Assembly: GCA_017885655.1 (NCBI GenBank)
Contig: JAFNFQ010000004.1
Span: forward strand, 89,373 to 153,372
DNA: 64,000 bases
DNA from: Methanobacteriota archaeon
GTDB taxonomy: Archaea; Thermoplasmatota; Thermoplasmata; RBG-16-68-12; JAFNFQ01
Direction of reading: 5' to 3'
In this document: piece after piece, positions 1-64,000 of the stretch
Numbering within the stretch: position 1 is the stretch's first letter
Layout of the letters: every line of letters begins with the position of its first letter
The notes under the pieces: generated by a model
Database searches by the model: none
What the model was told of the DNA's origin: nothing
The model's input: only the letters and a program-made list of their open reading frames with translations
Translations under genes and position numbers: made by a program

Positions 1-3000
1 GCCTGTCAGGTTGATATGGTCGACCGCGACCGCGCGCAGGGTGACCCCGTTGATGGGGACGCCTGGAATCCACAGGTATGAGCCGTCGATCGTGAAGTCG
101 GATCCAATCGTATGCCATGAGCCGTCGAAGTAAGTGAAGTTAACGCGCACGACATCGGAATCCGTCGTGTATGCGATTGTGAGCGTCCCGTCCACCGCTT
201 GGTTGTCCACCACGGTTCCGATCGTGATTGTGGGCGGCGTGTTGTCGACATCAATCGGGGAGACGATGGTCATGTTCGTGGCCGTCACGTTGTTCGTCAC
301 TGTGGCAAGGAGACTGCCGCTCGCGAAGTCCAGTCCAGAGGTATCCCAATAATAAGTGCCATTGAGGGTTGCGGTGCTCCCAATAGGTGTCCAGCCCATC
401 CCATCATTGTAGTCGAACTGGACCGAGACAGAGTCCGTGCTGTTCGTATACACTATTGGCACGACGCCCGTCAGGAGTGCCCCCGATGCAGGGAAGCTGA
501 TCGCTATCCATGGTGGTGTGCCGAGAATCACGTGGATTTGCGCTGTCCCGATGATTATTCCGAAGGAAGCTTGCAGGGTCCCGTTGGCGGCGGGCGGGTT
601 GGATGTGAAAAGAACATCTTGTCCCCATGAGATGTTGAGGCTGCCGACACCACCACCGACAGCCCATGTGAAGTTCACGTCGGGTATGGTGTTGTTGTAT
701 GAATCGTACGCCTGTGCGTTGAAAATCTGAGACGCGAATGCAGGCATTGTGACGTTGTCCGGCGTGACAACTATGCGGTTCACGGGGCCGGGCGAGACGG
801 TGATGTTGTCGCTGAGACCGGTGACGGTGCTGAAGTTGGAGAAGATTCTGATAGTCTCTGCTTTGGTGTACGTCTCTGTTGCCAAGGTGGCGGCACCGCC
901 CGCCGAAATCACGAGCGATGCCGTACCCAAGACACCCCCGCCAGGTGTTATCCCGTCTGGGAGGCGAGCCTCCAGGGCGACAATGCCTGTCCAGGAGGTC
1001 ATCGTCGCGTTCAAGATGTCTTTCGCGGTCACAGTGACCGCGAACGGCGCTCCGGCGACCGCGGACGACGGGGCAGTCACGTAGAAGTGGTCGAGCCGGT
1101 GGGTGTATGTGAACCGGATTTCCTCAAGCACGGGAGTGATTAGGGTGTTGGCCGTGGATAGACTGGCACGGAAACGGATCTTTCCAGTCGCGATGCTTGC
1201 GGTCCGGAGATTCGCGGGTGGCGTGACAGCTATCCATGTACTGCCGGAGTCGAGGGAGTATTGGTACGAAATCGTCTGGCCATTGAGATTCTCCACAACT
1301 GTGAAGTTACCCCAAGCGGAGAGATCCGCCGGCACGAGGTCGTTTGTCTCGATTGTCCCTGCCGGTGGATAACGGAAATAGGATATGTTCACATCCCCTA
1401 TGACTGGCATATGCCCTGGGTTGGTGACCGAGAGAAGGAGGCGGTAATCGACCCACCGCGAACTCCCTGTCATCGGGGAAGTCGATGAACTCGGGTATGG
1501 CGCAGGCCATCCAGACCACGTGGCGTCCACAGGATTCGTGTCTCCGATGCGGGTCTGAACAGTGACCGTTGCGTCATTGGGAAGTGTGAAGCGAACATAA
1601 TCCACATCAACTGGGAGTGCGGTGCCGGAGAACCCATCGGTAACGAAGAACGCAGCCCGGACTCCGAGCGTATACTCGAACGAGGGTGTATATGTGTCCC
1701 GGACGGTCCATGCGGCACCGTTCGTGCTGGTCGAAGCGGTAAATGTGTTTCCCACGCGCCGGATCCGGACCCACGCGGGGACGGGGTTGCCGCTGGCGAC
1801 GTCTACGCGGACCGTAGTGGCGGCATCGTCCGTCGCATAAACCCTCCAGTTCCTCGGCCCGCCCACATTCGTCTTCGATATGCTGTACCAATTATGGTTG
1901 TCAACGAGGATCATGAGGCCAGATTTCTGGCCATTCACAGCGGGGTTCACGCTGTATTTCATAATGGCGGTGAAATCCCCGACGAGTCTCTCCGAGAGGA
2001 CATTGCCTGTGAACGTCCCGTCAGTGAAGTCAGTCCCGGTACTCGAGACGACATGGAGGCTCCCGGGCGTGGTCACGCCGACATTATATGAGGACGGCGG
2101 GTTAGTCCACGCCCATTTCGGGTCCAAGGAAGCGCCATTGAACTCATCCGAGACGAGGTCTCGGACCGACGGGTTCCACGAGATGTTCTTCCATGCGGCT
2201 GTGGTTCCTGGGCCGCCCACCTTGGAGATATACTCGGCAGTGGCCCCGACCACTCTGTACCAGATCTCCAGCTTCGGACGTCGGGTCGAGTCGATTGCGT
2301 AGTCTGAGGAGTAGAAAGTCTTGTCCGAGTCTGTCCCGGGGTTCGGCCCTTCGATCAGCAGGCCGTAGTTGGGCAGCCGCCCACGGTACCATAGGTCGAC
2401 AAGCTGGGTGACGTTCCAGGTCCTCCAGCCAGCTGTGTTGTCGATGAACGTCTGGTCGATCACGCGCACGCTGAAATCGCCGCCCGCGGTCCCCCATTTG
2501 ATTCCGGTGAGCCGATCGCTCCACGTCACCTGGGCCTCGTTCCACTGTGCAACCACATGGTGGAGGCTCGCGGTGAAGGAGTTGCCGAATCCCGCGCTCT
2601 GGTAGAGGCTTAATCTCGCGCCGTCAATCACTGCGCTCGCGGGAATCGCGGAAATGTCGAACCGGAGAATCGGCTGAGCGTCGGGGTTGCGGCCATCGAG
2701 GACGAGTGTGGTGCCGGCCCCGTGGTTGAGGTCCGGGTTCGTCTTCTCTAGCCACGCGTCTTCCCCGGTCGCCCCGGGCTGGAGGGTCAGGAGGGTGCCA
2801 GGCCCCGAAGGAATCGCCATTGCGACATCCCCAGGCCACCGAGCGATGTCTATGTTCGTCGCGCTGTCCGGGCCGGAGAAGTCTGCTTGGGTCGTGCTGT
2901 TCCACCAGAAGGTGGGCTGGCGCTCGAGGGTTGCATTGCTGCCCAGGATTTCCGTGTTCGTGAAGGTGTAGTCCGCAGGGTTCGTGAAGTTCCAGACAGC

Positions 3001-3132
3001 GTCTGATGTGCCGTCGGGATTATTCGTGATCGACGGGTCCGCGGAGACACGGCGTGAGAAGGGAGTTAGCGACGCCGAAGAAGCCAGCAGGACGATGCTG
3101 ATTGCCATGGCGCGCACCAAGCCGGTTCTCAT
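1..3132 (-). CDS. Large secreted/cell-surface protein, 5' part only; the gene continues past window position 1 (C-terminus outside)
   Basis: One minus-strand reading frame (codon phase 1) has no stop anywhere between 3132 and 1, so the track lists no ORF for it. ATG at 3130-3132 preceded by GGGGGAG. N-terminus MRTGLVRAMAISIVLLASSASL looks like a signal peptide. Body is Thr/Ser/Asn/Gly-rich, typical of surface-protein beta-sandwich domains. Confidence 0.6.
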   Translation of the reverse strand, partial: MRTGLVRAMAISIVLLASSASLTPFSRRVSADPSITNNPDGTSDAVWNFTNPADYTFTNTEILGSNATLERQPTFWWNSTTQADFSGPDSATNIDIARWPGDVAMAIPSGPGTLLTLQPGATGEDAWLEKTNPDLNHGAGTTLVLDGRNPDAQPILRFDISAIPASAVIDGARLSLYQSAGFGNSFTASLHHVVAQWNEAQVTWSDRLTGIKWGTAGGDFSVRVIDQTFIDNTAGWRTWNVTQLVDLWYRGRLPNYGLLIEGPNPGTDSDKTFYSSDYAIDSTRRPKLEIWYRVVGATAEYISKVGGPGTTAAWKNISWNPSVRDLVSDEFNGASLDPKWAWTNPPSSYNVGVTTPGSLHVVSSTGTDFTDGTFTGNVLSERLVGDFTAIMKYSVNPAVNGQKSGLMILVDNHNWYSISKTNVGGPRNWRVYATDDAATTVRVDVASGNPVPAWVRIRRVGNTFTASTSTNGAAWTVRDTYTPSFEYTLGVRAAFFVTDGFSGTALPVDVDYVRFTLPNDATVTVQTRIGDTNPVDATWSGWPAPYPSSSTSPMTGSSRWVDYRLLLSVTNPGHMPVIGDVNISYFRYPPAGTIETNDLVPADLSAWGNFTVVENLNGQTISYQYSLDSGSTWIAVTPPANLRTASIATGKIRFRASLSTANTLITPVLEEIRFTYTHRLDHFYVTAPSSAVAGAPFAVTVTAKDILNATMTSWTGIVALEARLPDGITPGGGVLGTASLVISAGGAATLATETYTKAETIRIFSNFSTVTGLSDNITVSPGPVNRIVVTPDNVTMPAFASQIFNAQAYDSYNNTIPDVNFTWAVGGGVGSLNISWGQDVLFTSNPPAANGTLQASFGIIIGTAQIHVILGTPPWIAISFPASGALLTGVVPIVYTNSTDSVSVQFDYNDGMGWTPIGSTATLNGTYYWDTSGLDFASGSLLATVTNNVTATNMTIVSPIDVDNTPPTITIGTVVDNQAVDGTLTIAYTTDSDVVRVNFTYFDGSWHTIGSDFTIDGSYLWIPGVPINGVTLRAVAVDHINLTG

Positions 3133-3387
3133 TGCGACGACTCCCCCTTTCATCCAGCAGTCGGGCTGCTGGGCTGGGAATCGCGATTTTACCAGTCTTC
3201 TTTCTATATAACAGGCATCTGGTGGTTATCTCTTCAGAGAATCACCACATGGAACCTCTCGAATATCGGTAAGCCCCAAATCCGTCGATTCCCGCCATTT
3301 TCAACTGCGAGAACGGCATGATGGCGGGGCGGAAAAATGGATGGATGCAGGTCGTTGGCTACTCCTGCCGTCCTCCGTAGCGCAGGC

Positions 3388-3564
3388 CTATCCCATTTCC
3401 CTTCTCACCGTGATGGGTATGACGCCTTTCTGGAACTCCAGTTCCGCGATCGAGAGCGGGTCGATGATGGTCTTGGGGACATCGACCAAGACGGGTGCAC
3501 CCATGGAGATTTGGAGTGCCCGTGCGCCCAGTATCCTTGCTCTCTCGAAGCGCGTGTATTTCAT
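3388..3564 (-). CDS. rpoK: DNA-directed RNA polymerase subunit K (Rpo6/RpoK), 58 aa
   Basis: Minus-strand translation [58 protein letters not shown] matches the conserved archaeal Rpo6 core (KYTRFE.ARI.GARALQI.MGAPVL...EF..G.IP). AGAGG lies 6 nt upstream of the ATG. Under 60 aa, so absent from the ORF track; the listed plus-strand ORF 3341-3577 is the antisense artefact. Confidence 0.8.
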
Positions 3565-3728
3565 CGACTGCCTCTGATAATGCTCCCTAATCGATGCGTT
3601 GCTCGATACCGAACACTCGGTGCGGCTTTAGGGTTTCGGATTCTCCTCAATGGGCAGGTAGTACATGATTCTTGGCATTTGGGCATGGCTGAATCCCCCG
3701 CTTCTCTCTGGAGGAACAGAACTTGCCG

Positions 3729-4595
3729 ATGGGCAAACCTATAAATGACCGGGTCACCTACTCAACGGAGATTACCTTGGATGCACAAATACCGCCCCCG
3801 GCTGAGAAGCCTGCACGCCGCGTTATCCTGCCGGGCGACGAGGTTGCAGTGAGCGAGGAATACGAGTCGGGAGAGGGGACCTACGAGCGCGACGGGAAGA
3901 TCTATGCGACCGCGCCGGGGATTCTGAATCTCGACGACGCGAGCAAGGTCGCCCGGGTCAGGATGTTCAACCCTCCCGCGCAGCTCAAGGTCGGCGACAT
4001 AGTGTATGCGACGGTGAGCGACATCAGGAGTTCTATGGCGACGGCGCAAGTCGTCGTCCTCCATGGCGTCGACAGGCAGCTCAGCGGCGACACAGAAGCG
4101 GCAATTCACATCTCTAACGTCTCTTCCGATTACACCGAGGAGTTTAGGCAGGTGTTCTGCCTTGGGGACATCATCCGCGCCCAGGTGATCCAGGCTCAGC
4201 CTTCGCTCCAATTGACGACTGCCGGTCCGACATTGGGCGTCGTGAAGGCGCTATGTTCCGAGTGCAGGGGTCCCTTGGTGAGGAGAGGGAATGAGCTTTA
4301 CTGCGAGAGGTGCGAACACAGCGAGCAGAGGAAGATCACGTCCGACTACGGCGACCTCACGCTCGATTCGCCAGCGAAGCAGCTGAGCATCGCATTCTCC
4401 GGCGACCGCAGAGAGCGGAGGGGCGAGGGCAGAGGCGAAGGGCACGGGTACCGCGGAGGGGACAGAGGGGACAGGGGCGACAGCGGAGATCAGAGAGGCG
4501 GGAGAGGCCGAGGTCCCCCGCGGAGAGGTGGTTACGAACACCGTGGCGGCGGCGGGAGAGGCAGGCCGCCGAGGCGCGATGGCCCCAGGCACTGA
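3729..4595 (+). CDS. csl4: Exosome complex RNA-binding subunit Csl4 (S1 domain + Zn-ribbon) with an unusual C-terminal RGG/RGD-rich tail
   Basis: S1-like core followed by CSECRGPLV...CERCEH zinc ribbon. C-terminal roughly 80 aa are GDRGDRGDSGDQRGGRGRGPPRRGG repeats. The track start at 3723 is TTG; the ATG at 3729 is more likely. Confidence 0.8.
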   Translation: MGKPINDRVTYSTEITLDAQIPPPAEKPARRVILPGDEVAVSEEYESGEGTYERDGKIYATAPGILNLDDASKVARVRMFNPPAQLKVGDIVYATVSDIRSSMATAQVVVLHGVDRQLSGDTEAAIHISNVSSDYTEEFRQVFCLGDIIRAQVIQAQPSLQLTTAGPTLGVVKALCSECRGPLVRRGNELYCERCEHSEQRKITSDYGDLTLDSPAKQLSIAFSGDRRERRGEGRGEGHGYRGGDRGDRGDSGDQRGGRGRGPPRRGGYEHRGGGGRGRPPRRDGPRH

Positions 4596-4678
4596 GTGAT
4601 GAGTGCGATAATCAGCATTATCATTCACAGCCAAAAGCATATGAACCCGCGAAGATATGCATAGGGTGTAGGTAGCAG

Positions 4679-4843
4679 ATGCCGCAATCCACTGAGGAAC
4701 TTCTACAGGAGATCCAACGGCTCAGGACGGAGATTCAGCAGCTGCGCGAGATGGTGAACGCGCTGTTCAACGCGGTCTTCGAGGATCTCGAGGAAGACTG
4801 GGACACGCTCCCGCACCGCGAAGACTTTAACGCCTACAACTGA
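4679..4843 (+). CDS. Small hypothetical coiled-coil protein (54 aa)
   Basis: ATG preceded by AGGGTGTAGGTAG. Translation MPQSTEELLQEIQRLRTEIQQLREMVNALFNAVFEDLEEDWDTLPHREDFNAYN. Stop TGA overlaps the ATG at 4843. Under 60 aa, not in track. Confidence 0.3.
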   Translation: MPQSTEELLQEIQRLRTEIQQLREMVNALFNAVFEDLEEDWDTLPHREDFNAYN

Positions 4844-4863
4844 TGCCTTGCCGGCTTGACGGC

Positions 4864-6066
4864 ATGAGCGACATTACTTCTCTAGTCTCTCGTCACGACG
4901 AGTGGCGGCTTCGCGAGTGCATCAACCTGCAGTGTTCCGAGAACGTCACGAGCAAGGCGGTCAGGAAGATACTATCCTCCGACATGGGCCATAGGTACAC
5001 GCTGCCCATCAACCAGGACGTGCACGGGTCATTTGTCGAGAACGCGTACCGTGGGACGCGGTACATGGACGAGATAGAGGCGTTGGGGGAGAAGCTGGCC
5101 GCAGAACTCTTCGGCGGGAAGTTCGCGACGGTCAAGCCGCTCTCGGGCCACATTGCCGCAATGATCATGCTCACTGCGATTTGCAGGAAAGGTAACAGGA
5201 TGCTCGTCGTGGACGCGAGGCATGGCGGGTATGACGGCTATCTTCCAGAGAACATGGCCGGCATGTTCGGCTTCAAGGCGGGTTTCCTTCCTTTCGACAA
5301 GAGGAGGTGGAATGTTGATTCCGGCGCTGCGGCTCGCAAGATCAGGAAGGAGAAACCTAGGCTCGTGGTCCTGGGGGCCAGCTTCATCCTGTTCCCATAC
5401 GATATTCGGCCAATACGAGAAGCTGCTGACGACGTCGGTGCGCGGCTCGGCTACGACGGATCCCACGTCCTCGGGCTGATGGCGGGAGGCGAATTCCAGA
5501 AGCCTTTCGAAGAGGGTGTCGACATCCTTGTGGGGAGCACGCACAAGTCATTGTTCGGGCCGCAGGGAGGGCTAGTGGTCTGCCGGGATGACAGCCTGGC
5601 CGATGACGTCCGGAAGGCGTTCTACTGGAAGGTCATGGACAACGCTCACTGGAACAGGATCGCCGCGTTGACGCAGGCGCTGTCGGAAGTGAAGAGACAT
5701 GGGGCGAAGTATGCGCGGCAGGTCGTGAAGAACTCGAAGGCCCTCGCGTCTTCCCTGCATCGTGGCGGGTTGGAGTTGAGGTTTCCAGAGCTCGACTTCA
5801 CCGAATGCCACCAGATGCACGTCGATGAGCGCGCGCTCAAGGCGGATTGGAATCTCACCCTGGACCAGTATGCCAAGAAACTGGAGAGGAGCAACCTGAT
5901 CGTCGACGCGGTCGGCCGCATCGGGACGAATGAGCTCACGAGGTTGGGCGGGCGGGAGGAGACCACCTCCGAGATCGCAGACATGATTCTTCGTGCCCTG
6001 AAAGATGAGGACGTAGCGCGGGAAGTTGCCGCCCTGCGCTCCAATCTCAGGATGAGTTACTGCTAG
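4864..6066 (+). CDS. glyA: Serine hydroxymethyltransferase (archaeal type)
   Basis: Motifs ECINLQCSEN and GSTHKSLFGPQGG (PLP-lysine region). The N-terminus aligns with archaeal SHMT from the second Met (MSDITSLVSRHDEW); the track ORF starts at 4843. Confidence 0.9.
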   Translation: MSDITSLVSRHDEWRLRECINLQCSENVTSKAVRKILSSDMGHRYTLPINQDVHGSFVENAYRGTRYMDEIEALGEKLAAELFGGKFATVKPLSGHIAAMIMLTAICRKGNRMLVVDARHGGYDGYLPENMAGMFGFKAGFLPFDKRRWNVDSGAAARKIRKEKPRLVVLGASFILFPYDIRPIREAADDVGARLGYDGSHVLGLMAGGEFQKPFEEGVDILVGSTHKSLFGPQGGLVVCRDDSLADDVRKAFYWKVMDNAHWNRIAALTQALSEVKRHGAKYARQVVKNSKALASSLHRGGLELRFPELDFTECHQMHVDERALKADWNLTLDQYAKKLERSNLIVDAVGRIGTNELTRLGGREETTSEIADMILRALKDEDVAREVAALRSNLRMSYC

Positions 6067-6099
6067 CCAAGGGGAAAAAGACAATAAGCCACACCAGTC

Positions 6100-7125
6100 A
6101 TGTCCATCCACCGCATGCCCAATCTGGATAGATACAGCCGCCAGACAGTCCTCGAACAGGTCGGCAAGGAAGGCCAGAAGAGATTGCTCGATGCACATGT
6201 CTCCGTTCTCGGCCTCGGGGCCCTCGGAACCGTGAGTTCGACTCTGCTGGTAAGGGCCGGGGTTGGGCACCTCACCGTCATCGACAGGGACGTCGTCGAA
6301 CTCGTCAACCTCCAGAGGCAGGTACTCTATGGAGAGGATGACATCGGGCTGCCAAAGGCACCTGTAGCCGCCGCAAGACTGAGACAGATGAACTCCTCGA
6401 TCAAGGTCGAGGGCATGGCGAAGGATGTGAGCAGCGCCAATGTGCTCGGACTCCTCAAGGGTTCGGAGCTTATTCTCGACGGCACCGACAACCTCGAAAC
6501 GCGATTCCTACTGAACGAGGCTTGCGTGGAGACCGAGACTCCGTGGGTCTATGCGGGGGTCATAGGGACAGAGGGACGGGTCATGTCGATAGTCCCCGGC
6601 AAGACCGCGTGCTTCCGATGCTTCTCCAGAAGCCTTCCGGCCCCTGGGACTCTGCCAACGTGCGAGACCGCCGGGGTACTCAACTCAGTAGCTGCCGCCA
6701 CCGCGTCTCTGCAAGTAACGGAAGCCATCAAGCTGATGGTCGGGGAGGAACCTGCTGGACATCTCATGGTCCTCGACGGATGGTCCCCCGAACTGCTGCG
6801 AATCAAGATGCCCCGGAGCAGGACCTGTCCGGTCTGCGTCGGCGGCAAGAGGGAGTATCTTGGCGGGAGGAGACCCCAGGTGATAACCGCCCTCTGCGGC
6901 GGGAACACGATATCGTTCGACCCGCTGCACAAAGGCAAGGTCGATTTGGCGGGAATCGCGATGAGACTCGAGAAGATTGGGAAGGTTAAAGTGGCGGGCG
7001 GGGTGGTGGTCTTCGAGACGGGCAGGCACAGAATGACGATATTTGAAGATGGGCGGGCGTTAATCAAAGGCGCGCGCAGCCCGGGAGAGGCGAGGTCCCT
7101 CTATTCGAAGTACGTCGGGCTGTGA
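6100..7125 (+). CDS. E1-like ThiF/MoeB/HesA-family adenylyltransferase with an extra C-terminal roughly 90-aa domain
   Basis: Rossmann GLGALG nucleotide-binding motif, paired CxxC (CFRC...CPVC) zinc motif, then a C-terminal extension homologous to the free-standing ORF 7810-8100. Confidence 0.85.
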   Translation: MSIHRMPNLDRYSRQTVLEQVGKEGQKRLLDAHVSVLGLGALGTVSSTLLVRAGVGHLTVIDRDVVELVNLQRQVLYGEDDIGLPKAPVAAARLRQMNSSIKVEGMAKDVSSANVLGLLKGSELILDGTDNLETRFLLNEACVETETPWVYAGVIGTEGRVMSIVPGKTACFRCFSRSLPAPGTLPTCETAGVLNSVAAATASLQVTEAIKLMVGEEPAGHLMVLDGWSPELLRIKMPRSRTCPVCVGGKREYLGGRRPQVITALCGGNTISFDPLHKGKVDLAGIAMRLEKIGKVKVAGGVVVFETGRHRMTIFEDGRALIKGARSPGEARSLYSKYVGL

Positions 7126-7138
7126 CCTGAGGAAGTGA

Positions 7139-7813
7139 ATGATGACCAACATCGCTGGAAAGGGGTTGTTGCTCTTGAGTGGTGGGTTCGACAGCCCCGT
7201 GGCCGGCCACCTCATGAAGCAGCAGGGCCTTGACATCGACGCGATCCATTTCTCGCTCGAACCCGTCACCGACGACGCAGCCGAGAAGAAGTGCATGGAG
7301 CTCGCGAGGATAGTCGGGCTTCGAAAGGTGTATGTCGCGAAAGTCGGGGACGCATTCACGAAGATTGCGGCGATGTGCTCACACCGATTCTATTTCGTCC
7401 TCAGCAAGAGGCTGATGGTCCGGGTGGCCGAGGCCGTGGCCAGGCGCGACGGCTACAGCTTCCTCGTCACGGGGGAGAACCTCGGACAGGTCTCGAGCCA
7501 GACGCTGCAGAACCTGACTGTCATCGACAATGCCGCCAGGATCCCGGTTTTGCGTCCGCTTCTCGGCTTCGACAAGCAGGAGATAATCTCGGTGGCGAAG
7601 AAGCTGGGAACATACGAGACCTCGAAGGGCCCTGAGATATGCGACGCGCTCGGCCCCGACAAGCCGTCGACAGCCGCCACTCTGCCGGAGATCCTTCAAG
7701 AGGAGACTAATCTGAACGGCGAGGGGCTTGTCGAGAAAGTGGTCGGTGATATGGAAGAGAGAGCGATACCTCGCGACGCCAAAGCCGCCGACAAGAGGGA
7801 GGCCGCTGGATGA
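7139..7813 (+). CDS. PP-loop ATPase, ThiI-like catalytic domain only (no THUMP, no rhodanese domain)
   Basis: SGGFDSP PP-loop signature within residues 13-20. The ORF starts 14 nt after the E1-like gene, so there is no room for an N-terminal THUMP/ferredoxin-like domain. Confidence 0.75.
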   Translation: MMTNIAGKGLLLLSGGFDSPVAGHLMKQQGLDIDAIHFSLEPVTDDAAEKKCMELARIVGLRKVYVAKVGDAFTKIAAMCSHRFYFVLSKRLMVRVAEAVARRDGYSFLVTGENLGQVSSQTLQNLTVIDNAARIPVLRPLLGFDKQEIISVAKKLGTYETSKGPEICDALGPDKPSTAATLPEILQEETNLNGEGLVEKVVGDMEERAIPRDAKAADKREAAG

Positions 7814-8100
7814 CCTATTACTTGCTCAAGCCCTGCAAGACCTCCGCGGGCTTCACGAGCACCTTGAAAAAGAGGACGAAGCTCAATCTCAAGGACGCGA
7901 AGCCGAAGTTGGAGGCGGCGGGATACAAGGTAACCGATGTCGAGGTCATGCTCATCCTCGAGGGCCCGGGGGGCATGACTGTCTACGAGAGCGGCAAGAT
8001 CCTCCTCAAGACGAACGACAAGGATGAGGCGCAGCATCAGATTGATTCAGTCTACGGGATCCTAGGTCTGTCTGAAGAGAAGGCCGAGACCCCCGCCTAA
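7810..8100 (+). CDS. Small protein (96 aa) that is a stand-alone copy of the domain fused to the C-terminus of the E1-like protein
   Basis: ATGA overlap with the PP-loop gene. KLNLKDAKPKLEAAGYKVTDVEVMLILEGPGGMTVYESGKILLKTNDKDEA aligns with KVDLAGIAMRLEKIGKVKVAGGVVVFETGRHRMTIFEDGRALIKGARSPGEA of the 6100-7125 product. Confidence 0.6.
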   Translation: MTYYLLKPCKTSAGFTSTLKKRTKLNLKDAKPKLEAAGYKVTDVEVMLILEGPGGMTVYESGKILLKTNDKDEAQHQIDSVYGILGLSEEKAETPA

Positions 8101-8603
8101 TGCTTATCTATATGCATTCCGAATCCACCGTCGTGAGATTCGTCCTGGACACCTCGGCTCTCATGAGCGGCAAGACGTTCGAGGGCGATCTGTACACGAC
8201 GCCGGAGGTTCTGAGCGAACTCAGGAGGTTCGGCGTTACCCCGCAGCTTGAGGCCTTCATCGAGAACAAGGTCCGAATCGTCACTCCCGGTGACGAGTCA
8301 GTCGATGTGGTGAAGCGCAAGGCCGAAGAGACGGGGGACGTCAATCGGTTGTCGCCGACGGACATCGGCATCCTCGCGTTGGCGGTCGAATTGAGAGCGG
8401 CTCTTGTGACAGACGACTATTCCATCGAGAACACGGCGAAGGCGATGGGCATCCGGTACGATACGGTGATGATGCCAGCGATCAAGGAGGAGGTCCACTG
8501 GCGGTATCGCTGCACCGGCTGTCTCAAGTTCTGGCCCGAATGGCACAGCGCGTGCCCGGTTTGCGGCGCTCGGCTAAAGACATCCAGATCGAAGAAGAAG
8601 TGA
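8100..8603 (+). CDS. nob1: Nob1-like endonuclease (PIN domain + C-terminal zinc ribbon)
   Basis: VLDTSAL PIN motif, later TDD acidic residues, C-terminal CTGC...CPVCG ribbon. Size matches archaeal Nob1. Overlaps the previous stop (TAATG). Confidence 0.8.
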   Translation: MLIYMHSESTVVRFVLDTSALMSGKTFEGDLYTTPEVLSELRRFGVTPQLEAFIENKVRIVTPGDESVDVVKRKAEETGDVNRLSPTDIGILALAVELRAALVTDDYSIENTAKAMGIRYDTVMMPAIKEEVHWRYRCTGCLKFWPEWHSACPVCGARLKTSRSKKK

Positions 8604-9386
8604 CTACTTCCCGAAGCGCCTGTGGCGCATCTGATAGGATCTTATGGCCCGCAAGAAGTCAATTTTCCTGAAGCCCGGCCAGTAGACGTCCACGAAGTAC
8701 AGTTCGGAGTAGGCGAGCTGCCACAGGAAGAAGTTGCTGATCCTCTCCTCCCCGCTGGTCCTCAGGATCAGGTCCGGGTCCGGGATATCGGCCGTCCATA
8801 ATCGCCTCGAGAAGAACTTCTCGTCAACGTCTTCCGGCGCAATCTTCCCGCTGCGCGCGTCTCGCACGAGCCCCCTGATGGCGTCGAGGATCTCCTCTCT
8901 CCCGCCATAAGCGATAGCGAGGTTCAGCCTGTACTTGTCGTATCCCTTGGTTCTGGCCTCGCAGTATTCGATTGCCTCGACGACCTCCCTCGGGAGCATG
9001 TCCCGCCGCCCGAGGACCGTGATCCGTATCTGGTTCTTGTGTACCCTCCCCTCGTCGCCCGCCCTGCGGAAGTTCTCGGCGAAGAGGCGCATGATGTGCC
9101 CGACCTCCTCCGTGTCCCTCGAGAAGTTCTCGGTGGAGAAGGCGTACACGGTAAGGATCTTGACGCCGGCCTCGAGGCACCACTCCAGGACCTCCTCCAG
9201 CTTCTCCCGCCCCTTCTCGTGCCCGGTCAGCGGCCTCAGCCCTATCGATTCAGCGAACCGCCGGTTGCCGTCCATGATTATGGCGACATGCTCGGGGACG
9301 GGTCGCGATTTGACCTGCTGGACTAGGTTCCTCTCGTAGGCCTGGTATGCAGCATCGCTGAGCATCTTGGAGATATCGACAGGCAA
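8604..9386 (-). CDS. uppS: Undecaprenyl-diphosphate synthase-type cis-prenyltransferase
   Basis: HVAIIMDGNRRFA, LTVYAFSTENFSR and the C-terminal RTSGEERISNFFLWQ motifs. Confidence 0.9.
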   Translation of the reverse strand: MPVDISKMLSDAAYQAYERNLVQQVKSRPVPEHVAIIMDGNRRFAESIGLRPLTGHEKGREKLEEVLEWCLEAGVKILTVYAFSTENFSRDTEEVGHIMRLFAENFRRAGDEGRVHKNQIRITVLGRRDMLPREVVEAIEYCEARTKGYDKYRLNLAIAYGGREEILDAIRGLVRDARSGKIAPEDVDEKFFSRRLWTADIPDPDLILRTSGEERISNFFLWQLAYSELYFVDVYWPGFRKIDFLRAIRSYQMRHRRFGK

Positions 9387-9536
9387 CGACCGTTCTCATC
9401 GTCCATCCGCTTATTAACTTTCTCGGCGAGCCGATTCCGCAGGATCCTCTCAGCCAGAATCGCTAGTCCCGAAACTTTAAGTAGAACACCTTTTATCAAT
9501 CAGCCAGATACAAACAGGAATCCTCCAGTGGAGCCG

Positions 9537-10334
9537 ATGAAGCATAGCGAATATATGGAGCTTTATCGAAAGCTCTCCACGCCCGAAGATATCGATTTTC
9601 TGGCGGAGAACTTTGGATACGGCAAAGAACTCCTCCTGGTCATCTACACGCAGCGAGTGACACGAGACGCGACGAAGCGCTACTACCGTGTCAAGGACCA
9701 GGCGAAACGCCTTCTGAGGATGTGGCAGGACGGACAATCATTCGTCCAGATAGCGAGGAGATACGACTTCCCGCCCGTGCTCACCGCCATGATGATAATG
9801 GAGCAGAGGAAGGTCTCGCGGAAACAGTTCTGGAAGCTCGTGTCAGACCCTGGGTTGTCGGGAGACGCCGGTCTCCGGAAGGATTTGCAGCAGGCCCTGA
9901 AGGATGACATCGTTTACTCGCCATCCGGAGTCGAGACGCAATACGCTCGAGGGAGATGGGGCGAAAAGATGCTCACTGACTGGCTCGATGCTCGAGGTCT
10001 CCAGTACAGGACGGAGAAGCAGCTCAAGTCCGAGTACGACAAGACACCTGATGTGCTGCTGCATAAACCGATTGAGTGGAACGGGTCGAAGAACTATTGG
10101 ATAGAGAGCAAGGCAATCGTCGGCGACCCCGTCGAGATAAAGCGCCACATCAGGAAGCAGCTAGGTCCGTATTGGGAGATTTTCGGGGATGGGATAGTGG
10201 TCTACTGGTTCGGCTTTGTGGACGATGTGAAGCTCGAAGTGCCCAAAGGCATTAGCATGGTCGATCAGCGCTTCTTCGAACGGGACGACGTCGTGCCTCT
10301 GCCCCAAACGGTGAAGCGAGTCGGAAGCAGCTGA
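9537..10334 (+). CDS. TPD-domain protein (C15orf41/CDIN1-like; PD-(D/E)xK-like fold)
   Basis: [24 protein letters not shown] motif. The track start 9528 is GTG; ATG at 9537 with TTTTATCA TATA-like box at 9491-9498. Confidence 0.6.
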
Positions 10335-10396
10335 ATTCCATTGCGGTATCCCCGTCCCAAGAAAGCCTTATAGGGTTCAACAACATCGTCGGCTCG

Positions 10397-10702
10397 ATGC
10401 CTGAAAATGAAGCGGGCCGAGTGAGGCTCCCACAGCTGAGAGGCGGAGAGATTTTCGGAATCGCGGACCAGCTCCTCGGCGCATCGCGAATCAAGGTAAT
10501 GTGTGCGGACGGCAAGAGCCGGCTGGGGAGAATCCCTGGCAAGTTGAAGAAACGGATGTGGATAAGGGAGGGGGACTTGCTGGTCGTCAAGCCTTGGGAC
10601 TTCCAGGACGAGAAATGCAACATCATCCACAGATACACCAAGACCGAGGCCAGCTACCTGAGCAGGCGTAGGGCGATACCTAAGACAATCGATATATTCT
10701 AG
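10397..10702 (+). CDS. eif1a: Translation initiation factor aIF-1A
   Basis: OB-fold motif [22 protein letters not shown], typical of archaeal/eukaryotic IF1A. Confidence 0.9.
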
Positions 10703-10736
10703 TCGCTACTTACGGCTTTTGAGGAAAGCTCCTCCA

Positions 10737-11528
10737 ATGTGCCCTCCGTTATCCCGAAACAGACTCAGACTGGACGAGAAGAAGCTTCTCGTTCTCGAGG
10801 AGCGCATCGACGGATGGCGCGCTCGCGTCAAGGACGACAGCCAGGCAAAGACTTATGGCGAGGTCTTCGACCAGAGGACGCTCATGGTCATCTACAAGCT
10901 CATCAACGAGGGAGCCGTTTCGACCGTTGACTATCCTGTCTCGACGGGGAAGGAGGGCAATGTATTCCATGCGACGGCGAACGGCGAGCCTGTCGCGCTC
11001 AAGATATACCGAGTCAGCAATGCGGCCTTCCGCGCGCTTTCAGACTACATCCTGGGCGATCCTCGCTTCAAGGGACTGAAGGGAAGCAAGAGGAAAATCA
11101 TCTGCGCCTGGGCGACAAAGGAGTACAAGAACCTCGAGAGGATGCACCTCTCGGGGACAAGGGTCCCGAGGCCAATCGCCGTGGAGGAAAATATACTAGT
11201 CATGGGCTATTTAGGTGACGAGACAATGCCCGCCCCGATGCTCAAGAGCGTGAAGCTCAAGGATCCGGAGTCGGTAATGGACGACGTGATAGACAACATG
11301 AAATGCATACAAAAAGCGGGGCTGGTACACGGAGACCTGAGCGAGTACAACATCCTCATCTGGGACGGGAAGACATACATCATCGATGTCGGGCAGGCGG
11401 TCACGCTGGATCATGTCAACGCGAATGAATGGTTCAAGAGGGATGTGGAAAACGTCGCGCGGTACTTCCGCCGCCTCGGTTGCGACATCACGCCGGAAGC
11501 GGTCAATCAGCGAGTCAGGGGTGTGTAA
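10737..11528 (+). CDS. rio1: RIO-type serine/threonine kinase Rio1
   Basis: STGKEGNVF ATP-binding motif, LVHGDLSEYNIL catalytic loop, IDVGQAV metal-binding loop. The track start 10719 is TTG; the first ATG is at 10737. Confidence 0.85.
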   Translation: MCPPLSRNRLRLDEKKLLVLEERIDGWRARVKDDSQAKTYGEVFDQRTLMVIYKLINEGAVSTVDYPVSTGKEGNVFHATANGEPVALKIYRVSNAAFRALSDYILGDPRFKGLKGSKRKIICAWATKEYKNLERMHLSGTRVPRPIAVEENILVMGYLGDETMPAPMLKSVKLKDPESVMDDVIDNMKCIQKAGLVHGDLSEYNILIWDGKTYIIDVGQAVTLDHVNANEWFKRDVENVARYFRRLGCDITPEAVNQRVRGV

Positions 11529-12069
11529 GATGTTCTACGTGAGAATACCTGTCGACAGGGTCGGGGTCCTCATAGGCGAGCAGGGACAGACGAAGGGCCG
11601 CCTCGAGGAGCTGACCGGGGTCAAGATCACTGTCGATTCGAACACCGGCGAGGTCACAATCGATGAAACCGGGGCAAAAGATCCAACGTTCTCGCTGAAA
11701 GTGAGGGACGTGGTCACGGCGATAGGGCGGGGTTTCTCTGAGGAGAAAGCATTCCTGCTCATGGACGATGACATGTACATTCAGGCTTTCGACATCAAGG
11801 AGTTCGCGAGCGACAGCAAAGACAGGGTCGCGCAGATCAAGGGGCGCGTCATCGGGGCGGGAGGCAAGACCCGCCGCCTTCTCGAGGAATTGGCGGGAGT
11901 CGACATCTCCGTCTCCGGGCACACGGTTGCCATAATCGGCGACGCGTTCCATCTGGACATCGGTAGGCAGGCGGTCGAGATGCTGCTTGGCGGGAGCGAG
12001 CACAAGACGGTCTACCGTTTCCTGGAGCGGAAGAGGCAGGAGATCAAGGCATACGAGACGGGCCTGTAG
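11529..12069 (+). CDS. KH-domain RNA-binding protein (archaeal Dim2/Pno1-like)
   Basis: Two KH-like GxxG segments (IGEQGQTKGRLEE and IGAGGKTRRLLEE). ATG at 11529 directly follows the Rio1 stop. The longer track ORF from 11386 overlaps Rio1 and is rejected. Confidence 0.8.
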
Positions 12070-12138
12070 CCAGTATTTCTGGGCAGTCGCAAATTCTTAA
12101 GTAATCGGCTCGTGTCCCAACCGATCGGTGAGCTGATG

Positions 12139-14862
12139 TCAAAGTACGTTTACTTCTTCAACGAAGGCAGTGCAAGAATGCGTGACCTCCTCGGGGGAAA
12201 GGGGGCTAACCTGTGCGAGATGACGCGCCTGGGCATGCCCGTGCCTCAAGGTTTCGTGATAACGACCGAAGTCTGCGTCCATTATACGAAAGAGGGCGCG
12301 TACCCGCCAACGCTCGACGAGCAGGTGAATGCCGCTCTCGCCAATGTCGAGAAGGAGATGGGCCTGAAGTTCGGGGACGAGCACGAGCCCCTGCTGCTCT
12401 CCTGCCGGAGCGGGGCGAGGCGCTCGATGCCCGGGATGATGGAGACCGTGCTCAACGTCGGCCTCTGCTCGAAGACGATCCCAGGTTTGATTGAAAAGAC
12501 GCGCAACGAGCGATTCGTCTATGACGCCTACCGCAGGCTCATCATGATGTATTCAGACGTGGTCATGGAGAAAGCGGAGGGCATCGAGACGAAAGAAGGC
12601 GAAGGCATCCGTGACAAGTTGGAATCGCTGATGGCGGGGATGAAGAAGAAAAAGCACTACACTCAGGATACGGAATTGACCGCCGAGGATCTCAAGGAAC
12701 TCTGCACTCAGTTCAAAAAGAAAGTCAGGGAGGTCATGGGCAGGGATTTCCCCGACGATCCGATGGAGCAGCTCTGGGGGTCGGTCGGTGCTGTCTTCAA
12801 GAGCTGGAACGGCAAGCGCGCCGTCTCATATAGGAGAATCGAACACATCCCCGACGATTGGGGGACCGCAACGAACGTGCAAAGCATGGTTTTCGGCAAC
12901 ATGGGCGAGACATCTGCCACAGGCGTGGCTTTCACACGGAATCCCGCCACGGGAGAGAACAAGTTCTATGGGGAGTGGCTGCCGAACGCCCAAGGCGAGG
13001 ACGTCGTCGCCGGCATCCGCACGCCGAACCCCCTTAACGAGGAAACGAAGAATCCCCAGAACAAGCACCTGCCATCTCTCCAGAGCAAATGGCCCGCGCT
13101 CTACCGCGAGCTCGGCAGTATACGGACCACGCTGGAGAAGCACTTCAGGGACATGCAGGACATCGAATTCACGATTCAGGAGGGCAAGCTCTACATGCTC
13201 CAGTGCCGCAACGGCAAGAGGACGGGCACAGCAGCCGTGAACATGGCCATGGACATGATGGAGGAGGGATTAATCGACGAGAAAACAGCCGTAAAACGGG
13301 TTGAGCCGGGGCACATCGAGGAAGTGCTGCACCCCATAGTGGATCCGGAAAAGGAAAAAGAAGTCAGACCGTTCCTGAAGGGGCTGCCGGCTGGCCCTGG
13401 CGGGGCGTGCGGAAAGATAGTATTCACTTCGGCAGATGCGGTGAAATCGGCCAGCCGGGGCGAAAAGGTCATCTTGGTACGTGAGGAGACCAATCCCGAG
13501 GATGTTGAAGGAATGCGCGCGGCAGAGGGCATCCTGACAGCTCGTGGTGGCATGACCAGCCATGCAGCCCTGGTCGCGCGAGGCTGGGGCAAATGTTGCA
13601 TTGTCGGGGCGGGCGATGCGGAGATCAACTTGGGCGCCAAACGGCTCTCAGCTGAAGGGACAAAGCTCAAGGAAGGCGACCTGATCACCCTCAACGGGAC
13701 CAGGGGTTTGGTGTATAAGGGTGCCTTGGCGCTAGTAAATCCGAGCGCGAATAGGCAGTTCTGGCACCGTTTTGAGGACTTTATGAAATTAGCAGACAAG
13801 TACCGGACGATCGGCGTGCGCACGAACGCAGACACGCAGCACGACGCCAAGGTGGCCCGGGACTTCGGCGCCGAGGGCATCGGGCTATTCCGCACTGAGC
13901 ACATGTTCTACGGCAAGGGCTCGGACGAGCCGCTCTTCCTTCTCAGGAAGATGATCCTCAGCAACACGCCGGAGGAGAGACAAGCGGCCGTCGATGAGCT
14001 CTACCCAATCGTGAAGAGGGACATCAAGGCCACCCTGGAAGCCATGGACGGGCTGCCGGTGACGATCAGGCTGCTGGACCCGCCGCTGCACGAATTCGTC
14101 CCTCAGGGCAAGGAGAACCAGGCGCAGCTGGCAAAGGCGCTCGGCATCAAGCCGTCCGACATCAAGAAGCGAGGCGAGGCACTGCGGGAGTCCAACCCGA
14201 TGATGGGGCACCGGGGCGTCCGCCTCGGCATCACGTATCCTGAGATCACGGAGATGCAGGTGCGCGCAATCCTCGAAGCCTCCGCGGAACTCATCAAGGC
14301 GGGCAAGCGCATGAAGCCTGAGATCATGGTCCCGGTGACCTGCGATGTAGGCGAGCTCGACGCCACGAGGGTGATCGTCGACCGCGTCCATGTCGAGGTC
14401 AGGAAGACGACCGGCGTCGACGTGCCTTTCCTCTACGGCACGATGATCGAGATCCCGAGGGCTTGCCTGTTGGCTGACAAGATGGCAAAGTCCGCGCAGT
14501 TCTTCTCGTTCGGCACCAACGACCTGACGCAGATGACATTCGGATTCAGCCGCGACGACATTGGGACTTTCCTCCCCGACTATCTGAAGCAGGGTCTGCT
14601 GCCCGCCGACCCATTCCAGACCATCGACCAGGCTGGAGTCGGCCAGCTGATCCAGATGTCTGTGGACAGGGGCCGGGCCGCTCGACCGGATCTCAAGATC
14701 GGCATCTGCGGCGAACAGGGCGGCGATCCCGCCAGCGTCGAGTTCTGTTTCAAGGCCGGGCTGAACTACGTCAGTTGCTCGCCTTTCAGAGTCCCCGTGG
14801 CCCGTCTCGCGGCCGCCCAGGCCAATCTGAAACACAAGGAGGCGGAGAACAGAGGAGTCTAG
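12139..14862 (+). CDS. ppdK: Pyruvate, phosphate dikinase
   Basis: N-terminal KYVYFFNEG...GGKGANL, central phospho-His region GGMTSHAALVARGWG, C-terminal PEP-utilising domain. The track start 12112 is GTG; ATG at 12139 has GGTGAG upstream. Confidence 0.9.
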   Translation, partial: SKYVYFFNEGSARMRDLLGGKGANLCEMTRLGMPVPQGFVITTEVCVHYTKEGAYPPTLDEQVNAALANVEKEMGLKFGDEHEPLLLSCRSGARRSMPGMMETVLNVGLCSKTIPGLIEKTRNERFVYDAYRRLIMMYSDVVMEKAEGIETKEGEGIRDKLESLMAGMKKKKHYTQDTELTAEDLKELCTQFKKKVREVMGRDFPDDPMEQLWGSVGAVFKSWNGKRAVSYRRIEHIPDDWGTATNVQSMVFGNMGETSATGVAFTRNPATGENKFYGEWLPNAQGEDVVAGIRTPNPLNEETKNPQNKHLPSLQSKWPALYRELGSIRTTLEKHFRDMQDIEFTIQEGKLYMLQCRNGKRTGTAAVNMAMDMMEEGLIDEKTAVKRVEPGHIEEVLHPIVDPEKEKEVRPFLKGLPAGPGGACGKIVFTSADAVKSASRGEKVILVREETNPEDVEGMRAAEGILTARGGMTSHAALVARGWGKCCIVGAGDAEINLGAKRLSAEGTKLKEGDLITLNGTRGLVYKGALALVNPSANRQFWHRFEDFMKLADKYRTIGVRTNADTQHDAKVARDFGAEGIGLFRTEHMFYGKGSDEPLFLLRKMILSNTPEERQAAVDELYPIVKRDIKATLEAMDGLPVTIRLLDPPLHEFVPQGKENQAQLAKALGIKPSDIKKRGEALRESNPMMGHRGVRLGITYPEITEMQVRAILEASAELIKAGKRMKPEIMVPVTCDVGELDATRVIVDRVHVEVRKTTGVDVPFLYGTMIEIPRACLLADKMAKSAQFFSFGTNDLTQMTFGFSRDDIGTFLPDYLKQGLLPADPFQTIDQAGVGQLIQMSVDRGRAARPDLKIGICGEQGGDPASVEFCFKAGLNYVSCSPFRVPVARLAAAQANLKHKEAENRGV

Positions 14863-14865
14863 GAA

Positions 14866-15642
14866 ATGGGTCTGCTGGACTTCCTCAACACGCCCTATGC
14901 GGTAGTCGTAGTCCTGCTGATTTTCGCCTTCCTGCCGCCAATAGCCTTTCTAATCTGGGTCAGGAACACCGAACGGTACGGTCGGGAGCCCTGGTTCGCC
15001 GTCATCAAGGTTTTCGTCTGGGGTGCCGTGTTTGCGGTGATAATCTCCATATTCCTCAGCCTGGGCCTGACATGGCTCTACAACAGATTCGCGCCCGCAT
15101 ATGTCATCTTGGGGAGCGAGCAGACTCTCGAGTCGCTCGTGGTCGTACTCGTCGTCGCTCCATTCGTGGAGGAGGGCGCGAAGGCGATCGGGGTCTACAC
15201 GGCGGCGTATAATATCAACGAGGTGGAGGACGGGATTGTCTACGGCGCCGCCTCCGGTCTCGGCTTCTCAGCCACCGAGAACCTCTTCTACGGGATTGCG
15301 GCCCTGGTGATGCTCGGTCCGGCGGGCTCGATCACGCTCATCGTGGTGAGGAGCATATCTTCGGCGCTGTTGCACGCGAGCGCGACGTCGACGACCGGCC
15401 TGGGCATCGGGAAGAGTCTCGTCTCCGGCGGGAAGAATCGCGTGGCGCCTTATTACCTCATTGCGGTGGCCATGCACGCTTCCTACAACTTCTTCGCGTC
15501 CTTCGGGGAGCTGTACAAATCGAGTTTCGGGGACAACGGGTATCTGTTCGGATTTGCGGCGGCATGGATTTTCGCGATCATAGCATTTAGCGTCCTGAGG
15601 GGCAAGATTTCCAAGGGCGAAAGGGGCGTCACCCCCAAATGA
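14866..15642 (+). CDS. PrsW-family intramembrane metalloprotease
   Basis: Multi-pass membrane protein with FVEEGAKA (EExxK), FSATENL and HASYNF motifs characteristic of PrsW/CAAX-like proteases. Confidence 0.7.
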   Translation: MGLLDFLNTPYAVVVVLLIFAFLPPIAFLIWVRNTERYGREPWFAVIKVFVWGAVFAVIISIFLSLGLTWLYNRFAPAYVILGSEQTLESLVVVLVVAPFVEEGAKAIGVYTAAYNINEVEDGIVYGAASGLGFSATENLFYGIAALVMLGPAGSITLIVVRSISSALLHASATSTTGLGIGKSLVSGGKNRVAPYYLIAVAMHASYNFFASFGELYKSSFGDNGYLFGFAAAWIFAIIAFSVLRGKISKGERGVTPK

Positions 15643-15714
15643 CCGCGCAGGCGCCAATCTTCAAGCGCTCTCTCGCGGCACATTTAATATCCTCCACCCT
15701 CATCGAATCGGTGA

Positions 15715-16191
15715 ATGAGGTATCGCTTCTTCCTTGATGGCCAAGCCTATTCGAAGAACAAGAACTCGTTCAAGAAGCTGCTGAGGAAACATGAGCTATC
15801 TTTCAAGGGTTCCTTCGGTGACTTTGTTTGGGAGAACGACAGGGAGAAGGTGATTGCGGAGTTCGAACGGGATCCGGAGAAGGACCTGACCATCTCCGCG
15901 ACACTGGTCTGGGAGGGCCGCAAGAAGACTGAATTCATGGAGGAGTTGAAAGCTTGGGTCTGGGAGCTTGGCGGGAAGGGGGACAAGGACGAGGCGCCCG
16001 CTCCCAAAGCATCCGAGGTCGAATCGCGAATCGACGAGGAGCTGGGATTCTGGGACGGCATCAACAAGCCTGACGTGGATCACCTAAGGGTGACGGGAAG
16101 GCCCGAGGAGTGGATAATGAGGGATTTGGAGGATTGGAAGAAGCGCAGGCGCGAGAAGAAGAGGGAGCTCGCGGAGAAGTACCGCGCCTAG
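15715..16191 (+). CDS. Hypothetical protein (158 aa, charged, W-rich)
   Basis: ATG ORF with TATA-like CATTTAATAT about 27 nt upstream, consistent with a leaderless archaeal transcript. No recognised domain. Confidence 0.5.
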   Translation: MRYRFFLDGQAYSKNKNSFKKLLRKHELSFKGSFGDFVWENDREKVIAEFERDPEKDLTISATLVWEGRKKTEFMEELKAWVWELGGKGDKDEAPAPKASEVESRIDEELGFWDGINKPDVDHLRVTGRPEEWIMRDLEDWKKRRREKKRELAEKYRA

Positions 16192-16355
16192 GTGGCGGAC
16201 GGAGCCGGCGCCATTAGGCTCTCGATGCAGTCGAAGCAGAATCCCTGCCGCTTGTCGTTCGGCAGGAGCACGAGCCTCATCCCGCAACGCCGACAGTAGC
16301 TGACTTTCTCGTCGTCAAGCTCATACTTCCGAATATCTGGACGAAGCCGCAACAA
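16188..16355 (-). CDS. Possible small zinc-ribbon protein (about 55 aa, TTG start)
   Basis: In-frame TTG codons at 16353-16355 and 16350-16352, preceded by GGAGGAG, with a TATA box (TATAAAAAAG at 16406-16415) upstream on this strand. Product contains CRRCG...CFDC. The 96-aa track ORF is the same frame extended into the promoter. Confidence 0.25.
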   Translation of the reverse strand: MLRLRPDIRKYELDDEKVSYCRRCGMRLVLLPNDKRQGFCFDCIESLMAPAPSAT

Positions 16356-16499
16356 GAACTCTCCTCCTGCATGCAAGACGGGCAAGCAGGGGAGAGGACC
16401 GAGTCTATAAAAAAGTTCCTGACTAAGGAGACGCGCAGCGAGATACAATGATGTCTCTGAGGCCAAGGTTTTTCTCAAGGGCTGCGCATCCCGCGCGAG

Positions 16500-17117
16500 A
16501 TGAGAGGCAGTTTTGTCACGTTTGAGGGCATCGACGGCTCCGGGAAGACGAGCGTCGCCAGAAAGACCGCCGCGAGATTACGGCGGCGGGGGCTGCCGAT
16601 CGTCCTCACCACTGAGCCCACGAAGACTTGGCTCGGCGATGCAGTCAAGCGGAGCTACAGAGAACCCGTGAGCAATTTCACCGAAGCCTTTCTCTTCATG
16701 GCGGACAGGGCGACTCACACCACGAGAATCGAGGAGTTGCTGAGGAAGGGGACGCTGGTGATCAGCGACAGGTACTGCGACTCCACCTATGCTTACCAGG
16801 CGGCTAGGTTGAAGGGAATGGTGAAGGACCCGATGAATTGGCTGAAACGAATCAGCGAACCGTTCGTCATCGAGCCGGACTTGACGATATTGCTGGATAT
16901 CGAACCCCGGAGTGGATTAAGGAGAATCGCAGCGAGGAAGAAGAAGGTGCACTTCGAGAACGAGCCGTTCCTCAGGCAGGTGAGGCGGAATTATCTCGCC
17001 CTTGCGGGGGAAAGGAGGTTCGTCGTGCTTGATGCGTCTCGCTCTCTCGACGAGGTCGTTGAGGATTCAGTTGACGTGATCAGTTCGCGATTGCGAGTAT
17101 CAAAGGGTCTTCGGTGA
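16500..17117 (+). CDS. tmk: Thymidylate kinase
   Basis: FEGIDGSGKTS P-loop and the DRY motif (DRYCDS). Confidence 0.9.
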   Translation: MRGSFVTFEGIDGSGKTSVARKTAARLRRRGLPIVLTTEPTKTWLGDAVKRSYREPVSNFTEAFLFMADRATHTTRIEELLRKGTLVISDRYCDSTYAYQAARLKGMVKDPMNWLKRISEPFVIEPDLTILLDIEPRSGLRRIAARKKKVHFENEPFLRQVRRNYLALAGERRFVVLDASRSLDEVVEDSVDVISSRLRVSKGLR

Positions 17118-17313
17118 TGCGGACGGTCGGGTTCTCCTCCTGAGCGAGGAAGGCCTTGGCGAAAAGGATGGCCCGTTCTACGTTTCCCCTGCTCAGCTCT
17201 GCCAGGAAAGCTCTACCGAAGACGGTCTTTGAGCTGGGCAGAGAGGGGAAGCTGCTCATCCAGCATCTACTTGGCCGCGTGACACCATATAGCTCGGCCT
17301 GTCAGAATCACCG

Positions 17314-18942
17314 GTGATTATCTCGCGAGATTGTGAGAATCAAGCGGTGGAACGTGTCCGTGACGCGACGAGCGGTTCGGCTCTCATCCATGGAACAAAG
17401 TATTTATCGAGGCGCCAGGATTACTCACAACTCGCGGATGCACTCATGGACGCAGGAGTTCAAAACCACTCAGTGGTATCCAGCGATGTCGCCGAAGGGT
17501 TCATCGGCGTGATTTATGGCGATGTCGGAACGACGAGCTTCAGGTGCAGCGCGATCACGCCGATAGACCGCAACGAGTTCGTCCAGGTCAGGCACTGGCA
17601 GTGCGGAATGGTGCTCGGCAGGGTCGAGGAGCTTCAGAGGAAGACCGACCTGTCGTTGGAGAAGGCCCAGCTGGTCTCCGACGGCGAGGACGTGCAGGTC
17701 GACGAGAAGGTCTCGGCGGCGATCCACGTCATCGGGTACAGGGACGAGCGCGGGCTCCTCCAGGTGCCGAGGACGCCGTTCAGGGCTGGGGAGTCGGTGT
17801 ACAAGGCCGAGGACTCCCTCATAAGGCAGGTCATCGGCCTCCTGGACAGCGAGAGGAAGGGCGCCTACATCGGAGTGCTCATTGGGCACGAGATCCAGAT
17901 ATACCTCGACATCAACGCGATGGTGCAGAAGCACGTGAGCGTGCTTGCGAAGACTGGCGGCGGCAAGAGCTACGTCGTCGGCGTGCTCATGGAGGAATTC
18001 ATGAAGCATGGTGTGACGGTGGTGATAATCGACCCGCACGGGGAGTACTCCTCTCTCCGCGACAAGTCGAAGGCCGAGGCGACAGAGAGGAAGTTCGGCG
18101 TCAAGCCGAGGAGCTACTCTGATCAAGTCCTCGAGTTCTCGCCCGATGTGAAGGTGAATCCCTCGGCCCACCCTCTGAGGTTCACGCTCGGCAACCTCGA
18201 AGCGAGGGACATACTAGGCCTCACGAAGCTGTCAAACCAGAGGAGCCACCTGCTGATGCTCAGGAAGGTGCTGGACGCGCTCAGGATGGCGGGCAAGGCC
18301 TACTCGCTCGCGGAGATAATCGCCCTGCTTGATGTGGAGGACGACACCACGGTAGGCTCTCTGATCGACGAGCTGGAATACCTGCGCGAGGTCGAGATAT
18401 TCGCCAAGGAAGGCACGAAGATCGACGACCTCGTCGTCAAGGGCAAGTGCACCATCATCAACCTGAAGGGCAGCCCGCCGGACATCCAGGAGCTCGTCGT
18501 CAGCAGGATAGCGAGCGCGCTGTTCGAGCTGCGCAAGGTCAACAAGGTCCCTCCGATGCTGCTGGTGCTCGAGGAGTCGCACAACTTCTGCCCCCAGATG
18601 GGCGTGGCTGCGTCGTCCAAGATACTCCGCACGATAGCCTCCGAGGGCAGGAAGTTCGGCCTGGGGCTGCTCATCGTGACACAGCGCGCGGCCAAGGTGG
18701 ATAAGAACGTGCTGAGCCAGTGCAACACGCAGATAATCCTCAAGGTCACCAACCCCAACGACCTGAGGGCGATAACCGCCAGCGTCGAAGGGCTCACGGC
18801 CTCGATGGAGGACGAAGTCCAGAGGCTGCCGATCGGGGTGGCCATAATCACCGGAGGCGGGATTCAGATGCCTCTCATGGTGGAGATCAGGCCGAGGGAG
18901 ACCCGCCACGGCGGCGAGAGCGTCAAGGTCCTGCCCGACTAG
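17314..18942 (+). CDS. HerA/FtsK-superfamily P-loop ATPase (DUF87-like)
   Basis: Walker A AKTGGGKSY, Walker B LLVLEESH, N-terminal HAS-barrel-like region. The GTG start at 17314 is uncertain (alternative ATG near 17446). Confidence 0.75.
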   Translation: MIISRDCENQAVERVRDATSGSALIHGTKYLSRRQDYSQLADALMDAGVQNHSVVSSDVAEGFIGVIYGDVGTTSFRCSAITPIDRNEFVQVRHWQCGMVLGRVEELQRKTDLSLEKAQLVSDGEDVQVDEKVSAAIHVIGYRDERGLLQVPRTPFRAGESVYKAEDSLIRQVIGLLDSERKGAYIGVLIGHEIQIYLDINAMVQKHVSVLAKTGGGKSYVVGVLMEEFMKHGVTVVIIDPHGEYSSLRDKSKAEATERKFGVKPRSYSDQVLEFSPDVKVNPSAHPLRFTLGNLEARDILGLTKLSNQRSHLLMLRKVLDALRMAGKAYSLAEIIALLDVEDDTTVGSLIDELEYLREVEIFAKEGTKIDDLVVKGKCTIINLKGSPPDIQELVVSRIASALFELRKVNKVPPMLLVLEESHNFCPQMGVAASSKILRTIASEGRKFGLGLLIVTQRAAKVDKNVLSQCNTQIILKVTNPNDLRAITASVEGLTASMEDEVQRLPIGVAIITGGGIQMPLMVEIRPRETRHGGESVKVLPD

Positions 18943-19037
18943 CCGTCTTCCCTCGGGCAATCCGTCCTAAACCGATAAATACGCGGTAATGGTTTTAGAC
19001 AGTCAACCTCTGACGCGCACGGGAGGAGTGGGCAGAA

Positions 19038-22000
19038 TTGTTAAAGACAAGCCTCTTGGCTCTGCTAGTGCTGGTGCTTCTGGTCGTACCGTCGGTTCCG
19101 TATGTCCAGGGAACTCATGTTGCGGGTGTTGAAGAATCCGGCCGGGCGATCTCGCTGGATTCAACCGCAGATCAAACGCAGGGCTGGACGCAGACGAGCA
19201 TCGAGGATACGCTGGTCGCGGATGCCGGGAAGCAGTTTGTGGACGTCGTCGTTTTCACAAGCGACGCAGGCGAGCTCGGACGTGCGCTGTCGAGCATGCC
19301 TCACCAGGGGGTCGTCGGCACCGCCAGCGGCGGCGGTTTCAGCACGCCCCGCATCCAGGTCCCCGCGTGGGCACTCGAAAGGATCAAATCGCTTCCATCC
19401 ACCATCGGCGTGTACGACTATAAGTCTCCCGAGAGACAGATAATGGACGATGCAGAAATCATGTCTGGCGAGGGTGTCGTCCCGACCAACATAGATTCTG
19501 TGAACAATCACAAGGCACCTGCCGCCTGGGCGCGGGGCTACAGGGGCGAGGGGACGGAGATCGCGATAGTCGACGACGGGATAGATTTCGCACATCCGGA
19601 TCTCCTGGGGACGGCCGCGAGGTACAACGCCAGCGAGGTCCCTCAGGCCACGCTGAACCAGAAGCCCTGGCTGGGCACTTACGACGGCTGGCCGATCGCC
19701 TACGACCCGACATCGATGTCCGGATGGTTCGCCAAGGGAGGGAAGGCGGAGGGCACTTGGTACGCAAACACGACCTCGACCGATGACACCGTATGGCACA
19801 CCATCAAGGTCGACGGCAAGAACGACTTCTGGACCGACGGTAGCGAGAAGATCGGGAGCGACAGCAACAGCGACATAGTCGAGATCAATGGCACCGAGAC
19901 GAGGCAGGACTACAACCTCATAGACCTCTGGGCCACCCAAGACCAGAACAACTGGTACTTCGCCTTCTCTTCAAAGGCGAACCACTCGACGATGAACTTC
20001 GGGCTCTACATCAACACGACATCGTCGCCGCCATGGACCGCGGGTGCGACGTACGATCCTGTGAACGGCAATCTCATCACGGCCGTTTCGAACCATACCC
20101 CCGAGTTCGCGATCTACATGACCCACAACGGCGGACAGCTGCCGGGACACTACGACAAGAACGACACGATCGACAACGCGACGGTGTGGAAGTGGACCGG
20201 CTCTGCATGGGGATCGCCGGTCAACGTCACCGATTCCCCGATAAACGGGCAGTTCGGTTACGGGAAATACGACTTCAAGAAAGGCGTGGGCTTCGTCGAG
20301 ATCATGATACCGAAGTCCTACCTCGGCAACCCGCCGGGGGTGTCGGTGGAGCTCTTCACAACTGGCACGAATGTCTCGCACGCGCAGGACACGTGCTACG
20401 AGGATCCAAACGTAAACTTCGCCAACCCTGACTGGTCCAGCACGCCCACTCAACTGTCAGCCTTCGTGCAAGTGGAGCGCAGCTTCTGGCATCACACGAG
20501 GAACAAGGTCGGCGACAGGGCGACGCTCTCATGGCCGATACACTACATCACCACCGGCACGAGCAAGAGCGGCTCATATTTCTTCGGGGATCACCCGGAC
20601 AAGAACCTGCCCCAGACCAAGGTACTCGTCGTCGATGAGGCGGCGGCGGGGGTCTACGACACGGTCTACGTCGACCTCGATCACAACAAGGACTTCCATA
20701 ACGACAAGGCGCTGAAGAAGCTCGGCAAGTACGATGCGTCGTTGAACTGGCACCCGGTCGATTGGAACGGCCAGGGGACCGTCTACGACGAGACCTCGTA
20801 CATGGACTTCTACGATCCGGGAGGGGCGGTGAGGACGGTTGCGTACTCGTCCGACGGCAAATGGTTCGTGTCCGGCGGGGAAGACCACCAGGTGGTGCTA
20901 TGGGACACGTCGAACTGGGCGATCAAGTGGTCGACGAACCCGCGCGATGGCCGCCCTGTCTCGTCCGCATTCTCGCCTGACAGCAACAGCGTGGCGGTCG
21001 GGTTCGACGACGCCTCGGGCGGCAGGTACTATGTCGTGATCTGGGACGTGGCGACTGGGACCATCACGCACACGCTCGCCGGTCACGCGGGTAGCGTGAA
21101 CGGTCTCGCCTGGTCGCAGGACGGGACCAAGATTGCATCCGCGTCATCCGACGGCACAGGGAGGATATGGGTCGTTGCCACGGGTTCATACATTGAGCTG
21201 GCAGGACACACCAACGCCGTGACTGGTGTAGCGTGGAGGTGGTCGGACAACATAGTCGCGACCAGTTCTCTGGACGGCACGATACGCCTGTGGGACTCGT
21301 CGGGCACGAGCACCGCAAGGCTCGTCTACGGTCCGCCTCTGTCCGCAGTTGACTTCAACCCGACCGGCACGATCCTTGCGGCCGCATCGTTCGATGGCAA
21401 CGTAACGCTCTGGAACACCGTCACTCGGCTGTTTTCGGCCGCAGCGGCTCATGGAGGCAACGGAGTGCTCAGCGTCAAGTTCAACAGCTCCGGCACCGGG
21501 CTCGTCACTACATCGAACGTGACCGGCGACTTCGACGCGACCGTGGTGACCTGGGACGTCGTTGCATGGGACAACTTCTTCCCGAGGGCCTCGGGGGCGA
21601 GCGCCTGCTACGAGAGCGCCCGGGGATACCGGTCGCCTGCGGGCGCGTTCGCGGCGAATGGCACACAGGTCGCATCGGCCTGCGGCAGCAGCTCGATAAA
21701 GCTGTGGGACAACAACCTAAGGCTTCAGGGCACGCTCAGGGGGCACCGCATAGGAGTCACGGACTACACGATATGGGATGCGGGCGACGGTCTACCTGAC
21801 ATCTCCGGCGGGATGATTTACTTCATCGCGCAGAACTACTATTACACCGCCACCACCAGCTGGGGGACGCCGATTCCGTATTCTGACGCCTACAAGAGCC
21901 GAAATGGCCAGGAGAACCTCTTCATCCCCGTCAACGGCACGCTCGTCGCTTTCATGGGCGAGATGGACCTGGGCAACAAGCACGGGACTCTGATGGCTTC

Positions 22001-25000
22001 CAGTATCGTCGGCAAGGGGGCCTCGAAGTACTATGACTCTACCACGACGATACCTTACCCGATGAAGGAACCGACTGCGCCGCAGGTGGTCGGCATCGCG
22101 CCCGCAGCGAAACTGGTCCCGATAGCTAATGTGTACACAAGCAGCGTCTTCGAAGGGTGGTGGTTCGCCGTCCAGGGATATGACGGCGCGCCGAGTAGCG
22201 GCGACGAGCCGCAGATCGCAGCGAACGGCTTGAGTTTCAGCAGCACCTTCGAGGACGGCTGGGACTTCTACTCGCGGTTCGCCGACTGGATCACCATGGT
22301 CTACGCGAGTGGCAGCGTCGCCTTCACGATGTCGGCGGGAAATGACGGTAATGGCTACGGCACCGTGACATCGCCCGGCTCTGGAGCTGGAGTGATCAGC
22401 GTCGGGGCCAGCACTGACTTCTTCTACCGCAAGGCATCTGGGTTGGAAGGGGGCTCGAGCCAGAGCTACGGTGATGTGGTGCCATTCTCCAGCCGAGGCC
22501 CGACAGCACTTGGAGCGCCCGATCCCCACATGCTCGCGAACGGCCGCATGTCCTACGGCTCGACCCCGCTCAACCTCGTGATTCCATACAACGGACAGAT
22601 AGCGAGCGAGCTCTGGTCTGGGACGAGCTTGTCATCGCCACTGGCGGCGGGCATACTCGCGATGACCGAGCAGGCCTACAAGCAGAAGCACGGCCATTGG
22701 CCCGATGCGGCAACCGCCAAGTCCCTCCTGATGAGCTCGTGCGACGACATCAACTACGACGCCTACTCGCAGGGCGCGGGCTTCCTCAACGCGGACCGCG
22801 CCACGAAGCTGGCGGAGGAGAGCGAGGGATTCTACGTCACTCCCTCTCTCTGGACCCCGGGCAACTACTCCGGACAGAAGTATGAGGCCTTCACATCCCT
22901 CCTCGACCCGGGCTCCTCCGACTCCCAGACATTCACGATAGGTAACCTTCATCAGACGGCCGCGCGGACCGCCAACCTGTCCGCCGAGATATTCCACAGG
23001 TTCTCACAAGTCGACCTCGCGGTGAACACGCTGGCGGACTTCACCGGTGCCGCGATTGACAACTACGTCACTCTGTCGGTGCTCAGTCCGGCCGCGCAGA
23101 CCCTCGGCGGTCCAGGCGCGTACCAGCTCATCCCTCCAACGGTGATGAAGAAGCGCGCGTCGATCAACGTGGCAGACTGGATCAGGGCGGACCTGTTGCG
23201 GGTCACGATATCTGCCAATTTCACCTCGCTGGACGGGGATGGTGACGGCGTCCTTGGCGGGTCGAAGGACTTCACTTACAACATCGACCTGTACGACTGG
23301 ACCTGGGACGGGCTGAACCCGATAATGCCGCACACGGGCAACTTCGCGGACCTCAACAGGATGACAATCAACCATCCAACCGCGAACGTGGTCCAAGCGA
23401 CGATCCGCAACCCCGCGATGAGGACGCACGACGGCCTGTTGATAGGCATCAGGAGGTTCCCGTACGGCGCGAAGGACATCTACTTCCGTATCAGTATCGA
23501 ATTCTTCGAGAAGACGACGTGGTCCCCGTTCCTCACGCTCGACAATAATTCGGTGAACGTCCCTTCGAACTCGAATGCGACATTCACCGCCACCGTGAAC
23601 GTCCCGGCGGACATCCCGATCGGCAGCTACGAGGGATCGATATACGTCAAGGGCAACCCGCAGCACGACATCAAGACGTGGGAGGTCGTGAGGACGAACA
23701 CGAAGTACGCCGCGCTGAACCAGTTCAACATAGTCGGCATCGCGGTCTGGCGGGGGGCGGTCAAGCTCAGGCCGGGCATTGACTATGTCGCCTACAATGA
23801 CACCGGCGTCGTCGAGTTCAAGATTGTCTTGGGGCTGGGGAACATCATGAAGGTGGATTACTGGTACGACCAGGTAGTCACGATCCCTGTCTCTGTCACG
23901 GTGCCCGCTCATGGAGTCATATTCAACTGGTCGGCGGGCCAAGTGCCCGGCCAAGACGAGTTCTACTCGAACGTGATTTCCGCGGGCTTCGGGCTGGGCG
24001 GGCAGTCTGGCGACTGGCGCTTCTACCCGACGTTGCTGCCGCAGGGCGGGCTGTACGACCTATCCAAGACGTTGCGATTCATCGCGAAGGTCAGCTGGGA
24101 TTTGAACAGGACGGACATCGACGTCTTCTCGTTCGGCCCAGGCGGCTCCGTCGTCGCGGTGGGCTCCGACCTGTCCACGCAGAGATACGGGCCGTTCCTC
24201 GTCGGCAGGAACAACGGCGGCAGCACGACTACCGCCCTTGTGTTCACCACGAGCGGGGGGAACATGGAGATAGCATCGCCGGCCTTCGCCGGTGGGCTCA
24301 ACATAATCGCCGTGCACGTCGTGCACATGAACGGTCTGCGCTACAGGGAGAACGTCTCCGGGGAGGTCGGTCTCTTCGGCCTCAACCCGAAGGAACTGAC
24401 CGTGGTCACCAACAAGCTGTACGGGAGCAGGGCGTTCCAGATATTCAGCACGATGAGCTGGCCAGGCATCGGAGCGGTATCAGCTGGCCCGGCGCCGCCA
24501 GAGCGTTATATGAACGAACACATAAAGCAGGACTCGACCGAGGGGACGGACTTCGTCTCGATGCTCTCGAAGGGTTCCTACACCCGCCTCGTCCGTGTCA
24601 AGCCGAGTGCACTCATCTTCAGCGCGAACACATCGAGCGATCAAGGCTACACCGACAAGCCCTGTTCCGACCTCGACCTGGGCGTCTTCCTCGACGGCAA
24701 AGGTCCTGGCAACGTCCCTGACGGCATCGCGCAGCCGGAGGAGTTCGTCGTCTACTCCGCCGGTCAAAGCGCGACGGAGGAAGTGAGGCTCATCAGGCCA
24801 ACCGTCGAGGACGACCCGGACACTCCAAATATCAACGAGATGGAGGTCGGCGCGCCCTACCTGATAAAGGTCCTAGGCTACATCGTCCCTTGGGCTCCTT
24901 ACGGCACGTTCAACGTGGACGTCACCCTCGTGCAGGGCGTGGGCTTCAGTGTCGAGGGTGCGACCAAGCTCCGCGTCGACCCTTACAACATATCGAGGGT

Positions 25001-26636
25001 GTACCTGAACTGGAACCTGCAGGGGAGCACGAAACCTGGCAGGATGCTCGGCGCTCTCTACATCGGTCCCTCGAACGCGCCGCTCATGATACTGGTCCCG
25101 ATAACGCTGGTCATCGACTTCACCGCACCTAAGATTACCAAATTCTCCGTCACTGCGACAGGCGAGAGCCGCGTGGACGCCGCAACGGGCAGGACGACGA
25201 ACGACAGGATGCCGAGTCTCGTCCTCGAGGTGAGGGACGACGACAGGGGCGAGCTGGATCCCGCGAGCGTCAGGACATACATGGACGGGGAGAACGTCAC
25301 AGCCTGGACTTCTGTCTCCTTCGCATTCAGCCCCCACCCGACCAGCGCGGTCCTTGGCCGGTGGAGCGGGAGCATCAGGTATGTGCCGATAAGGCCGCTC
25401 AGCCCGGGGCCCCACTTGTTCAAGGTCTCGGTGGCGGATGTTGCGGGGAACTTCGTCGATAGGGACTACGTCATAGTGATCGACCCCGATGCCCCGCTAA
25501 TAGCCATAGAAGGCCCGCCGGTCCGGTACACGAACGTCTCTGATGCGGAGATCCGCGGGACCACGGAGCCGGGCGCGACAGTCGTCATGGGGAACACCTC
25601 AGTAGTGGCCGATCAGGACGGGGCTTTCTCCTTCAATGTGCGCCTCACTCCAGGGATCAACGAGTACTCCGTGAGGGCGACCGACTGGTTCGCAGCAGGC
25701 ACGGGAGGAACGCAGGTCAGCGGCAATTACGCCGATGCCGCTGTCAGGATAATCTACGACACCGTACCGCCGGAGCTGCAGGCGGCGATCTCGCCATCCC
25801 TGGTCACGAGTGGCGAGGCCGTCATGGTCTGGGGACAGGTGAGCGACAGCGCCTCGACGATCGAACTGGACCCGACCACGGTGAGGGTGACCGTGAACGG
25901 AAACGACATCCACGTCAGCGCGGACGGGAAGTTCACGGTGTGGGTCACGCTGTTGCTCGAAGGCGACAACAGGATCACGGTCGCCGCGACGGACCTTGCG
26001 GGCAACACCGCCAGCCAGGAAATCACGGTCGTGAGGGACACCGAGCCACCGTCCCTAATCCTCGACGACATGCCGAGCGTCGTGACCGAGAGCAAGGTCA
26101 CGGTCTCCGGGAGGACTTCGCCAGGAGTGAGGGCGAAGGTGAACGGGTTCGAGGCTCCCGTGAACCCTGACGGGACCTTCTCGAAGCAGGTGCAGCTCAG
26201 CTACGGCATGAACTGCATCGTGGTCAGGGTGACCGACGACGCCGACAACGTCAACGAGATGAAGGTCGGGGTGTACTACGCCTCCAGCTTTGCGCCGGAA
26301 TCGGGGGCGCCAGGCGGCTACCTCAACATGTCCCCGGGGGTGTGGGCGGCGATTGCCGTGGTCATCGGTCTGGTGATTGGCTTGGTTCTCTCCATTCTCT
26401 TCAAGCCGAAGGGTGGAACGAAGGGCGAACCCGAGGAGGGCGAGGCCGGGGAAGCAGAGGCCGAAGAGAAGCCGAAGGAGGAAGAGGCTCCGAAGAAAGA
26501 GGTTCCACCTGAGACCGAGCCCATGAAGCCCGCAGAGGACAAGAGGGAGGCTGCGCTGCGCAAGGCCCTCGAGGACGGGAAGATAAGCAAGGAGATCTAC
26601 GAGAAGAACCTGGCCCGCATCAAGGGGAAGGCGTAG
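19038..26636 (+). CDS. Giant (2532 aa) membrane-anchored surface protein: subtilisin-like (S8) peptidase triad with an inserted WD40 beta-propeller, multiple beta-sandwich domains, C-terminal TM helix and acidic/Lys tail
   Basis: TTG start with GGGAGGAG upstream; signal peptide MLKTSLLALLVLVLLVVPSVPYVQG. Asp motif AIVDDGIDFAHPDL, His motif HGTLMASSIVG about 800 aa later, Ser motif SGTSLSSPLAAG. WD repeats (VVLWDTS, VIWDVATG, RIWVVATG, IRLWDSSG, VTLWNTV, VVTWDV, IKLWDNN) lie between the Asp and His motifs. C-terminus VWAAIAVVIGLVIGLVLSILF followed by an E/K-rich tail. Confidence 0.85.
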   Translation: MLKTSLLALLVLVLLVVPSVPYVQGTHVAGVEESGRAISLDSTADQTQGWTQTSIEDTLVADAGKQFVDVVVFTSDAGELGRALSSMPHQGVVGTASGGGFSTPRIQVPAWALERIKSLPSTIGVYDYKSPERQIMDDAEIMSGEGVVPTNIDSVNNHKAPAAWARGYRGEGTEIAIVDDGIDFAHPDLLGTAARYNASEVPQATLNQKPWLGTYDGWPIAYDPTSMSGWFAKGGKAEGTWYANTTSTDDTVWHTIKVDGKNDFWTDGSEKIGSDSNSDIVEINGTETRQDYNLIDLWATQDQNNWYFAFSSKANHSTMNFGLYINTTSSPPWTAGATYDPVNGNLITAVSNHTPEFAIYMTHNGGQLPGHYDKNDTIDNATVWKWTGSAWGSPVNVTDSPINGQFGYGKYDFKKGVGFVEIMIPKSYLGNPPGVSVELFTTGTNVSHAQDTCYEDPNVNFANPDWSSTPTQLSAFVQVERSFWHHTRNKVGDRATLSWPIHYITTGTSKSGSYFFGDHPDKNLPQTKVLVVDEAAAGVYDTVYVDLDHNKDFHNDKALKKLGKYDASLNWHPVDWNGQGTVYDETSYMDFYDPGGAVRTVAYSSDGKWFVSGGEDHQVVLWDTSNWAIKWSTNPRDGRPVSSAFSPDSNSVAVGFDDASGGRYYVVIWDVATGTITHTLAGHAGSVNGLAWSQDGTKIASASSDGTGRIWVVATGSYIELAGHTNAVTGVAWRWSDNIVATSSLDGTIRLWDSSGTSTARLVYGPPLSAVDFNPTGTILAAASFDGNVTLWNTVTRLFSAAAAHGGNGVLSVKFNSSGTGLVTTSNVTGDFDATVVTWDVVAWDNFFPRASGASACYESARGYRSPAGAFAANGTQVASACGSSSIKLWDNNLRLQGTLRGHRIGVTDYTIWDAGDGLPDISGGMIYFIAQNYYYTATTSWGTPIPYSDAYKSRNGQENLFIPVNGTLVAFMGEMDLGNKHGTLMASSIVGKGASKYYDSTTTIPYPMKEPTAPQVVGIAPAAKLVPIANVYTSSVFEGWWFAVQGYDGAPSSGDEPQIAANGLSFSSTFEDGWDFYSRFADWITMVYASGSVAFTMSAGNDGNGYGTVTSPGSGAGVISVGASTDFFYRKASGLEGGSSQSYGDVVPFSSRGPTALGAPDPHMLANGRMSYGSTPLNLVIPYNGQIASELWSGTSLSSPLAAGILAMTEQAYKQKHGHWPDAATAKSLLMSSCDDINYDAYSQGAGFLNADRATKLAEESEGFYVTPSLWTPGNYSGQKYEAFTSLLDPGSSDSQTFTIGNLHQTAARTANLSAEIFHRFSQVDLAVNTLADFTGAAIDNYVTLSVLSPAAQTLGGPGAYQLIPPTVMKKRASINVADWIRADLLRVTISANFTSLDGDGDGVLGGSKDFTYNIDLYDWTWDGLNPIMPHTGNFADLNRMTINHPTANVVQATIRNPAMRTHDGLLIGIRRFPYGAKDIYFRISIEFFEKTTWSPFLTLDNNSVNVPSNSNATFTATVNVPADIPIGSYEGSIYVKGNPQHDIKTWEVVRTNTKYAALNQFNIVGIAVWRGAVKLRPGIDYVAYNDTGVVEFKIVLGLGNIMKVDYWYDQVVTIPVSVTVPAHGVIFNWSAGQVPGQDEFYSNVISAGFGLGGQSGDWRFYPTLLPQGGLYDLSKTLRFIAKVSWDLNRTDIDVFSFGPGGSVVAVGSDLSTQRYGPFLVGRNNGGSTTTALVFTTSGGNMEIASPAFAGGLNIIAVHVVHMNGLRYRENVSGEVGLFGLNPKELTVVTNKLYGSRAFQIFSTMSWPGIGAVSAGPAPPERYMNEHIKQDSTEGTDFVSMLSKGSYTRLVRVKPSALIFSANTSSDQGYTDKPCSDLDLGVFLDGKGPGNVPDGIAQPEEFVVYSAGQSATEEVRLIRPTVEDDPDTPNINEMEVGAPYLIKVLGYIVPWAPYGTFNVDVTLVQGVGFSVEGATKLRVDPYNISRVYLNWNLQGSTKPGRMLGALYIGPSNAPLMILVPITLVIDFTAPKITKFSVTATGESRVDAATGRTTNDRMPSLVLEVRDDDRGELDPASVRTYMDGENVTAWTSVSFAFSPHPTSAVLGRWSGSIRYVPIRPLSPGPHLFKVSVADVAGNFVDRDYVIVIDPDAPLIAIEGPPVRYTNVSDAEIRGTTEPGATVVMGNTSVVADQDGAFSFNVRLTPGINEYSVRATDWFAAGTGGTQVSGNYADAAVRIIYDTVPPELQAAISPSLVTSGEAVMVWGQVSDSASTIELDPTTVRVTVNGNDIHVSADGKFTVWVTLLLEGDNRITVAATDLAGNTASQEITVVRDTEPPSLILDDMPSVVTESKVTVSGRTSPGVRAKVNGFEAPVNPDGTFSKQVQLSYGMNCIVVRVTDDADNVNEMKVGVYYASSFAPESGAPGGYLNMSPGVWAAIAVVIGLVIGLVLSILFKPKGGTKGEPEEGEAGEAEAEEKPKEEEAPKKEVPPETEPMKPAEDKREAALRKALEDGKISKEIYEKNLARIKGKA

Positions 26637-26678
26637 GGCGCAAAGCTATTCTACCGGTGGCGGTTAGGCACCGCCCAA

Positions 26679-26750
26679 GGGCCGATAGATCAGTGGAAGA
26701 TCGCCGCCTTCGCAAGGCGGAAGCCGTGGGTTCAAATCCCACTCGGTCCA
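26679..26750 (+). tRNA. tRNA-Ala (anticodon CGC), no encoded CCA
   Basis: Cloverleaf folds by hand: acceptor GGGCCGA/TCGGTCC with a G3:U70 pair (Ala identity element), D-stem GATC/GATC, anticodon stem CCGCC/GGCGG with loop TTCGCAA, T-arm GTGGG-TTCAAAT-CCCAC. Confidence 0.85.
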
Positions 26751-26905
26751 CTTTCAATGAGTGCGCATGGAGTTCAGTACGCATCGCAGGGAATCATGCT
26801 GGGCTTTATCCAGAGGGATTATTGTCATAGTCCTCATCGAAAGAATCAATACGCGAATCATGAAGGTTCCTAGATTGACAGAACGGCATCGAACCCTGGC
26901 TATGC

Positions 26906-28363
26906 CTATACTTCTAGCGCGTCGATCCTATTGCCCGCGATTCGAACAACGAATGTGAGCAGTAGCGCCGAGAGATCTGCCATGAGAATCGCAACGAGTA
27001 CTCCCAGAACCCTGTCGTTCATGAAAACGAGCGGCGCTGGTGCGAAGACCACCACGCAGGCTATCAGGCCGAGGATGAAGACAGCATACATCGTGAAAGA
27101 GTCAGGAAGACCGCCAGTGTTCCTGTCGAAGCTTGGCGATCTGGCCCCGAAATAGAGCCCCACAGCGATCATTAGGAAACTCACGACCAGCGCCCCGAAC
27201 GCCAGCATGACGGTAACCGCCCATGGGAGTCCCGCCATCAATGACAGCGGCAAAGTAACAGCCACTACAGCTGGCACGACGATCAGGTAGGCCGACACCT
27301 TGCCGACCGCCACGGCATGTCCATTCACTGGAGCCGTGCGGACGATCCAAATGGAATCGAATTCCCCGCCAATGGAGGAGAGCCCCTTTGAGGTGAGGAC
27401 GAGCGCCGCACCTATGTAGGCTCCCGCCATCGCGAGCGCAGGAAGGGTGAATCTCGCGAGAGGGCCCGCAGGCGGACCGCCAAGGAATAAGTCGACTGAC
27501 GCCAGAGCGACTGTCAGCAGGATGAGTGTGGCGATCGAGATGGTGATCTCCCGGCGCCTCCACGCGGTCTTGATCTCCTTGTCGAAAAGGGCGGCCTCGG
27601 GTTCTGTCATCCATGGGAGCCTGAACGCCCTCGAGCTCCTCAGGCCCGACTTGCCCGGGGATGAGGTTTGGACATTCCAGGCCTCAGCCAACCATTCGGA
27701 TGTCCCGAAAGCCGAAGCCATTGTTGGCGGAACTACAGCCAGGAGGAATGCGAACATATTGCCCAAGGGAGGTTCGTTCTGTACTAGGACGAGCCAAGCG
27801 ATTGCGGGAACTACCGCCAGCGACGCCAAGCCCGTTATCTTCTTTCTCCATGTCGACAGCGAGGCCGCCACTGAGAAGGCGAACCCCGAGGCGAGTCCTC
27901 CGATCGCCGCAAGGACAAGGGACGGGATGAACAGGCCGGTGGCGGGGATTTGCATGTGCAGCCCCGCTATCATGGCGGTCGCGCTGCCAAGTGCGAGGGC
28001 CACGAAAGCCAAGTTGAACGAGAACACCGTGGCCAGTTTGGCTGCCACGATCGAGCGGCGGGAGAGCGGCTGTTGGAGCAAGAAGACCAGAGAAGGGTTG
28101 CGCACCATCCTGTTGTAGCCGTCTATCGCCCCCTTCCCGAGGGCGATCATGAACGCCGCGAAGAGAAGGGAGCCCGGCGTGATCGGCATGGCAATCGGAG
28201 CGTTTGATGTGTTTACCAGCTCGACTATTCTGAGAATCAGCCAGATGCTCCCGAGGAACTGGAGGATCGACAGAGGGAACGAGATCTTGTGCTTGCTGTA
28301 GCGCGCGGTGGAGAAGCGCATCGACTGCACTACATCCGCAGCGTGGATTGAGAACGCGCTCAT
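26906..28363 (-). CDS. ABC-2-type transporter permease (large, probably duplicated/fused, about 12 TM segments)
   Basis: Hydrophobic multi-pass protein translationally coupled (ATGA overlap) to the upstream ABC ATPase. Confidence 0.7.
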   Translation of the reverse strand: MSAFSIHAADVVQSMRFSTARYSKHKISFPLSILQFLGSIWLILRIVELVNTSNAPIAMPITPGSLLFAAFMIALGKGAIDGYNRMVRNPSLVFLLQQPLSRRSIVAAKLATVFSFNLAFVALALGSATAMIAGLHMQIPATGLFIPSLVLAAIGGLASGFAFSVAASLSTWRKKITGLASLAVVPAIAWLVLVQNEPPLGNMFAFLLAVVPPTMASAFGTSEWLAEAWNVQTSSPGKSGLRSSRAFRLPWMTEPEAALFDKEIKTAWRRREITISIATLILLTVALASVDLFLGGPPAGPLARFTLPALAMAGAYIGAALVLTSKGLSSIGGEFDSIWIVRTAPVNGHAVAVGKVSAYLIVVPAVVAVTLPLSLMAGLPWAVTVMLAFGALVVSFLMIAVGLYFGARSPSFDRNTGGLPDSFTMYAVFILGLIACVVVFAPAPLVFMNDRVLGVLVAILMADLSALLLTFVVRIAGNRIDALEV

Positions 28364-29085
28364 GAGTCTCCCACTATCGCGGTGAACGCGTCCTCCAGGG
28401 TAGATGCCCCCGACTTCGCGCAGACCTCCTTGACGGACCCGAGCGCCACGAGGCCTCCGTCGTGTATTATCGCGATTCTATCGCAGATCGCCTCCGCCAC
28501 CTGAGTCACGTGCGTGCTCAGGAGGATGGTGTTTCCTGCCCGGGCATATTCCTTGAGCCATTCCTTGAGCACCTTGGCGAACCTGGGGTCGAGGCCGTTG
28601 GTGGGCTCGTCCAGGATGAGCACCGGTGGCCTGTGGAAAAGAGCGCTCGACACTGCGAGCTTCTGCTTCATCCCCCTGGACAGCCCATCCGACTCGCGTT
28701 CGAGCTCCGCGCCCATGCGGAACAGCTCCCTCATCTCGGATATCCCCCTGTCGGCATCGGCCTGCTTCATGTTTCGCAGCCGGGCGATCATGTTCAGGAA
28801 CTCGCGGCCTGTGAGCTTGTCGTAGAGAGATGGATTCTCGGGAACGAAGCCGATCAACCGTCTTGCCCGGAGCGGATCTCGGACTACGTCGGCATTGCCG
28901 ACGACGGCCACCCCGGAATCCGGGCGGAGGAGAGTGGCGAATATCTTCATCAGGGTGGTCTTGCCCGCCCCGTTCGAGCCCAGCAGGCCGAAGACCTCTC
29001 CTCTGGACAGCTCGAGGCTGACACGGTTGAGGGCAATGATGTCCCCATAGCGCTTGGTCACGTCCCTGGCGGCTAGCATGAGCAT
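28360..29085 (-). CDS. ABC transporter ATP-binding protein
   Basis: Walker A GSNGAGKTT, ABC signature LSRGMKQK, Walker B LILDEPT, H-loop STH. Confidence 0.9.
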   Translation of the reverse strand: MLMLAARDVTKRYGDIIALNRVSLELSRGEVFGLLGSNGAGKTTLMKIFATLLRPDSGVAVVGNADVVRDPLRARRLIGFVPENPSLYDKLTGREFLNMIARLRNMKQADADRGISEMRELFRMGAELERESDGLSRGMKQKLAVSSALFHRPPVLILDEPTNGLDPRFAKVLKEWLKEYARAGNTILLSTHVTQVAEAICDRIAIIHDGGLVALGSVKEVCAKSGASTLEDAFTAIVGDS

Positions 29086-29160
29086 CCAAAGAAGGCGGAA
29101 CGGCTTAAGGATTGACCTATCGCCGGTCAGTGGACGACAGGAAGCGCCGATACATTTCGC

Positions 29161-29739
29161 CTAAATTCGCGTGATCGAAGCGATGTATGCCATAGGAAGA
29201 TGGCCGTTGAAACTCGCCTCGAACCTCGTCTCTCTGATGTAGTTGATCCTCCATCCTCCGCCGAAAGTCTGGCGGATCTCGGCCTGGGTTATCCTCCTCG
29301 GTCCGCCGCCATCAGGCTCTTTGTCGCTGAAACAGAGCATGAAATAGGTCCCGCCGGGCCTCAGCACCCTTGCCAGGCCTCTGGCAAAAACCTCTCGCTC
29401 TTCATCAGAAAGGACGTGGAAAAGACCCGAGTCTATTACCGAATCGAACTTTCGGCCTATGGAGGGGAGATCGAGCGCGCCGTGGACGAGGAACTTGGCA
29501 TTTAGCCGTCGGTCTTTCGCCTTCAGTCTCGCTTTCTCTATGGCAAGTGGGGCCGAGTCGATCCCCCAGACCTCGTGCCCCTCCGCCGCGAGGAACAGGG
29601 AGTTCTCGCCGGTCCCGCAGCCAACGTCCAGAACTGCGCCTCGAATCTCGCCTGACTGCGCCAGTCTTACTATCTCACCTTGAGGGTGGCCTATGTCCCA
29701 GGGCGGCGTGCCCCGGTAGGCCTCGTTGAACCAGCCCAT
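29161..29739 (-). CDS. Class I SAM-dependent methyltransferase (192 aa)
   Basis: VLDVGCGTGE motif I. ATG at 29739 lies 11 nt downstream of the DUF1059 stop. The 238-aa track ORF is a GTG-initiated extension that overlaps the DUF1059 gene in another frame. Confidence 0.8.
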   Translation of the reverse strand: MGWFNEAYRGTPPWDIGHPQGEIVRLAQSGEIRGAVLDVGCGTGENSLFLAAEGHEVWGIDSAPLAIEKARLKAKDRRLNAKFLVHGALDLPSIGRKFDSVIDSGLFHVLSDEEREVFARGLARVLRPGGTYFMLCFSDKEPDGGGPRRITQAEIRQTFGGGWRINYIRETRFEASFNGHLPMAYIASITRI

Positions 29740-29750
29740 GGCTTCTCTTT

Positions 29751-29915
29751 CTAGGCCGGCTCGATCTTGCCCCTCATCTCGACTGGGGTCGACCTCATGT
29801 TGTGGATGTTCGACACGTGGCTCAGCGCGAGATTCACTATCTCGTTCTCGTCGTGGCTTCTCACCATGAATCCGCACTCAGGTTCGCATTCAATCTTCTT
29901 CAGATTTGCTGCCAT
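29751..29915 (-). CDS. DUF1059-like small metal-binding protein (54 aa)
   Basis: Translation MAANLKKIECEPECGFMVRSHDENEIVNLALSHVSNIHNMRSTPVEMRGKIEPA with the C-x-C ... H ... H pattern of DUF1059. TATA box upstream. Under 60 aa, so not in the track; the plus-strand ORF 29767-29949 is the antisense artefact. Confidence 0.65.
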   Translation of the reverse strand: MAANLKKIECEPECGFMVRSHDENEIVNLALSHVSNIHNMRSTPVEMRGKIEPA

Positions 29916-29957
29916 GTTATTTGCCCCGGTTTATCTTGTTCTTGTTTAGGCTGCCCG

Positions 29958-29967
29958 AATATATAAA
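29958..29967 (-). promoter_or_regulatory. TATA box (AATATATAAA) for the DUF1059-methyltransferase operon
   Basis: AT-rich box about 43 nt upstream of the DUF1059 ATG in an otherwise GC-rich intergenic region. Confidence 0.45.
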
Positions 29968-30010
29968 CGGTTGCTAATTCCCCGGGAGGACCCTGCCCTG
30001 GTACAATCCC

Positions 30011-32359
30011 TCAAGGCTCCTTCAGACGCCCGAAGCGGCCCAGTTGGCCTTGTTCTTTCCTGAGTTGTTCCTTGTATATCCAGAAAAGAACCAGAAGGCA
30101 CCCGACCGCCAGGGCGACTGTGATCACCCCGCACGCGCTCACGAGGTATAGGCCCGACTCCTCCACGGTGTCTGCCTGGTTGTTGACGAAGCGATTGTTG
30201 TCGAGGACCATGTGGCTCGCGCTGTCGTACCTTATGGCGTAGTTGCTGTTGTGCTGGAAGTAGTTGGAGCGGATTATGGGGCTTGAGGTCCGCACGACGA
30301 CGCCGTGGAGGTTGTCGATGAAGGAGTTGTCCTCGATGAGTGCGTCCGAGCCTTCCGCGACTATCATCGCATAGTTGCAGTTCTCTATCCTGTTGCCGAC
30401 GATGCGCGCCTTGGCGCCGTGCATCTCGATCCCGTCGTCACCCGCGTCGGAAATGGTCGAGTTGGCGATGGTCGGATTCGAGTTCATGATCAGGATTCCG
30501 TTGAGCCTGGCGTTGGGGAACCTCGTCGCGTTGATGATGACGTCGCTGGAATAGATCTCGAGACCGCCATTATAGTTCTCCTGCTTCGGGTCCGCCCAGA
30601 TTCCGGAGATCAGGCTGTTGTCGATCACCGCGGACCCCATGATTTCAAACGTGTAGGCGAAATCGGGGCTCGAGCTCAGCACCTTGGAGTCGGCGCTGAT
30701 GAAGAGCGTCCCGCCATCGGCCACCCATATGCCGAATTCCTTGTCGGAAGTGAGGTTCATGATCAGCGACGTGTTGACGAGCTGGAGGATCTGGCCCGCG
30801 TCGACGAGAATCCAATCGTTCACGTTGATCGTGGCGTTCACATAGGTGCCCGGCGCGAGGCTGCTTGAGGCCGGCTTCGGCTCGATGTAAATCGCCGACT
30901 GCGGGGCGGCGGGAGCGGAGACGGCCATCTCCAGCCCTATGCTGACGAAGAAGAAGGCGAGCGCCACCGCAATGATGGCCGCGGGGACCTTGATGTTCAG
31001 CTTTCTTGGCACAATCTTCTGCATCTTCGTCATCCTGAACGTCATGTAGGTGACCGCGAGCATGACGAAGATCGGCATGACAAGCCCGAGACCGGATAGC
31101 ACGAGGGAGATCGGCTGACCCGAGAACGTGTACAGGATGAACAGTGCGCTGATGAAGGCTGCAAGAGCGGTGGCGGTCGCGTAGAGCCCGTACTCTATCT
31201 TCCTCGAGGAGACGGCCTCCTCGGGCGACACCTCGCCCTTCACGATGAACTCCTCCCGCCCGAGCTTCGCCCGTATGGTGTCTAGCATCTCCGGGAAACC
31301 TCGCATCCTCTTCCTGATCGCGATGCTCTGCCTCGGATTGGCGGTCCTGAAGATGTAGACCTGGCCGTCTATGAAATTGCTCATCTCCGTGATGTCGCGC
31401 AACTCGCCGAATGAGTAGAAGAAAGTCCGCCCGCCAAACGGCGCGGTCGCCTCGATCCCGTTTTCATAGATTCTGACAGGTTTCAGTCTCCGGCTCATGA
31501 AAATGAGCACGATGCCGACGGCGGCAAGCATCGGGCCGAAAACGAAGAACATCATCAGCAGGAAGAAGAAAAGCGTCGGGAGCACCATGGCGAGGAGCGC
31601 GACCCCTATGCCCGCGATCGCGATGCCGACGCCGATGAGCAAAGCCCCGCCTCTGATGAAAGCCTCCGCCCTCTCGCCGATGTCCTCTTGGCTCTCTTCG
31701 AGGAGCAGCTTGCCCTTACCTTCCACCGCGGGCTTTGGCGGTGGCATCCCGAACGGTCTCATCTCGGCCGATCGCGGGGTTCCCGGACCCCGCATGCTCT
31801 TGTGGATGAGGAGGTCGCCCTCCATGAAGTTGCCCCAGAGAGTCTCGTTCTCGCGGTAGGTCTGGTACCATCGCGGCCCCATCGCCTGCTTGAGGATCGG
31901 GATCAGCTTTTCGAAGTCGTGCGCTCTCGAGCTGACGAGGAGCGCCATGGAGCTCTCCGTCTCTATCTGCAGAGCCTTGAACGATGCGGGGCCGGTCCAG
32001 ATCGAGTCGGTCTTCGTGAAGGGGTTCTCTATCTTCACTGGGTAGATGTCGGATATCTCCGACCAGGGCACGAAGATGTACTTTCCTTTCTTGCCCACGC
32101 TGAACTTGGCGTAGATGCCGTTCTGGTAGATCGCAATGCCTTCATGCGAGACGAGCTTGCGCTTGTACAGAGGAGATCCCTGAGGTCTCGCCTGAGGGTT
32201 CATCGCCCTGTATCTCCTGTTGGCCTCCTTCAGGGCCTTGACCTGCGTCTTGTCGAGTTTGACCCAGCTGTGGACCACCTTGCCGTAGCGCTTGATTCCG
32301 TACCAGAGCGCCAGGGGAATGCCGAAGGCGACTGCAAAGATCGCGATATCCTCTATCAC
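30011..32359 (-). CDS. Membrane protein with extracytoplasmic right-handed parallel beta-helix (NosD/pectate-lyase-like) repeats and a C-terminal TM anchor
   Basis: Several TM helices in the N-terminal half, then repeats (NSNPTIANSTISDAGDDGIEMHG, RIVGNRIENCNYAMIV, IEDNSFIDNLHGVVV, IRSNYFQHNSNYAIRY), then a final TM helix. Confidence 0.75.
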   Translation of the reverse strand: MIEDIAIFAVAFGIPLALWYGIKRYGKVVHSWVKLDKTQVKALKEANRRYRAMNPQARPQGSPLYKRKLVSHEGIAIYQNGIYAKFSVGKKGKYIFVPWSEISDIYPVKIENPFTKTDSIWTGPASFKALQIETESSMALLVSSRAHDFEKLIPILKQAMGPRWYQTYRENETLWGNFMEGDLLIHKSMRGPGTPRSAEMRPFGMPPPKPAVEGKGKLLLEESQEDIGERAEAFIRGGALLIGVGIAIAGIGVALLAMVLPTLFFFLLMMFFVFGPMLAAVGIVLIFMSRRLKPVRIYENGIEATAPFGGRTFFYSFGELRDITEMSNFIDGQVYIFRTANPRQSIAIRKRMRGFPEMLDTIRAKLGREEFIVKGEVSPEEAVSSRKIEYGLYATATALAAFISALFILYTFSGQPISLVLSGLGLVMPIFVMLAVTYMTFRMTKMQKIVPRKLNIKVPAAIIAVALAFFFVSIGLEMAVSAPAAPQSAIYIEPKPASSSLAPGTYVNATINVNDWILVDAGQILQLVNTSLIMNLTSDKEFGIWVADGGTLFISADSKVLSSSPDFAYTFEIMGSAVIDNSLISGIWADPKQENYNGGLEIYSSDVIINATRFPNARLNGILIMNSNPTIANSTISDAGDDGIEMHGAKARIVGNRIENCNYAMIVAEGSDALIEDNSFIDNLHGVVVRTSSPIIRSNYFQHNSNYAIRYDSASHMVLDNNRFVNNQADTVEESGLYLVSACGVITVALAVGCLLVLFWIYKEQLRKEQGQLGRFGRLKEP

Positions 32360-32766
32360 AGTCTCATCTCAGCGCAGCTCTTCTGATGACTCTCCCATAC
32401 CTTCCTGCTATTGAACCTCTTGCCGCAGTGCTTGCATGCGAAGTCTCCCGCAATAACGGCGGGTTCTATGCTCCCCATGCGGTAGACGGTCATGAGCGAG
32501 ATCCCCAATCCGACGAAGAGCAGGACCGTGACGAACACCATGAACATGGTCTGCAGGATCTCCTTGTTGGGGAGAAGGACGAGGAGGCAGAGGAAGACCA
32601 CGCCGAAGACACCGTAGAGAACAGCCATCGCCCAGATCCTGCCGGCGGCCTCTGGCCTCACCGTCGTTGGCGGGGCCGGGATGGGCTTGCCCGCCCTGGG
32701 AGGTGAGAAACCTTGCGTCCTCGGAGTCATCCCCATGAATCCTGCCCCCTGCAGCGGCTGAAGCAT
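32356..32766 (-). CDS. Small membrane protein with a C-terminal C2HC zinc-finger-like motif
   Basis: Two TM helices, then CKHCGKRFNSRKVWESHQKSC. ATGA overlap with the downstream beta-helix gene. Confidence 0.55.
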   Translation of the reverse strand: MLQPLQGAGFMGMTPRTQGFSPPRAGKPIPAPPTTVRPEAAGRIWAMAVLYGVFGVVFLCLLVLLPNKEILQTMFMVFVTVLLFVGLGISLMTVYRMGSIEPAVIAGDFACKHCGKRFNSRKVWESHQKSCAEMRL

Positions 32767-32912
32767 GCTCCATGGTCAAATGCTTTGCGCCAGAGGAGTG
32801 GGTGTATTCATTCATGCGGGACATACGTCGAGCATCCTCTCGATGGCGGTAAGCCCGGTTCGGGCCTGCAAAGCTTGCTGCGCATTTCGCGAATCCGCTT
32901 TCTGCTCTCTCC

Positions 32913-33104
32913 TTAGTAGCCAGGGACGGCCCAGTTGACGTCGCTGCTGACGCGGATCATATAGGCGTAGCCAGTCATCAGGTGCGTCGATGTTCCAGCC
33001 CCCGCATTCGGCACAGTGCCGAGATACGCGAACGGGCTGGTCACGACAAGGCCAATCAGGAGAAGGGCCATGCCTGCTCTTCCGAATCCGATTTCATTTT
33101 TCAT
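32913..33104 (-). CDS. Small hydrophobic protein (63 aa) translationally coupled to the InlB-repeat surface protein
   Basis: ATG overlaps the upstream TGA (ATGA) and is preceded by AGGAGGAAGGAAA. Product MKNEIGFGRAGMALLLIGLVVTSPFAYLGTVPNAG... has one TM segment. Confidence 0.5.
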   Translation of the reverse strand: MKNEIGFGRAGMALLLIGLVVTSPFAYLGTVPNAGAGTSTHLMTGYAYMIRVSSDVNWAVPGY

Positions 33105-35713
33105 TTTCCTTCCTCCTGCGATCCGAGCTCTCTCGATGATCCTTCCCCGCCACGAGGATTGGTCGGAGGCACGATTTTCTTGTCCGCTCTCCCGGCCTTC
33201 CGACCCGACTCCTCTTCCCTTGCTCGCTTGCGGTGCAAATAGAACAGCAGAAGCGCGGTGAGGATCACCGCCAATAGGATTGCCGCGATGACGACCAACG
33301 CTGTCGGGAATGGAGAGGGCTGTTGTGAAGGCGTCTGTTCGACCCAGGTCGCAGTCACGGCTTTTGGCGAGTCCATGAGTACTGCCACGTGGAGATCCCT
33401 GCCGCTCGCGTCCCCGGTCCATCCGTTGAAGTCCCAGACCGTGCCGTAGGAATCCGTGAAGGTGGAGTTGACAGTCAATGAGGCGACCGATTGATTGTTG
33501 TACCAGCCCTCGCCCGCAGGCTCCTCGCATTCAGCGCTCCCGCCGCAGTCCGACGACACCGTCAGCCGGAACTGCACTGCCCAGTTGGCGGTGACCGTCA
33601 GGGGCGTGTCCATTGTCACGGTCACCTGATCGTCCGTGCCGCTCGCGCCGCCCGACCATTCGGTGAATATGCAGCGCGTGCCGCCGTTCACGCTGACAGT
33701 CTCGGAAATGGCGACGGTGGCCTCCGACCCCTCGTCGTACCAGCCCGCTCCGGTCGGCGAGCCGCAGTTGGTGATCGAGGAGCACTCCGATACTATGGTC
33801 AGGAGGAACTGGGGTTCCCACGCCGCTGAAACTTCCTTGGCCGCGTTCATCGTCAGCACCAGAGGGTTCGAGGTGCCGGAGGCGTCCATCCCCCAGCCGA
33901 TGAACTTCTGCCTGGTGTCGGTGCTGATGACGAAAGGATCCTCCAATGTCACAGACGCGGTTGTTCCGTTCAGATACCAGCAATCCGCATTCGAGCACTG
34001 GGGATTCCCATAAAGGGAAAGCACCGTCAAATGGAAGAAGATCGTCCATTCGGCGACCGCCGTCATCGGAGCAATCATCAACAGTTGGGCAGACGTGTCG
34101 GTTCCGCTTGCGTCGCCGGACCACTGCACGAACTCATAGCGGCCGCCGTTACCGTCCAGCCACGGCGAAGTCACCTGCGCCGTCGCGGGCTCGGATAGGT
34201 CGTACCAGCAGTCTGTGCGTTCGACGCAGCGGATGTCTCCGATTATCGGAGGGGATAGTGTGAGTTTCACCTGCATGCGACCGTAGAATGCAATATAGTC
34301 CTCCGGTGCGGCGATGAGGACTCGGCGTTGCGACAAGAAGACTCCATCCGACCATTGAGTGAAGGCGTACCTGACCAGAACGAGTTCGTAATTCAGAACC
34401 GTCAGGTTGAGCCAGTGCATCGACTGGTTCTCCCACCATAAGGACGTCAGGCCGTTACAGTTCACGTCGTCGACGCTGAAGTCGATGTTCGTTGGACTGG
34501 TATCGACCCTCACAAGGAAATCGAGATAGCACACGGCCGTCTCTGTGATACTGCCAAGAATCGTGATCGTCGCGTTCGGGTCGGGGCCCGTGTAGTTCCC
34601 GGGTCCATCGCCAATCCACATCTCGAAGCGGTACCGCGTTCGCGGCGGGAGAACTGTCGGCGGAACCCACATCAATTGCACGTCCGTCCCCATGTCTACC
34701 CAAATGGTGATTGGCGGATCGCCCGTGCATATAAACTGCAAGGTGAGCAGGCATTCGGCGTTGAATATCACGATGTACGTCGCCGGACCCGTCACAGGGC
34801 CGATGGGTCGAATCTGGCTGAGGTAGCCATCCGACCACTGCATGAATGTGAATCTGCAATCGTCGAACCGCTGTGGCGAGTTTATGATTAGACTCGGAGA
34901 GGAGTTCTCATCCGCCCAGCAGTGGACTGGGGTGGTCATCGGCACGTCGCATCCGGGTATGTCGCTCCCTATCAAGAGAGGTTCAGGGACGTTCGACTGG
35001 ATCGTTATCAGATACTGTTTGATGAAGCTGGCCACGAATGTCTGAGACCCGTTGATGGTCACGTTCCAGCCCCATGTAGTGGGTCCCCCGATCCACCGGT
35101 CGAACCGATACCGCGTGTCCACCGGGTTCGACGGCTGTGGCGAAACGGTGTACAGCATGTGCGCCGAGCCGTTCTGGAGGACAAGATTCGTCGGAGCAAT
35201 CTGCAGCGGACTCGAGTCGATGCCGACCATCAACCCGGTCGGGATCGTGTCAATCGTGATTGTGACATCCTGATCAAGTGTCGGGTCGGTCCCCGAATTC
35301 GGACGCTCTTCCTGAATCGCGCTCCTAGAACGGCTTATTGCCGCGTTAGTCGAATCAGTCTGACCTGCACCGACCTGATCGGTCGCTCCGCTCGATTCAG
35401 TCTGCTCCTTCACGTCGCCCTGGGTGCCCGCGTTCAGCTCGAGCTGCGTGTCGTCCGGGACTGGGCCGCCCTTCTCCTGAATCTGCGCTTCCGGCAGAAC
35501 CATTGTGACACCGCCCGGGTCAGCCGCCATGGGGGACCCCATGTCCAGCTGTATTTCAGGCGGTGGAATCGTTGTGAGCCCGGACGAGTCCGGGCGTACT
35601 GCGTCCGCTCCCGTGTCCGGCCTGGCGCCGAGCACCGGAGCAAGACAGGAGAAGAGGGCCACAACGACAAGAAGCAGAGCGCTAGCTCTACAGAGTCTAA
35701 GCTCTTGTAACAT
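33101..35713 (-). CDS. Secreted, C-terminally membrane-anchored protein with about eight InlB-B-repeat-like modules
   Basis: ATG at 35713 with GGAGGAGG 7 nt upstream; signal peptide MLQELRLCRASALLLVVVALFSCLAPVLGA. Repeated F.(Q/E)WSGDASGTD / RYRF..W.GG motifs, C-terminal TM helix and basic tail. The track start 35761 is TTG. Confidence 0.65.
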   Translation of the reverse strand: MLQELRLCRASALLLVVVALFSCLAPVLGARPDTGADAVRPDSSGLTTIPPPEIQLDMGSPMAADPGGVTMVLPEAQIQEKGGPVPDDTQLELNAGTQGDVKEQTESSGATDQVGAGQTDSTNAAISRSRSAIQEERPNSGTDPTLDQDVTITIDTIPTGLMVGIDSSPLQIAPTNLVLQNGSAHMLYTVSPQPSNPVDTRYRFDRWIGGPTTWGWNVTINGSQTFVASFIKQYLITIQSNVPEPLLIGSDIPGCDVPMTTPVHCWADENSSPSLIINSPQRFDDCRFTFMQWSDGYLSQIRPIGPVTGPATYIVIFNAECLLTLQFICTGDPPITIWVDMGTDVQLMWVPPTVLPPRTRYRFEMWIGDGPGNYTGPDPNATITILGSITETAVCYLDFLVRVDTSPTNIDFSVDDVNCNGLTSLWWENQSMHWLNLTVLNYELVLVRYAFTQWSDGVFLSQRRVLIAAPEDYIAFYGRMQVKLTLSPPIIGDIRCVERTDCWYDLSEPATAQVTSPWLDGNGGRYEFVQWSGDASGTDTSAQLLMIAPMTAVAEWTIFFHLTVLSLYGNPQCSNADCWYLNGTTASVTLEDPFVISTDTRQKFIGWGMDASGTSNPLVLTMNAAKEVSAAWEPQFLLTIVSECSSITNCGSPTGAGWYDEGSEATVAISETVSVNGGTRCIFTEWSGGASGTDDQVTVTMDTPLTVTANWAVQFRLTVSSDCGGSAECEEPAGEGWYNNQSVASLTVNSTFTDSYGTVWDFNGWTGDASGRDLHVAVLMDSPKAVTATWVEQTPSQQPSPFPTALVVIAAILLAVILTALLLFYLHRKRAREEESGRKAGRADKKIVPPTNPRGGEGSSRELGSQEEGK

Positions 35714-35928
35714 CGTCGTGCCTCCTCCAATCGAAGCCCTATCAGGGGCATCGAAAGTCAAAGCGATATCCGACTATTTAATAACAAATGTCGAGGAGGT
35801 GCGATTGAACGCGGATGCCGACGACATGGGGAATTCCCGCCATTTTCGGAGCGCTGTCGTCCTATCATGTCGCGATGCTACAGCGACACCGATAGGCCTT
35901 TGAGCCGCCGCGCACTTTCTCCCTGCGC

Positions 35929-38811
35929 TTGAAACGACAGAAGGAAAGGATCGAACGTCAAGTGCGGGAGGGCTTTGCGGCCCTGGCGGAGAACGACGTG
36001 GAGGCAGCGGAGCGCCACTTCAGAATAGCCGGTCACACTCTCGGCATCGCGCTCGCCTGCTATCACGGCCGGTTTTGGGAGCGAGCGACCAGCAAGGCCC
36101 TGGCGGCACTGGCCATGGCGGGACCTGGAACCGAGGACGAGGCGGTCGCCCTCAAGGTCCTCGCGATCGCTTCCAAGCAGCCGGGAGAGAAAGAGGTCAG
36201 AGGCGCCGCGCAGCAGCGGCGGGAGGCGCTCATCAAGCGCGCGGAGGAGCGGCTGGACGGGGTCGAATGGGGGCCAGTGCATGGCCTGATGCGCGAGCTG
36301 GCGAAGAAGCAGCCCGCCATCTACGGGGCTCTCGCCTCCGTCCGCATGGGGCGGAAAATGGTGAAAGCGGGTTTCCGGACAATAGTCGACTTCGTTCTTG
36401 CGGGAGATTACCACCGGGCGGCCTGTCTGGGCGACGACCTCACGCGCATAGAGGCGACGACCTGGGGGCTCGCGGCGGAGTTCTCCCTCTGCCCGGACTG
36501 CCTGGAGGAGTGGTTCGAGCCAGCTCCGGGGGAGCCGCCAAACGTGGCGCTGAACCGCTTGAGCGCGCTGACCGGGACGATACTCTTCGAGTTCACGTGG
36601 AAGAGTCCGGAGCACGCGCTGATCCTCGGGATCTCGGCGCTTCACTTCGCCGAGTTCAGGGCCCGCCACGGGGAGGACGTCGCGAGGCTCGTCGAGCGCG
36701 CGCAGGTCTACTACGATGCGGCCGCGGCACCGCAGTCGCTCGCGCCCGAGGAGGCGGGGCGCTGGACCGCCTGCGTCGAATATCACAGGGGGCGTGTACT
36801 CGAACTGGGGAAGAACGAGGCGGCCGCGCTGGCCCTCGTTGAGAAGGTCGCCTCGGGGTCTGCCGCCCCGTGGAACGAGAGGGCGCAGGAGGTGGCCGAT
36901 AGGATCCGCCGCCGCCAGGCGTCGGAGGCGAAAAGGGCGCGCGTCGCGACCCTGCGCGGGGAATGCGAGGCTGCGAGGAAGAAAAGCGATGGCGAGGTCG
37001 AGCTCGCCGCCCTGAAAGCCCTTTCATCGGAGATTGATCTGGAGCTCGGCCAGCTCGAGAGGCTCTCGCGCCTCCGCGACGAGGATCACGATCCAGGCTG
37101 GACGGACATAGCGATAAAGGCCGCGGCGAAAGGATCGCACGACGAGAACCTGTCAAGGCGTCTCGGGGAGGAGGCTGCCGTGCGGTGGTCGGAGGGGAAA
37201 GGACGCGAAGCATTGAACCTCTTCATTCTGGCCCGCCGCATCGCTCCGCTGTCGCTCGACGTGATGTCGGCGTACGCGGCAGTGCTCGCCTCGTTCGGCC
37301 GCAATGCCGAGGCGGCGAAGGCGTACGCGGCGATCGGCCACAGGGAGCCCATGCACTTCCTCGAGAGCGCGCGCTGCTTCATGGCGGCGGGCGAGGAGAG
37401 GCGCGCGGTCGCGGTGGTGCAGGCGCTGTTCGTCGCGTCGGACGCGGTCCGCCTGTGGGAGGATGGTCTGCGCCTTGTCGAGTCCCATACCACACCGCCG
37501 GCCCTGCGCCTCCTGGCCAGACTGCTGCTGGACCGGCAACCTGAGAACGAATTCGCCCGCACCGCCCTTGCCCGTGCAGAGGCGGAGGCGTACCGCGCGG
37601 CGGTCGAGGAGCGCGAGAGAGTACGTGCAGTTGCGCGCGTGGCCGCGAAGACGGGAGACTGGCGGAAGGTGAGGGATTCCCTGCAGAGCGTGCAGGAGAA
37701 TGTGAGGGACGGCGAACTCTGGAACCTGCTCGCCCGGGCTCATGAGGCCCTCGGTGAGGGGGAGGAAGCCCTGCGGTGCTACGAGGCGATGCCGCAGACG
37801 GCAGCCTCGATGGCGGGCCGCGCGCGCAGCCTCGTCCGCCTGAGGAGGTTCGAGGATGCCCGCGAGACTCTGGAGCATCTCCGTGACCGATTGGAGCCCG
37901 AGGAGGAGCCGGAGCTGGGGAGCGACCCTGATGTCAAGGGGCTGTGGGCCGAAGTGAAGGGCGACCTGCAGCTGGCGGCGCGGCTGTATGTCGATGAGGC
38001 GATGCTCCGCTCTCTGATCATGAAGGCGCGCGAGCGGGAGGATGCGCTGGCGGAGCTGGAGGCGCTCTCGGTCATCGCCGCGCGCGATGAAGCGTGCGTC
38101 GGCGAGCTCATGGACCGCGTGCGGGCCCTTGAGGGGCGCCTGCCTGTCCGCGCGAAGGCGCGCATCGTCCGAGATCGCATGCCCTCGCTCGTCCTGTGCG
38201 ACACGAACGTGCTGCTGTCGAGGGTGCTCGAGGGCGTCCCCCTGCCGGGCGATCTGAAAGCGCTCGGCAATCCGCGGGGTGTTGAGCGTTTCGAGACGCT
38301 CAGGTCGCAGAGGGGGAACGCGGTTCTCGCGGTCACGGATACCGTGGCGGGGGAGCTGAGGTCCCTGCTCAAGTACCAGATGGCGGTCCGGGAGGACGAG
38401 GAGGCGGAGAAGGCGCTCGAGGAGGTCATGCGGCGCGCGGAGCAGCTCGTGTCGGAGATGCGGGTGGAGAAGGTCGCCGGCCTCTCGCCGAGGCCGCCAC
38501 CGGAGTACTCGGAGCGCGTGAGGTCATTCTATAGGTCAATGGGCCCGCGCCTGCGTGCGATTACTCGGCGCAAGGTGAGCAGGCGGCCCGAGCGGTCGTC
38601 GGAGATCCTCGGCCGGCGGGGAGTGAGCAAGGGCAAGCCGGGGCGCGCGCCGATGCCGGAGGCGGTGGACCAACGGCTGCTCGCCGAGGCGGCGTCGCTC
38701 GTTGACGGGCCGCTGCCCGGGTTCGGCGGCGTGGGCATCCTGTCCGACGACGCTGACTTCCGGAGCTTCGCGCGGGAGATCGAGACGACATTCGGCGTGA
38801 GGATTCACTGA
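35929..38811 (+). CDS. Large alpha-helical (TPR-like) protein with a C-terminal PIN-domain nuclease
   Basis: Ala/Arg/Glu-rich helical repeats over roughly 750 aa, then a PIN core LVLCDTNVLL ... AVTDTV ... QRLLAEAA ... GILSDDADF. Many overlapping alternative-frame ORFs are by-products of high GC. Confidence 0.7.
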   Translation: MKRQKERIERQVREGFAALAENDVEAAERHFRIAGHTLGIALACYHGRFWERATSKALAALAMAGPGTEDEAVALKVLAIASKQPGEKEVRGAAQQRREALIKRAEERLDGVEWGPVHGLMRELAKKQPAIYGALASVRMGRKMVKAGFRTIVDFVLAGDYHRAACLGDDLTRIEATTWGLAAEFSLCPDCLEEWFEPAPGEPPNVALNRLSALTGTILFEFTWKSPEHALILGISALHFAEFRARHGEDVARLVERAQVYYDAAAAPQSLAPEEAGRWTACVEYHRGRVLELGKNEAAALALVEKVASGSAAPWNERAQEVADRIRRRQASEAKRARVATLRGECEAARKKSDGEVELAALKALSSEIDLELGQLERLSRLRDEDHDPGWTDIAIKAAAKGSHDENLSRRLGEEAAVRWSEGKGREALNLFILARRIAPLSLDVMSAYAAVLASFGRNAEAAKAYAAIGHREPMHFLESARCFMAAGEERRAVAVVQALFVASDAVRLWEDGLRLVESHTTPPALRLLARLLLDRQPENEFARTALARAEAEAYRAAVEERERVRAVARVAAKTGDWRKVRDSLQSVQENVRDGELWNLLARAHEALGEGEEALRCYEAMPQTAASMAGRARSLVRLRRFEDARETLEHLRDRLEPEEEPELGSDPDVKGLWAEVKGDLQLAARLYVDEAMLRSLIMKAREREDALAELEALSVIAARDEACVGELMDRVRALEGRLPVRAKARIVRDRMPSLVLCDTNVLLSRVLEGVPLPGDLKALGNPRGVERFETLRSQRGNAVLAVTDTVAGELRSLLKYQMAVREDEEAEKALEEVMRRAEQLVSEMRVEKVAGLSPRPPPEYSERVRSFYRSMGPRLRAITRRKVSRRPERSSEILGRRGVSKGKPGRAPMPEAVDQRLLAEAASLVDGPLPGFGGVGILSDDADFRSFAREIETTFGVRIH

Positions 38812-38943
38812 GAGCTGCCGGGGCGGCGCGGTCTGAGCGTCCTTCATTGTCCCTACTTCAAGGAATCAGACAAGGCATCTGCATCAAGATTCCGTCATCG
38901 CCGGAATCGCATGGTTTAACATCCGCGGGGAGTTCCCACGGAC

Positions 38944-40209
38944 ATGGCCGAGGTCTGGGTCAGCCTGCTCGTCGGCGGGACTCTGCTCCTCATCGGATAT
39001 GGCGCCTCCCTGATTTTCGACAAGTTCCGAATCCCCGACTTCATCGTGCTCATCTTCCTGGGTGTCCTCCTGGCGCAGATACCTGTCGAGCCTTTCGGAC
39101 CAGGTCTCGTGCCCTCGCTCACCCCGATACTGCCGGTCTTCACGGCCCTGACCATAGCATTCATCATGTTCGAGGGGGGCCTCTCGCTGAACCTCAAGGG
39201 CTCGGGCAGGGGGATGCCGGGGGTCCTCGCTCACGTCGCGGTCTCGGTGTTCATCACGGTCGTCCTTATCTGGTTGATCGCGACGCGCCTCCTCGGCTTC
39301 GACGGCGTCACCGCGCTTGTTCTGGCGGGGGCGTTCTGCGGTCCGTCGGCCGCCGTCATCCTCAGCTTCGCGACGCGTCTCAAGCTCGGCAAGGCGGCGG
39401 AGAGGGCGGTCGTGCTCGACGCCGTGGTCACGAACGTCATCGCGGTGATCCTGGTATTCTTCGCGATAAGGTCGGCGAGCGCCGAGCCGGCGACTTTCCT
39501 CCATCAGTATGCGCTCGAGATAGCGCTCGCGACGATCGTGGCGATTGCGGCGGGGATTCCGTGGAGGATGGCGATCAAGCGCTCGCCTTCACGCAAGTTC
39601 ATGTACATCGCGACAGTCGCCTGGGCCCTCGTCATCTATGGCATCGCCGATGGGCTCATCAACGGGAACGGCGCCGTCGCCGCATTCGTCTTCGGCCTCG
39701 TCCTCGCATACCGCAAGCCCGAGGACGCTCCGGACCCGGAGGGGAAGGGCAGCCTCCAGGAGTTCCAGTCCGAGATCACCTTCGGCATGAGGACGTTCTT
39801 CTTCATCTACCTCGGTCTCGTGGTGACGGTGGACAGCGTGACCCCGGTGGCGCTCATTGGCGCTCTCCTCCTGACGCTGGTGTTCGTCGTGTCGAGGGTG
39901 CCGAGCTCGATCGCTCTGGGCAGGCTATCCGGGTTCAGCAAGAGGGAGACGAGGGTCCTCATCGCGTCGATGGCGCGCGGGATGACCGATGTGGTGCTCA
40001 TCCTCATCGCGATCGAGAGCGGAGTCGTACCAGCGTCCTCGGTTCCTCTGCTCGTCGGGCTGGTGACCGTGACTATCCTGGTTGCGGTGGCGGTGTGCGC
40101 GGGGCTGGTCGTCTGGGCGGAGAGGAGCCCCATGGAGGAACAGGCACGTGAGAACCCACCTATTCCACCTGACGCGGATGTCCCTCTGCAATTCGACCGT
40201 CCAGCGTAG
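38944..40209 (+). CDS. Monovalent cation:proton antiporter (CPA1/NhaP-like)
   Basis: Ten to twelve predicted TM helices. The overlapping 434-aa ORF 38847-40151 in another frame is RG-rich and rejected. Confidence 0.85.
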   Translation: MAEVWVSLLVGGTLLLIGYGASLIFDKFRIPDFIVLIFLGVLLAQIPVEPFGPGLVPSLTPILPVFTALTIAFIMFEGGLSLNLKGSGRGMPGVLAHVAVSVFITVVLIWLIATRLLGFDGVTALVLAGAFCGPSAAVILSFATRLKLGKAAERAVVLDAVVTNVIAVILVFFAIRSASAEPATFLHQYALEIALATIVAIAAGIPWRMAIKRSPSRKFMYIATVAWALVIYGIADGLINGNGAVAAFVFGLVLAYRKPEDAPDPEGKGSLQEFQSEITFGMRTFFFIYLGLVVTVDSVTPVALIGALLLTLVFVVSRVPSSIALGRLSGFSKRETRVLIASMARGMTDVVLILIAIESGVVPASSVPLLVGLVTVTILVAVAVCAGLVVWAERSPMEEQARENPPIPPDADVPLQFDRPA

Positions 40210-40233
40210 CCGAGCTGCCCGCCATCGGTCGTT

Positions 40234-40704
40234 CTACTTCAGATTTATCCTGTAGAAGCTCCAGTCAGTCTTTTCCGCGTTGTTCTTCTCGTAGAATCTC
40301 TGGGCGGACTTGTTCCAGTCGAGGACGGTGAACTCGATTCTCCCGCAACCCTCTTTCTTGGCTCTTTCCACGCAGAAGTCGAACATGGCCTGACCTATGC
40401 CCTGTCTCCGGTACTCCTCAAGCACGAAGATGTCCTCAAGGTAAAGAGTTGGCAGGGCGCGGAAGCTGGAGTAGGTGAAATAGACGATGACGTAGGCAAC
40501 GTACTTGGAGTCAAGTCTGCCCAGGTATGCCTCGTATCTAGGGTTCTTCGAGAGCGCGTCTCGCCTCAGTCTTCTCTTGGCGGCTTTGTCCGGAGGTGCG
40601 AGGTTTTCGAACTTCGCGAGTCCCTCGATGAGAAGGAGGAGGTGATGGAAGTTGTCCCCCGTGACTCGCTCGATGATCAGTCCACTGTCAGCATGCTTGC
40701 TCAT
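40234..40704 (-). CDS. GNAT-family N-acetyltransferase
   Basis: Acetyl-CoA motif RRQGIGQAMFDFCVERAKKEG. TATA-like ATATTTACG about 30 nt upstream of the ATG (leaderless arrangement). Confidence 0.85.
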   Translation of the reverse strand: MSKHADSGLIIERVTGDNFHHLLLLIEGLAKFENLAPPDKAAKRRLRRDALSKNPRYEAYLGRLDSKYVAYVIVYFTYSSFRALPTLYLEDIFVLEEYRRQGIGQAMFDFCVERAKKEGCGRIEFTVLDWNKSAQRFYEKNNAEKTDWSFYRINLK

Positions 40705-40767
40705 GGCGGCGGTAAGATGAAGCGTCGGCGTAAATATCCTTCCGCGGAACGGTTTCGGAGCGGAATC
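40624..40767. repeat. Direct repeat copy 1 (about 142 bp): promoter plus first 29 codons of the GNAT gene
   Basis: Aligns by eye with 41576-41719 at high identity, including the ATATTTACG TATA-like box and the MSKHADSGL coding start. Confidence 0.7.
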
Positions 40768-40988
40768 GATAATCTGCGCGTTTGTATCCCCGATCAGACT
40801 GGACCCGCCATCACATCATCGGAGGGAGATCCACGAGAGATATCGATATCGGCAGAACTACCAGCAATCCGGTATCTAGCTCTCCGGCGAAGAGACTGGG
40901 CATCCGCTCTTTAAGATTCCTTCATTCCAATATTAGAGCACGCAGGAGTCATGGGTTCTTCACTCCACGATGAATCGCGCGAGCGCGG

Positions 40989-41513
40989 CTATGGCGTATC
41001 CCACGCCGCAATCTGCATTATCGTTGAATCGTCCACGAGCTCAAACCTCCAGTCATGGGAACCCGACATTCCGTAGACAAAGAAAGAATCGCCAGTGCTC
41101 AACCTCCCGTCGCTGTCCTCGTCGTGGACGATTGCCTTGACTGTCAGGCCGAAGCTGAATGGGGTGTTAAATCTCAGACTTTGATAATCCGGGAGTAGGG
41201 GACTGAAATCCGCGTACATGCGCATTCGTATGTGGGAGACTTCCCCAAAGCGTTCCGTCACGCATTTCGCCTTCCAGCTAGCCGTGAGGTTGTCCGAGAG
41301 TCCACCGATGTCGATTTCGGTGAAGTACATCGGAGCCCCATCTACCCACGGACCGCAATATTCGGGGGTATGGGCGGTCAGCGTGTACCAGACAATGACA
41401 GCTGTCACCAAGAGGACGGCAATTACGAAGGAGGCAACCGCGTACAGGAATCTGCGAGATTTCGATTTCCTCTCGTTTCCATTGGCATCCTTTCGCTCGG
41501 GCTGCGCCGTCAT
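40989..41513 (-). CDS. Membrane-anchored extracytoplasmic protein (174 aa), inserted between the two GNAT-promoter repeats
   Basis: N-terminal TM anchor (FLYAVASFVIAVLLVTAVIVWY), GGAG 6 nt upstream. ATGA overlap with the truncated GNAT leader ORF. Confidence 0.55.
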   Translation of the reverse strand: MTAQPERKDANGNERKSKSRRFLYAVASFVIAVLLVTAVIVWYTLTAHTPEYCGPWVDGAPMYFTEIDIGGLSDNLTASWKAKCVTERFGEVSHIRMRMYADFSPLLPDYQSLRFNTPFSFGLTVKAIVHDEDSDGRLSTGDSFFVYGMSGSHDWRFELVDDSTIMQIAAWDTP

Positions 41514-41656
41514 CCGTCGCTCCCTGCACCGAGAGCATGCTTATTACCCTTAAAGGTTCCTGGATTCGGGAGGCTCTCGACAAGAAGGAGGAATTCCTGG
41601 AAGTTGTCTCCTTTGACTCGCTCGATGGTCAGTCCACTGTCAGCATGCTTACTCAT
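41510..41656 (-). pseudogene. Truncated duplicate of the GNAT gene 5' end (29 conserved codons + 19 novel codons), acting as a leader ORF coupled to the 40989-41513 gene
   Basis: MSKHADSGLTIERVKGDNFQEFLLLVESL matches MSKHADSGLIIERVTGDNFHHLLLLIEGL of the full gene, then diverges and stops overlapping the next ATG. Confidence 0.6.
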
Positions 41657-41719
41657 GGCGGCGGCGAGATGAAACGTGGGCGTAAATATTCTTCCGCGGA
41701 AAGCCTTCAACAGGGAATC
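41576..41719. repeat. Direct repeat copy 2 of the GNAT promoter/5' segment
   Basis: See copy 1. Copy 2 ends where the Fic gene (41718-42656) ends. Confidence 0.7.
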
Positions 41720-42656
41720 AGCGGGCTTGCGTCCCCGGCTGGACCGTTTCCGCGTACCGCGCTAGTGCATGCTTGCTTGAATACCATGTGCGGCCGATCT
41801 TGACGGCCTCGAGCACTCCCTGCCGCGCGCGCAACGAGAGGTATTCCTGAGAATACGCGCTGCCCCGGGCAAGCTGTCTCAGGGGGACGAGAGCACGTTC
41901 GGGATCCACCGCGGACAGGAACACCGCCAGCCCCTCGTCAACAGCATGCAGTACGAAGCCCGAGAGCGGTCCGTACCGGCCCCGGTCCGCCTCATCGAGA
42001 CACTTGTAGTACCGCCGCCTGTCCTCCACGCGGAGGACGACAGGCGCGTATCCTGCGCTGATGAGCACCAGGTTGGCGGCCAGCCGCGCGGTCCTCCCGT
42101 TCCCGTCGAGGAACGGATGGATCGATGCGAGGCGGTGATGCAGGCAGATGCTGCGGAGGACCGGCTCGCGGATGGCGGGAAGTCCCTTGAACAGCTGGTC
42201 GAGTCGCCGGACGATCTCGGATGGGGGCGGCGGGAGGTGCGCCGAACCGCCGATCCGGACCTGCTGCCGTCTGTACTCCCCTGGAGACTCCAGCGTCCCC
42301 TTCGTGACCATTTCGTGGAGCTTCTTGAGGGGGGCATGGTCGAACCGCAGGCCAGGACGGCCACTCTCCCATATCCAGTCGAAGGCCTCCGCGTTGTTCG
42401 TGGCCTCGAGGTGTTCGCGGACGCTCTTCCCCCCGATCGTGATCCCCTGCTCGATGATGAGGCGGGTCTCCTTGAGGCTGAGCGTGTTCCCCTCTATGGC
42501 GTTGCTGTTGTAGGTGTGGTAGAGGCGCAGCTGCTGCCGCAATCGTTCCAGGACGTCCCGGGGAAGGGGCCTGCGGGACCGCAGCTCCTTGAGATTCGAC
42601 TGGACCCGCCGCCATGTCACAGGAGGAAGGTCGGAGACGGATATCGGTATCGGCAT
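41718..42656 (-). CDS. Fic/Doc-family protein
   Basis: Canonical Fic motif HPFLDGNGRTARL. Confidence 0.85.
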   Translation of the reverse strand: MPIPISVSDLPPVTWRRVQSNLKELRSRRPLPRDVLERLRQQLRLYHTYNSNAIEGNTLSLKETRLIIEQGITIGGKSVREHLEATNNAEAFDWIWESGRPGLRFDHAPLKKLHEMVTKGTLESPGEYRRQQVRIGGSAHLPPPPSEIVRRLDQLFKGLPAIREPVLRSICLHHRLASIHPFLDGNGRTARLAANLVLISAGYAPVVLRVEDRRRYYKCLDEADRGRYGPLSGFVLHAVDEGLAVFLSAVDPERALVPLRQLARGSAYSQEYLSLRARQGVLEAVKIGRTWYSSKHALARYAETVQPGTQAR

Positions 42657-42800
42657 GTTTCCGTGTTATCCGATAGCCTTGCGGTTATATATCGGTATCG
42701 GCAAGATTGACAGTAATCCGATATCTGTCTCTCCATGAAGGTGATTCGAGACTTGACGCCCCTTGCACAAGCCCGGAAGATTCAGAGCACCCAGATGCCC

Positions 42801-43493
42801 TCATCCGGCGGTGAACACGTCCCATCTCGAGACTTTCGCGCCCGCCGACCTCAACTCCTCGATGAGGGCGGTGGCGTCCTCGTCCGAGAGCATGAGGACT
42901 GATGGGGAGACGACAGTCGCCTCGTACCTGTCCTTGAGCCCCTCGTACCTGTAGATCGTCCGGCGCCCTCCGACCTCCTTCGTCGAGACGGACCCGTGGA
43001 CCTTACGCGACACCTGCACCTTCTTGCCGGGCGGGAGGCCTGTGAGGTCATAGGAGACTAGGACCATCGGCCTCAACGCGAGGTGGTCGGGCGTGAGGAC
43101 GAACTTGCCCTGGAGCACGACTCCCTCCCGGAACACGTTCCTCAGGAAGCTCGGGTCGAGGTCCCTCAGGTTCGTGGGGATCGCGTTGATGTCCCTGTGG
43201 GGCCTGAGCGCTGTCACCATGCGCGCGATCTGCCGGTTGAGCGTCTGGGGAACCCTGCGGTCGACTATCACGAGGAGGTCGATGTCGGACCTGCGGTCGA
43301 ATTCGCCGCGGGCGAGGGAGCCGAATAGCACTACCCCGCCAGCTCGGACGATTCCCTGAAGGCCGTCGAGGAACCTCTCGATGAGCCGCCGGTCGTCGTC
43401 GGGGAGCTCAGTGAAGCTCGGCTTCGATGTCCCCGAGGATCTCCTTCGCTCTCTTGGCCGACTTTCCATCTCCTTTTCCTCCGTAGTGTTCAT
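42801..43493 (-). CDS. Nucleotidyltransferase-domain protein (MNT-like N-terminus + about 110-aa C-terminal domain)
   Basis: LFGSLARGEFDRRSDIDLLV = GS...D.D minimal nucleotidyltransferase signature. Confidence 0.8.
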   Translation of the reverse strand: MNTTEEKEMESRPRERRRSSGTSKPSFTELPDDDRRLIERFLDGLQGIVRAGGVVLFGSLARGEFDRRSDIDLLVIVDRRVPQTLNRQIARMVTALRPHRDINAIPTNLRDLDPSFLRNVFREGVVLQGKFVLTPDHLALRPMVLVSYDLTGLPPGKKVQVSRKVHGSVSTKEVGGRRTIYRYEGLKDRYEATVVSPSVLMLSDEDATALIEELRSAGAKVSRWDVFTAG

Positions 43494-43571
43494 TCTGTAA
43501 CAGGTTAATGAAAGAGGCAGTTCTTGGCACTTTCTGTTAATCCGTCACAGACTGCACCTAGGGCGGAATCG

Positions 43572-43620
43572 TCATCGGAACCTGTATCCCTCCGGGAAGC
43601 ATCTCAGCAGCTTCCCCGGC
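43572..43620. repeat. Copy a of a repeated gene-3' segment (X-type end, shortest copy)
   Basis: Shares TCA.CGGAACCTGTATC..TCCGGGA.GCAT.T.AGCAGCTTCCCC with copy b. The minus-strand reading ends ...GKLLRCFPEGYRFR* versus ...GKLLKCIPDRYRFQ* in copy b. Confidence 0.55.
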
Positions 43621-43741
43621 AGCCTGCCGTCAAGCTCCTCGATGTCGCGGTCCACGGACCCAATCACGCGGATGCCATACCTCTTGAGGATCTCCCGCTT
43701 CGTCTTCAGTCATCTCACGAAGCGTGCACGATCGAGTTCAT

Positions 43742-44125
43742 TCAGATTAACAGAGCGGCTTGCTCGACCGTCCCGCCGCAGAGCTCGACCGATTCGCTGT
43801 CACTCTGCGGGCCCAATACCCCGCCTGTCGAATCCGCGGACACTTGGTGCGTCTGACAGGAGTCGACGAGCCATGTTATATCGAACGTGTACTGGATGGA
43901 CCCCAAGGGCGAGAGAGTCCCGCTGTACTTCAACTGACCGTCCAGAAACACCCGGTATTCCACATCATTCACCAGATGCGTGCTCGACACGGTCACAACG
44001 ATCTTGCCGCTCTTCGAGATCATGAAGAACCCGATTAGTGCGACAACCACCACGATAACGACCACGATGATAACACCAGTGTGCTTCTTGGGCTGTGCTT
44101 GTTGCGTCGGCTGAGGCTGCGCCAT
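43742..44125 (-). CDS. Small membrane-anchored extracytoplasmic protein (127 aa)
   Basis: N-terminal MAQPQPTQQAQPKKHTGVIIVVVIVVVVALIGFFMI TM anchor. Lies between repeat copies a and b. Confidence 0.45.
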   Translation of the reverse strand: MAQPQPTQQAQPKKHTGVIIVVVIVVVVALIGFFMISKSGKIVVTVSSTHLVNDVEYRVFLDGQLKYSGTLSPLGSIQYTFDITWLVDSCQTHQVSADSTGGVLGPQSDSESVELCGGTVEQAALLI

Positions 44126-44259
44126 CTATCTACGCTCCTTGCGCTGAAGATGTCTCGACAAGCTTTAAATGTTTCCAGACACCACACGTCACCGGGTATT
44201 CGGGGTCGCGGATCCTGCGCAATCGATGCAGGCGATCCTTGGACGCCCCTCGCCCGGAT

Positions 44260-44427
44260 TCACTGGAACCTGTATCTATCCGGGATGCATTTGAGCAGCT
44301 TCCCCTCCGAGCCCTCGTGGACGCACGTCTCCTTCAGGTCGCATCCGGGGCAGAACCGTGCGCGGATCTCGCTCTCCTCCAGCCCCAGGAGGCCCGCCTG
44401 GTCGAACAGTTCGTGGAGGAGCTTCAG
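44260..44427. repeat. Copy b of the repeated gene-3' segment (about 165 bp)
   Basis: 129 bp (44299-44427) align with 49156-49284 of gene 49088-49492 at roughly 90% identity by eye. Minus-strand reading LKLLHELFDQAGLLGLEESEIRARFCPGCDLKETCVHEGSEGKLL matches LKLLHDMFDQAGLLGLDESEIRVRFCPECDLRATCVHEGSEGRL. In frame after the 44497-44973 gene stop. Confidence 0.7.
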
Positions 44428-44496
44428 GTTCCATCCCCCGGGATCAGGCGGTCCCCGGCGGGGTCGGTGCTCCTCTCTCGGTCATCGTCCGGCAGC

Positions 44497-44973
44497 TCAC
44501 CCTTCTCCGAGAAACCTCAGGTCCTCGAGGTCCTGCTTCCTCCGTAGCTTCTTGAGGGTCTCCCTGTGGTCATCGAGCGATATCACGGGGATCCTGACGC
44601 CCTTGTATGAGAACGTCTGTCTTCTCTTCCAGAGGTCGTCGAAAGACCCCAGGACGGGACTGGTGATGATGTCCACCTCCCTGTCGTTCGTGAACGTGGT
44701 GTGCCCCATCCCCCGTATGTCCTTCACGACGTCCGTGTCGGGGACGAGCCCCAGGCTCTCCAGCGCCTTCACGGTTGCGGACACGTTCTCCGGCCCCGGG
44801 TGGATCATGATGTCGACGTCGACCGTCGTGCGGGGGACGCCGTGGAGGACGCCGGCGAGGCCTCCCGCCAGGAGGTACCTGACCTTATTCCTATTCAGCG
44901 TCCTCATTATCACCTGAAGCTCTAGCAATCCTCGCCTCCCTTCTGAACCCCTCAACCTCCTCAGCGAGCGCAA
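44497..44973 (-). CDS. Nucleotidyltransferase-fold protein (AbiEii/DUF-type)
   Basis: RYLLAGGLAGVLHGVPRTTVDVDIMI: hG[GS] plus D.D pattern of the Pol-beta-like nucleotidyltransferase fold. Confidence 0.55.
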   Translation of the reverse strand: MRSLRRLRGSEGRRGLLELQVIMRTLNRNKVRYLLAGGLAGVLHGVPRTTVDVDIMIHPGPENVSATVKALESLGLVPDTDVVKDIRGMGHTTFTNDREVDIITSPVLGSFDDLWKRRQTFSYKGVRIPVISLDDHRETLKKLRRKQDLEDLRFLGEG

Positions 44974-45852
44974 GTCGCTCCTGAGGTGTCAGGCTCAGGA
45001 ACCACCTGCCGAGCCTCTCCCGCGCCGGGTCTTTCTCTGGCATCGGGCCTCAATCCCTCTCGTTGGTATATCTCCCTTTCGCGGCGGCCGGTCGATATGT
45101 TCGGCAGATTGCCGTCCGGACGGAAGCCGTCGCTCCGGGTTGAACCCCTGTCAGCCCCGCACTACGAGACTTTGTCTTCCAGGACCATCGCGACGATTCC
45201 GTCCCAGCATCGGCGACCAGCCCCTGGCGGGCCTTCTCCAACCACCCGCCATCGATGAGGCTGATGGACCTGGTTTTGTCCATCAGGAAGCCTCCATTAG
45301 GAGAGAATCAACAGAATCGATCAGCCGTATTGAGGCCTCGGCGACCCAGAGGATCCCGAGGCGTGTAATCGATGTGGTTGTGGGTTCCGCGATTCCGGAA
45401 CCGTGTAATTCGAAATCAAATGGGTTCATGGGTATTTAACGACATTGGACTCGGTGATCAAGGTCGTTCGTTGGTGTAGCTTGCCGATAGGTTGCTCGGC
45501 GGGATTCCGGTGATCACGAGTCGAATCATCGGGGCATGGACGTTGCGGGCGCGACATTCCCCAGCGTCTGAATCTGCTTCTGGGACGCAGCCTCAACGAG
45601 GCAATGTTCCAGGAGATGCCCGCTACGGATGAACACAGGATATTTAAGGTGGGATGAGATGTCTTTTCGAGAATCCGGGCAGAAGGTAAAAGTAGGCGCC
45701 CGGGCCATAGACGACGCATCTGGAACTGCATACGGTTTGGGGGCTAGGGGTAAGAGCGGGAACCGGACGATGGACGCCGTCCAAGAAGGACAGAGAGGCA
45801 AAGGATACGAGCTCTTGGGAGCGAATGGTTTAACGGGACGTGCTGCGGGGGT

Positions 45853-46320
45853 TTGCCTTTGAAGAAAGTAAAGCTGACGATACGAGAGAAGATCCAGGAC
45901 GCTGGTTTCAGGCTCTGCCTCATGAAGGAGGCGCAGAAGCAGTTCATCACGCGCTTCTTCGCCGAGAACCTCCAGGACAAGAAGACCGTCGAGGTCCTGG
46001 TGGGCGGCCGCCGCAAGGACGTCGATCGATACATCCAGACCGTGAAGGGAATGCGCACGGGGAATCCCAAGGGCTTCGATGTGGAAACACAGGACTATGA
46101 CGGGAACATAATGGACATCAGGGATTTCGCCGGCTATCTGACGGCGGAACAGCTGGTGAGAGGCGTGGGGGGAATGACGGGGCTTGTCTCGAGGATCGAC
46201 ACGCTCGACAAGACGCTCGTCGTTCGCCTTTCCGGGCTTGAGACCACATTGAAGGGAATCGGCCCTGACATCGCAAGAGCCATACTGGAGGGGTTCGAGC
46301 GCCTCGAGAAGCGGGGTTAG
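45853..46320 (+). CDS. Hypothetical protein (155 aa; TTG start, first ATG at Met24)
   Basis: Single long ORF in an otherwise ORF-poor stretch. The N-terminal region is loosely acylphosphatase-like (FR...A...G..N..D..VEVLV.G); not confidently assigned. Confidence 0.35.
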   Translation: MPLKKVKLTIREKIQDAGFRLCLMKEAQKQFITRFFAENLQDKKTVEVLVGGRRKDVDRYIQTVKGMRTGNPKGFDVETQDYDGNIMDIRDFAGYLTAEQLVRGVGGMTGLVSRIDTLDKTLVVRLSGLETTLKGIGPDIARAILEGFERLEKRG

Positions 46321-46562
46321 ACCCCGGTCAGAGGGCGGCGCGTCTCAGGATATCATCCAGAGATCGTGGTGGCGCGAGACCAAGCCAGCCGGCCGATTGC
46401 CAGTTTCCCCCATGGTTCTCATGGACCGTCCATGGCAGATTTTCTTCATCCTGAGTTGGAGATTGGGCCGGATTCGCCGTCCCTGCATTCGCTTTGGATT
46501 GGCACTCATCTTCCTAATATCCTTCCTGACTCGAGGGCTCTGACAGATCACTGCGCGATGCC

Positions 46563-46700
46563 CTAGGCACGTGACTTCGCACCGCCTCTGAGAATGACGG
46601 TCGCAACTCCATCCAGGCACAGCGGCGACAGCTTCCCCTCCGAGCCCTCATGGATGCACGTCTCTTTCAGGTCGCATCCGGGGCAGAACTGCACATGGAG
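46563..46700. repeat. Copy c of the repeated gene-3' segment (about 140 bp, Y-type end)
   Basis: Minus-strand reading VQFCPGCDLKETCIHEGSEGKLSPLCLDGVATVILRGGAKSRA* versus RFCPECDLRATCVHEGSEGRLSPLCLDGVATAILRANFESSI* of the full gene. Similarity continues about 25 bp past the stop codon. Confidence 0.7.
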
Positions 46701-46751
46701 CCCGACCGATTTAAATTGACGCGGTGTGCCGATGCTCGGAGACGACCGCGA

Positions 46752-47921
46752 CTAATCGAGGATTATATCGAGATAGGGCCGATAGGCGAAAACTCGATTG
46801 CGCCTGTTCCCCGTCTGTTCATTCAAAAGCGCGAGCCCCTCCAGTTCGACCGCGAGTTCGTTCGCGCTCGGGAACGACAGCCCTGTGACCCTCTGCATAT
46901 CGTTCACCGAGACCATCGGGTGCTGGTACATGAACTCGATGAGAATGAGTGCGCCTCCCGCCCTTCGTCCCATTGCATTCTGGATCAACCGCCTATGCTC
47001 CTCACGCAGCTGGATGATTCTCTTCGCTGTCTCGGTCGCCTGCCTGGACACCTCGTCGACGCCTTTCAGGAAGAACCTCAGCCAGCCCTCCCAGTCCCCC
47101 TCGTCCCTGACCGCCTGCAGCGTGTCGTAGTACGAAGACCTGTTCTGGCGGAAGTAATGTGAAAGGTAGAGCAGGGGCCGCTCGAGATAGCCCTCCGCCG
47201 TCAAGAGGAAGGTGATGAGCAGACGCCCCATCCTCCCGTTGCCGTCCAAGAACGGATGGATCGTCTCGAACTGGCTGTGCGCGAGCCCCACCTTGACCAG
47301 CGGCGGCAAGGATCTCTCTGTCAGGAGAAAGCGCTCCAGATCGTCGAGGGCCTTTCTCATCTCGGGTACAGCAGGCGGGACGAAGGCTGCATCTTCAATC
47401 CCCCTCTCCGAGGGGCCGATCCAGTTCTGCACCGACCTCAGCTCGCCAGGACTATGGCTGCTGCCCCTGCCCCTGCTGAGCAGGCGAGCATGTATCTCCT
47501 GAACGAGCGCGACAGACAGCTCTCTCCCCCTCGCGATCTGACCCAGACCGTGGTTCATCGCGTCGATGTAGTTGGACACATCGACGACATCGCGAGGGTG
47601 ACCGCGCAGGCGCGCGCCCGCCTCGTACTCGAGGAGGTCGATCAGCGATGATTGGGTGCCCTCGATCTGGCTGGACAGTACGGCCTCTTTCCTGATATAC
47701 ATGAAGACGAAGAGGTCCGGGTTCGGCAGGGTCTCCGTCGCCCCGCTGAGCCTCCCAAGGTTCCTGTCCGCTTGCGAGAGGATGCTCAGCATCGAGCTGT
47801 CGAAGTCGATCGGAGGATTGGGCGGGAGCGGTTTGGGGACATATGTGCGATAGCCTTCCGGTTGCATCGCATATTGACCTGCACGCGCGGTCGTTTTTAC
47901 CATATTTAAGCCAGCCTTCAC
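46752..47921 (-). CDS. Fic-family protein with C-terminal winged-helix region
   Basis: Fic motif HPFLDGNGRMGRLL; 389 aa with the C-terminal wHTH typical of long Fic proteins. Confidence 0.85.
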   Translation of the reverse strand: MKAGLNMVKTTARAGQYAMQPEGYRTYVPKPLPPNPPIDFDSSMLSILSQADRNLGRLSGATETLPNPDLFVFMYIRKEAVLSSQIEGTQSSLIDLLEYEAGARLRGHPRDVVDVSNYIDAMNHGLGQIARGRELSVALVQEIHARLLSRGRGSSHSPGELRSVQNWIGPSERGIEDAAFVPPAVPEMRKALDDLERFLLTERSLPPLVKVGLAHSQFETIHPFLDGNGRMGRLLITFLLTAEGYLERPLLYLSHYFRQNRSSYYDTLQAVRDEGDWEGWLRFFLKGVDEVSRQATETAKRIIQLREEHRRLIQNAMGRRAGGALILIEFMYQHPMVSVNDMQRVTGLSFPSANELAVELEGLALLNEQTGNRRNRVFAYRPYLDIILD

Positions 47922-48119
47922 AATTCAGAAGCTTTAACAGTTAATTAATTTTCTATTGACATTATTGAATAACGAGCTGCATCTATAAGTACATTCCTTC
48001 CAAAGCTAGCTGCTGCGAAAATGAAAGACCTTGAACGATTCTTTCGAAATCGGGCAAGGGAATCGCAGGCGCGGGATTCCTCAGCCTGAATCGCGCGGGT
48101 CGTTCCGGATCTTGATGTC

Positions 48120-48199
48120 TCACTCCGACTTCGCTCTCAGGATGACTGTGGCGATCCCGTCCAGGCACAGCGGCGACAGCTGCCCCTCCGAGCCCTCGC
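48120..48199. repeat. Copy d of the repeated gene-3' segment (shortest Y-type copy, about 80 bp)
   Basis: GTCCAGGCACAGCGGCGACAGCTGCCCCTCCGAGCCCTCG is shared with copies c and e. Minus-strand reading ...GSEGQLSPLCLDGIATVILRAKSE*. Confidence 0.6.
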
Positions 48200-48345
48200 G
48201 GAGGCGTAATTCTCCTGCGGCACTCCGGGCGGAACCGCACACGGGATTTACTCTGACGGAATTCTCCTATCCTAGGCCGATTGCGTTATGAAAGTACACA
48301 GAATCATTATGGCCGCGAATGCGTTGCCATTCGCGTGGATGAGAC

Positions 48346-48861
48346 ATGACTGCAGAGCGCACGATGCTGTTCATGGACGGATCGAATCTTTTCCACTCCA
48401 CCAAGGACTTCGACCCTGGATTGAAAATCGATCTCGTGAAACTTCGAGATTTCTTGGCGAAAGACAGGCTCCTGATACGCGCATACTACTATGGCTCGAT
48501 ACCGATTGGGAATCCGGAGAGAATCGCGAAACAGACCGCCTTTCATCACTTGCTCGAGTACAGCGGTTTCAAGACGGTGATTTTGCCGCTGCGCAGGCGA
48601 GGGGCGGAGTACGTGGAGAAAGGTGTCGACGTCTCCCTTGTTACCGACATGTTGGCGCTTGGGTTCGATCGAGCTTACGAGTGCGGCATTCTCGTGGCTG
48701 GCGATGCCGACTATGTCAGGGCGATTCAAGAGGTAGAACGCAAGGGCATCAGGATTCACGTCGCATTCTACGATCTCCCCTTATGTGCGGGCGACCTGAG
48801 ACGGGCTGCACATTCGTTCGTCTCGCTGGATAAGCATCTTGAGGAATTCAGGAAGTCGTGA
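48346..48861 (+). CDS. NYN-domain (LabA-like) protein, paralog 1
   Basis: MLFMDGSNLF ... YYYGS ... EKGVDVSLVTDML ... LVAGDADYVRAIQEV, matching the NYN/LabA core. The likely true start is the ATG at 48364. Confidence 0.8.
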   Translation: MTAERTMLFMDGSNLFHSTKDFDPGLKIDLVKLRDFLAKDRLLIRAYYYGSIPIGNPERIAKQTAFHHLLEYSGFKTVILPLRRRGAEYVEKGVDVSLVTDMLALGFDRAYECGILVAGDADYVRAIQEVERKGIRIHVAFYDLPLCAGDLRRAAHSFVSLDKHLEEFRKS

Positions 48862-48879
48862 AATCAAAAATGCATTGAG

Positions 48880-48975
48880 GAAGCTTTTTTGCCAGACGAC
48901 CGAGCCAAATGATGTGCGCTTGTCGTTATGGTTTTTGGCGGTCGTCTGGAGAGTTATTTTCGCATTCTTAATTCA
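48880..48975. repeat. Conserved hairpin element (copy 1) just downstream of NYN paralog 1
   Basis: TTTTTT-GCCAGACGACCG-(loop with CTTGTCGT)-CGGTCGTCTGG-AGAGTTATTTTC. Resembles 60420-60515 in the arms, the loop motif and the T-rich flanks. Confidence 0.55.
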
Positions 48976-49087
48976 CGTGCTTGCTTAAAACTCTTTCGCT
49001 TGGAGTCAGCCTCTTGATAGCCTGATCTGGCAAGCGTCCGTGTGAGCGATTGATGGATATTTCCAAGAAGGTTCCACGCGCAAAAGC

Positions 49088-49492
49088 CTAGATGGACGAT
49101 TCGAAGTTTGCGCGGAGTATCGCGGTCGCAACACCGTCCAGGCACAGCGGCGACAGCCTCCCCTCCGAGCCCTCGTGGACGCACGTCGCCCTCAGGTCGC
49201 ATTCGGGGCAGAACCGCACGCGGATCTCGCTCTCATCCAGCCCCAGGAGGCCCGCCTGGTCGAACATGTCGTGGAGGAGCTTCAGGTACTTGCCCTCGGC
49301 TATGCGCGGCACGTCGTACTTCGCCGCCTTCAGTCCCCCGCGCGCGGTCCAGTACTCGTAGAGGCGCCGCGCGCCCTTGGAGCTGTTGCACAAGGGGCCG
49401 ACCCGGAAGGCATTCCTCCCGCCACTAGTCAATAAATGGCGATTGCATTCCGTGCAGCTTCGCCACGAATTCTTCAGTCTTCTTAAAGTCAC
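49088..49492 (-). CDS. Hypothetical small Cys-pair protein (134 aa if GTG at 49492); the full-length gene whose 3' end recurs in copies a-d
   Basis: SCTECNRH ... FCPECDLRATCVHEG Cys pairs. 3' region 49088-49284 is the repeat unit. The GTG start overlaps the upstream RNase-III-like gene by 68 nt, so the true start may be an internal TTG/GTG/ATG. Confidence 0.5.
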   Translation of the reverse strand: MTLRRLKNSWRSCTECNRHLLTSGGRNAFRVGPLCNSSKGARRLYEYWTARGGLKAAKYDVPRIAEGKYLKLLHDMFDQAGLLGLDESEIRVRFCPECDLRATCVHEGSEGRLSPLCLDGVATAILRANFESSI

Positions 49493-49937
49493 GATCAGTA
49501 TCTAAGTAAACGGCTCCTATGAGCGCCTCTAGCGTCTCGGCCGGAATTCTCGGTTGCACATCGAGGCTCTTATCTCTCTCCGACCCTCCCAGCCGAATGA
49601 GACCTCCGACTCCTTTTTCCAGTGCGAGTTTTGCTAACGTCGGTTTCTCTTCCATCTTTCTCCTTTCCACGGTAATTTTGTCCCCTGTCTCGAAGCCGGA
49701 GTGATATAGGATATCGGTTAGTGCCGCTTTGAGCAAAGCATCGCCCAAGGTCGCGAGCGCTGTCTGATCCTCACATTTCGGTTGCTGCAACGCCCGATCC
49801 TCGACAAACTTCTGACGGGTCAATGCACGGATGAGAATATCTGTGTTTCCGAATCGATGGCCGAGAATTCCTTCCTCTTCGTTCGCTTTGATGATCTTGT
49901 CCATTGGGTCTTCGAGTTTCAAGCAATCACCTCGCAC
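49425..49937 (-). CDS. RNase III-domain-like protein (170 aa, single catalytic-domain type)
   Basis: LATLGDALLKAALTDILY and ETLEALIGAVYLD resemble the RNase III signature (ERLEFLGDA ... EALIGAIYLD). Confidence 0.55.
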   Translation of the reverse strand: MRGDCLKLEDPMDKIIKANEEEGILGHRFGNTDILIRALTRQKFVEDRALQQPKCEDQTALATLGDALLKAALTDILYHSGFETGDKITVERRKMEEKPTLAKLALEKGVGGLIRLGGSERDKSLDVQPRIPAETLEALIGAVYLDTDRDFKKTEEFVAKLHGMQSPFID

Positions 49938-50150
49938 ATATGTCTGTTCATGCTAATCCTGTCGTGTTCCATTGCTATTCCCCTCGCCGACATGCAAATG
50001 CATGGGGTCCTATTTCAAAGATGGCTTGCGCATGATGGTGACATCCCGCCCACCGCTAGATCGTCCTGCTGAGTTAAGTGTCAATTTGAGAATGTCAATC
50101 GCGACCTTTATCAAACTCTATATACGCGACACTCACATTCGGTTAATCGA

Positions 50151-50633
50151 TTGCGCATGGCAGGAGTTACGTGCCTGACCTTGTCGGGGGACAACTACTG
50201 GGCGGTCGTCAACAGCGTCTGGTCTCTTCTGTATGAGGGGCTTTCAGTCCCTAGCCACCTCATTCTCATAACTAACGGCCGCCACAAAGATGTCGCGAAG
50301 AGGGCTTCCGATTCGTTGCAGACACTGCTTTCCTTCTATGGGATGACCAGCGTCCCCGAAATCATCGTCGTCCCCGAATATGACCTGCGCCAGGTACACG
50401 ACAAGCTGTTTGAAATCATGCAGAAGGCCAAGTCGGAGGGAGAAGTCGCTCTCAATATCACTCCGGCTAGAAAGTCGCTTGCCACAGTCGCCATGGTCGC
50501 CGCATGGGAAACTAAGGTGAATAGAATCCATTACGTTTACCTCAGAAGTCTCAAGGACGCCGATTGTCCCTATCCCCTCATAGCAAGGGATCTCCATGAA
50601 TTGCTCGACTTGAAGGAGCTCCGCCCGAAATGA
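50151..50633 (+). CDS. CARF-like Rossmann-fold sensor domain protein (degenerate ligand-site motif)
   Basis: VTCLTLSGD ... HLILITNG ... VALNITPARKSLATVAMVAAWE ... IHYVYL parallels the Csa3-like protein in this window (VHIATVGE ... LHINITGGTNIMASAALIAG ... VYYI), but with NITPA in place of NITGG. TATA CTATATAC at 50118-50125; likely ATG at 50157. Confidence 0.45.
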   Translation: MRMAGVTCLTLSGDNYWAVVNSVWSLLYEGLSVPSHLILITNGRHKDVAKRASDSLQTLLSFYGMTSVPEIIVVPEYDLRQVHDKLFEIMQKAKSEGEVALNITPARKSLATVAMVAAWETKVNRIHYVYLRSLKDADCPYPLIARDLHELLDLKELRPK

Positions 50634-51718
50634 GCACATGGTGCGCGCCCAGCAGATTCCTGATGGCGCTGGTCAACAGGATTTTTGGATATGGACGCGG
50701 GGTAATCACAATCAGATATCCACTCTATGGCACGGAGCTCTTCTCATTCGATTCATCATTCAAAGTCAAGAGCGCCTCATCCAAGCACAAGTTTTACGAA
50801 GCGCGAAAGGCTGCAACCTCATGGAGCAAGGAGCTGAGTCACGAAGCGCCCGAGTGGAACCAAGTGATGGACTCGTTCGTATCCTCTGGGACATTGAAGC
50901 CTCAGAACCTCGCCGATTTCGCTGTATGGGCCAGGAAGACACTGGAGGATAGGAGACGTCCGGAATTGGCAGCTCGCCCATTCTTCCTGGCAATCGATAC
51001 GAATGTAGCTTACAATCGCCTGTTCACGCGGCATTTTCCAATCGATGGCCCAAGCGGCGTCGTTAGAGCTCCAGATTTCAGATTCCTGTTATGCGATGTT
51101 GTCCGTCGAGAAGTCGACGAACAGATTAAACGAAAATATCGCGGGGAACTGAACCAAATATTCACCCATCCTGAACAGGAATCGATTCTCAAGGAAATCG
51201 GAGGACGCAATGTCCTCGTGGCGCGAAGGGCCAAGCTCGCTCAGAATGAAATCGACTACCTTGACAAAACGCTCAACGCCTTGACTGTTCCTTGCACGGA
51301 GTTCCCCTCAGACAAGGAAGATCGAGATATTCTCATCGCAAAGACCTACGGAGCATTCAGCCGGGACAGAAACGTGGACATAGCGCTGCTGACGATGGAC
51401 CAGAACATGGTGGACCACGCGAAGAATGCTCAGATTATGTCCTTCTCGTTAAGGGTCCCTGGAGCTTCGGAACTGGAGAAGGTCGAACTGCACTACTCCC
51501 TGTGGCATCTGCTCCACGATCTGGCCGTTGCGCTAGGCGTGATTGACATAGAGCCCTTCGGGACGCGGGTGTACGGCGAGTGGGCCGGAAAAACCACGTC
51601 TGACTACGGCGCAGAGAGAGTGAAGATAGTTCTCGACGACAAAGCTCCAATAGCGAATGAAGTGGTCAGGGACTTCCGGATTTGCGCGAAAGTCTTGGGA
51701 GTGTCAATTAGCGGCTGA
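50630..51718 (+). CDS. PIN-domain nuclease with N- and C-terminal extensions
   Basis: ATGA overlap with the CARF-like gene. PIN core PFFLAIDTNVAYN ... DVVRREVDEQ ... LLTMDQNMVDHA. Confidence 0.65.
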   Translation: MSTWCAPSRFLMALVNRIFGYGRGVITIRYPLYGTELFSFDSSFKVKSASSKHKFYEARKAATSWSKELSHEAPEWNQVMDSFVSSGTLKPQNLADFAVWARKTLEDRRRPELAARPFFLAIDTNVAYNRLFTRHFPIDGPSGVVRAPDFRFLLCDVVRREVDEQIKRKYRGELNQIFTHPEQESILKEIGGRNVLVARRAKLAQNEIDYLDKTLNALTVPCTEFPSDKEDRDILIAKTYGAFSRDRNVDIALLTMDQNMVDHAKNAQIMSFSLRVPGASELEKVELHYSLWHLLHDLAVALGVIDIEPFGTRVYGEWAGKTTSDYGAERVKIVLDDKAPIANEVVRDFRICAKVLGVSISG

Positions 51719-53230
51719 CGGTTTGCCATCGTGGGATTCAGCGACTATGTCGGCGCCTAGATCCTTCGCTCTCTGTGTGACACGTTTAGCATCATCAGGT
51801 GACTTGGCCAGGATGTATTTCTTCCCTTTGTGTTGGAATAGATCTACATCTTCTTCTGACTTCAACCTCTGGGCACCCTTTGGAAGAGTCGGAGGGAGCA
51901 CTGTCCAACGGTACACGATCTCGTGGGGCAATGATTGCACCTCCCCCTCATCGGGAATAGGGAATTCCTTGGGCTCGGTCTCCGCCATCGAGTCCAACGA
52001 TTTCGCTTGAATTGTGCCAAGGTCTTTCTCGATTGTCCCTCCTACGATTGCCGGCGACAGTCCCCTGCCGTCCCAGAGGAGGCATTCGCCGGTAACCTGG
52101 CCGCGGGGCAGGTTCTCCGTCAGCCTGAAGTGGAATGTCTTGGGCCATGACTCCATCAGGGTTCGAAGACTCTCGCACTGGGCGGGGGTGAGTTGGACAC
52201 CGGTCTCGAACCCGGTATCTAATCCGCGTGATTCTACATTGGCCGTCATCACGATGCCACGCATCTTGCCGCTCATCTTGCCTAACATGGCTTTCGCGTG
52301 CAGGTACCTGTGAGCATATACATCCGCGCCTCCGCGCATCAGATTCACGGCAGCCTCCATGTTCTTGACGCGGGGTCGCATGAAAATGTGCGTTCTCAGC
52401 CCACCCTTGACCCTCTTCAGCAGGTTTTGTGTGACTTCGTGTTTCATATCGAGATTATAGATTGACATCCAGAAATCATCCTGTGCACTCTCCACGAAGT
52501 CCAACAGAGATTGCCTGAGGGTTTGCATGTTCTGCGTCGTCACGGGCAGGTCAGACGGCAACACGGACTTTATCTCCATCCTACCGGACTTGCTGACCGG
52601 TTCTAGGCGTCCAGCTCGGAACAGCTCGTGTTCGCTCTCCTGCCAGAATCCGATTCTGAACTGTTCGAAAAGCGCTTTCGCAAGATCACCTTTCAAGGGG
52701 ATAACCACCTCAACGTTCCGTGTCAAGGCTTCTGTGGCAAGATTTGCGGTGGAAAGGAAGGCTGCCGTCTTGCCAGGACTCCGCGGATCGACGATCACAA
52801 ATTTCGAATGGAAGTGCCCTGCTGTGCGGACCAATACTCTGCCCGCCAATGCGTCCAATGTCGCCTTATGCTCCTCAACCTGCCTCTTAGCGAATTCCGA
52901 TTCCTGAGAAAGGTCTTTGAGCAGATGTTGCTCCGACATCGTCAGCACGTAACAGCGCACACCTCTTTTCGACGCCTCCAGGAGCGCGTTGCCGATATTC
53001 TGATCGTAGAACAGGAAAGAGCAAAGGCATACCGTTTCCATAGAAGAGCGTATGGCTTCGACGATCATCGAACGGGCGAACCCAGTTTCCTCGGTGGGCC
53101 ATATGGTGGCGTCGCGCCTCGGCGGCACTGCGGGCGATCCCATCTGAGGCGCCAAAGGAATCCATGCAATCCCTAGAGGATTTTCCCTGAAAGGCTTGAT
53201 CATCTTCTTCTCTAGCGCCCAAGTGCTCAT
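51704..53230 (-). CDS. Phospholipase-D-family nuclease (two HKD motifs), MkoB-like
   Basis: HFHSKFVIVD and HAKAMLGK HxK motifs. ATG at 53230 gives an ATGA overlap with the upstream gene; the track ORF from 53278 would overlap it by 52 nt. Confidence 0.8.
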   Translation of the reverse strand: MSTWALEKKMIKPFRENPLGIAWIPLAPQMGSPAVPPRRDATIWPTEETGFARSMIVEAIRSSMETVCLCSFLFYDQNIGNALLEASKRGVRCYVLTMSEQHLLKDLSQESEFAKRQVEEHKATLDALAGRVLVRTAGHFHSKFVIVDPRSPGKTAAFLSTANLATEALTRNVEVVIPLKGDLAKALFEQFRIGFWQESEHELFRAGRLEPVSKSGRMEIKSVLPSDLPVTTQNMQTLRQSLLDFVESAQDDFWMSIYNLDMKHEVTQNLLKRVKGGLRTHIFMRPRVKNMEAAVNLMRGGADVYAHRYLHAKAMLGKMSGKMRGIVMTANVESRGLDTGFETGVQLTPAQCESLRTLMESWPKTFHFRLTENLPRGQVTGECLLWDGRGLSPAIVGGTIEKDLGTIQAKSLDSMAETEPKEFPIPDEGEVQSLPHEIVYRWTVLPPTLPKGAQRLKSEEDVDLFQHKGKKYILAKSPDDAKRVTQRAKDLGADIVAESHDGKPSAAN

Positions 53231-54357
53231 CGAACCGCCTCCTGCTTCCCCAGGTCGGTTGGTGCCCGCAAGTACCAATATGCCGCTGGCAATAAATCAC
53301 CACGAAGGATTGCGCCATGCCGAATCTGATCGGCCATCTTATCATGTTCAGGCAATGTGATATCGAAATCTGGGAATCTGTCGGTGACACCGCGGACTAG
53401 TTTAGGATAGCTGTTTTCATCAAGGTATTCGGTGATTTCATGCTCGAGAACCCACTCCCCCCATTCTTGTGCGTCTTTGACCGTTCGCGGGGCAATTGGC
53501 ACGTCACGGATTTCTGTTTCATCAAACGTGCCGTATTCACTCACGGTCGGCCTATCTAACTTCAGTTGCCTCGACATCGACGTCTTCTCTGCATCCGACA
53601 CCTCATTGAAGCCGCATCGCAAGACCCCTCTTCGAGCATCCCATGCCTGGCGAGTGTCGCCCAACAACTCAAGGAAAATGCTTTCGTGGGAAACCTTGGG
53701 CGACTCCATATCCCACTTTGCGAAACCTTCTGCCATGAGCTCAGATTCTCTATCAGGGTGGATGATCCATTTCAGCGAAAGCCTCTCATTCTGTTCCACC
53801 TGCGAACGTACGCATCGTTCAGCGACTGACATGATGCGGATTCGCTCCCCTAATCGTGGAAGCATGATTGACTGGTCTTTCAATTCGACAAGCCATGGCG
53901 GCACCTGCTCGACCTCCTCAGATTGTTTGCCTTTCGATTCGAGCCTCCTCGCCGCCCTGCGCGCGTTCACGATGTCCTCCACCATGGGCTCGTGCGTGCC
54001 TTCCAAATCCAGGATTCGCTGAGGAACCAACGGGTCGGTCGTGCAAAGAATTCTATAACGTCCATGCTCTGGCAATGGCACAGTTTTTCGCTCAAGCGAT
54101 TCTCTCCCTAAAGGCGTGAGACTTCCATAATCGTCAAGTAGCCCGAGATCTCGGCAGCGCGAAATTACCGTATGGCCAACGGCTATCGGTCGATCAATGA
54201 GGAGGGAATTGCAGATGTCCTCTGCTCTGATTTGTCCTCCGAGTTCTTCCGCTCGCATCAGAACGGAGATGACATCCTTGCGCCTCTCCTCCCTCCCGAC
54301 TTCCATAACAACTTCATACGCGGTCATTGACACATTTCGACTAAGGATGATCTTCAT
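53227..54357 (-). CDS. Hypothetical protein (376 aa) embedded between the helicase and PLD genes
   Basis: 4-nt overlaps on both sides indicate co-translation within the operon. No recognisable motif; the N-terminus is possibly wHTH-like. Confidence 0.6.
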   Translation of the reverse strand: MKIILSRNVSMTAYEVVMEVGREERRKDVISVLMRAEELGGQIRAEDICNSLLIDRPIAVGHTVISRCRDLGLLDDYGSLTPLGRESLERKTVPLPEHGRYRILCTTDPLVPQRILDLEGTHEPMVEDIVNARRAARRLESKGKQSEEVEQVPPWLVELKDQSIMLPRLGERIRIMSVAERCVRSQVEQNERLSLKWIIHPDRESELMAEGFAKWDMESPKVSHESIFLELLGDTRQAWDARRGVLRCGFNEVSDAEKTSMSRQLKLDRPTVSEYGTFDETEIRDVPIAPRTVKDAQEWGEWVLEHEITEYLDENSYPKLVRGVTDRFPDFDITLPEHDKMADQIRHGAILRGDLLPAAYWYLRAPTDLGKQEAVR

Positions 54358-57002
54358 CTTGTGTTCGACCTCCCTTCTTTTGAACTGTATGAGAAGGCTA
54401 TTGGTATCTGGGTCCCGAGCCGCCGCAACAAATCAGATTTCCACTGGCGGGCGAAGCCCCTGCAATTCCCCACTAGGACCAATTGGAATCGCCCTCTCGT
54501 TATCGCGACGTTCAATCTATGAGGACTGTCGAGGAATCCAATGCTTTTTCTTCCGAGTGGATCCCGAACAAAGGATAAAAGCACGAAATCTGCCTCGTGC
54601 CCTTGGAATCGGTCAACAGATCCAAGAGAGACGCGGACCCTGCCATCGCCGGTCTTGAAATGCTGCCTGTTCCAAGACTTGAACAAGCTACGCAATCGTC
54701 GTCTCAGCTCGCTTTCTTGGGCGAGATAGAATGTCAGCACGGCAACATCCCACGGCAATATAGTGCCGTTCTTCTTCTTCGGATTGCTAGTCGCCCACGA
54801 AAGGAAGGTCTGGAGCTCATCCATTATAATGTCGGCCTCGGCAAAATTGCGGTTGGCGTTCGGATCTTCATTCGCTAGAACATGAATCCAAACGGATCGG
54901 GCGCCGTATCTTCCGATATTCAGAGACCGCTGTGAAGCAATGTTTGGTGGGTCTCTGAGGCTTTGGCCTTCGTAGATATTCTCACGCGGGAACCGGGAGA
55001 TATCAGGATGCATTCGATGCTGATACGTCAAGACCGCGTGTCGCTTGCTCAGAACTTCCGTGGGCAGCCCGTGGGTGATTGCCGTTGGCTCATACTTCAT
55101 CTGCTCCCTTTCGAATCCGACTTGAAGCATTTCCAGGATAGAAGGCAGTGCTACGCGCTTGATTGAATTGACTTCATATGAAATACGATTCATTTCTTTT
55201 TCATCGAGCCACTTTGGCAGGAGCGCGTCGACATCTGCGGCGTACCGTTTCGCCTCTTCAGGCCGACGGCGGAGTTCAAACTGACGAATGAGGCGCCATC
55301 CGATTTCCGAAGCCCACGTTTTCTCCTCGCGTTCCATCTGTTCCTCATTGTCGGCCTCCTCGGGATGACGCACTCGCCAGTACGCCATTCTTCGCTCGAG
55401 GCGTGACGTGATAACCGTCTCGGAGAGAACTTGAACATTCAGAGGCAATAAACGACCGATGACGGTCAAATCCTTCGTGTCAGCGACCATCAGGTCGGCC
55501 CAAAGTGGCCCCAGGTCTCCACTATCGATCGTCTGCGGCGACAATTGTACCGTAGGTATGCCCAGCGCTTCCGCTTGTTTTACTGCCCATTCCCTGACCT
55601 TCGGGTCGGGGTCGCAAAGGAGAAAGCTGCGTTTCTCGCCCTTCTTGCGACGCGCCCGCACGAAGGCCTTGAACACTGGTAGTATCGCGCGGCTTTCCCT
55701 CTCGTCCAGGATGCCCGCAAGATTGGCCTCGACCTCGACATTGTTCACGAAGGGTGATAGCTGATTGACATCTCCAACGAGGACCCATTTCTTCGCATAG
55801 AGTGCTGGAACCAAGAACTCCTGGAATGGGGTCTTGCTCGCCTCATCAACAATCAGTGTGTCAAACTCCGGGAACGCCGGCCGCACGAGACCCACCGCTA
55901 TGTCAGGATGTTTGAGAATGCCTATGGTGGTCCCGCATACGAGATTCGCAGAATCCAGGATCAATCGCTGAAGAACCTTTTCGCCATCTTCTTCCAAAGC
56001 TTTCAGCAGGTAGTCCTGTGCGGGGGTCCTCCGCGCAATGCCTTTGAGTTTCTTCTTGAGTTCGTTCCTCTCAGTCTCGAGCCGGTTCTTGAGCAGAAGA
56101 TGAGAGACTTGCTCGGAAACGTCGAAATCCCTCGAGGCAATTCGCACCGCGACGACGGACCTTTCCATCCACCCCAGATCTACAAGCTTCTCCAAGACAT
56201 TGTCAACCGCCACATGCGTGGATGCGCAAAGAAGGACTCGATGTCCCAGCTCGATTTCTTGAAGAATCAACTCGCAGATGGTGACGGTTTTTCCGCTGCC
56301 GGGGGGCCCTTCAAGAATCGCGAAATCCGGGGTGCCAAGGGCTTTCTCCACAAAGTCACGTTGTTCATCGACTCCCGCAAAGTCGTCATCGACCAGTATT
56401 CTCCAGTTAATGGGGGAGACAGCCGCAACTGGTTCCCATCGAACATTGTTGTAGCCTTCGGCCAATGAAATCAAAGGCCTGTGAGCAGGGTGAGGACTCT
56501 GCCGAATATTCTCCAGGGCCATTAGCTCGCGATAGAGGTTCCATGTATTGGGGTGAATGTAGACTTTCTCTGCAGCTGGCAATCGGGACACACAGATCGC
56601 GTCAATTTCGGGCTCCCTGTCAAGCACCTCAATATCGCCGCGTCCTGCCTTTGCTTTATCGGAAATGAAATCCGCATCGAAGAACTCATCGAACACTTCT
56701 TCGGGAGTCTCAGCGTCGATTTCTCTCAGACGAATCCAAAATCCCATCGCACTCGTTTTTCGTTGTGCCGGTTGGTGAATGTTTTGTTCGGAGGGCATCG
56801 ATCCATTGGCGGTTCGATTTCGGATAATCTCTGGGTCAATAGGTCCCTCCCAGGCGAGCATCAATGCCTGCGCTTCAATCCTGTACTTTGCGCTGCTAAG
56901 ATACTTGTAGAACGGTCGGTAGTTGTTGTAGGTTCTTTCCAAGAGAACCTGAATGTCTGTGTTAGGAACTCTTGGCATATTAGCAAAGTGCAGGTTCAGC
57001 AT
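54354..57002 (-). CDS. Superfamily-1 Upf1/DNA2-like helicase (COG1112-type, MkoA-like) with about 230-aa N-terminal domain
   Basis: Walker A GPPGSGKTV, Walker B LIVDEASKT, motif VI VAITRGRFQLVLVG. Confidence 0.85.
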   Translation of the reverse strand: MLNLHFANMPRVPNTDIQVLLERTYNNYRPFYKYLSSAKYRIEAQALMLAWEGPIDPEIIRNRTANGSMPSEQNIHQPAQRKTSAMGFWIRLREIDAETPEEVFDEFFDADFISDKAKAGRGDIEVLDREPEIDAICVSRLPAAEKVYIHPNTWNLYRELMALENIRQSPHPAHRPLISLAEGYNNVRWEPVAAVSPINWRILVDDDFAGVDEQRDFVEKALGTPDFAILEGPPGSGKTVTICELILQEIELGHRVLLCASTHVAVDNVLEKLVDLGWMERSVVAVRIASRDFDVSEQVSHLLLKNRLETERNELKKKLKGIARRTPAQDYLLKALEEDGEKVLQRLILDSANLVCGTTIGILKHPDIAVGLVRPAFPEFDTLIVDEASKTPFQEFLVPALYAKKWVLVGDVNQLSPFVNNVEVEANLAGILDERESRAILPVFKAFVRARRKKGEKRSFLLCDPDPKVREWAVKQAEALGIPTVQLSPQTIDSGDLGPLWADLMVADTKDLTVIGRLLPLNVQVLSETVITSRLERRMAYWRVRHPEEADNEEQMEREEKTWASEIGWRLIRQFELRRRPEEAKRYAADVDALLPKWLDEKEMNRISYEVNSIKRVALPSILEMLQVGFEREQMKYEPTAITHGLPTEVLSKRHAVLTYQHRMHPDISRFPRENIYEGQSLRDPPNIASQRSLNIGRYGARSVWIHVLANEDPNANRNFAEADIIMDELQTFLSWATSNPKKKNGTILPWDVAVLTFYLAQESELRRRLRSLFKSWNRQHFKTGDGRVRVSLGSVDRFQGHEADFVLLSFVRDPLGRKSIGFLDSPHRLNVAITRGRFQLVLVGNCRGFARQWKSDLLRRLGTQIPIAFSYSSKEGRSNTR

Positions 57003-57901
57003 CCAATTTCCCTTCCCCTTTCCCTCAACACTCCGAAGATCTCCTTGTCATCAGCGATGACCTTCCCCCCGGGACGCCATTGGTAATGGCCGCCTCGAAC
57101 AAGAAACTTTCGCCTATCCCATCCCGCTCTCTGAATAGCATCTTGCACTCCGACCTCGAGAATCGACGGTCCGAACCCATAACTGCCACCCGTATTCTGG
57201 AAGAATCGACCGAGTGGGTCCATCATGAGGTATGAGTCTGTCATGGCCCGATTATCCTCTTTGACTGGATTGAGGCATTCATGGCGAGCGACGAAGGCTT
57301 CGAACTGCCCATTCATAGTGGCCAAGTCTGCGAAGCTGTCATCGTTCTCTCCTTTTATTGGGAGCATTTGAAAGACCTTCCACCGCCGAGGTTTCAGTTC
57401 GGCAACGAAGGATCGCATGTCTTCTCCCCAATTCATTGAGGTGACAACAGTGTTGACTTTGAATCGTATGCCGAATTCATGAATCCGCTTTGCCACTTCG
57501 CGAACAAGTGCGACATGATTTCCATCACCCCGCCCGAGAGCTTTTTCCACTTGCTCTGATGCGCTGTCAACGCTCAGAGCGATCCAGTCGACTAGGTCTG
57601 CAATCGTGCTGAGATAGGTCTTATTCAGCCGCGTCCCGTTCGATATGATCATCGTTGTCAGGCCAGCTTCTTTTGAAGCCTGAAGTACCTCTCGGAGGTG
57701 GGAACACAATGTCGGCTCCCCTCCCGCCAAGGTCAACTTTTCCGTCCCCGCTTTGCGGAGAATCTCCGGAATCTTCACCGCCTGATTCATCGAAAGCGGG
57801 GTACAGATTCCCTTGAAATGGGCGAAGCAGAATCTGCAGCGATAGTTGCACCATGGCCATATATGCCAATTCACCGAAACCGGTTCCACGCCCCCATTCA
57901 T
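56996..57901 (-). CDS. Prokaryotic viperin (pVip) radical-SAM enzyme
   Basis: Residue-level correspondence with animal viperin: PVSVNWHIWPWCNYRCRFCF vs [20 protein letters not shown]; AGGEP vs SGGEPF; ISNGTRL vs VSNGSLI; FKVNTVV vs FKINSVI; RWKVFQMLPIKGEN vs RWKVFQCLLIEGEN; MTDSYLMMD vs MKDSYLILD; ILEVGVQDAIQRAGWDRRKFLVRGGHYQW vs [29 protein letters not shown]. Confidence 0.9.
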   Translation of the reverse strand: MNGGVEPVSVNWHIWPWCNYRCRFCFAHFKGICTPLSMNQAVKIPEILRKAGTEKLTLAGGEPTLCSHLREVLQASKEAGLTTMIISNGTRLNKTYLSTIADLVDWIALSVDSASEQVEKALGRGDGNHVALVREVAKRIHEFGIRFKVNTVVTSMNWGEDMRSFVAELKPRRWKVFQMLPIKGENDDSFADLATMNGQFEAFVARHECLNPVKEDNRAMTDSYLMMDPLGRFFQNTGGSYGFGPSILEVGVQDAIQRAGWDRRKFLVRGGHYQWRPGGKVIADDKEIFGVLRERGREIGC

Positions 57902-57946
57902 CTAGATTGTCAGGTATTGCAGACACCTATAGCGGTTCTCTTTTAT

Positions 57947-57967
57947 AGTAAAATGCTGCATTTTACT
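57947..57967. promoter_or_regulatory. Perfect 10-bp inverted repeat (AGTAAAATGC-T-GCATTTTACT) in the pVip/csa3 divergent promoter; candidate Csa3 operator
   Basis: Lies between the TTTTATAG TATA-like box (57941-57948) and the csa3-like ATG (57973), i.e. over the expected leaderless transcription start. Confidence 0.4.
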
Positions 57968-57972
57968 GACGG

Positions 57973-58617
57973 ATGTGCGCAGTCCATATAGCCACGGTCG
58001 GCGAAACGCCCGAGCCAATCATAGAAGGCGTCAGACACCACAGCGTCGATTTGCAGGTGCTCCTGCATAGTCGCGAGACAAAGAGTGTTGCCGTCGAAAT
58101 TCGCAGGAGGATTAAGAGCCTTATTGGCAGAGACATCTGTGAGCTGAAGGAGATCGATCCGTTCGACATGCGCGACATCATGACTGCCATCGTCTCATAT
58201 CGAAAAAGGATGCCCGCGGAGGTGCTCCACATCAACATAACGGGCGGAACCAACATCATGGCATCTGCGGCCCTGATAGCGGGATTCGTGGTCGGGGCAC
58301 GCGTTTACTATATCCGGAAGGATCCAAACCCGAAGATACCGCTCGCTGATCGTATCATCGAGCTTCCGGTTCCCCGCGTTTCTCTTGAGAGCCTCGACGA
58401 GAATCATCGCAGGATTCTGAAATTGATACATAATCGAGGAACGGAGTTCGCTCCGGCCAACAGCGTGATTGCGACCGAATTGGGGATGTCGCGGCAGCTC
58501 GTGAGCTACCACCTCAGGAGGCTCGAGAGGGCGGGCTTATTGCACCTGACACTTGAAGGTCGAAACAAGATCGCGAGTCTGACGCCCGAAGGAGACCTCT
58601 ACGCTGAGATTGTTTGA
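57973..58617 (+). CDS. csa3: Csa3-like transcriptional regulator (CARF domain + winged HTH)
   Basis: CARF motifs VHIATVGETPEP and LHINITGGTNIMASAALIAGFVVGARVYYI; C-terminal wHTH RILKLIHNRG ... IATELGMSRQLVSYHLRRLERAGLL. Confidence 0.8.
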   Translation: MCAVHIATVGETPEPIIEGVRHHSVDLQVLLHSRETKSVAVEIRRRIKSLIGRDICELKEIDPFDMRDIMTAIVSYRKRMPAEVLHINITGGTNIMASAALIAGFVVGARVYYIRKDPNPKIPLADRIIELPVPRVSLESLDENHRRILKLIHNRGTEFAPANSVIATELGMSRQLVSYHLRRLERAGLLHLTLEGRNKIASLTPEGDLYAEIV

Positions 58618-59255
58618 TCCAGAATGCGCCCCATAACCGAAGCCGAATCACAAGGACGCGATGGCAAGATTCTTGTCCACCCATTAACATGGCGCACCAA
58701 CGAGGCCGTCATATGACCAAGAATCCGGCGAAAATGAGGGAGGACTTCAAGCCCGATAGGATACGATTTCTGATGGTCGGAGAATCACCGCCCAGGAAAG
58801 GGTTCTTTTATGATCCTGAAAGCTCATTGAAGTCGTTGTCTCGCGGTACCGCTGAAGTCTTTGAGGAAGTATATGGTGAGGACTATGGCAAAGGAGAAGA
58901 CCAGAAGCTCCTGTTCCTCAATAGCTTCCAATCTAAAGGGTTCTATCTTCACGATTTCTACGCTGTGAGAGGCAAGAAAGTAAGAAGAAGACGTTGGGAC
59001 GATATATACGAAGGAATCGACGAGCTCAGGTCATTGCTGGAAGTCAGTAAGGCCGACATTGGACGTGTCGTGACGGTGTGGCCCGAGATCTCGGACATCG
59101 TGGATGAAGCTTTGTGGAAGGAGGAGATTAAGGCACTGCACAGGATCGTCCCATTCCCCTCCAATGTGAGCATGAAGGTCTACAAGTGGAGGATCTCGGA
59201 GATCGTGAAGGAGTTCGAAGGTCGTCCGCGTTCGCATTCTCGCAACGATCGATGA
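58614..59255 (+). CDS. Hypothetical protein, ATGA-coupled to csa3 (alternative ATG at 58713); possible uracil-DNA-glycosylase-superfamily fold
   Basis: FLMVGESPP and IVPFPSNVS loosely resemble UDG motif A (GE.PG) and motif B (HPSP.N). Weak assignment. Confidence 0.4.
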   Translation: MIQNAPHNRSRITRTRWQDSCPPINMAHQRGRHMTKNPAKMREDFKPDRIRFLMVGESPPRKGFFYDPESSLKSLSRGTAEVFEEVYGEDYGKGEDQKLLFLNSFQSKGFYLHDFYAVRGKKVRRRRWDDIYEGIDELRSLLEVSKADIGRVVTVWPEISDIVDEALWKEEIKALHRIVPFPSNVSMKVYKWRISEIVKEFEGRPRSHSRNDR

Positions 59256-59423
59256 CGGAGTGACTGAGGCAAAATCCGCGATTTCTGCATGATCATCTCC
59301 TTCCCCCTGATGCGGATACGCCCGGATAGGACTTGACTTCATCGCAAGAAATACCGTCGAACTGTCTCCAACCACGTTGATGTTCCTCCATTTCCACACA
59401 TCAATGTAGGAGGTGTGATTCGA

Positions 59424-59585
59424 TTGAAGCCTATCAACGTAGACGACAAGAACGTGTGGTTCGAGCGCGGGGTGAGGTGCCTGGAGAGACACGAGTACGG
59501 TCAGGCGGTGGACCGCTTCAAGAGGGCGCGCGTGCCGCTCCCATGGGAGGTGCTGAGGAGAAGGAGCGGGAAGATGAAGTACTAA
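59424..59585 (+). CDS. Possible small ORF (53 aa, TTG start) upstream of NYN paralog 2
   Basis: GGAGGTG 9 nt upstream of the TTG. Product KPINVDDKNVWFERGVRCLERHEYGQAVDRFKRARVPLPWEVLRRRSGKMKY. Speculative. Confidence 0.2.
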   Translation: MKPINVDDKNVWFERGVRCLERHEYGQAVDRFKRARVPLPWEVLRRRSGKMKY

Positions 59586-59635
59586 GCTGGAGGCTCTGAT
59601 GCGAATGGTGAATATCATCAAGGGATAATCGGCCC

Positions 59636-60199
59636 ATGCAACATTCGATGCCTGAGAGATTGATGATTTTCATCGATGGTTCAAATCTCTTTCACACCGG
59701 TCGACTGTACGGGAAGCATTACCGAATCGAGGACCTATGCAACGAACTGTCCGCGGACAGACAACTCGTCCGGACCTACTACTATGGTTCCATTCCCACT
59801 GGCGGAGACGACGACAAGGTGGAGAAGCAGAAAGGATTCCATATGAGGCTGGAATATGGGGGAATCAATGTCAGCATCATTCCGCTGAAGACACGGGAGG
59901 TCAATTTTAAATGTCCAAAGTGTGGGGCAAAATCGGCTTTCAGCCGCAATGTCGAGAAGGGGGTGGACGTCGCGCTCGTCACTGACATGCTTGCTTTCGG
60001 TTTCCGCGATGGCTACGATGTGGCCTTGCTGGTCGCGGGCGACCTGGATTACATCAGAGCGATTGAGGAAGTGAAGAGGATACCAAAAAGGGTCGAGATA
60101 GCATTCTTCGAGAGCATCCAGGCGATCAGCGGCGCACTGAAGAGGAAAGCGGATCGCTTCATTCCTCTGGAACCGATAATCAACAAGATCGGCACCTAG
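59636..60199 (+). CDS. NYN-domain protein, paralog 2, with an inserted CPKCG zinc-ribbon
   Basis: MIFIDGSNLF ... YYYGS ... KCPKCG ... EKGVDVALVTDML ... LVAGDLDYIRAIEEV. Confidence 0.8.
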   Translation: MQHSMPERLMIFIDGSNLFHTGRLYGKHYRIEDLCNELSADRQLVRTYYYGSIPTGGDDDKVEKQKGFHMRLEYGGINVSIIPLKTREVNFKCPKCGAKSAFSRNVEKGVDVALVTDMLAFGFRDGYDVALLVAGDLDYIRAIEEVKRIPKRVEIAFFESIQAISGALKRKADRFIPLEPIINKIGT

Positions 60200-60419
60200 T
60201 GTTTAGACGTAGTTATTTCACCAGGTCGCCGAGGAGATACCGAAAGCGTCTCCCCGCCAGGGCATGTTGGTTCCGCCGACCTGTTAAGTTGTTTCACCAC
60301 CCTTATGACTCCCGCGTATCTTAAGCTTTTTCCTGGGGCTATCTCGAAGGGGCAGTACATGATTCTCGAATAGGCATCGTTGGCGGCGATGACACGGTCC
60401 GTGATCTGTTGACTTGGTA

Positions 60420-60515
60420 AAGGTTTTTTACCAGACGACCGACAAGCCATCCCCGCGAACACTTGTCGTCAAGGCATTAGCCGTCGTCTGGAGAGCTATT
60501 TTCAGACACCTCATT
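60420..60515. repeat. Conserved hairpin element (copy 2) downstream of NYN paralog 2
   Basis: TTTTTT-ACCAGACGACCG-(loop with CTTGTCGT)-CCGTCGTCTGG-AGAGCTATTTTC. See 48880-48975. Confidence 0.55.
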
Positions 60516-60677
60516 CGTTTCGGACTTTGAAGCCTTTATGCTTCAATTCATCAAGGTGCGCCGCACACGATGTCGCGAACCGAATTGAGTACACGGTCGG
60601 AGGAATCCCTGATGTCTTTCTCCGTGATGTTCAAGCGAGATCGCATCCGCATTTCTTTCCGCGCGAACGGGTTGGAC

Positions 60678-61187
60678 TTAGGGTACCCAGATGCATTCTT
60701 CGACTGTGACGAATTCGAAGGTCGCCGATTCCGGATTGCCGTCCTTGCGTATCCGCGAGAGGAGCGTTTCGAAGTCCTCATCGGAGTCGATTACCTTCCG
60801 ATTCTTCACTGCGATGTAGCGGTCGCCGAACTTCTTGCGCAGGGTCAACATGGACCTATCGATCCATGCCGAGTTCCGCTGCTCTCTTCGAATCGAGCGG
60901 AGTATCTCTGCCTTGTTCACGTTCATTACAGGCTCTTCATGGCCTGCTATGGAGATAAAGCCTTCTCGTCCGATTATGGTCGGTCCGAGTTGCAACGCAC
61001 ATCTACGGCGAATCGGGGTGAGTATTGAGAAGGGGCGTTGGCTTGAGTCTCTTTTCATGAGTGAGAGGGCGAATTTTCGACCCCCTACATGGTTCAAGAT
61101 AGTCTTGCCTATCCTATATTCTCTCATTGATTCAAGAATCAATAGAGCAGGATTGGGGTATGGACCATGTGCCTCGCACCTACTCAA
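60678..61187 (-). CDS. Hypothetical protein; true gene may be only the C-terminal roughly 80 aa
   Basis: The C-terminal part (MNVNKAEILRSI ... DRYIAVKNRKVIDSDEDFETLLSRI ... FEFV) looks like a small self-contained domain. The long N-terminal extension is low-complexity. Confidence 0.4.
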   Translation of the reverse strand: MSRCEAHGPYPNPALLILESMREYRIGKTILNHVGGRKFALSLMKRDSSQRPFSILTPIRRRCALQLGPTIIGREGFISIAGHEEPVMNVNKAEILRSIRREQRNSAWIDRSMLTLRKKFGDRYIAVKNRKVIDSDEDFETLLSRIRKDGNPESATFEFVTVEECIWVP

Positions 61188-61316
61188 TCCCGCCAGAGAG
61201 TGCGAATATCCTTTCGATCATTCCGCCCGAGACTCCCATGGGTTCTGGACAAGTCCAGTGATGTCTCAGACGGATGGGCGATAGCATTTTAGCGAGGCAT
61301 GCCATTCATTATTTAA

Positions 61317-61664
61317 ATGGAAGCGCAGGGGGGCGCGACGCTCCGTCACGCAAAGACGCATCTGAGCCGCGAGGGACTCGCATGCGTTATTGTCGATTAC
61401 TTGGTTCTAAGAAAGGAGAGTACCAAGCCAGGATGCACCGCGTACGACATCGCTAAAAATGCACCTAGGCTGAGGACCACACAGCGTCAGCAGCGAATCG
61501 AGGAGATTCTAAGGGATCTCGAGACACAGGGAATCGTCCACTGCGAGCGCTACGAGAAAGCAAGCTACTTCTCGATTACTGATGATGGGATGAAGTGGTA
61601 CAAGGATATCGTCAAACGTTTCTATGATGTGCTCGGGCCGATTTATCCTGGATTTCAGGACTGA
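61317..61664 (+). CDS. PadR-like winged-helix transcriptional regulator
   Basis: VIVDYLVLRKESTKPGCTAYDIAKNA ... RQQRIEEILRDLETQGIVHCE ... YFSITDDG follows the PadR pattern (hGYel ... G.lYp.L.rLe..G). Confidence 0.5.
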   Translation: MEAQGGATLRHAKTHLSREGLACVIVDYLVLRKESTKPGCTAYDIAKNAPRLRTTQRQQRIEEILRDLETQGIVHCERYEKASYFSITDDGMKWYKDIVKRFYDVLGPIYPGFQD

Positions 61665-61754
61665 CTCGCAACGGATTTCGCTTGAATATTGCCCCGGATA
61701 TTATTCGGTCGGGTTTAGATCAGTCAGCTGTGTTCAGATTCCTTAGAAGGGGCT

Positions 61755-62501
61755 TCATCTGACCCAGATTGAAGTGAATTTGCCGTCACTATGCGTGAGG
61801 AGTGCATTGAAGACATTCTTTGTGGGCAATCCCTCCTCACTCCGAGTCCATTCGACCGCGTCGGCCTCGAAACCGGCTTTGGACACAGCCAATATCACGA
61901 AAGGTCCCCTGCCACGTCTTCTTGCAACGTCCATGACATCCGCTTTGAACTCGACAAGTTCCGCCATGGTCGTCGGACTTTGCCCTTCGAACCTTCTTAT
62001 GGCTGCCAATCGTGCTCCGAATTCAGCATAGATATTGAAACGGTGCGAGCCAGTCTTTCCAAGGACTTCAGCGTCGAAAGTGACTTTAGCTTTTGAGAAC
62101 TCGGGATGAAGCTCCGTGAGCTTGGCCATTATCTGCTTATCCAAATCCTCGCTCGTAGTCGGCAACATCTCGAATTTGACTTTGAACCAAAGAGGGTAGA
62201 AGCATTCAAAGAAGTGCTCTAAAGGTTTATCGAACTTCATGGACGGGGCAATCACAAAGAGTCCGAAAAAGCCCAGGATTATTCCGGCCAACCCGGAAAT
62301 AAGAACAGCCAAATCCGTAAACGGCCCCCACACTTCCGGTTCAAGGACCATTGCCAGAATCCATAGAATCAATGTGATTATCATGACGAGGCTGGATACT
62401 TTCGCCCAGAGTACCAAAGTTCTGAGCTTCTGTCGCTGGCTAAACAGGGTTTCTGACGCTTCCAAGAGAGTAAGTACCGGAGGAGTGCCTGCTTTATTCA
62501 C
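61755..62501 (-). CDS. Membrane protein (two TM helices) with a C-terminal cytoplasmic domain of unknown function (possibly nuclease-like)
   Basis: TM segments LVMIITLILWILAMV and LAVLISGLAGIILGFFGLFVIA; C-terminal D..E.K-like residues (DAEVLGK ... ELVEFKAD). Confidence 0.5.
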   Translation of the reverse strand: MNKAGTPPVLTLLEASETLFSQRQKLRTLVLWAKVSSLVMIITLILWILAMVLEPEVWGPFTDLAVLISGLAGIILGFFGLFVIAPSMKFDKPLEHFFECFYPLWFKVKFEMLPTTSEDLDKQIMAKLTELHPEFSKAKVTFDAEVLGKTGSHRFNIYAEFGARLAAIRRFEGQSPTTMAELVEFKADVMDVARRRGRGPFVILAVSKAGFEADAVEWTRSEEGLPTKNVFNALLTHSDGKFTSIWVR

Positions 62502-62661
62502 GATGCTGAATATGAAATGGCGACATATAGCCGGTACTGGAATTTCGTTCTAGTTCCACGACGCGGAAATCATCATACGTGAACTGATGTTCTCCTGAAT
62601 CGTATTTTCGTTCGTTGCCAACCCTAGTATCTCTTCATGCCTCTATGTCTCGGTGTAAAAA

Positions 62662-63294
62662 ATGCGAGACACGGAAGCAGATTCGGAAATAGGTGTGAGC
62701 GCGGATGTGGGAACGTCAGCCAAGAGAGTGGCCGTCTTCGTTGACGTGCCAAACCTCTGGGTCGTTGCGAAAGACAATGGTTTCGATTTTGACACGAAAC
62801 CAGTGATCGACGCAGCAAAGACCTACGGTCGGGTCGTTCTCGCAAAGGCATATGCCGCCATCCAGTGGGGGCGGCCAGTGAATTCTGGGGTGATAGACCT
62901 CGAGCATGTCGGCTTCGAGGCCGTGCATAGATGCGTGTCGCCGAAAGATGGCAATGGAAAGAAAGACATCGACTCCCTACTCTTGACGGATATGATCGTG
63001 GCCGCGTACGAAAACGTGGCCGACACGTTCCTGCTTGCAAGTGGAGACTCAGACTACGTTCCAGCCATTCGGACGATCAGACGGCTTGGCAAGAAGGTCG
63101 TGGTCATGTCATACCCCGCCCAGATGTCCCCGCGGCTGCTTGCAATCGCAGACGAGGCCATATCGATGATCCCCCCCTGCGAAGTGAAGGATCCCGGGAA
63201 CGAAAGTTGTGCAATGCCCCCCGCCATCCGGGATTCGACGTGGAGTCGGGACTGTGGGGTCCCTGTTGATGGCTCAGCAGGAGTCAAAGGATAG
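62662..63294 (+). CDS. NYN-domain protein, paralog 3
   Basis: VAVFVDVPNLW ... KDIDSLLLTDMIVAAY ... LLASGDSDYVPAIRTIRRLGKKVVV. Confidence 0.75.
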   Translation: MRDTEADSEIGVSADVGTSAKRVAVFVDVPNLWVVAKDNGFDFDTKPVIDAAKTYGRVVLAKAYAAIQWGRPVNSGVIDLEHVGFEAVHRCVSPKDGNGKKDIDSLLLTDMIVAAYENVADTFLLASGDSDYVPAIRTIRRLGKKVVVMSYPAQMSPRLLAIADEAISMIPPCEVKDPGNESCAMPPAIRDSTWSRDCGVPVDGSAGVKG

Positions 63295-63306
63295 GGGGGA
63301 AATATC

Positions 63307-63447
63307 GTGCGAACGAGATATTTAATCGCTGGTGGTGCCGGATTCATAGGAAGCCACTTGGTCCGTTGCCTTCTCGATCGAGATTCTCAGGCGAGAGTCG
63401 TTATTCTCGATGGAATGAATAGACACCAGAAAATTGATATAGGGTAA
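63307..63447 (+). pseudogene. Remnant of the 5' end of an NAD-dependent epimerase/dehydratase gene (46 codons, then premature stop)
   Basis: GTG-RTRYLIAGGAGFIGSHLVRCLLDRDSQARVVILDG matches the N-terminal Rossmann motif (TGGAGFIGSHL) of UDP-glucose 4-epimerase / dTDP-glucose dehydratase-type enzymes. The reading frame ends at TAA 63445-63447. Confidence 0.5.
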
Positions 63448-63453
63448 ACTGAG

Positions 63454-64000
63454 ATGCGTGGCAATTGTACGGGGGACAGGGATCCGGTGCCGAACCTCTT
63501 CTACTGTAACATCGAACATCAGAGGCCTGGAGAGTTGCAGAATTCCGTTTCGCGCGAACTGGGTTATTTCAGAGGATATCTCGAGAAGGCTAGACGCTCG
63601 ATGGATGTCAGGCGATACGGCCTTCAGTGGGAGGCGGACGAGAAAATGGTCTATGACATTTTCCCGTGTCAGCTCTTAGAGATTCCCAAGCCGCAGAATC
63701 GCGTGTTGTTGCGACTTCGCAACGAGAAATTCTCGGCCAAGAAAGCAATCATGAGGGATAATGGTGAAAGAATCCTCTATGACAACCACGAAATCGTGGA
63801 TGGCGGTGTCGTCCTCTTGCTGCAAGAAGTGGAGAGATTGTCGACGGGGGATGTAATTCTTTATGGGATGACTAAGGTGGACTGGGAACCCCTGTCGTCC
63901 GGATTTTCCGGATCAATCGAGAGTTTGTCCGATAGAACAGGAAGGAAATACACGCCGCGTCAAGTGCGTGAAAAGCCAGACCATTACGAAGTGCAGCTCA
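63454..64000 (+). CDS. Hypothetical protein, 5' part only (open to the window end)
   Basis: ATG at 63454, no stop through position 64000 (182 codons). Not in the track because no stop lies in the window. Confidence 0.45.
   Translation, partial: MRGNCTGDRDPVPNLFYCNIEHQRPGELQNSVSRELGYFRGYLEKARRSMDVRRYGLQWEADEKMVYDIFPCQLLEIPKPQNRVLLRLRNEKFSAKKAIMRDNGERILYDNHEIVDGGVVLLLQEVERLSTGDVILYGMTKVDWEPLSSGFSGSIESLSDRTGRKYTPRQVREKPDHYEVQL

Follow-up and report, generated by a model that had tools for sequence, protein, structure and literature searches.

A 2,532-residue archaeal subtilase with a WD40 propeller and a CBM74/CBM9-like module nested in its predicted catalytic domain

We studied a window of 64,000 nucleotides, i.e., the whole stretch of DNA that was analysed, from an archaeon of the Thermoplasmatota lineage. 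Its forward strand carries an open reading frame (19038..26636) for a protein of 2,532 aa. The initial annotation had described a giant surface-anchored subtilase of this length that starts at a TTG behind a Shine-Dalgarno sequence. We recovered the ORF length, the catalytic triad, the WD40 domain and the transmembrane helix, and GGAGG is found 11 nt upstream of the TTG. The public protein P0001 is 97% identical to the subtilase and likewise 2,532 aa long. The features of the gene are the following, all on the forward strand (+).

19022..19026, +, Shine-Dalgarno-like motif GGAGG, read from the sequence, 11 nt 5' of the TTG
19038..26636, +, whole gene, 2,532 codons plus TAG stop, TTG start; same length as the 97%-identical P0001
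19038..19112, +, predicted signal peptide (aa 1-25, MLKTSLLALLVLVLLVVPSVPYVQG) with the second-highest hydropathy window of the protein; cleavage presumed
19113..19427, +, N-terminal region (aa 26-130) without Pfam match, possibly a propeptide
19428..19784, +, subtilase block 1 (aa 131-249) with the Asp179 codon at 19572-19574; completes the S8 profile once spliced to block 2
19785..20552, +, nested insert A (aa 250-505), beta-sandwich resembling CBM74/CBM9, with many N-glycosylation sequons
20553..20813, +, core Asp-His spacer segment (aa 506-592, motif VLVVDEAAAGVYDTVYVDLDHNKDF), present in the short-form homologs P0030-36 and others
20814..21773, +, nested insert B (aa 593-912), full WD40 beta-propeller with seven blades (Pfam, phmmer, AlphaFold, Foldseek)
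21774..22847, +, subtilase block 2 (aa 913-1270) with His982 (21981-21983), oxyanion Asn1102 (22341-22343) and Ser1197 (22626-22628); Pfam S8 at 979-1247
22848..25127, +, post-catalytic region (aa 1271-2030), rich in beta structure and with a PPC-like stretch (DLDLGVFLDG...), from composition and homolog matches
25128..26327, +, stalk of four Ig-like domains (aa 2031-2430) of Glucodextran_B / Big_13 type (Pfam)
26340..26402, +, single C-terminal transmembrane helix (aa 2435-2455), the most hydrophobic window of the whole chain (Kyte-Doolittle mean of 2.98 across 19 residues)
26403..26633, +, cytoplasmic tail (aa 2456-2532), a Glu/Lys/Pro-rich linker followed by a SHOCT-like motif (aa ~2499-2529, nt 26532-26624)

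Given the metagenomic source and the repetitive nature of WD40 repeats, such a layout might be suspected to be a misassembled or mis-called fusion of a subtilase and a WD40 gene. The gene is, however, a single uninterrupted frame of 7.6 kb, and in a relative of 96% DNA identity, collinearity holds across the gene. The architecture recurs collinearly in more than 20 independent assemblies, which stem from different projects and include a closed chromosome of 1.99 Mb. We therefore consider the probability of an artefact to be negligible.

The catalytic residues are found in the motifs IAIVD179DG, H982GT, SAGN1102DG and GTS1197LSSP, i.e., in canonical contexts and in the triad order Asp-His-Ser. 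Asp179 and His982 are 803 aa apart, His982 and Ser1197 215 aa, close to the roughly 800 and 220 residues given initially. Pfam's Peptidase_S8 (PF00082) matches aa 979-1247 with 82.9 bits (cut-off 21.8), which covers profile positions 53-287 only. For the isolated Asp block, Pfam reports nothing significant, such that this block is validated by splicing only: when aa 130-200 are joined in silico to aa 976-1290, a single S8 match of 98.6 bits is obtained over profile positions 1-287 of 288. That is, the removal of residues 201-975 yields an end-to-end match, which places the Asp block in the same domain. The sequence thus predicts one subtilase domain that is interrupted just before the catalytic His by a spacer of about 775 residues. 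The Asp block also aligns with furin and with residues 8-57 of subtilisin BPN', and its PDB matches include C5a peptidase and chemokine protease C.

The initial annotation had named a pseudo-protease as the reading to be reached if the catalytic residues failed to align on a proper profile. We found that they do align and that the S8 profile is complete after splicing. All 24 clade representatives, at 41-97% identity, retain Asp, His, Asn and Ser (His, Asn and Ser in P0001-P0023, Asp in every complete clade sequence). With 59.5% mean identity in the clade, the catalytic block is one of the best conserved parts of the protein. That the S8 motifs are relics without an active site is suggested by the extreme Asp-His separation of 803 residues and by related clades that are pseudo-enzymes by sequence. 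Yet the motifs are canonical clade-wide, and an insert with adjacent N- and C-termini, as in a closed propeller, leaves the fold intact. We thus judge a loss of the active site to be very unlikely for this protein.

The spacer itself is composite. In short relatives from Poseidoniales and Chloroflexota, Asp and His are separated by only ~200 aa, and in insert-free relatives the motifs that flank the inserts are directly adjacent to each other. The spacer consists of a family-wide core, present in the insert-free relatives, and of two nested globular domains rather than one. The initial view of a propeller inserted inside the catalytic domain of a subtilase is borne out in so far as the propeller is nested there. 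It is not alone, since a second domain (CBM74/CBM9-like, ~250-505) is nested in the same spacer, and the host is not a compact subtilisin, since the ~200-aa spacer pre-exists in the insert-free relatives. With 68% mean identity, the core at aa 506-592 is conserved better than any other segment in the clade; AlphaFold models it poorly.

Insert B is bounded by '...YMDFYDPGG' and 'DGLPDISGGMIYF', which adjoin each other in the short forms. Pfam's WD40 family (PF00400) is matched with 103.3 bits in 4 stretches (cut-off 27), and phmmer relates the WD40 region to PDB entry 2ymu with E = 4.9e-71. In the AlphaFold model, residues 598 to 901 contain 28 strands, i.e., seven four-stranded blades, mostly with pLDDT above 90, and Foldseek reports a TM-score of 0.91 to the 7-bladed propeller 7bie. 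Insert B is thus modelled as a closed propeller of four-stranded blades, and the at least seven WD-repeat units that had been noticed between Asp and His make up a full one (aa ~593-912). The WD40 region is orthologous across the clade (27-97% identity over its full length). With a mean identity of 36% in the clade it is among the fastest-evolving modules, which could reflect either diversifying ligands or weak constraint.

For insert A, the fold search points to the large beta-sandwich fold characteristic of CBM74 and CBM9, with only 14-17% identity to these. CBM74 and CBM9 are glycan-binding modules (10.1101/2022.11.20.514607). The fold is also found in non-CBM proteins, i.e., in cytochrome domains and in the gamma subunit of ethylbenzene dehydrogenase. 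Neither a Pfam match for any of 16 members nor a credible PDB match by profile was obtained, such that insert A is identified through its fold only. A homolog search with the insert-A profile returned one 291-aa protein; it is uninformative because known members of the family were missed.

No I9-type propeptide was detected in the Pfam scan of segments, and aa 26-130 form the least conserved segment in the clade (29% mean identity). Pfam likewise gave no direct match for aa 1-199 and 245-510 or for the post-catalytic region (scanned as segments 1280-1520, 1500-1720 and 1700-2030). At places equivalent to aa 1271-2030, relatives show PPC and NPCBM_assoc/Fn3-like domains; PPC (PF04151) is matched at the homologous position in P0094 and P0118 and not in the 2,532-aa subtilase itself. 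When the post-catalytic region together with block 2 was used as query, 280 relatives were found at E <= 1e-30. The downstream beta-sandwich modules of the initial annotation correspond to four Ig-like domains at ~2031-2430, where PF09136 (Glucodextran_B) is matched with 110.6 bits in 3 stretches and PF19077 (Big_13) with 38.8 bits. The first of the four in order is weak (Big_13 E = 5.5e-4).

The claimed C-terminal membrane anchor with an acidic/Lys tail was likewise recovered: the helix at 2435-2455 is followed by a 77-aa tail with 19 Glu and 15 Lys. The motif 'EDPRIxKLKxAYEEGKISKELYEKNL' at the extreme C-terminus is conserved in all insert-bearing clades. Among 20 homologous tails, 8 match DUF1707 (best E 0.003), 6 SHOCT (0.013) and 12 GvpG (0.0029), which is weak but recurrent; the subtilase's own tail is not matched by the SHOCT and DUF1707 profiles.

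Strongly hydrophobic segments are restricted to residues 5-23 and 2437-2455, i.e., one per protein end. The ectodomain carries 30 N-X-S/T sequons (1.25 per 100 aa), also within the WD40 domain and insert A; cytosolic proteins encoded elsewhere in the window have 0-0.5 per 100 aa. The two end-located segments together with the sequon enrichment point to an extracellular location.

This bears on a further reading, namely a cytoplasmic protease of conflict or immune type with a WD40 sensor, as in gasdermin- or NLR-associated fusions. Such systems are known to pair a protease with WD40 (10.1101/2021.06.07.447441), i.e., they combine the same domain families in one polypeptide. Also, PADLOC reports weak matches to 'subtilase' and IetS, and NCBIfam one to IteS (E 0.025). 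These scores are, however, generic S8 similarity: the PADLOC matches reach 42.7 bits (partial profile) and 15.8 bits without a full-length defence match, and the IteS match 12.8 bits against a cut-off of 900. Membership in a defence system was rejected on these partial scores. Furthermore, the conflict-system fusions are cytoplasmic, tandem and often equipped with NTPase modules, whereas here the WD40 domain is nested, the predicted signal peptide, the transmembrane helix, the sequon enrichment and the Ig-like stalk describe an ectodomain, and NTPase or effector neighbours are absent at the loci in three genomes. We hold a conflict-type role to be highly improbable.

The same layout with an intact triad is found in ~24 sequence clusters from Thermoplasmata-type genome bins, with full-length homologs at 41-97% identity, which argues against a chance product. 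That is, the architecture is unusual, as initially stated, but not unique. In sister clades, other inserts occupy the same sites, i.e., a WD40 nested inside a CBM-like domain, Fn3 arrays and unknown modules, including 330-aa units; WD40 is found at two sites. These clades often lack catalytic residues (Ser, Asn or His lost), with HDD, QDA, FLA and others at the H/N/S positions. A distant relative is the Thermococcus protein P0050. Many related genomes hold the gene as well as a short-form paralog. We found no operon partner in three genomes, where the gene stands alone among housekeeping genes, and no conserved partner gene, since the housekeeping neighbours seen here are replaced by different ones in two distant genomes.

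Similar scaffolds without catalytic residues persist in sister clades; the scaffold thus clearly has a use that does not require catalysis, and this speaks for binding or structure as the main role. The protein could be mainly a structural or adhesive envelope component, e.g., part of an S-layer-like coat or an adhesin for cell-cell or cell-particle contact, where the subtilase serves as display scaffold and proteolysis is restricted to self-maturation or is marginal. In line with this, the giant architecture persists in the sister clades together with nested modules and the C-terminal tail motif despite the lost residues, and the inserted modules differ among clades. The Ig-like stalk, the transmembrane anchor and the heavy sequon load also fit, as do the location among housekeeping genes and the occurrence in many related genomes that hold a short-form paralog as well. 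On the other hand, the four catalytic residues are strictly kept within the clade at identities of 41-97%, and both the WD40 domain and the Ig stalk are less conserved than the catalytic block, which points to selection on catalysis. We regard a mainly structural or adhesive role as a serious contender, albeit a somewhat unlikely one for this clade.

Concerning the protease family, the solved sequences nearest to the core include KP-43-type (1wmd, 5fax), TPPII and site-1 protease; Tk-SP (3afg) also ranks high. KP-43-type proteases belong to the oxidatively stable protease subgroup of the pyrolysin group, which has been defined and noted to be heterogeneous (PMC9549277). Pyrolysin shows large insertions and/or a long C-terminal extension (PMC12838322), and the respective trait is seen here with an insertion of 775 aa and ~1,260 aa after the catalytic domain. 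From the best matches to solved structures and this trait, the protein is tentatively assigned at the sequence level to family S8A and its pyrolysin-like group. Pyrolysin of Pyrococcus furiosus, stetterlysin, KP-43-type proteases and site-1 protease share with it the S8A core, large insertions and a very long C-terminal extension; an archaeal, envelope-associated nature is a further parallel. In contrast, no described member has a WD40 or CBM74-like domain inside the catalytic domain, where Asp and His are here ~800 aa apart.

Overall, the protein is probably a type-I membrane-anchored, extracellular and catalytically competent S8A pyrolysin-like subtilase with nested ligand or substrate modules. 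The N-terminal signal peptide would export it, the C-terminal helix would anchor it, and the four Ig-like domains would form a stalk that raises the catalytic head off the membrane. Both nested modules appear to emerge from the loop adjacent to His and the S2 subsite and are thus likely located beside the substrate cleft. The model of the head (residues 105-1290) has a pTM of 0.45 and a disordered spacer core, and Foldseek on it returns WD40 matches only; where the propeller and the CBM-like domain lie with respect to the cleft is therefore deduced from topology only. The nested modules may serve ligand capture or gating, i.e., the CBM-like domain for glycans and the propeller for peptides or proteins. 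They would thereby deliver or restrict (glyco)protein substrates, and the extracellular proteolysis would feed peptide uptake. For the conserved SHOCT-like end in the cytoplasm, a role in oligomerisation or in contacting a cytoplasmic partner is probable.

A more far-reaching reading joins these observations with those from the sister clades. The subtilase fold of Thermoplasmatota might be an insertion platform whose pre-His loop takes up whole binding domains (WD40 at two points, CBM74-like, Fn3 arrays and others), which would give rise to a family of giant envelope proteins. In the clade of the protein studied here, a still-active site would be overlaid by a gate or receptor of two parts, the propeller and the CBM-like domain, to give a ligand-selective, glycoprotein-directed surface protease that is possibly also the main coat or adhesion protein, while sister clades would be purely receptors or adhesins. 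In its entirety, we consider this joint reading unlikely and put it forward as a speculation. If true, it would describe the first extracellular archaeal canonical WD40 propeller within the active-site architecture of an enzyme.

In a protease, a 320-residue propeller and a 256-residue module nested within the catalytic domain are rare. They provide a natural example of an enzyme fold that tolerates very large insertions by its active site, a point of relevance to protein engineering. In a systematic survey from 2017, WD40 proteins were found in only 27/134 complete archaeal proteomes (PMC5587647). Prokaryotic WD40 proteins are mainly tied to kinases and signalling. An exported WD40 domain bearing glycosylation sequons would broaden the known uses of the fold. 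Our literature search returned no paper that describes a subtilase with nested WD40, and such an absence is no proof. The architecture is conserved in relatives. These form a graded series: short forms that are active by sequence, active forms with inserts, and forms that have inserts but lack catalytic residues. The series could reveal a route from enzyme to surface scaffold. Uncultured Thermoplasmata-type archaea have the nested subtilases among their largest envelope proteins, and these may bear on the capture and degradation of detrital (glyco)proteins.

Individual aspects of the architecture have counterparts in known systems. TPPII carries a ~200-aa insert between the catalytic Asp and His. 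TPPII (MEROPS S08.090) resembles the protein studied here in being a giant polypeptide with a large Asp-His insert and in its core (3lxu, E 2.8e-4 to 1.8e-16). In contrast, it is a cytosolic homo-oligomeric exopeptidase without nested propeller or CBM, whereas we find a signal-like segment and a C-terminal transmembrane helix. The match to TPPII runs through the His/Ser core only. Homology of the spacers was not supported: a search of PDB with the Asp-His spacer of P0050 misses 3lxu (best E 0.65, unrelated proteins).

In plant SBTs, streptococcal C5a peptidase and lactocepin, the PA domain is a whole nested globular domain that modulates substrate access. It is a single domain of ~120 aa located between His and Ser, while here a propeller and a CBM-like domain are found between Asp and His. 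Prolyl oligopeptidase (S9) is a serine peptidase in which a 7-bladed beta-propeller gates the access to the active site. This makes it a functional analogy for a possible role of the WD40 domain, but it has an unrelated alpha/beta hydrolase fold, its propeller is non-WD40, and none is nested in a subtilase.

A precedent for a nutritional surface subtilase in archaea is the STABLE protease, which sits on the S-layer of Staphylothermus marinus and yields peptides that enter energy metabolism (PMC9549277). With this tetrabrachion-associated enzyme, the protein would share the layout of an archaeal, surface-displayed pyrolysin-group subtilase that is kept at a distance from the membrane, with a presumed role in peptide supply (PMC9549277). 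STABLE is, however, a separate polypeptide on a stalk protein, whereas here stalk, anchor and protease are combined in one chain together with putative binding domains nested in the catalytic domain. Finally, compared with CBM9 and with CBM74 as known from Ruminococcus bromii Sas6, the context of the CBM-like domain differs: CBM74 is found in an amylase context, insert A in that of a protease.

The ORF at 19038-26636 (+) spans 2,532 codons in a single unbroken frame from a TTG start, with a GGAGG motif 11 nt upstream, and a public protein with 97% identity to its product has identical length (2,532 aa). The gene model of the initial annotation, including its Shine-Dalgarno sequence, is thus borne out. 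Read from the TTG, the N-terminus is typical of a signal peptide. Subtilase (S8) motifs had been proposed with Asp-His and His-Ser separations of roughly 800 and 220 residues; the measured spacings are 803 and 215, based on the following residues.

Catalytic Asp: D179, in IAIVDDG
Catalytic His: H982, in HGT
Oxyanion Asn: N1102, in SAGNDG
Catalytic Ser: S1197, in GTSLSSP

Pfam's Peptidase_S8 matches residues 979-1247 only (82.9 bits, cut-off 21.8), covering only profile positions 53-287, and the isolated N-terminal piece with the Asp block, too short to score alone, has no Pfam match. When residues 130-200 and 976-1290 are joined in silico, profile positions 1-287 of 288 are matched with 98.6 bits. 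The Asp block also aligns with furin and with residues 8-57 of subtilisin BPN'. Since two half-profile pieces yield a full match after joining, 775 residues (about 201-975) interrupt a single subtilase fold, and the interruption sits in the loop preceding the catalytic His. That is, judged by sequence, the S8 domain is split yet complete with a conserved triad. With the whole profile matched and the catalytic residues in canonical motifs, the protein belongs to family S8, and the protease assignment is not refuted.

Next, we considered the Asp179-to-His982 spacer. A spacer of about 200 aa exists even in insert-free relatives (P0030-P0036 and many others), where it is marked by the motifs WPIAYD, WY.DTS.TD, G.HPD, VLVVD..AGVYDTVYVDLD and DG..D.SGGM.Y. 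Mapping pieces of the giant subtilase on 194 family proteins identified two additional blocks nested in that spacer, both globular: insert A (residues 250-505) and insert B (593-912). For insert B, we found a Pfam WD40 match of 103 bits (cut-off 27) and a phmmer hit against PDB with E 4.9e-71. Its AlphaFold model (pLDDT mostly >90) shows 28 strands, i.e., seven four-stranded blades, with a Foldseek TM-score of 0.91 to a 7-bladed propeller. The N- and C-termini of a closed propeller are adjacent, which suits it to nesting. The earlier claim of at least seven WD units within the catalytic domain therefore holds as a complete propeller, but the propeller is not alone there.

Insert A has no sequence relative in Pfam or PDB, even using a 16-member profile. 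Modelled alone, it is all-beta (pLDDT 80.9, pTM 0.85). The large domain of Sas6 is a CBM74 starch-binding module whose nearest fold is CBM9 (10.1101/2022.11.20.514607). Given this kinship and the modelled fold, insert A is predicted to be a CBM74/CBM9-like beta-sandwich, and its fold suggests that it may bind glycans. Queried with the insert-A profile, a word-index homolog search yielded a single 291-aa protein and recovered none of the known full-length family members, i.e., its negatives for short profiles embedded in giant proteins are not trustworthy.

Residues 1271-2030 have no direct Pfam match but are family-specific. Used as query together with the His/Ser block against 1.84 billion representatives, they retrieve 1,087 relatives with E <= 1e-3, and 280 with E <= 1e-30. 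Relatives match NPCBM_assoc/Fn3-like and PPC domains at equivalent positions. Four Ig-like domains of Glucodextran_B/Big_13 type follow (2031-2430), so that domain annotation recovers Peptidase_S8, WD40 and the anticipated downstream beta-sandwich modules. Over the whole protein, only 5-23 and 2437-2455 are strongly hydrophobic; the latter precedes a 77-residue tail rich in Glu, Lys and Pro that terminates in 'EDKREAALRKALEDGKISKEIYEKNLARIKG', in agreement with the proposed TM anchor and acidic/Lys tail. Among the C-termini of about 30 relatives, the predicted cytoplasmic motif 'EDPRIxKLKxAYEEGKISKELYEKNL' (aa 2499-2529, window 26532-26624) is kept at the very end of the protein in all insert-bearing clades and persists where catalysis is lost; in relatives it gives weak, recurrent matches to the SHOCT-like families DUF1707, SHOCT and GvpG. 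Such a topology would suit an ectodomain held by a C-terminal anchor. This ectodomain holds 30 N-X-S/T sequons (1.25 per 100 aa), with densities of 3.1 in insert A and 1.25 in the WD40 propeller, compared with 0-0.5 for cytosolic proteins and 1.24 for another predicted surface protein of the window. The difference to the cytosolic proteins speaks for an extracellular position of the propeller.

The full-length homologs (41-97% identity) belong to genome bins that are labelled Thermoplasmata, Methanomassiliicoccales or Methanobacteriota, and a contig of 'Thermoplasmata archaeon isolate OBJ1_062018_150_24' shares 96% DNA identity with the window. A scan covering one genome per species gave long matches (3.2-4.4 kb), which include the inserts, only in archaea of this kind; short matches lacking them (about 1.5-1.9 kb) came from Poseidoniales, Thalassarchaeaceae, Chloroflexota, Anaerolineae and others. 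Some genomes encode both a giant insert-bearing form and a short-form paralog (L010/L019 on CP070767.1, L001/L012, L006/L024), which suggests a division of labour.

Table. Groups from a neighbour-joining tree of the His/Ser block (no support values), annotated with insertion state and catalytic residues.
Query clade (same layout as the giant subtilase; 24 representatives): insert A, with WD40 at site B; H/N/S intact
Neighbouring clade: insert A, with a block of ~330 aa of unrelated sequence at site B; H/N/S lost (QDA, KSA, ...)
Another clade: site A occupied by inserts of 600-1,300 aa, such as Fn3 arrays; H/N/S lost
'WD40-in-insert-A' clade: in most members, WD40 inside insert A (triple nesting); His retained, mostly Asp/Glu in place of Asn and Ser
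Short forms: no inserts; H/N/S intact in almost all

The Asp-His loop behaves as an insertion hot spot. The arrangement propeller-in-sandwich-in-spacer-in-subtilase is found in P0024-P0028, P0056, P0080, P0085, P0155 and P0165 (the last two were compared for the nesting only), and proteins of this clade are probably pseudo-subtilases or use non-canonical chemistry. Other modules at the same two insertion points (P0057, P0059-P0061, P0063-P0066, P0069, P0072, P0074, P0088, P0106, P0160) comprise Fn3 arrays, a ~330-aa block with repeats ending in 'Y.Y(D/N)', and 'SLALDSNG.PHISYYD' repeats; many of their carriers are without any catalytic residue. Query-clade propellers are orthologous (27-97% identity, full length). 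The propellers of the 'WD40-in-insert-A' clade resemble the propeller studied here no more than unrelated bacterial WD40 proteins do, consistent with either separate acquisitions or an ancient split. Conservation in the query clade is highest for the spacer core shared with short forms (68%), followed by the catalytic block (59.5%), the PPC-like region (55%) and then insert A (52%); the N-terminal region (29%), WD40 (36%) and Ig stalk (37.5%) evolve fastest.

The main alternative is that the giant subtilase serves mostly in structure or adhesion and uses the subtilase fold as a scaffold. The catalytically dead sister clades favour this reading, and the strict retention of D/H/N/S in its own clade speaks against it; we consider it rather unlikely. 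An active protease with binding modules seems to us reasonably probable. The protein would be exported and held by its C-terminal helix, with the Ig-like domains as stalk and an active pyrolysin-type subtilase as head. The CBM-like domain and the propeller would branch off the loop beside His982, which would place both near the cleft, where they may capture or gate (glyco)protein ligands. Overall, the observation is confirmed and the initial interpretation is supported and extended. The architecture is striking and conserved, and its variants form a series leading from enzyme to scaffold that can be put to the test.

Insertions, extension and some of the nearest solved sequences are consistent with the pyrolysin group. 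An Asp-His insert is shared with TPPII; however, the spacer (that of family member P0050, searched against PDB) does not detect TPPII and the cellular location differs, and we therefore do not file the protein as TPPII. Nested domains as such are known from subtilases, where the PA domain lies between His and Ser. The STABLE protease on the Staphylothermus S-layer is an archaeal precedent for a surface subtilase with a nutritional role (PMC9549277). Protease-WD40 fusions of cytoplasmic conflict systems are tandem (10.1101/2021.06.07.447441), whereas the WD40 is here nested and predicted to be exported; defence-system models do not fit the protein, and we rejected such membership. Our literature search returned no nested, exported WD40 in a subtilase. 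We thus describe a putative surface subtilase of pyrolysin type in which two predicted binding domains are nested; the sequences are already public under generic names (full-length homologs carry no annotation beyond 'S8 family serine peptidase' or 'WD40 repeat protein').

Finally, we inspected the genomic setting. An A/T-rich 'ATAAATA' at 18975-18981 (57-63 nt before the TTG) is a possible archaeal TATA box; the leader would then span about 30 nt and include the GGAGG. Upstream lie housekeeping genes (pyruvate phosphate dikinase-like, thymidylate kinase-like and a P-loop ATPase; translations read by eye), and tRNA-Ala(CGC) at 26679-26751 begins 43 nt after the stop codon. The homologous gene has other housekeeping neighbours in two distant genomes (CysRS, S6e, aIF2-gamma, Pelota). 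Across these three neighbourhoods, no partner gene is conserved, i.e., the gene stands alone. Compared with the 96%-identical relative L007, window 26754-30005 (about 3.25 kb) is missing there (the alignment skips from 26753 to 30006), which looks like an indel adjoining the tRNA gene. Read by eye only, the segment contains:

26906-28363 (-): ABC-2 permease-like ORF
28360-29085 (-): ABC ATPase-like ORF
29161-29877 (-): methyltransferase-like ORF

Two further ORFs are predicted large envelope proteins, and comparison with the subtilase found no relation for either. The ORF at 33101-35761 (-; 886 aa) has hydrophobic segments near both termini, the C-terminal one joined by a charged tail, as well as repeated units of about 90 aa and a sequon density of 1.24 per 100 aa; the other, 30011-32359 (-; 782 aa, 0.77 per 100 aa), is multi-pass. 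GC content is 0.66-0.685 at 36001-40000, overlapping a 960-aa ORF (35929-38811), and 0.51-0.55 over 48001-64000, compared with 0.57-0.63 elsewhere; such shifts could point to islands or to another class of genes.

Follow-up and report, generated by a model that had tools for sequence, protein, structure and literature searches.

A locus in an uncultured Thermoplasmata archaeon raises the question of how a gene missing from the four closest lineages came to lie between two copies of the promoter and 5' end of a resident gene, and from which signals it might be read. We analysed the locus within a stretch of 64 kb, called the window hereafter, in which the inserted gene (MEM) lies between a GNAT acetyltransferase gene and a Fic gene. 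Based on the comparisons described below, we suggest that the locus probably goes back to a single duplicative insertion in this lineage, of which it is the scar after reciprocal decay, and that MEM may be read from the duplicate promoter. The features of the locus are listed in Table 1.

Direct repeat and extent of the duplicated unit

The sequence-only reading had described a direct repeat of about 142 bp, carrying the GNAT promoter and the first 29 codons, on both sides of a gene for a 174-aa protein. When we aligned the two copies, the repeat was found to be real and to extend over 155 nt with 83% identity (40613-40767 and 41565-41719), and the ORF at 40989-41513 does lie between them. The ungapped core of 137 nt (40613-40749 and 41565-41701) contains 19 mismatches and shows 86% identity (BLAST E 1.3e-40), so that the two collinear copies in direct orientation are similar far above chance. 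Both contain the TATA-like box of GNAT (GGATATTTACGCC in copy A and GAATATTTACGCC in copy B), the ATG and about 31-34 GNAT codons. A second repeat pair was found at 40792-40885 and 42593-42734, in collinear blocks at offsets of 1801 and 1849, indicating that the duplicated unit also took in the Fic gene and its upstream region.

The remnants of Fic and of its upstream region in copy A are consistent with this extent. In the Fic remnant the start codon is changed from ATG to CTG and about 855 nt (codons 22-306) are deleted, and the Fic N-terminus MPIPISVSDLPP is recognisable in the remnant ORF LPISISLVDLPP. The TGCCGATAYCGATAT-containing element of the upstream region occurs once in copy A and twice in copy B, and one 48-nt repeat of this region, which is present in tandem in copy B (42641-42675 and 42689-42723), has been lost from copy A. 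Since copy A holds these remnants, the true duplicated unit is about 1.17 kb, comprising the Fic upstream region, Fic, the GNAT promoter and the GNAT 5' end, and the 137-nt repeat is its best-preserved part. An insertion in or next to GNAT, in which only about 142 bp was duplicated and the duplicate promoter and stub drive and couple MEM, draws on a repeat, a stub ORF, an ATGA overlap and a single-copy state in relatives that are all real, but it is refuted on extent, because copy A also contains pieces of both ends of Fic and the element upstream of Fic, and we regard it as improbable.

Table 1. Coordinates of the features of the locus in the window
Feature	Coordinates	Strand	Description
GNAT acetyltransferase gene, intact, 156 aa	40234..40704	-	PF00583, E 6e-19; joined to repeat copy A
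Repeat copy A, proximal part	40613..40767	-	GNAT promoter region (GGATATTTACGCC at -35..-24) and GNAT codons 1-31
Fic pseudogene remnant, copy A	40774..40855	-	last 6 codons (40774-40791) fused directly to codons 1-21 (40792-40855)
Fic upstream region (U), copy A	40840..40885	-	46 nt, 78% identity to 42689-42734, offset 1849
Unique cassette	40886..41552	-	downstream spacer of ~100 nt, 174-aa gene, upstream spacer of ~40 nt
Inserted gene MEM, 174 aa	40989..41513	-	between the repeat copies; N-terminal membrane anchor and Ig-like beta-sandwich (predicted)
Stub ORF, 48 codons	41510..41656	-	GNAT codons 1 to ~31-34 (copy B), running on into cassette sequence
Candidate own promoter of MEM	41540..41556	-	CCAGGAACCTTTAAGGG; TTTAAGGG box at -41..-34 from ATG
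Repeat copy B, proximal part	41565..41719	-	duplicate GNAT promoter (GAATATTTACGCC) and GNAT codons 1-31
Fic gene, intact, 312 aa	41718..42656	-	PF02661, E 1e-19; part of repeat copy B
Fic upstream region (U), copy B	42657..42734	-	95% identical to L012

The redundancy has been resolved in both copies: the downstream Fic copy lacks codons 22-306 and the start codon, and the upstream GNAT copy consists of no more than a 5' stub. After the event, one gene per duplicate appears to have been lost, namely Fic in copy A and the 3' part of GNAT in copy B. The intact GNAT gene scores 68.8 bits against PF00583 (cut-off 20.7), has orthologs of 71-93% identity in many metagenomes, and converges on a Na+/H+ exchanger gene (38944-40209) with a gap of 24 nt that is equal to the gap in relatives. 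The intact Fic gene, with which copy B is contiguous through a 61-nt spacer as in relatives, scores 71.3 bits against PF02661 (cut-off 24), shows the HxFx(D/E)GNGRxxR motif as HPFLDGNGRTAR, and has 90-93% nucleotide identity to relatives. We regard these two genes as the functional copies. PADLOC matched Fic to SoFic/PDC-S04 and gave no match for GNAT or the inserted gene, and an Rfam search of 38-45 kb returned no family at an E of 0.1 or below.

Related lineages, independent assemblies and the inserted gene

The sequence-only reading had proposed that related genomes would show a single-copy ancestral state, and this was borne out in four related lineages (L006/L007, L010, L012-L014 and L015-L017), where Fic, 61 nt, GNAT and the Na+/H+ exchanger gene follow each other without an inserted gene. 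L006, L010, L012 and L015 align to the window at 42803/43486-41565 and at 40757-38900 with an overlap of 145 nt. Since this 145-nt segment of each relative aligns to both copies in the window, the relatives hold one copy and lack the insert, and the cassette has no counterpart in any of these four. The outer flanks on both sides of the locus are syntenic with L012.

The sequence is metagenome-derived, and a chimeric or mis-joined contig at the repeat was considered, although nothing specific favours it. The duplicated form is present in four independent assemblies from different samples (two Logan runs and two JGI metagenomes), all of which match the window at 100% identity wherever they overlap it; L001 spans the entire locus, and L002-L004 extend over copy A and the inserted gene into a part of copy B. 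The copies, at 86% identity, are also too different to collapse or mis-join, and the probability of an assembly artefact is negligible. Direct repeats around a gene absent from relatives would also be produced by a mobile element (transposon, MITE or integrative element) inserting with a target-site duplication. However, the repeats exceed 1.1 kb and have diverged by 14-30%, unlike target duplications, which are short and exact, and neither inverted repeats at the cassette ends, nor a transposase or integrase, nor a nearby tRNA gene was found. The sole cassette gene encodes a beta-sandwich membrane protein without a recombinase fold, and we consider an insertion of this kind very improbable.

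The MEM protein has no Pfam match, while one close homolog with 57% identity and 30 remote representatives were found. AF2 gave a pLDDT of 50 from a 2-sequence alignment, and the model from a 24-sequence alignment (pLDDT 89.6) was used instead, which shows a helix at 14-46 followed by strands. The predicted helix fits a membrane anchor, in agreement with the sequence-only reading, which had taken the protein to be membrane-anchored. Because of the 57% homolog, the 30 remote relatives and the confident fold, we conclude that MEM is a real gene. It belongs to a rare family without a Pfam match that combines a membrane anchor with an Ig-like domain, sometimes in tandem, and the family is a minor annotation lead. 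Structure matches of the model included archaellins and FlaF/FlaG (PDB 7txi, 9eq7, 4p94 and 5tug), and a distant family member (P0144) has an archaellin/pilin N-terminal domain (TIGR02537, E 9e-13); a profile search of PDB sequences gave only a weak Pilin_N match (E 0.1). Like archaeal type IV pilin-like proteins, archaellins and FlaF/FlaG, MEM would start with a hydrophobic helix and continue into an Ig-like beta-sandwich (FlaF is described in PMC4425475), but unlike the archaellin/pilin family it has no match to the class III signal peptide (TIGR02537 / Pilin_N) in Pfam or NCBIfam.

MEM is absent from 185,579 GTDB species representatives, and the JGI metagenomes yielded one further MEM contig only, which is of the same lineage as L018. 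In L018/L092 a full GNAT gene precedes the MEM homolog at a distance of 138 nt. The spacers around this homolog and those around MEM have no detectable homology, the alignment scores being within the shuffle range, and nothing in the window matches the L092 tail. Two genes that follow GNAT, one of 161 aa in L015 and one of 240 aa in L098, were tested as MEM homologs and are not homologous, and an ORF downstream of GNAT in L099 is unrelated to MEM.

Proposed origin of the locus

In the promoter and 5' end, copies A and B agree with each other in seven columns where all three relatives compared have a different state. Ten of the 19 differences between A and B are derived in B and three in A, copy A keeping the state of the relatives in most of the 19, and five differences match alleles segregating among the relatives. 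The seven shared columns and the mostly B-derived differences fit a duplication within the lineage followed by decay of the stub, and the five differences that match relatives' alleles would be as expected from recombination between haplotypes.

The ancestral order, which is still found in relatives, would have been a nucleotidyltransferase gene, Fic, the 61-nt spacer with the GNAT promoter, GNAT, and the convergent Na+/H+ exchanger gene. We propose that a cassette of about 0.66 kb encoding the membrane-anchored Ig-like protein entered at GNAT codon 31-34 and was accompanied by a duplicate of the ~1.17 kb before this site (the upstream region of Fic, Fic itself, the GNAT promoter and the GNAT 5' end), which would have restored an intact GNAT gene downstream of the cassette. 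Since an arrangement of repeat, insert and repeat is the product of a single homologous crossover, we infer such a crossover of circular or incoming DNA that carried MEM beside homologous sequence, for which Campbell-type integration and homology-facilitated illegitimate recombination (HFIR) are candidate routes. A donor or intermediate arrangement was not found among the 185,579 GTDB species representatives or in the JGI metagenomes. In copy A, what remains of Fic and its upstream region is 22-30% diverged vs 14% for the promoter/GNAT repeat (p=0.035), and this greater divergence could mean that there were two events or that an already-decayed copy was imported.

A different history would start from an older GNAT-MEM linkage, at which the arrangement in L018/L092, a full GNAT gene followed after 138 nt by the MEM homolog, hints. 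Here the left half (Fic, GNAT, MEM) would derive from an L018-like order with MEM after a full GNAT gene, and unequal or illegitimate recombination between lineages that had diverged would have attached a second Fic-GNAT-exchanger haplotype downstream of it. The stub would then have arisen through an internal deletion of GNAT codons ~34 to 156 and part of the spacer, and the Fic gene of the right half would also have been deleted. Several observations agree with such a history: both MEM genes have the SD-like motifs that downstream cistrons would be expected to carry, the window is a mosaic whose Fic side is closest to L012/L015 and whose GNAT/exchanger side is closest to L006, some differences between A and B match alleles of different relatives, and the Fic remnants of copy A are unusually diverged. 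It needs more events, however, and A and B have in common the seven derived positions absent from all relatives, the MEM spacers in the window and in L018/L092 are without detectable homology, and MEM is missing from all four closest lineages. We consider this history unlikely, and prefer the single duplicative insertion.

HFIR and single-crossover integration are known from naturally transformable bacteria and have been put forward to explain orphan gene arrays in T6SS/Rhs loci (PMC5361080; PMC3240628). As in such Campbell-type or HFIR cases, the new DNA lies beside or is flanked by repeated homologous sequence together with displaced "orphan" fragments of a resident gene, and the locus is in a variable toxin/defence-type region. 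Unlike those cases, the event here is read from its end product alone in an uncultured archaeon, the joint is without clear microhomology, the repeats are now 14-30% diverged, and no donor was found; HFIR also usually deletes recipient sequence, whereas here a 1.2-kb duplicate has been left.

Segmental duplication followed by reciprocal gene loss is a general pattern of genome evolution. The present locus resembles it in that a two-gene unit (Fic and the GNAT 5' end) was doubled, with Fic intact in B and GNAT in A, but differs in that the upstream copy never had a complete GNAT gene as far as the data show, and in that a foreign gene sits exactly at the joint. The locus is a matter of ordinary genome evolution, a rearrangement scar in a variable toxin-antitoxin island. 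It provides a clean, datable example of a toxin-antitoxin/defence-type island gaining a gene, in which resident sequence was duplicated and one copy of each gene was then lost.

Candidate expression signals of the inserted gene

The sequence-only reading had taken an ORF of 48 codons upstream of MEM to be a leader that couples its translation. The ORF is present, although gene callers give it as 48 aa or 66 aa, and its TGA at 41512-41510 overlaps the MEM ATG at 41513-41511 (ATGA, read as "tcat" at 41510-41513 on the + strand). The supposed leader is better described as a truncated GNAT pseudogene stub. Both GAATATTTACGCC and the ATG are intact in copy B, the distance from box to ATG is as in GNAT, and at the position of the box GGATATTT is conserved in relatives. 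The stub ATG follows this TATA-like box at about 27-35 nt, a distance that implies a leaderless or near-leaderless start. An SD-like GGGAG is found at -13..-9 of MEM. From the Fic stop to the GNAT start (41718 to 40704), the - strand contains no run of four or more T, although this is a weak terminator test, since the signals that end transcription in archaea are ill defined.

In archaeal operons, a cistron that follows a leaderless first cistron can be translated by stop/start overlap (ATGA coupling). The stub and MEM resemble such operons in the overlap of the stub stop with the next ATG, in the leaderless start implied by the TATA-like box, and in the SD-like GGGAG before the second cistron. 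They differ in that a pseudogene fragment takes the place of a conserved gene as first cistron and in that there is an alternative promoter-like box. Capture of the duplicate GNAT promoter by MEM is plausible on these signals, and we infer, with about an even chance of being right, that MEM is a downstream cistron read from this promoter and/or by read-through from Fic. Translation of the stub ORF would begin at the leaderless start, and that of MEM would follow by stop/start coupling aided by GGGAG. If the duplicate promoter does drive MEM, the locus would illustrate one route by which acquired genes gain expression signals in archaea.

The copy-B promoter and first 20 codons are diverged by 10% vs 26% for the other remnants (Fisher p=0.004). 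Selection on the promoter and stub would explain why this 105-nt patch differs from the other remnants, but gene conversion could equally account for its conservation. It is possible, although we hold it only tentatively, that MEM owes its expression to the spare GNAT promoter and the leaderless stub ORF and that selection has kept both. If true, this would be a natural archaeal case of a horizontally acquired gene expressed via recombination that duplicated a resident promoter, and of a gene fragment turned into a coupling leader.

The relative conservation of the copy-B promoter and start, together with the lack of a T-run terminator, also agrees with the improbable insertion model in which 142 bp alone was duplicated, but the alternative TATA-like box in the 51-nt spacer argues against it. 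This rival box, AACCTTTAAGGG at -43..-34 of MEM, is the candidate own box of the gene and also counts against promoter capture. It lies 41 nt upstream of MEM, straddles the junction between the GNAT stub and the cassette, and may replace the duplicate promoter or add to it. Averaged upstream of 51 crude ORF starts, the AT content gave no clear TATA peak, so that the promoter arguments rest on individual motifs. The motif CCTTTAWR occurs three times in the 64 kb, in each case with an ORF of at least 90 aa beginning 18-43 nt further downstream, and boxes similar to the candidate MEM promoter are found upstream of the ORFs at 10397 and 60570.

Extent of the duplicated unit

When we aligned the two copies, the segment at 40613-40767, attached to intact GNAT (copy A), was 83% identical over 155 nt to that at 41565-41719, contiguous with intact Fic (copy B; repeat finder), and local alignment gave an ungapped core of 137 nt with 19 mismatches (40613-40749 and 41565-41701; BLAST E 1.3e-40), confirming the direct repeat of the GNAT promoter and 5' codons proposed in the sequence-only reading. 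The repeat includes the GNAT ATG, about 31 GNAT codons and an AT-rich TATA-like box at -35 to -24 from the ATG (GGATATTTACGCC in copy A, GAATATTTACGCC in copy B). The GNAT fragment of copy B (the stub) opens a 48-codon ORF at 41656-41510 whose TGA does overlap the ATG of the inserted gene (MEM) as ATGA. The size proposed earlier, about 142 bp, proved too small, since pieces of Fic and its upstream region are also duplicated, and a second repeat pair was found (40792-40874 with 42593-42675, and 40840-40885 with 42689-42734).

Genes of the locus and the pieces of copy A, the latter in minus-strand order
Feature	Position	Strand	Description
GNAT acetyltransferase	40234-40704	-	156 aa, PF00583
MEM	40989-41513	-	174 aa, no Pfam match
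Fic	41718-42656	-	312 aa, PF02661
Nucleotidyltransferase	42801-43493	-	
Na+/H+ exchanger	38944-40209	+	convergent with GNAT
Copy A, piece 1		-	Fic upstream element, single copy, core TGCCGATAYCGATAT
Copy A, piece 2	start codon 40855-40853	-	Fic codons 1-21, ATG changed to CTG
Copy A, piece 3	40791-40774	-	last six Fic codons, fused directly to codons 1-21
Copy A, piece 4		-	61-nt Fic-GNAT spacer with 7-nt insertion, then GNAT

GNAT, MEM, Fic and the nucleotidyltransferase of this uncultured Thermoplasmata archaeon all lie on one strand, and its GNAT is 86% identical to that of the closest GTDB species representative, MAG OBJ1_062018_150_24. Judged from its pieces, copy A is a complete second copy of the Fic upstream region, Fic, the GNAT promoter and the GNAT 5' end, from which one 48-nt tandem repeat and some 855 nt of Fic have been deleted since the duplication. 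The original unit measures about 1.17 kb (42734 to 41565), and about 0.66 kb of unique DNA (40886-41552), with MEM as its only gene, separates the copies. Each duplicated gene stayed intact in one copy only. The 48-nt tandem repeat lies immediately upstream of the Fic start and overlaps it (42641-42723, also 40840-40874); its core, with palindromic arms ATATCGG..CCGATAT, occurs three times in the window against 0.19 expected. Since the repeat with this core is conserved in the single-copy relatives L006, L012 and L015, it may be a Fic operator.

Single-copy relatives and timing of the event

GNAT orthologs at 71-93% identity were common in metagenomes, and in four distinct lineages (L006/L007/L008, L010/L011, L012-L014 and L015-L017) a gene-free gap of 61 nt separates Fic (312 aa) from GNAT downstream. 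Their DNA matches the window twice, on the Fic side down to 41565 (41553 in L015; weak similarity between the copies may reach codon 34) and from 40757 (40767 in L015) onward. Because 145 nt of the relative's sequence fall in both alignments, these relatives are single-copy and do not carry 807 nt of unique sequence, as had been expected of an ancestral state lacking MEM. L012 matches both outer flanks, the nucleotidyltransferase on one side and the exchanger with a 950-aa protein on the other. An assembly artefact is ruled out because the window's own lineage was assembled independently four times, and every one of these assemblies shows 100% identity to the window across the part that it spans.

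Seven columns of the 137-nt core are common to both copies and differ from L006, L012 and L015. Ten of the 19 differences between the copies are derived in B and three in A, while five are polymorphic among relatives and one is derived in both copies. The shared and mostly B-derived changes would fit a duplication within the window's lineage with later decay of the stub. The copies diverge by 14% in the promoter and GNAT 5' end, 22% in the upstream element and 30% in the Fic 5' remnant, beside a fourfold-site divergence of 16-36% between the window and relatives; the event is therefore not recent, its age being roughly that of the splits between the lineages sampled. The copies have decayed unevenly: mismatches affect 11 of 105 positions in the promoter and codons 1-20, and 31 of 121 in the other remnants (Fisher p=0.004). 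From the one lineage sampled, this suggests that the promoter and start of copy B were either constrained or kept alike by a gene-conversion patch.

In L018 and L092, the MEM homolog follows a full-length GNAT (73% identical) at a distance of 138 nt, and thus the linkage of GNAT and MEM may predate the duplication. The stub may then have formed by an internal deletion in GNAT. Homology was not detectable between the non-coding flanks of MEM in the window and those in L018/L092. GNAT neighbours vary in almost every lineage (Fic, a 1515-aa surface protein, RHH/PIN or ParE modules), and the window itself is mosaic, its Fic side being nearest L012/L015 and its GNAT/exchanger side nearest L006. Judging from these patterns, recombination between lineages has evidently been frequent at this boundary. 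In L015 (8472-11500), two unrelated genes of 161 and 621 aa occupy the place of the Na+/H+ exchanger beyond GNAT, with a 44-nt exchanger remnant kept at 8656-8699 (window 40096-40139), another rearrangement at the same boundary.

The MEM protein and its expression

The one close homolog of MEM shares 57% identity with it and comes from L018 and from L092, which is 98% identical to L018. A complete HMMER search against 1.84 billion proteins gave 30 remote representatives, none with a relevant Pfam match and some with two to four tandem domain copies. The AlphaFold model of MEM (24-sequence alignment, pLDDT 89.6) shows a long N-terminal helix at 14-46 followed by a beta-sandwich, and archaellum filaments and FlaF were its best PDB matches in Foldseek (E about 8e-4, TM 0.35-0.40). 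A true archaellin/pilin N-terminal domain occurs in the distant relative P0144 but not in MEM itself. We read MEM as a putative membrane-anchored, outward-facing Ig-like protein. The domain family, which includes P0123 and P0124 and has no Pfam model, may be worth describing as a new family of extracellular domains. The GC3 of MEM is 0.67, against 0.75-0.86 in its neighbours.

We consider it roughly an even chance that the duplicate GNAT promoter in copy B drives MEM. Copy B has kept the TATA-like box and the ATG as far apart as they are in GNAT, implying a leaderless start; no run of four or more T occurs from the Fic stop to the GNAT start; the stub stop overlaps the MEM start, with GGGAG at -13 to -9 of the MEM ATG (GGTGG at -10 to -6 in the L018 homolog); and the copy-B promoter patch is comparatively well conserved. 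Against it, a rival box, AACCTTTAAGGG, lies at -43 to -34 of the MEM ATG, and 19 extra open codons with an ATGA overlap could plausibly arise by chance. Similar boxes lie upstream of ORFs at 10397 and 60570, and CCTTTAWR occurs just three times in the 64 kb, always 18-43 nt upstream of an ORF.

Mechanism and the surrounding island

We infer that the repeat-insert-repeat structure, with the insert exactly at the joint, arose by a single homologous crossover with a circular or incoming molecule carrying the insert beside homologous DNA, or by homology-facilitated illegitimate recombination, a process that has been proposed to explain displaced orphan genes in bacterial toxin loci (PMC5361080; PMC3240628). 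Transposon-type insertion is excluded because the repeats are long and diverged, the cassette ends have no inverted repeats, and a recombinase gene and a nearby tRNA gene are absent. With its ancestral state now documented, the locus amounts to an ordinary rearrangement scar within a variable toxin-antitoxin/defence-type island.

The neighbourhood at 41718-47921 (L012 1-8000) looks like such an island, with the MNT-like nucleotidyltransferase, Fic with SoFic/PDC-S04 matches and a second SoFic-like Fic_N+Fic gene at 46752-47921 (E 7e-115). At the point that corresponds to window positions 43551 to 43573, L012 has an additional PIN+RHH pair (about 750 nt), and it carries AbiEi/AbiEii farther along. 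Another repeat, in three partial copies 85-87% identical (43572-43617, 44260-44371 and 46629-46704), encodes on the minus strand the tail of a small zinc-ribbon-like ORF (ending RFCPGCDLKETCVHEGSEGKLLRCFPEGYRFR before the stop), which suggests paralogous small genes or more duplication scars. Base composition is strongly heterogeneous: a 960-aa ORF without a Pfam match (35929-38811) sits within DNA of about 68% GC, and the last 16 kb (48000-64000) is at about 52%, around a window mean of 58%.

Follow-up and report, generated by a model that had tools for sequence, protein, structure and literature searches.

A variable island of toxin–antitoxin and defence genes, probably grown at the 3′ end of an HNH endonuclease gene, in an uncultivated Thermoplasmata archaeon

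The Fic genes

The window, the whole stretch of DNA analysed here, comprises 64,000 nucleotides of contig JAFNFQ010000004.1 from an uncultivated Thermoplasmata archaeon. As the original prediction had placed them, two Fic and two nucleotidyltransferase (NTase) genes lie on the minus strand of this window. Fic1, Fic2 and NTase1 are identified by Pfam, while NTase2 scores below the Pfam cut-offs and is recognised by the match of its AlphaFold structure. Catalytic residues are present in all four proteins, namely the two Fic motifs, GS…DxD in NTase1 and GG…DxD in NTase2.

Fic1 (41718..42656, minus strand, 312 aa; Pfam Fic 1.3e-19) is a FICD-like protein and a predicted class II, i.e. self-inhibited, AMP-transferase. 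Its best PDB match is human FICD (111 bits, residues 18-251), and it carries the catalytic motif HPFLDGNGRTAR at residue 180 and the inhibitory motif SNAIEG at residue 51; PADLOC finds only partial matches, to PDC-S04 and SoFic. Directly 3′ of Fic1 lie 30 codons of the 5′ end of a GNAT gene (41565..41656, minus strand; repeat family D2, 83% identity), which translate as MSKHADSGLTIERVKGDNFQEFLLLVESL and were compared with the GNAT N-terminus. A second, decayed copy of the same unit (40234..40874, minus strand), covered by repeat families D2, D4 and D5, consists of an intact GNAT acetyltransferase gene (40234-40704, Pfam Acetyltransf_1 6e-19) and a Fic1-like remnant of 21 codons (40792-40854), in which ATG has become CTG and whose translation is LPISISLVDLPPMM up to the stop codon. 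Fic1 is part of a Fic–GNAT unit that was duplicated in tandem and has decayed, each copy having lost one gene.

Fic2 (46752..47921, minus strand, 389 aa), which is only 30% identical to Fic1, consists of Fic_N (3.6e-26), Fic (1.1e-16) and a C-terminal domain, with the catalytic motif HPFLDGNGRMGR at residue 222 and the inhibitory motif SSQIEG at residue 83. It resembles the anti-phage defence protein SoFic (PADLOC model; PDB 3EQX/3ZCN) in having Fic_N, the SxxxEG inhibitory helix motif, the HPFxDGNGRxxR catalytic loop and the C-terminal domain; the PADLOC model is covered as a whole (positions 5-358 of 361; 382 bits, 7e-115), and the PDB matches are SoFic entries and 7cb8. Unlike SoFic, Fic2 has an archaeal host, and it scores 149 against the cut-off of 550 of the NCBIfam SoFic equivalog and is therefore not a SoFic ortholog. 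An AS1-like small antitoxin gene, as associated with SoFic (PMC12249575), is not conserved 3′ of Fic2 either, the ORF there being a scar of an HNH gene. As both Fic proteins contain an intramolecular inhibitory motif of the form (S/T)xxxE(G/N), a separate antitoxin would not be needed. Fic2 is predicted to be a full-length, SoFic-type, self-inhibited defence protein encoded by a single gene: an AMP-transferase with a built-in inhibitory helix that most likely would act as a lone abortive-infection toxin.

The nucleotidyltransferases and their partners

NTase1 (42801..43493, minus strand, 230 aa; NTP_transf_2 and Polbeta ~1e-9) is a minimal nucleotidyltransferase of the MNT type followed by a C-terminal ferredoxin-like domain. 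The top Foldseek matches of its AlphaFold model (pLDDT 86.9) are MNT/MntA antitoxins with target-normalised TM-scores of 0.74-0.79, and G58, S59, D70 and D72 of the GS…DxD motif are invariant in 28 homologs. An overlapping HEPN-like gene precedes the start of NTase1 in every relative examined, in three independent contexts. In loci L085, L088 and L090 (L numbers denote related loci) this partner has ~113 aa, and by tblastn it matches just positions 43411-43506 of the window, corresponding to partner residues 84-115. What is left of it here is a remnant (43408..43530, minus strand) of the last 32 codons, from which the Rx4-6H region is gone. The model of NTase1 marks it as a predicted MNT-type antitoxin, the MNT half of a HEPN–MNT module of which the HEPN toxin gene would have been severed at a cassette junction; as the toxin gene has been cut away, the module is probably inert. 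The likeness to the type VII system HepT–MntA lies in the MntA fold and GS…DxD motif of the N-terminal domain and in the overlapping upstream HEPN-like gene of the relatives with its RxxxxH-type motif. In contrast to HepT–MntA, NTase1 bears an extra ferredoxin-like domain of ~100 aa, the full-length partners of its relatives stay below the Pfam cut-off (HEPN over nearly the whole length, E = 1e-3 to 4e-3), and the module in the window is incomplete.

NTase2 (44497..44907, minus strand; 136 aa from the ATG, with the longest ORF extending to 44973) is a nucleotidyltransferase of the DUF6036/TM1012/MenT1-like kind without significant similarity to NTase1 (E = 0.04). Foldseek matches its AlphaFold model (pLDDT 92.8) to TM1012 (E = 2.5e-6) and to the toxin MenT1 (3.3e-5), each with a TM-score of 0.71. 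In 15 homologs the motif GG…R.T.D.D does not vary, and the homologs bear PF19502 or PF09970. The 50-codon ORF sm50 (44891..45043, minus strand) overlaps the start of NTase2 by 17 nt and is a candidate antitoxin gene. L094, L102 and L106 have it with 96% identity, and it stays ahead of NTase2 even where the NTase2 homolog is no more than 47% identical; at that distance, in L095, an overlapping ORF in the same position is 53% identical to sm50 over 30 aa (pairwise E = 1e-10). The two genes may form a module like MenA1–MenT1 of Mycobacterium tuberculosis (PMC10435456), in which the gene of a small antitoxin precedes that of a nucleotidyltransferase toxin that modifies tRNA. NTase2 fits the MenT1 structure with a probability of 1.0, and the small gene directly upstream has the position of menA1, whose product has 68 aa and which lies upstream of menT in 15/21 cases (PMC10435456). 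Unlike the matched MenT1 chains of 184-195 residues, NTase2 is shorter, shares only ~18-20% sequence identity and belongs to DUF6036/DUF2204 and not to DUF1814; TM1012, of unknown function, fits as well as MenT1 does.

HNH gene fragments and other cargo

The genes had been described as separated by repeated 3′ segments. Such repeats exist, but they are not generic 3′ ends: all four are pieces of the C-terminal part of one HNH endonuclease gene of ~195 aa, nested within one another. Two of these fragments lie in the interval from Fic1 to Fic2 and none between Fic1 and NTase1. The 422 homologs of this length carry PF01844 and PF14279; at 78 other archaeal loci a single, intact copy of the gene is present, and in Bathyarchaeia it adjoins the aIF5B and Topo VI genes. 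All four fragments lie on the minus strand. The longest copy, r49 (49100..49417, aa 91-196; 85% identity to P0001 by tblastn), is without the N-terminal 90 residues, including the start of the HNH motif. In r48 (48123..48266, about aa 152-196), at the end of the NYN cassette, the left part has decayed and the core is intact. r46 (46575..46700, aa 155-196) lies directly 3′ of Fic2, and since its counterpart in L094 is broken by a stop codon, it is a scar and not a gene. r44 (44296..44427, aa 135-178; 86% identity to P0001 by tblastn) has no start codon and breaks off immediately past the core of ~42 nt, GAGGGCTCGGAGGGGAAGCTGTCGCCGCTGTGCCTGGAYGG, which encodes EGSEGKLSPLCLDG.

Across 22 copies, 15 right types (A-O) share this one common core. 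For the NYN cassette, one left type meets three distinct right types, and for the Fic2 cassette two; the decayed left part of r48 continues into a different right part in each of the window, L002 and L102/L106. On their 5′ side the fragments have variable limits (aa 35, 63, 71, 91, 108, 118, 135 and about 150-163), a variation as compatible with illegitimate truncation as with a precise site. A displaced stretch of the native downstream flank of the HNH gene (45207..45565, minus strand) is 90-93% identical to the sequence directly 3′ of HNH in L031 and L001 and to L094 10475-10786. At its end stand 26 codons from the start of a truncated NYN gene, which are part of a chimeric ORF (45050-45283). 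Matches were found also for the ORF sm77.

Other cassettes carry an NYN-domain nuclease gene (48346..48861, plus strand; Pfam NYN 4.4e-26), 96% identical in L002, L102, L106 and L117, and an acylphosphatase-like gene (45853..46320, plus strand; Pfam Acylphosphatase 2.3e-5), 85-87% identical in L002 and L094 at differing array positions. The ORF of a predicted membrane protein of 127 aa (43742..44125, minus strand), which has no match in Pfam or NCBIfam, is called also in L082 and L123. An orphan 3′ gene fragment (43572..43706, minus strand; repeat family D8), whose translation ends in …GKLLRCFPEGYRFR before the stop codon, was without a match in the family search; its tail is also fused to an HNH fragment (44260-44305), and a homologous piece is found in L094 (16662-16772), at the distal end of that array.

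Related arrays

In Thermoplasmata relatives the same cassettes (Fic2, NTase2, NYN, acylphosphatase-like) occur in other orders, together with AbiEi/AbiEii pairs and NYN nucleases. The order in L094 is intact HNH, Fic2 (96% aa identity), HNH fragment, sm50–NTase2, acylphosphatase-like, AbiE and NYN with a fragment. Five HNH fragments occur in L106, where NTase2 comes immediately after NYN, and in L002 and L117 NYN comes after HNH. The related arrays form a single lineage with roughly 80-97% nucleotide identity in shared segments; part of the shared order is therefore common descent and not independent insertion.

Growth of the island

Most likely the island arose at the 3′ end of the HNH gene, where units would have been inserted in series and shuffled. 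The identities of the domains and of the HNH fragments, the motifs, folds and conserved partners, the mosaic junctions and the differing cassette orders of the relatives are observed, while we infer the recombination mechanism and every biochemical activity. Small cassettes of 1-2 genes, each with its own upstream region, would have been inserted one by one, and also shuffled, lost and truncated after insertion. The cassettes are joined inside the ~42-nt core of the HNH coding sequence, where the recombination would take place. The HNH sequence before the core would belong to one neighbouring cassette and move with it; the ~12 final codons and the sequence downstream would move with the other. 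Recombination within the core would make every junction a hybrid HNH 3′ fragment. The agent could be a site-specific recombinase acting in trans or recombination over short homology; no gene for an integrase or other recombinase was found among the window ORFs scanned, in ~20 kb each of L002 and L031, or in 17 kb of L094.

Alternatively, the repeats could be what remains of a few ordinary integrative elements or proviruses that had their own integrase, targeted the 3′ end of HNH and decayed by deletion, so that the cassettes were never singly mobile. Tandem integration at the 3′ end of a gene that leaves the target in partial copies is classically the mark of tyrosine-recombinase elements, with partial tRNAs described in tycheposon islands (10.1101/2020.12.28.424599), and truncated genes are abundant in the window, including the remnants HEPN′, NYN′, GNAT′ and Fic′. 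Random decay explains poorly, however, that units of 0.9-1.7 kb recur intact with the same ends (window, L002, L094, L102, L106), in differing orders and beside differing neighbours, and an integrase remnant was seen in none of the array parts scanned; this origin appears unlikely.

The evidence consists of metagenome assemblies, in which repeats can yield chimeric joins. All data are short-read contigs with repeats of 110-300 nt that are 80-95% identical, and mis-joins could have produced the mosaic orders. Yet the joins of the window are seen again in independent assemblies and samples, namely in L082 and L124 (JGI 3300047185), in L083 and L125 (SRR35915802) and in L123 (SRR13674313), and the fragments differ enough (63-90%) for unambiguous assembly, which makes an artefact very improbable.

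Modules rather than gene pairs

The original prediction saw recurring Fic and nucleotidyltransferase pairs in alternation. By coordinate the genes run Fic1, NTase1, NTase2, Fic2 and do not alternate; the supposed pairs have opposite gene orders, and neither is an operon. A functional two-gene system recurring twice, for instance with an NTase that modifies or neutralises Fic as the toxin, could be read from the position of Fic1, which follows NTase1 on the same strand after 144 nt, and from L094, where Fic2 and sm50–NTase2 are neighbouring cassettes. Against this, the 144-nt gap holds the repeated upstream element of Fic1 itself, the GNAT remnant follows Fic1 downstream, the Fic proteins carry their own inhibitory motif and the two NTase families are unrelated. 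Between Fic2 and NTase2 lie 1.84 kb with an opposite-strand gene and an HNH fragment, and even in L094 an HNH scar separates them. Relatives of NTase1 pair with the HEPN-like gene and never adjoin Fic in the three contexts, while those of NTase2 adjoin Fic only in the near-identical array L094; in L102 and L106 NTase2 follows NYN, and in L095 its relative follows toxin–antitoxin genes, among HicA and HEPN/MNT genes. These contexts have already largely refuted the two-gene system, for which there is scarcely a chance left. Fic1, Fic2, NTase1 and NTase2 are four unrelated toxin–antitoxin or defence modules. The further suggestion of a collection of toxin–antitoxin and abortive-infection modules is borne out by the SoFic match, the MntA fold, the MenT1 fold with its upstream ORF, and the AbiE and NYN genes of the relatives; the partner sought for each gene exists for NTase2, is truncated for NTase1 and is absent for Fic1 and Fic2.

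Known analogues

A CALIN is a cluster of attC sites lacking an integrase. A sedentary integron or CALIN of promoterless, attC-bounded cassettes moved by an IntI integrase deserves the least credence of all. The island shares with integron arrays, which are reported also in Archaea (PMC9668308), mostly single-gene cassettes, a repeated element of ~110-190 nt between them, hybrid sites at the junctions and an order that varies among relatives, but the element is a protein-coding gene fragment and not an imperfect palindrome, no inverted repeat spans it, single-stranded DNA folding z-scores (-0.4 to +1.9 against shuffles) and the lack of an attC hairpin speak against it, the genes lie on both strands with upstream regions and promoters of their own, and no IntI-like gene was found in the parts scanned.

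By analogy, the island resembles tandem accretion at tRNA genes. In streptococci, CIME/ICE accretion takes place at the 3′ end of fda. As in tycheposon islands (10.1101/2020.12.28.424599), direct partial copies of the target 3′ end lie between the units, older units are displaced outward as new ones arrive, degenerate remnants occur and the cargo consists of defence or adaptive genes. In contrast to these, an archaeal, protein-coding gene, that of the HNH endonuclease, is the target here, it is itself often left truncated, and the units measure only about 1-2 kb and have no integrase. Taken as a whole, the interval lies in a variable defence and toxin–antitoxin island of an uncultivated Thermoplasmata archaeon, an island that has probably grown at the 3′ end of the HNH gene.

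Two Fic and two nucleotidyltransferase genes without pairing

All four genes of the original prediction are present on the minus strand of the window as open reading frames: two for Fic proteins (Fic1, 41718-42656; Fic2, 46752-47921) and two for nucleotidyltransferases (NTase1, 42801-43493; NTase2, 44497-44973). A loss of catalytic residues was not found in any of the four proteins. Their description as recurring, alternating Fic–nucleotidyltransferase pairs does not hold. The order by coordinate is Fic1, NTase1, NTase2, Fic2, the two supposed pairs have opposite internal gene order, and NTase1 homologs found in three independent contexts never adjoin a Fic gene. Fic1 and Fic2 are 30% identical, and comparison of the two nucleotidyltransferases detects no relatedness between them. 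The 144-nt spacer between NTase1 and Fic1 holds two copies of a 35-nt palindrome-rich repeat; another copy stands before a decayed Fic remnant at a distance of 1.8 kb, so Fic1 has an upstream control region to itself. The 1.84 kb between Fic2 and NTase2 contain a repeat, an acylphosphatase-like gene on the opposite strand (45853-46320) and other sequence. The idea of a new Fic–nucleotidyltransferase system can thus be dropped: the flagged genes are ordinary members of well-known toxin–antitoxin (TA) and defence families, and individually they are new members of known families.

The suggestion that the array is a collection of TA or abortive-infection modules is borne out, with one complete module (NTase2 with a small upstream gene, sm50), one broken module (NTase1 with the remnant of a HEPN-like gene) and two self-contained Fic proteins. 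A partner gene is found intact for NTase2 and as a remnant for NTase1; both Fic genes are without a conserved small neighbour.

Two self-contained Fic proteins

Both Fic genes match PF02661, Fic1 with a Pfam Fic domain (1.3e-19) and Fic2 with Fic_N (3.6e-26) and Fic (1.1e-16). The catalytic motif of the form HxFx(D/E)GNGRxxR is present in both, as HPFLDGNGRTAR at residue 180 of Fic1 and as HPFLDGNGRMGR at residue 222 of Fic2. Domain and motif together place both proteins among the Fic/Fido AMP-transferases. The inhibitory motif of Fic1, SNAIEG at residue 51, aligns to TVAIEGNT of human FICD, which is also the best alignment of Fic1, and that of Fic2, SSQIEG at residue 83, lies within Fic_N. 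Since both proteins carry (S/T)xxxE(G/N) N-terminal to the Fic core on the same polypeptide, they are assigned by motif to class II, the Fic proteins predicted to be inhibited intramolecularly. Fic2 matches the PADLOC SoFic model PDLC03963 with 382 bits over positions 5-358 of 361, shares its architecture of Fic_N, Fic and a C-terminal domain, and also matches solved SoFic structures. By its full-length architecture Fic2 is a member of the SoFic defence family, and it is predicted to act against viruses through abortive infection.

A class I Fic TA system of the VbhT/VbhA or FicT/FicA type, in which the inhibitory helix comes from a separate small antitoxin, finds no support in the flanks, as no conserved small antitoxin ORF flanks Fic1 or Fic2. 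Upstream of Fic1 are the 144 nt of repeats and downstream is a remnant of a GNAT gene; the downstream flank of Fic2 is a scar of the HNH gene described below, which is broken in the related contig L094. An antitoxin, AS1, has been reported downstream of the E. coli Sofic gene (PMC12249575). A 43-codon ORF downstream of Fic2 was considered as an AS1-like antitoxin and rejected, being merely an HNH fragment that is broken by a stop codon in the L094 copy. Exact-match look-ups found Fic1 and GNAT in the same population only, and the exact Fic2 sequence is not on record.

A Fic–GNAT unit at 40600-42730 is tandemly duplicated and one gene has been lost from each copy, with Fic1 and a 30-codon GNAT remnant kept in copy one, and GNAT (40234-40704, minus strand) kept in copy two together with 21 codons of a Fic gene, whose ATG has become CTG and which holds an in-frame stop. 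A gene for a 174-aa membrane protein lies between the two. The 35-nt repeat has internal dyad symmetry (ATATCGGTATCGGCA…TAATCCGATA) and occurs in three copies, across the Fic1 start (42641-42675), just upstream of it (42689-42723) and at the Fic remnant (40840-40874). It may serve as an operator.

A broken and a complete nucleotidyltransferase module

NTase1 matches Pfam NTP_transf_2/Polbeta at about 1e-9, and its GS…DID motif is invariant among 28 homologs. Its family is small (45 proteins) and apparently mostly from Thermoplasmata, with a source named for few of them. In each of the three independent contexts, an overlapping gene of 111-115 aa with the motif RRG(R/S)HHDTH is found upstream of the NTase1 homolog, and all three of these partners match Pfam HEPN across nearly their full length (E = 1e-3 to 4e-3). 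Structural comparison of the NTase1 model identifies its N-terminal domain as the MntA antitoxin fold, and the C-terminal ~100 residues are predicted to form a ferredoxin-like domain. NTase1 therefore shares the MNT fold and the motif GSx10-16DxD with the HEPN–MNT type VII TA systems, but its HEPN toxin gene is not intact: an adjacent full-length gene with an Rx4-6H motif is absent beside NTase1 in the window. While relatives keep the full ~113-aa gene, only its final 32 codons remain in the window (43411-43506), which makes NTase1 an orphaned antitoxin-type gene.

The ORF of NTase2 has only sub-threshold nucleotidyltransferase matches in Pfam, and its identity was resolved by structure. An AlphaFold model made from 15 homologs (pLDDT 92.8) matches the putative nucleotidyltransferase TM1012 (E = 2.5e-6, TM-score 0.71) and the Mycobacterium tuberculosis toxin MenT1 (E = 3.3e-5; Foldseek 8an5/8an4, TM-score 0.70-0.71). 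The GG…R.T.D.D motif is invariant among the 15 homologs, as are the residues corresponding to D31, D33, D80, R124, D127 and D130. The 50-codon ORF sm50 (44891-45043) overlaps the ATG start of NTase2 by 17 nt and is kept in the related contigs L094, L102 and L106. L095 has a 53%-identical counterpart, likewise placed, next to an NTase2 homolog that is 47% identical. MenA1–MenT1 consists of a small upstream protein and the MenT1 toxin (PMC10435456), and sm50 and NTase2 share this layout together with the MenT1-like fold. With a modelled MenT-like fold, conserved aspartates and a conserved small upstream gene, the pair is a MenAT-like module, in which NTase2 would be toxic by nucleotidylation of tRNA 3' ends and sm50 would neutralise it.

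The repeats are fragments of an HNH endonuclease gene

Translated in one frame, the 115-185-nt repeats of the array correspond to C-terminal sequence of a ~195-aa HNH endonuclease (PF01844 and PF14279) with 422 homologs in archaeal metagenomes. This was recognised by a large protein search only; the repeat ORF itself has no match to a Pfam or NCBIfam family. Four nested fragments are present in the window, all on the minus strand and all without the N-terminal part: 49100-49417 (HNH residues 91-196), 48123-48266 (about 152-196), 46575-46700 (155-196) and 44296-44427 (135-178). A tRNA or other non-coding RNA origin of the repeats was rejected, as the only hit of Rfam and tRNA scans across the window was a tRNA-Ala at 26679-26751, and a viral origin of the HNH gene was rejected as well, with a search of viral contigs giving just two distant matches of 27-33% identity.

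Across 80 genome loci from Thermoplasmata, Bathyarchaeia, Nitrososphaeria, Methanomethylicia, Asgard archaea and others, the HNH gene is intact and single; multiple fragments are found only in the window's own lineage (L002, L031) among the genome loci compared. In Bathyarchaeia (e.g. L015 and L024), its neighbour is a convergent gene for an aIF5B-like GTPase, at a median gap of about 13 nt, and genes for Topo VI subunits are found a few kb away in 12-20 loci. Its intact and single state, together with this bathyarchaeial neighbourhood, marks the HNH gene as a chromosomal and not a mobile gene, and the neighbourhood suggests that the uncharacterised protein has a conserved housekeeping role.

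In the closest metagenome-assembled genome (L031, 7060-10378), an insertion of 2.7 kb, which carries the gene of a 780-aa Kelch/FG-GAP protein on the opposite strand, divides the HNH gene between aa 65 and aa 71. In the window, an RNase III-like gene (49425-49937, minus strand) directly abuts a 5'-truncated HNH copy that starts at aa 91, the two ORFs overlapping by 68 nt in different frames, and in L114 (249-848) an RNase III-like gene likewise abuts a 5'-truncated copy, which starts at aa 63. Identity between the two RNase III-like proteins is just 44%.

Cassettes are recombined around a common core

Small units of one or two genes recur in related contigs in differing arrangements. In L094, Fic2 (96% amino acid identity) stands immediately behind an intact HNH gene, and after it come an HNH fragment, sm50-NTase2 (92%) and the acylphosphatase-like gene; the rest consists of AbiEii/AbiEi, the native HNH flank with a gene for a NYN-domain protein, another HNH fragment and a second AbiE-like pair. 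L106 holds five HNH fragments in 5.5 kb, with sm50-NTase2 directly after NYN. In L002 and L117 the NYN cassette comes after HNH, and so it does in the window (48346-48861, plus strand). The native downstream sequence of HNH in L031 and L001 is displaced to 45207-45565 in the window.

For an analysis of the junctions, all 22 HNH 3' copies were aligned and their flanks classified. A 42-nt core, CAGCNNCCCCTCCGAGCCCTC, is common to all of them. The part left of the core is associated with the cassette on one side, the right part (the last ~12 codons and the downstream sequence) with the cassette on the other side, and the two assort independently. Fifteen right-hand types (A-O) occur among the 22 copies; three different right parts adjoin the decayed left part of the NYN cassette (window, L002, L102/L106), and two adjoin the left part of the Fic2 cassette (window, L094). 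As left and right parts are variously combined around a shared core, recombination must have taken place in or next to it. Read from the alignment, direct repeats of the HNH 3' end flank the units and the crossover would lie in the common core, which is the structure of tandem 3'-end accretion. The 5' limits of the fragments are heterogeneous, with a cluster at aa 150-163. Illegitimate truncations have therefore also occurred, in agreement with the HEPN, NYN, GNAT and Fic remnants.

An orphan 3' gene fragment ending in …GKLL(R/K)C(F/I)P(E/D)(G/R)YRF(R/Q)* is found in the window (43572-43706 and 44260-44305) and in L094 (16662-16772). In one of the window copies, the fusion to an HNH fragment falls exactly behind the core; the L094 copy lies at the far end of that array. 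The fragment at 43572-43706 has no family match.

Possible routes of cassette movement

Most economically, the array is read as having grown by serial insertion at the HNH 3' end, with units afterwards exchanged, lost and truncated. Individually mobile cassettes are favoured over the pure decay of large elements because intact units recur in different orders. The array resembles the tandem-integration islands at tRNA genes, in which partial tRNAs mark older events (10.1101/2020.12.28.424599), and its HNH-anchored cassette architecture is a new variation on this known way of island building.

The cassettes might be moved by a recombinase acting in trans; alternatively, they might move when HNH copies recombine through short homology once DNA has been taken up. 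Pfam detects no integrase or recombinase among the scanned ORFs of the window, L002, L031 and L094, and in the same set no IntI tyrosine recombinase lies beside the array. Integron/CALIN attC sites, imperfect inverted repeats that form hairpins in single-stranded DNA, were rejected: the HNH fragments give no such hairpins, with DNA folding z-scores of -0.4 to +1.9 and no inverted repeat spanning the element. A bolder proposal, which we regard as improbable, is that the ~42-nt core is the recombination site of an integron-like system without a recognisable integrase, in which self-expressed defence and TA cassettes of ~1-2 kb would be captured, stacked and reshuffled. Its driver would be a recombinase that is encoded elsewhere and has escaped recognition, or the HNH nuclease itself, which would cut its own gene and let repair copy the cassettes in.

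Genomic setting

The source is an uncultivated Thermoplasmata archaeon; its nearest genome is MAG OBJ1_062018_150_24, and segments identical to the window occur in JGI 3300047185 and two SRA runs (SRR13674313, SRR35915802). Housekeeping genes fill 1-35 kb of the window. Next to the island, the genes of a 960-aa TPR-like protein and of a Na+/H+ exchanger lie in a patch at 35929-40209 of 64-69% GC (about 58% in the surroundings).

Upstream of the array, more defence-type genes are found at 50-58 kb. This second cluster (50151-57901) has a Mokosh-like arrangement. In it, the genes of a Csa3/HFX_2341-like CARF domain protein and of a CARF_PIN-like protein overlap, and a PLD/DrmC-like nuclease, a wHTH protein, an MkoA-like SF1 helicase (PADLOC, 278 bits) and a radical SAM protein are also encoded; the 3' end of the radical SAM gene overlaps the start of the helicase gene. 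Three NYN-domain paralogs lie within 15 kb (48346-48861, 59636-60199 and 62662-63294); the first two also resemble each other in their downstream regions (repeat family D12), and L031 matches the segments 60072-60350 and 60659-60926 with 97% and 90% identity.

Implications for archaeal defence islands

Two testable archaeal modules emerge from the genes: one is a variant of HEPN–MNT extended by a ferredoxin-like domain, and the other combines a compact, MenT1-like predicted toxin with a partner of ~45-50 aa. More useful than the genes is the architecture, in which an uncultivated archaeon has a defence island assembled from small units, with recombination at the 3' end of an HNH gene of housekeeping type. 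Should each cassette be mobile by itself, the island would be the archaeal equivalent of island building at tRNA genes or of integron-like capture, and the HNH core would provide a simple sequence tag for harvesting archaeal defence genes from metagenomes.
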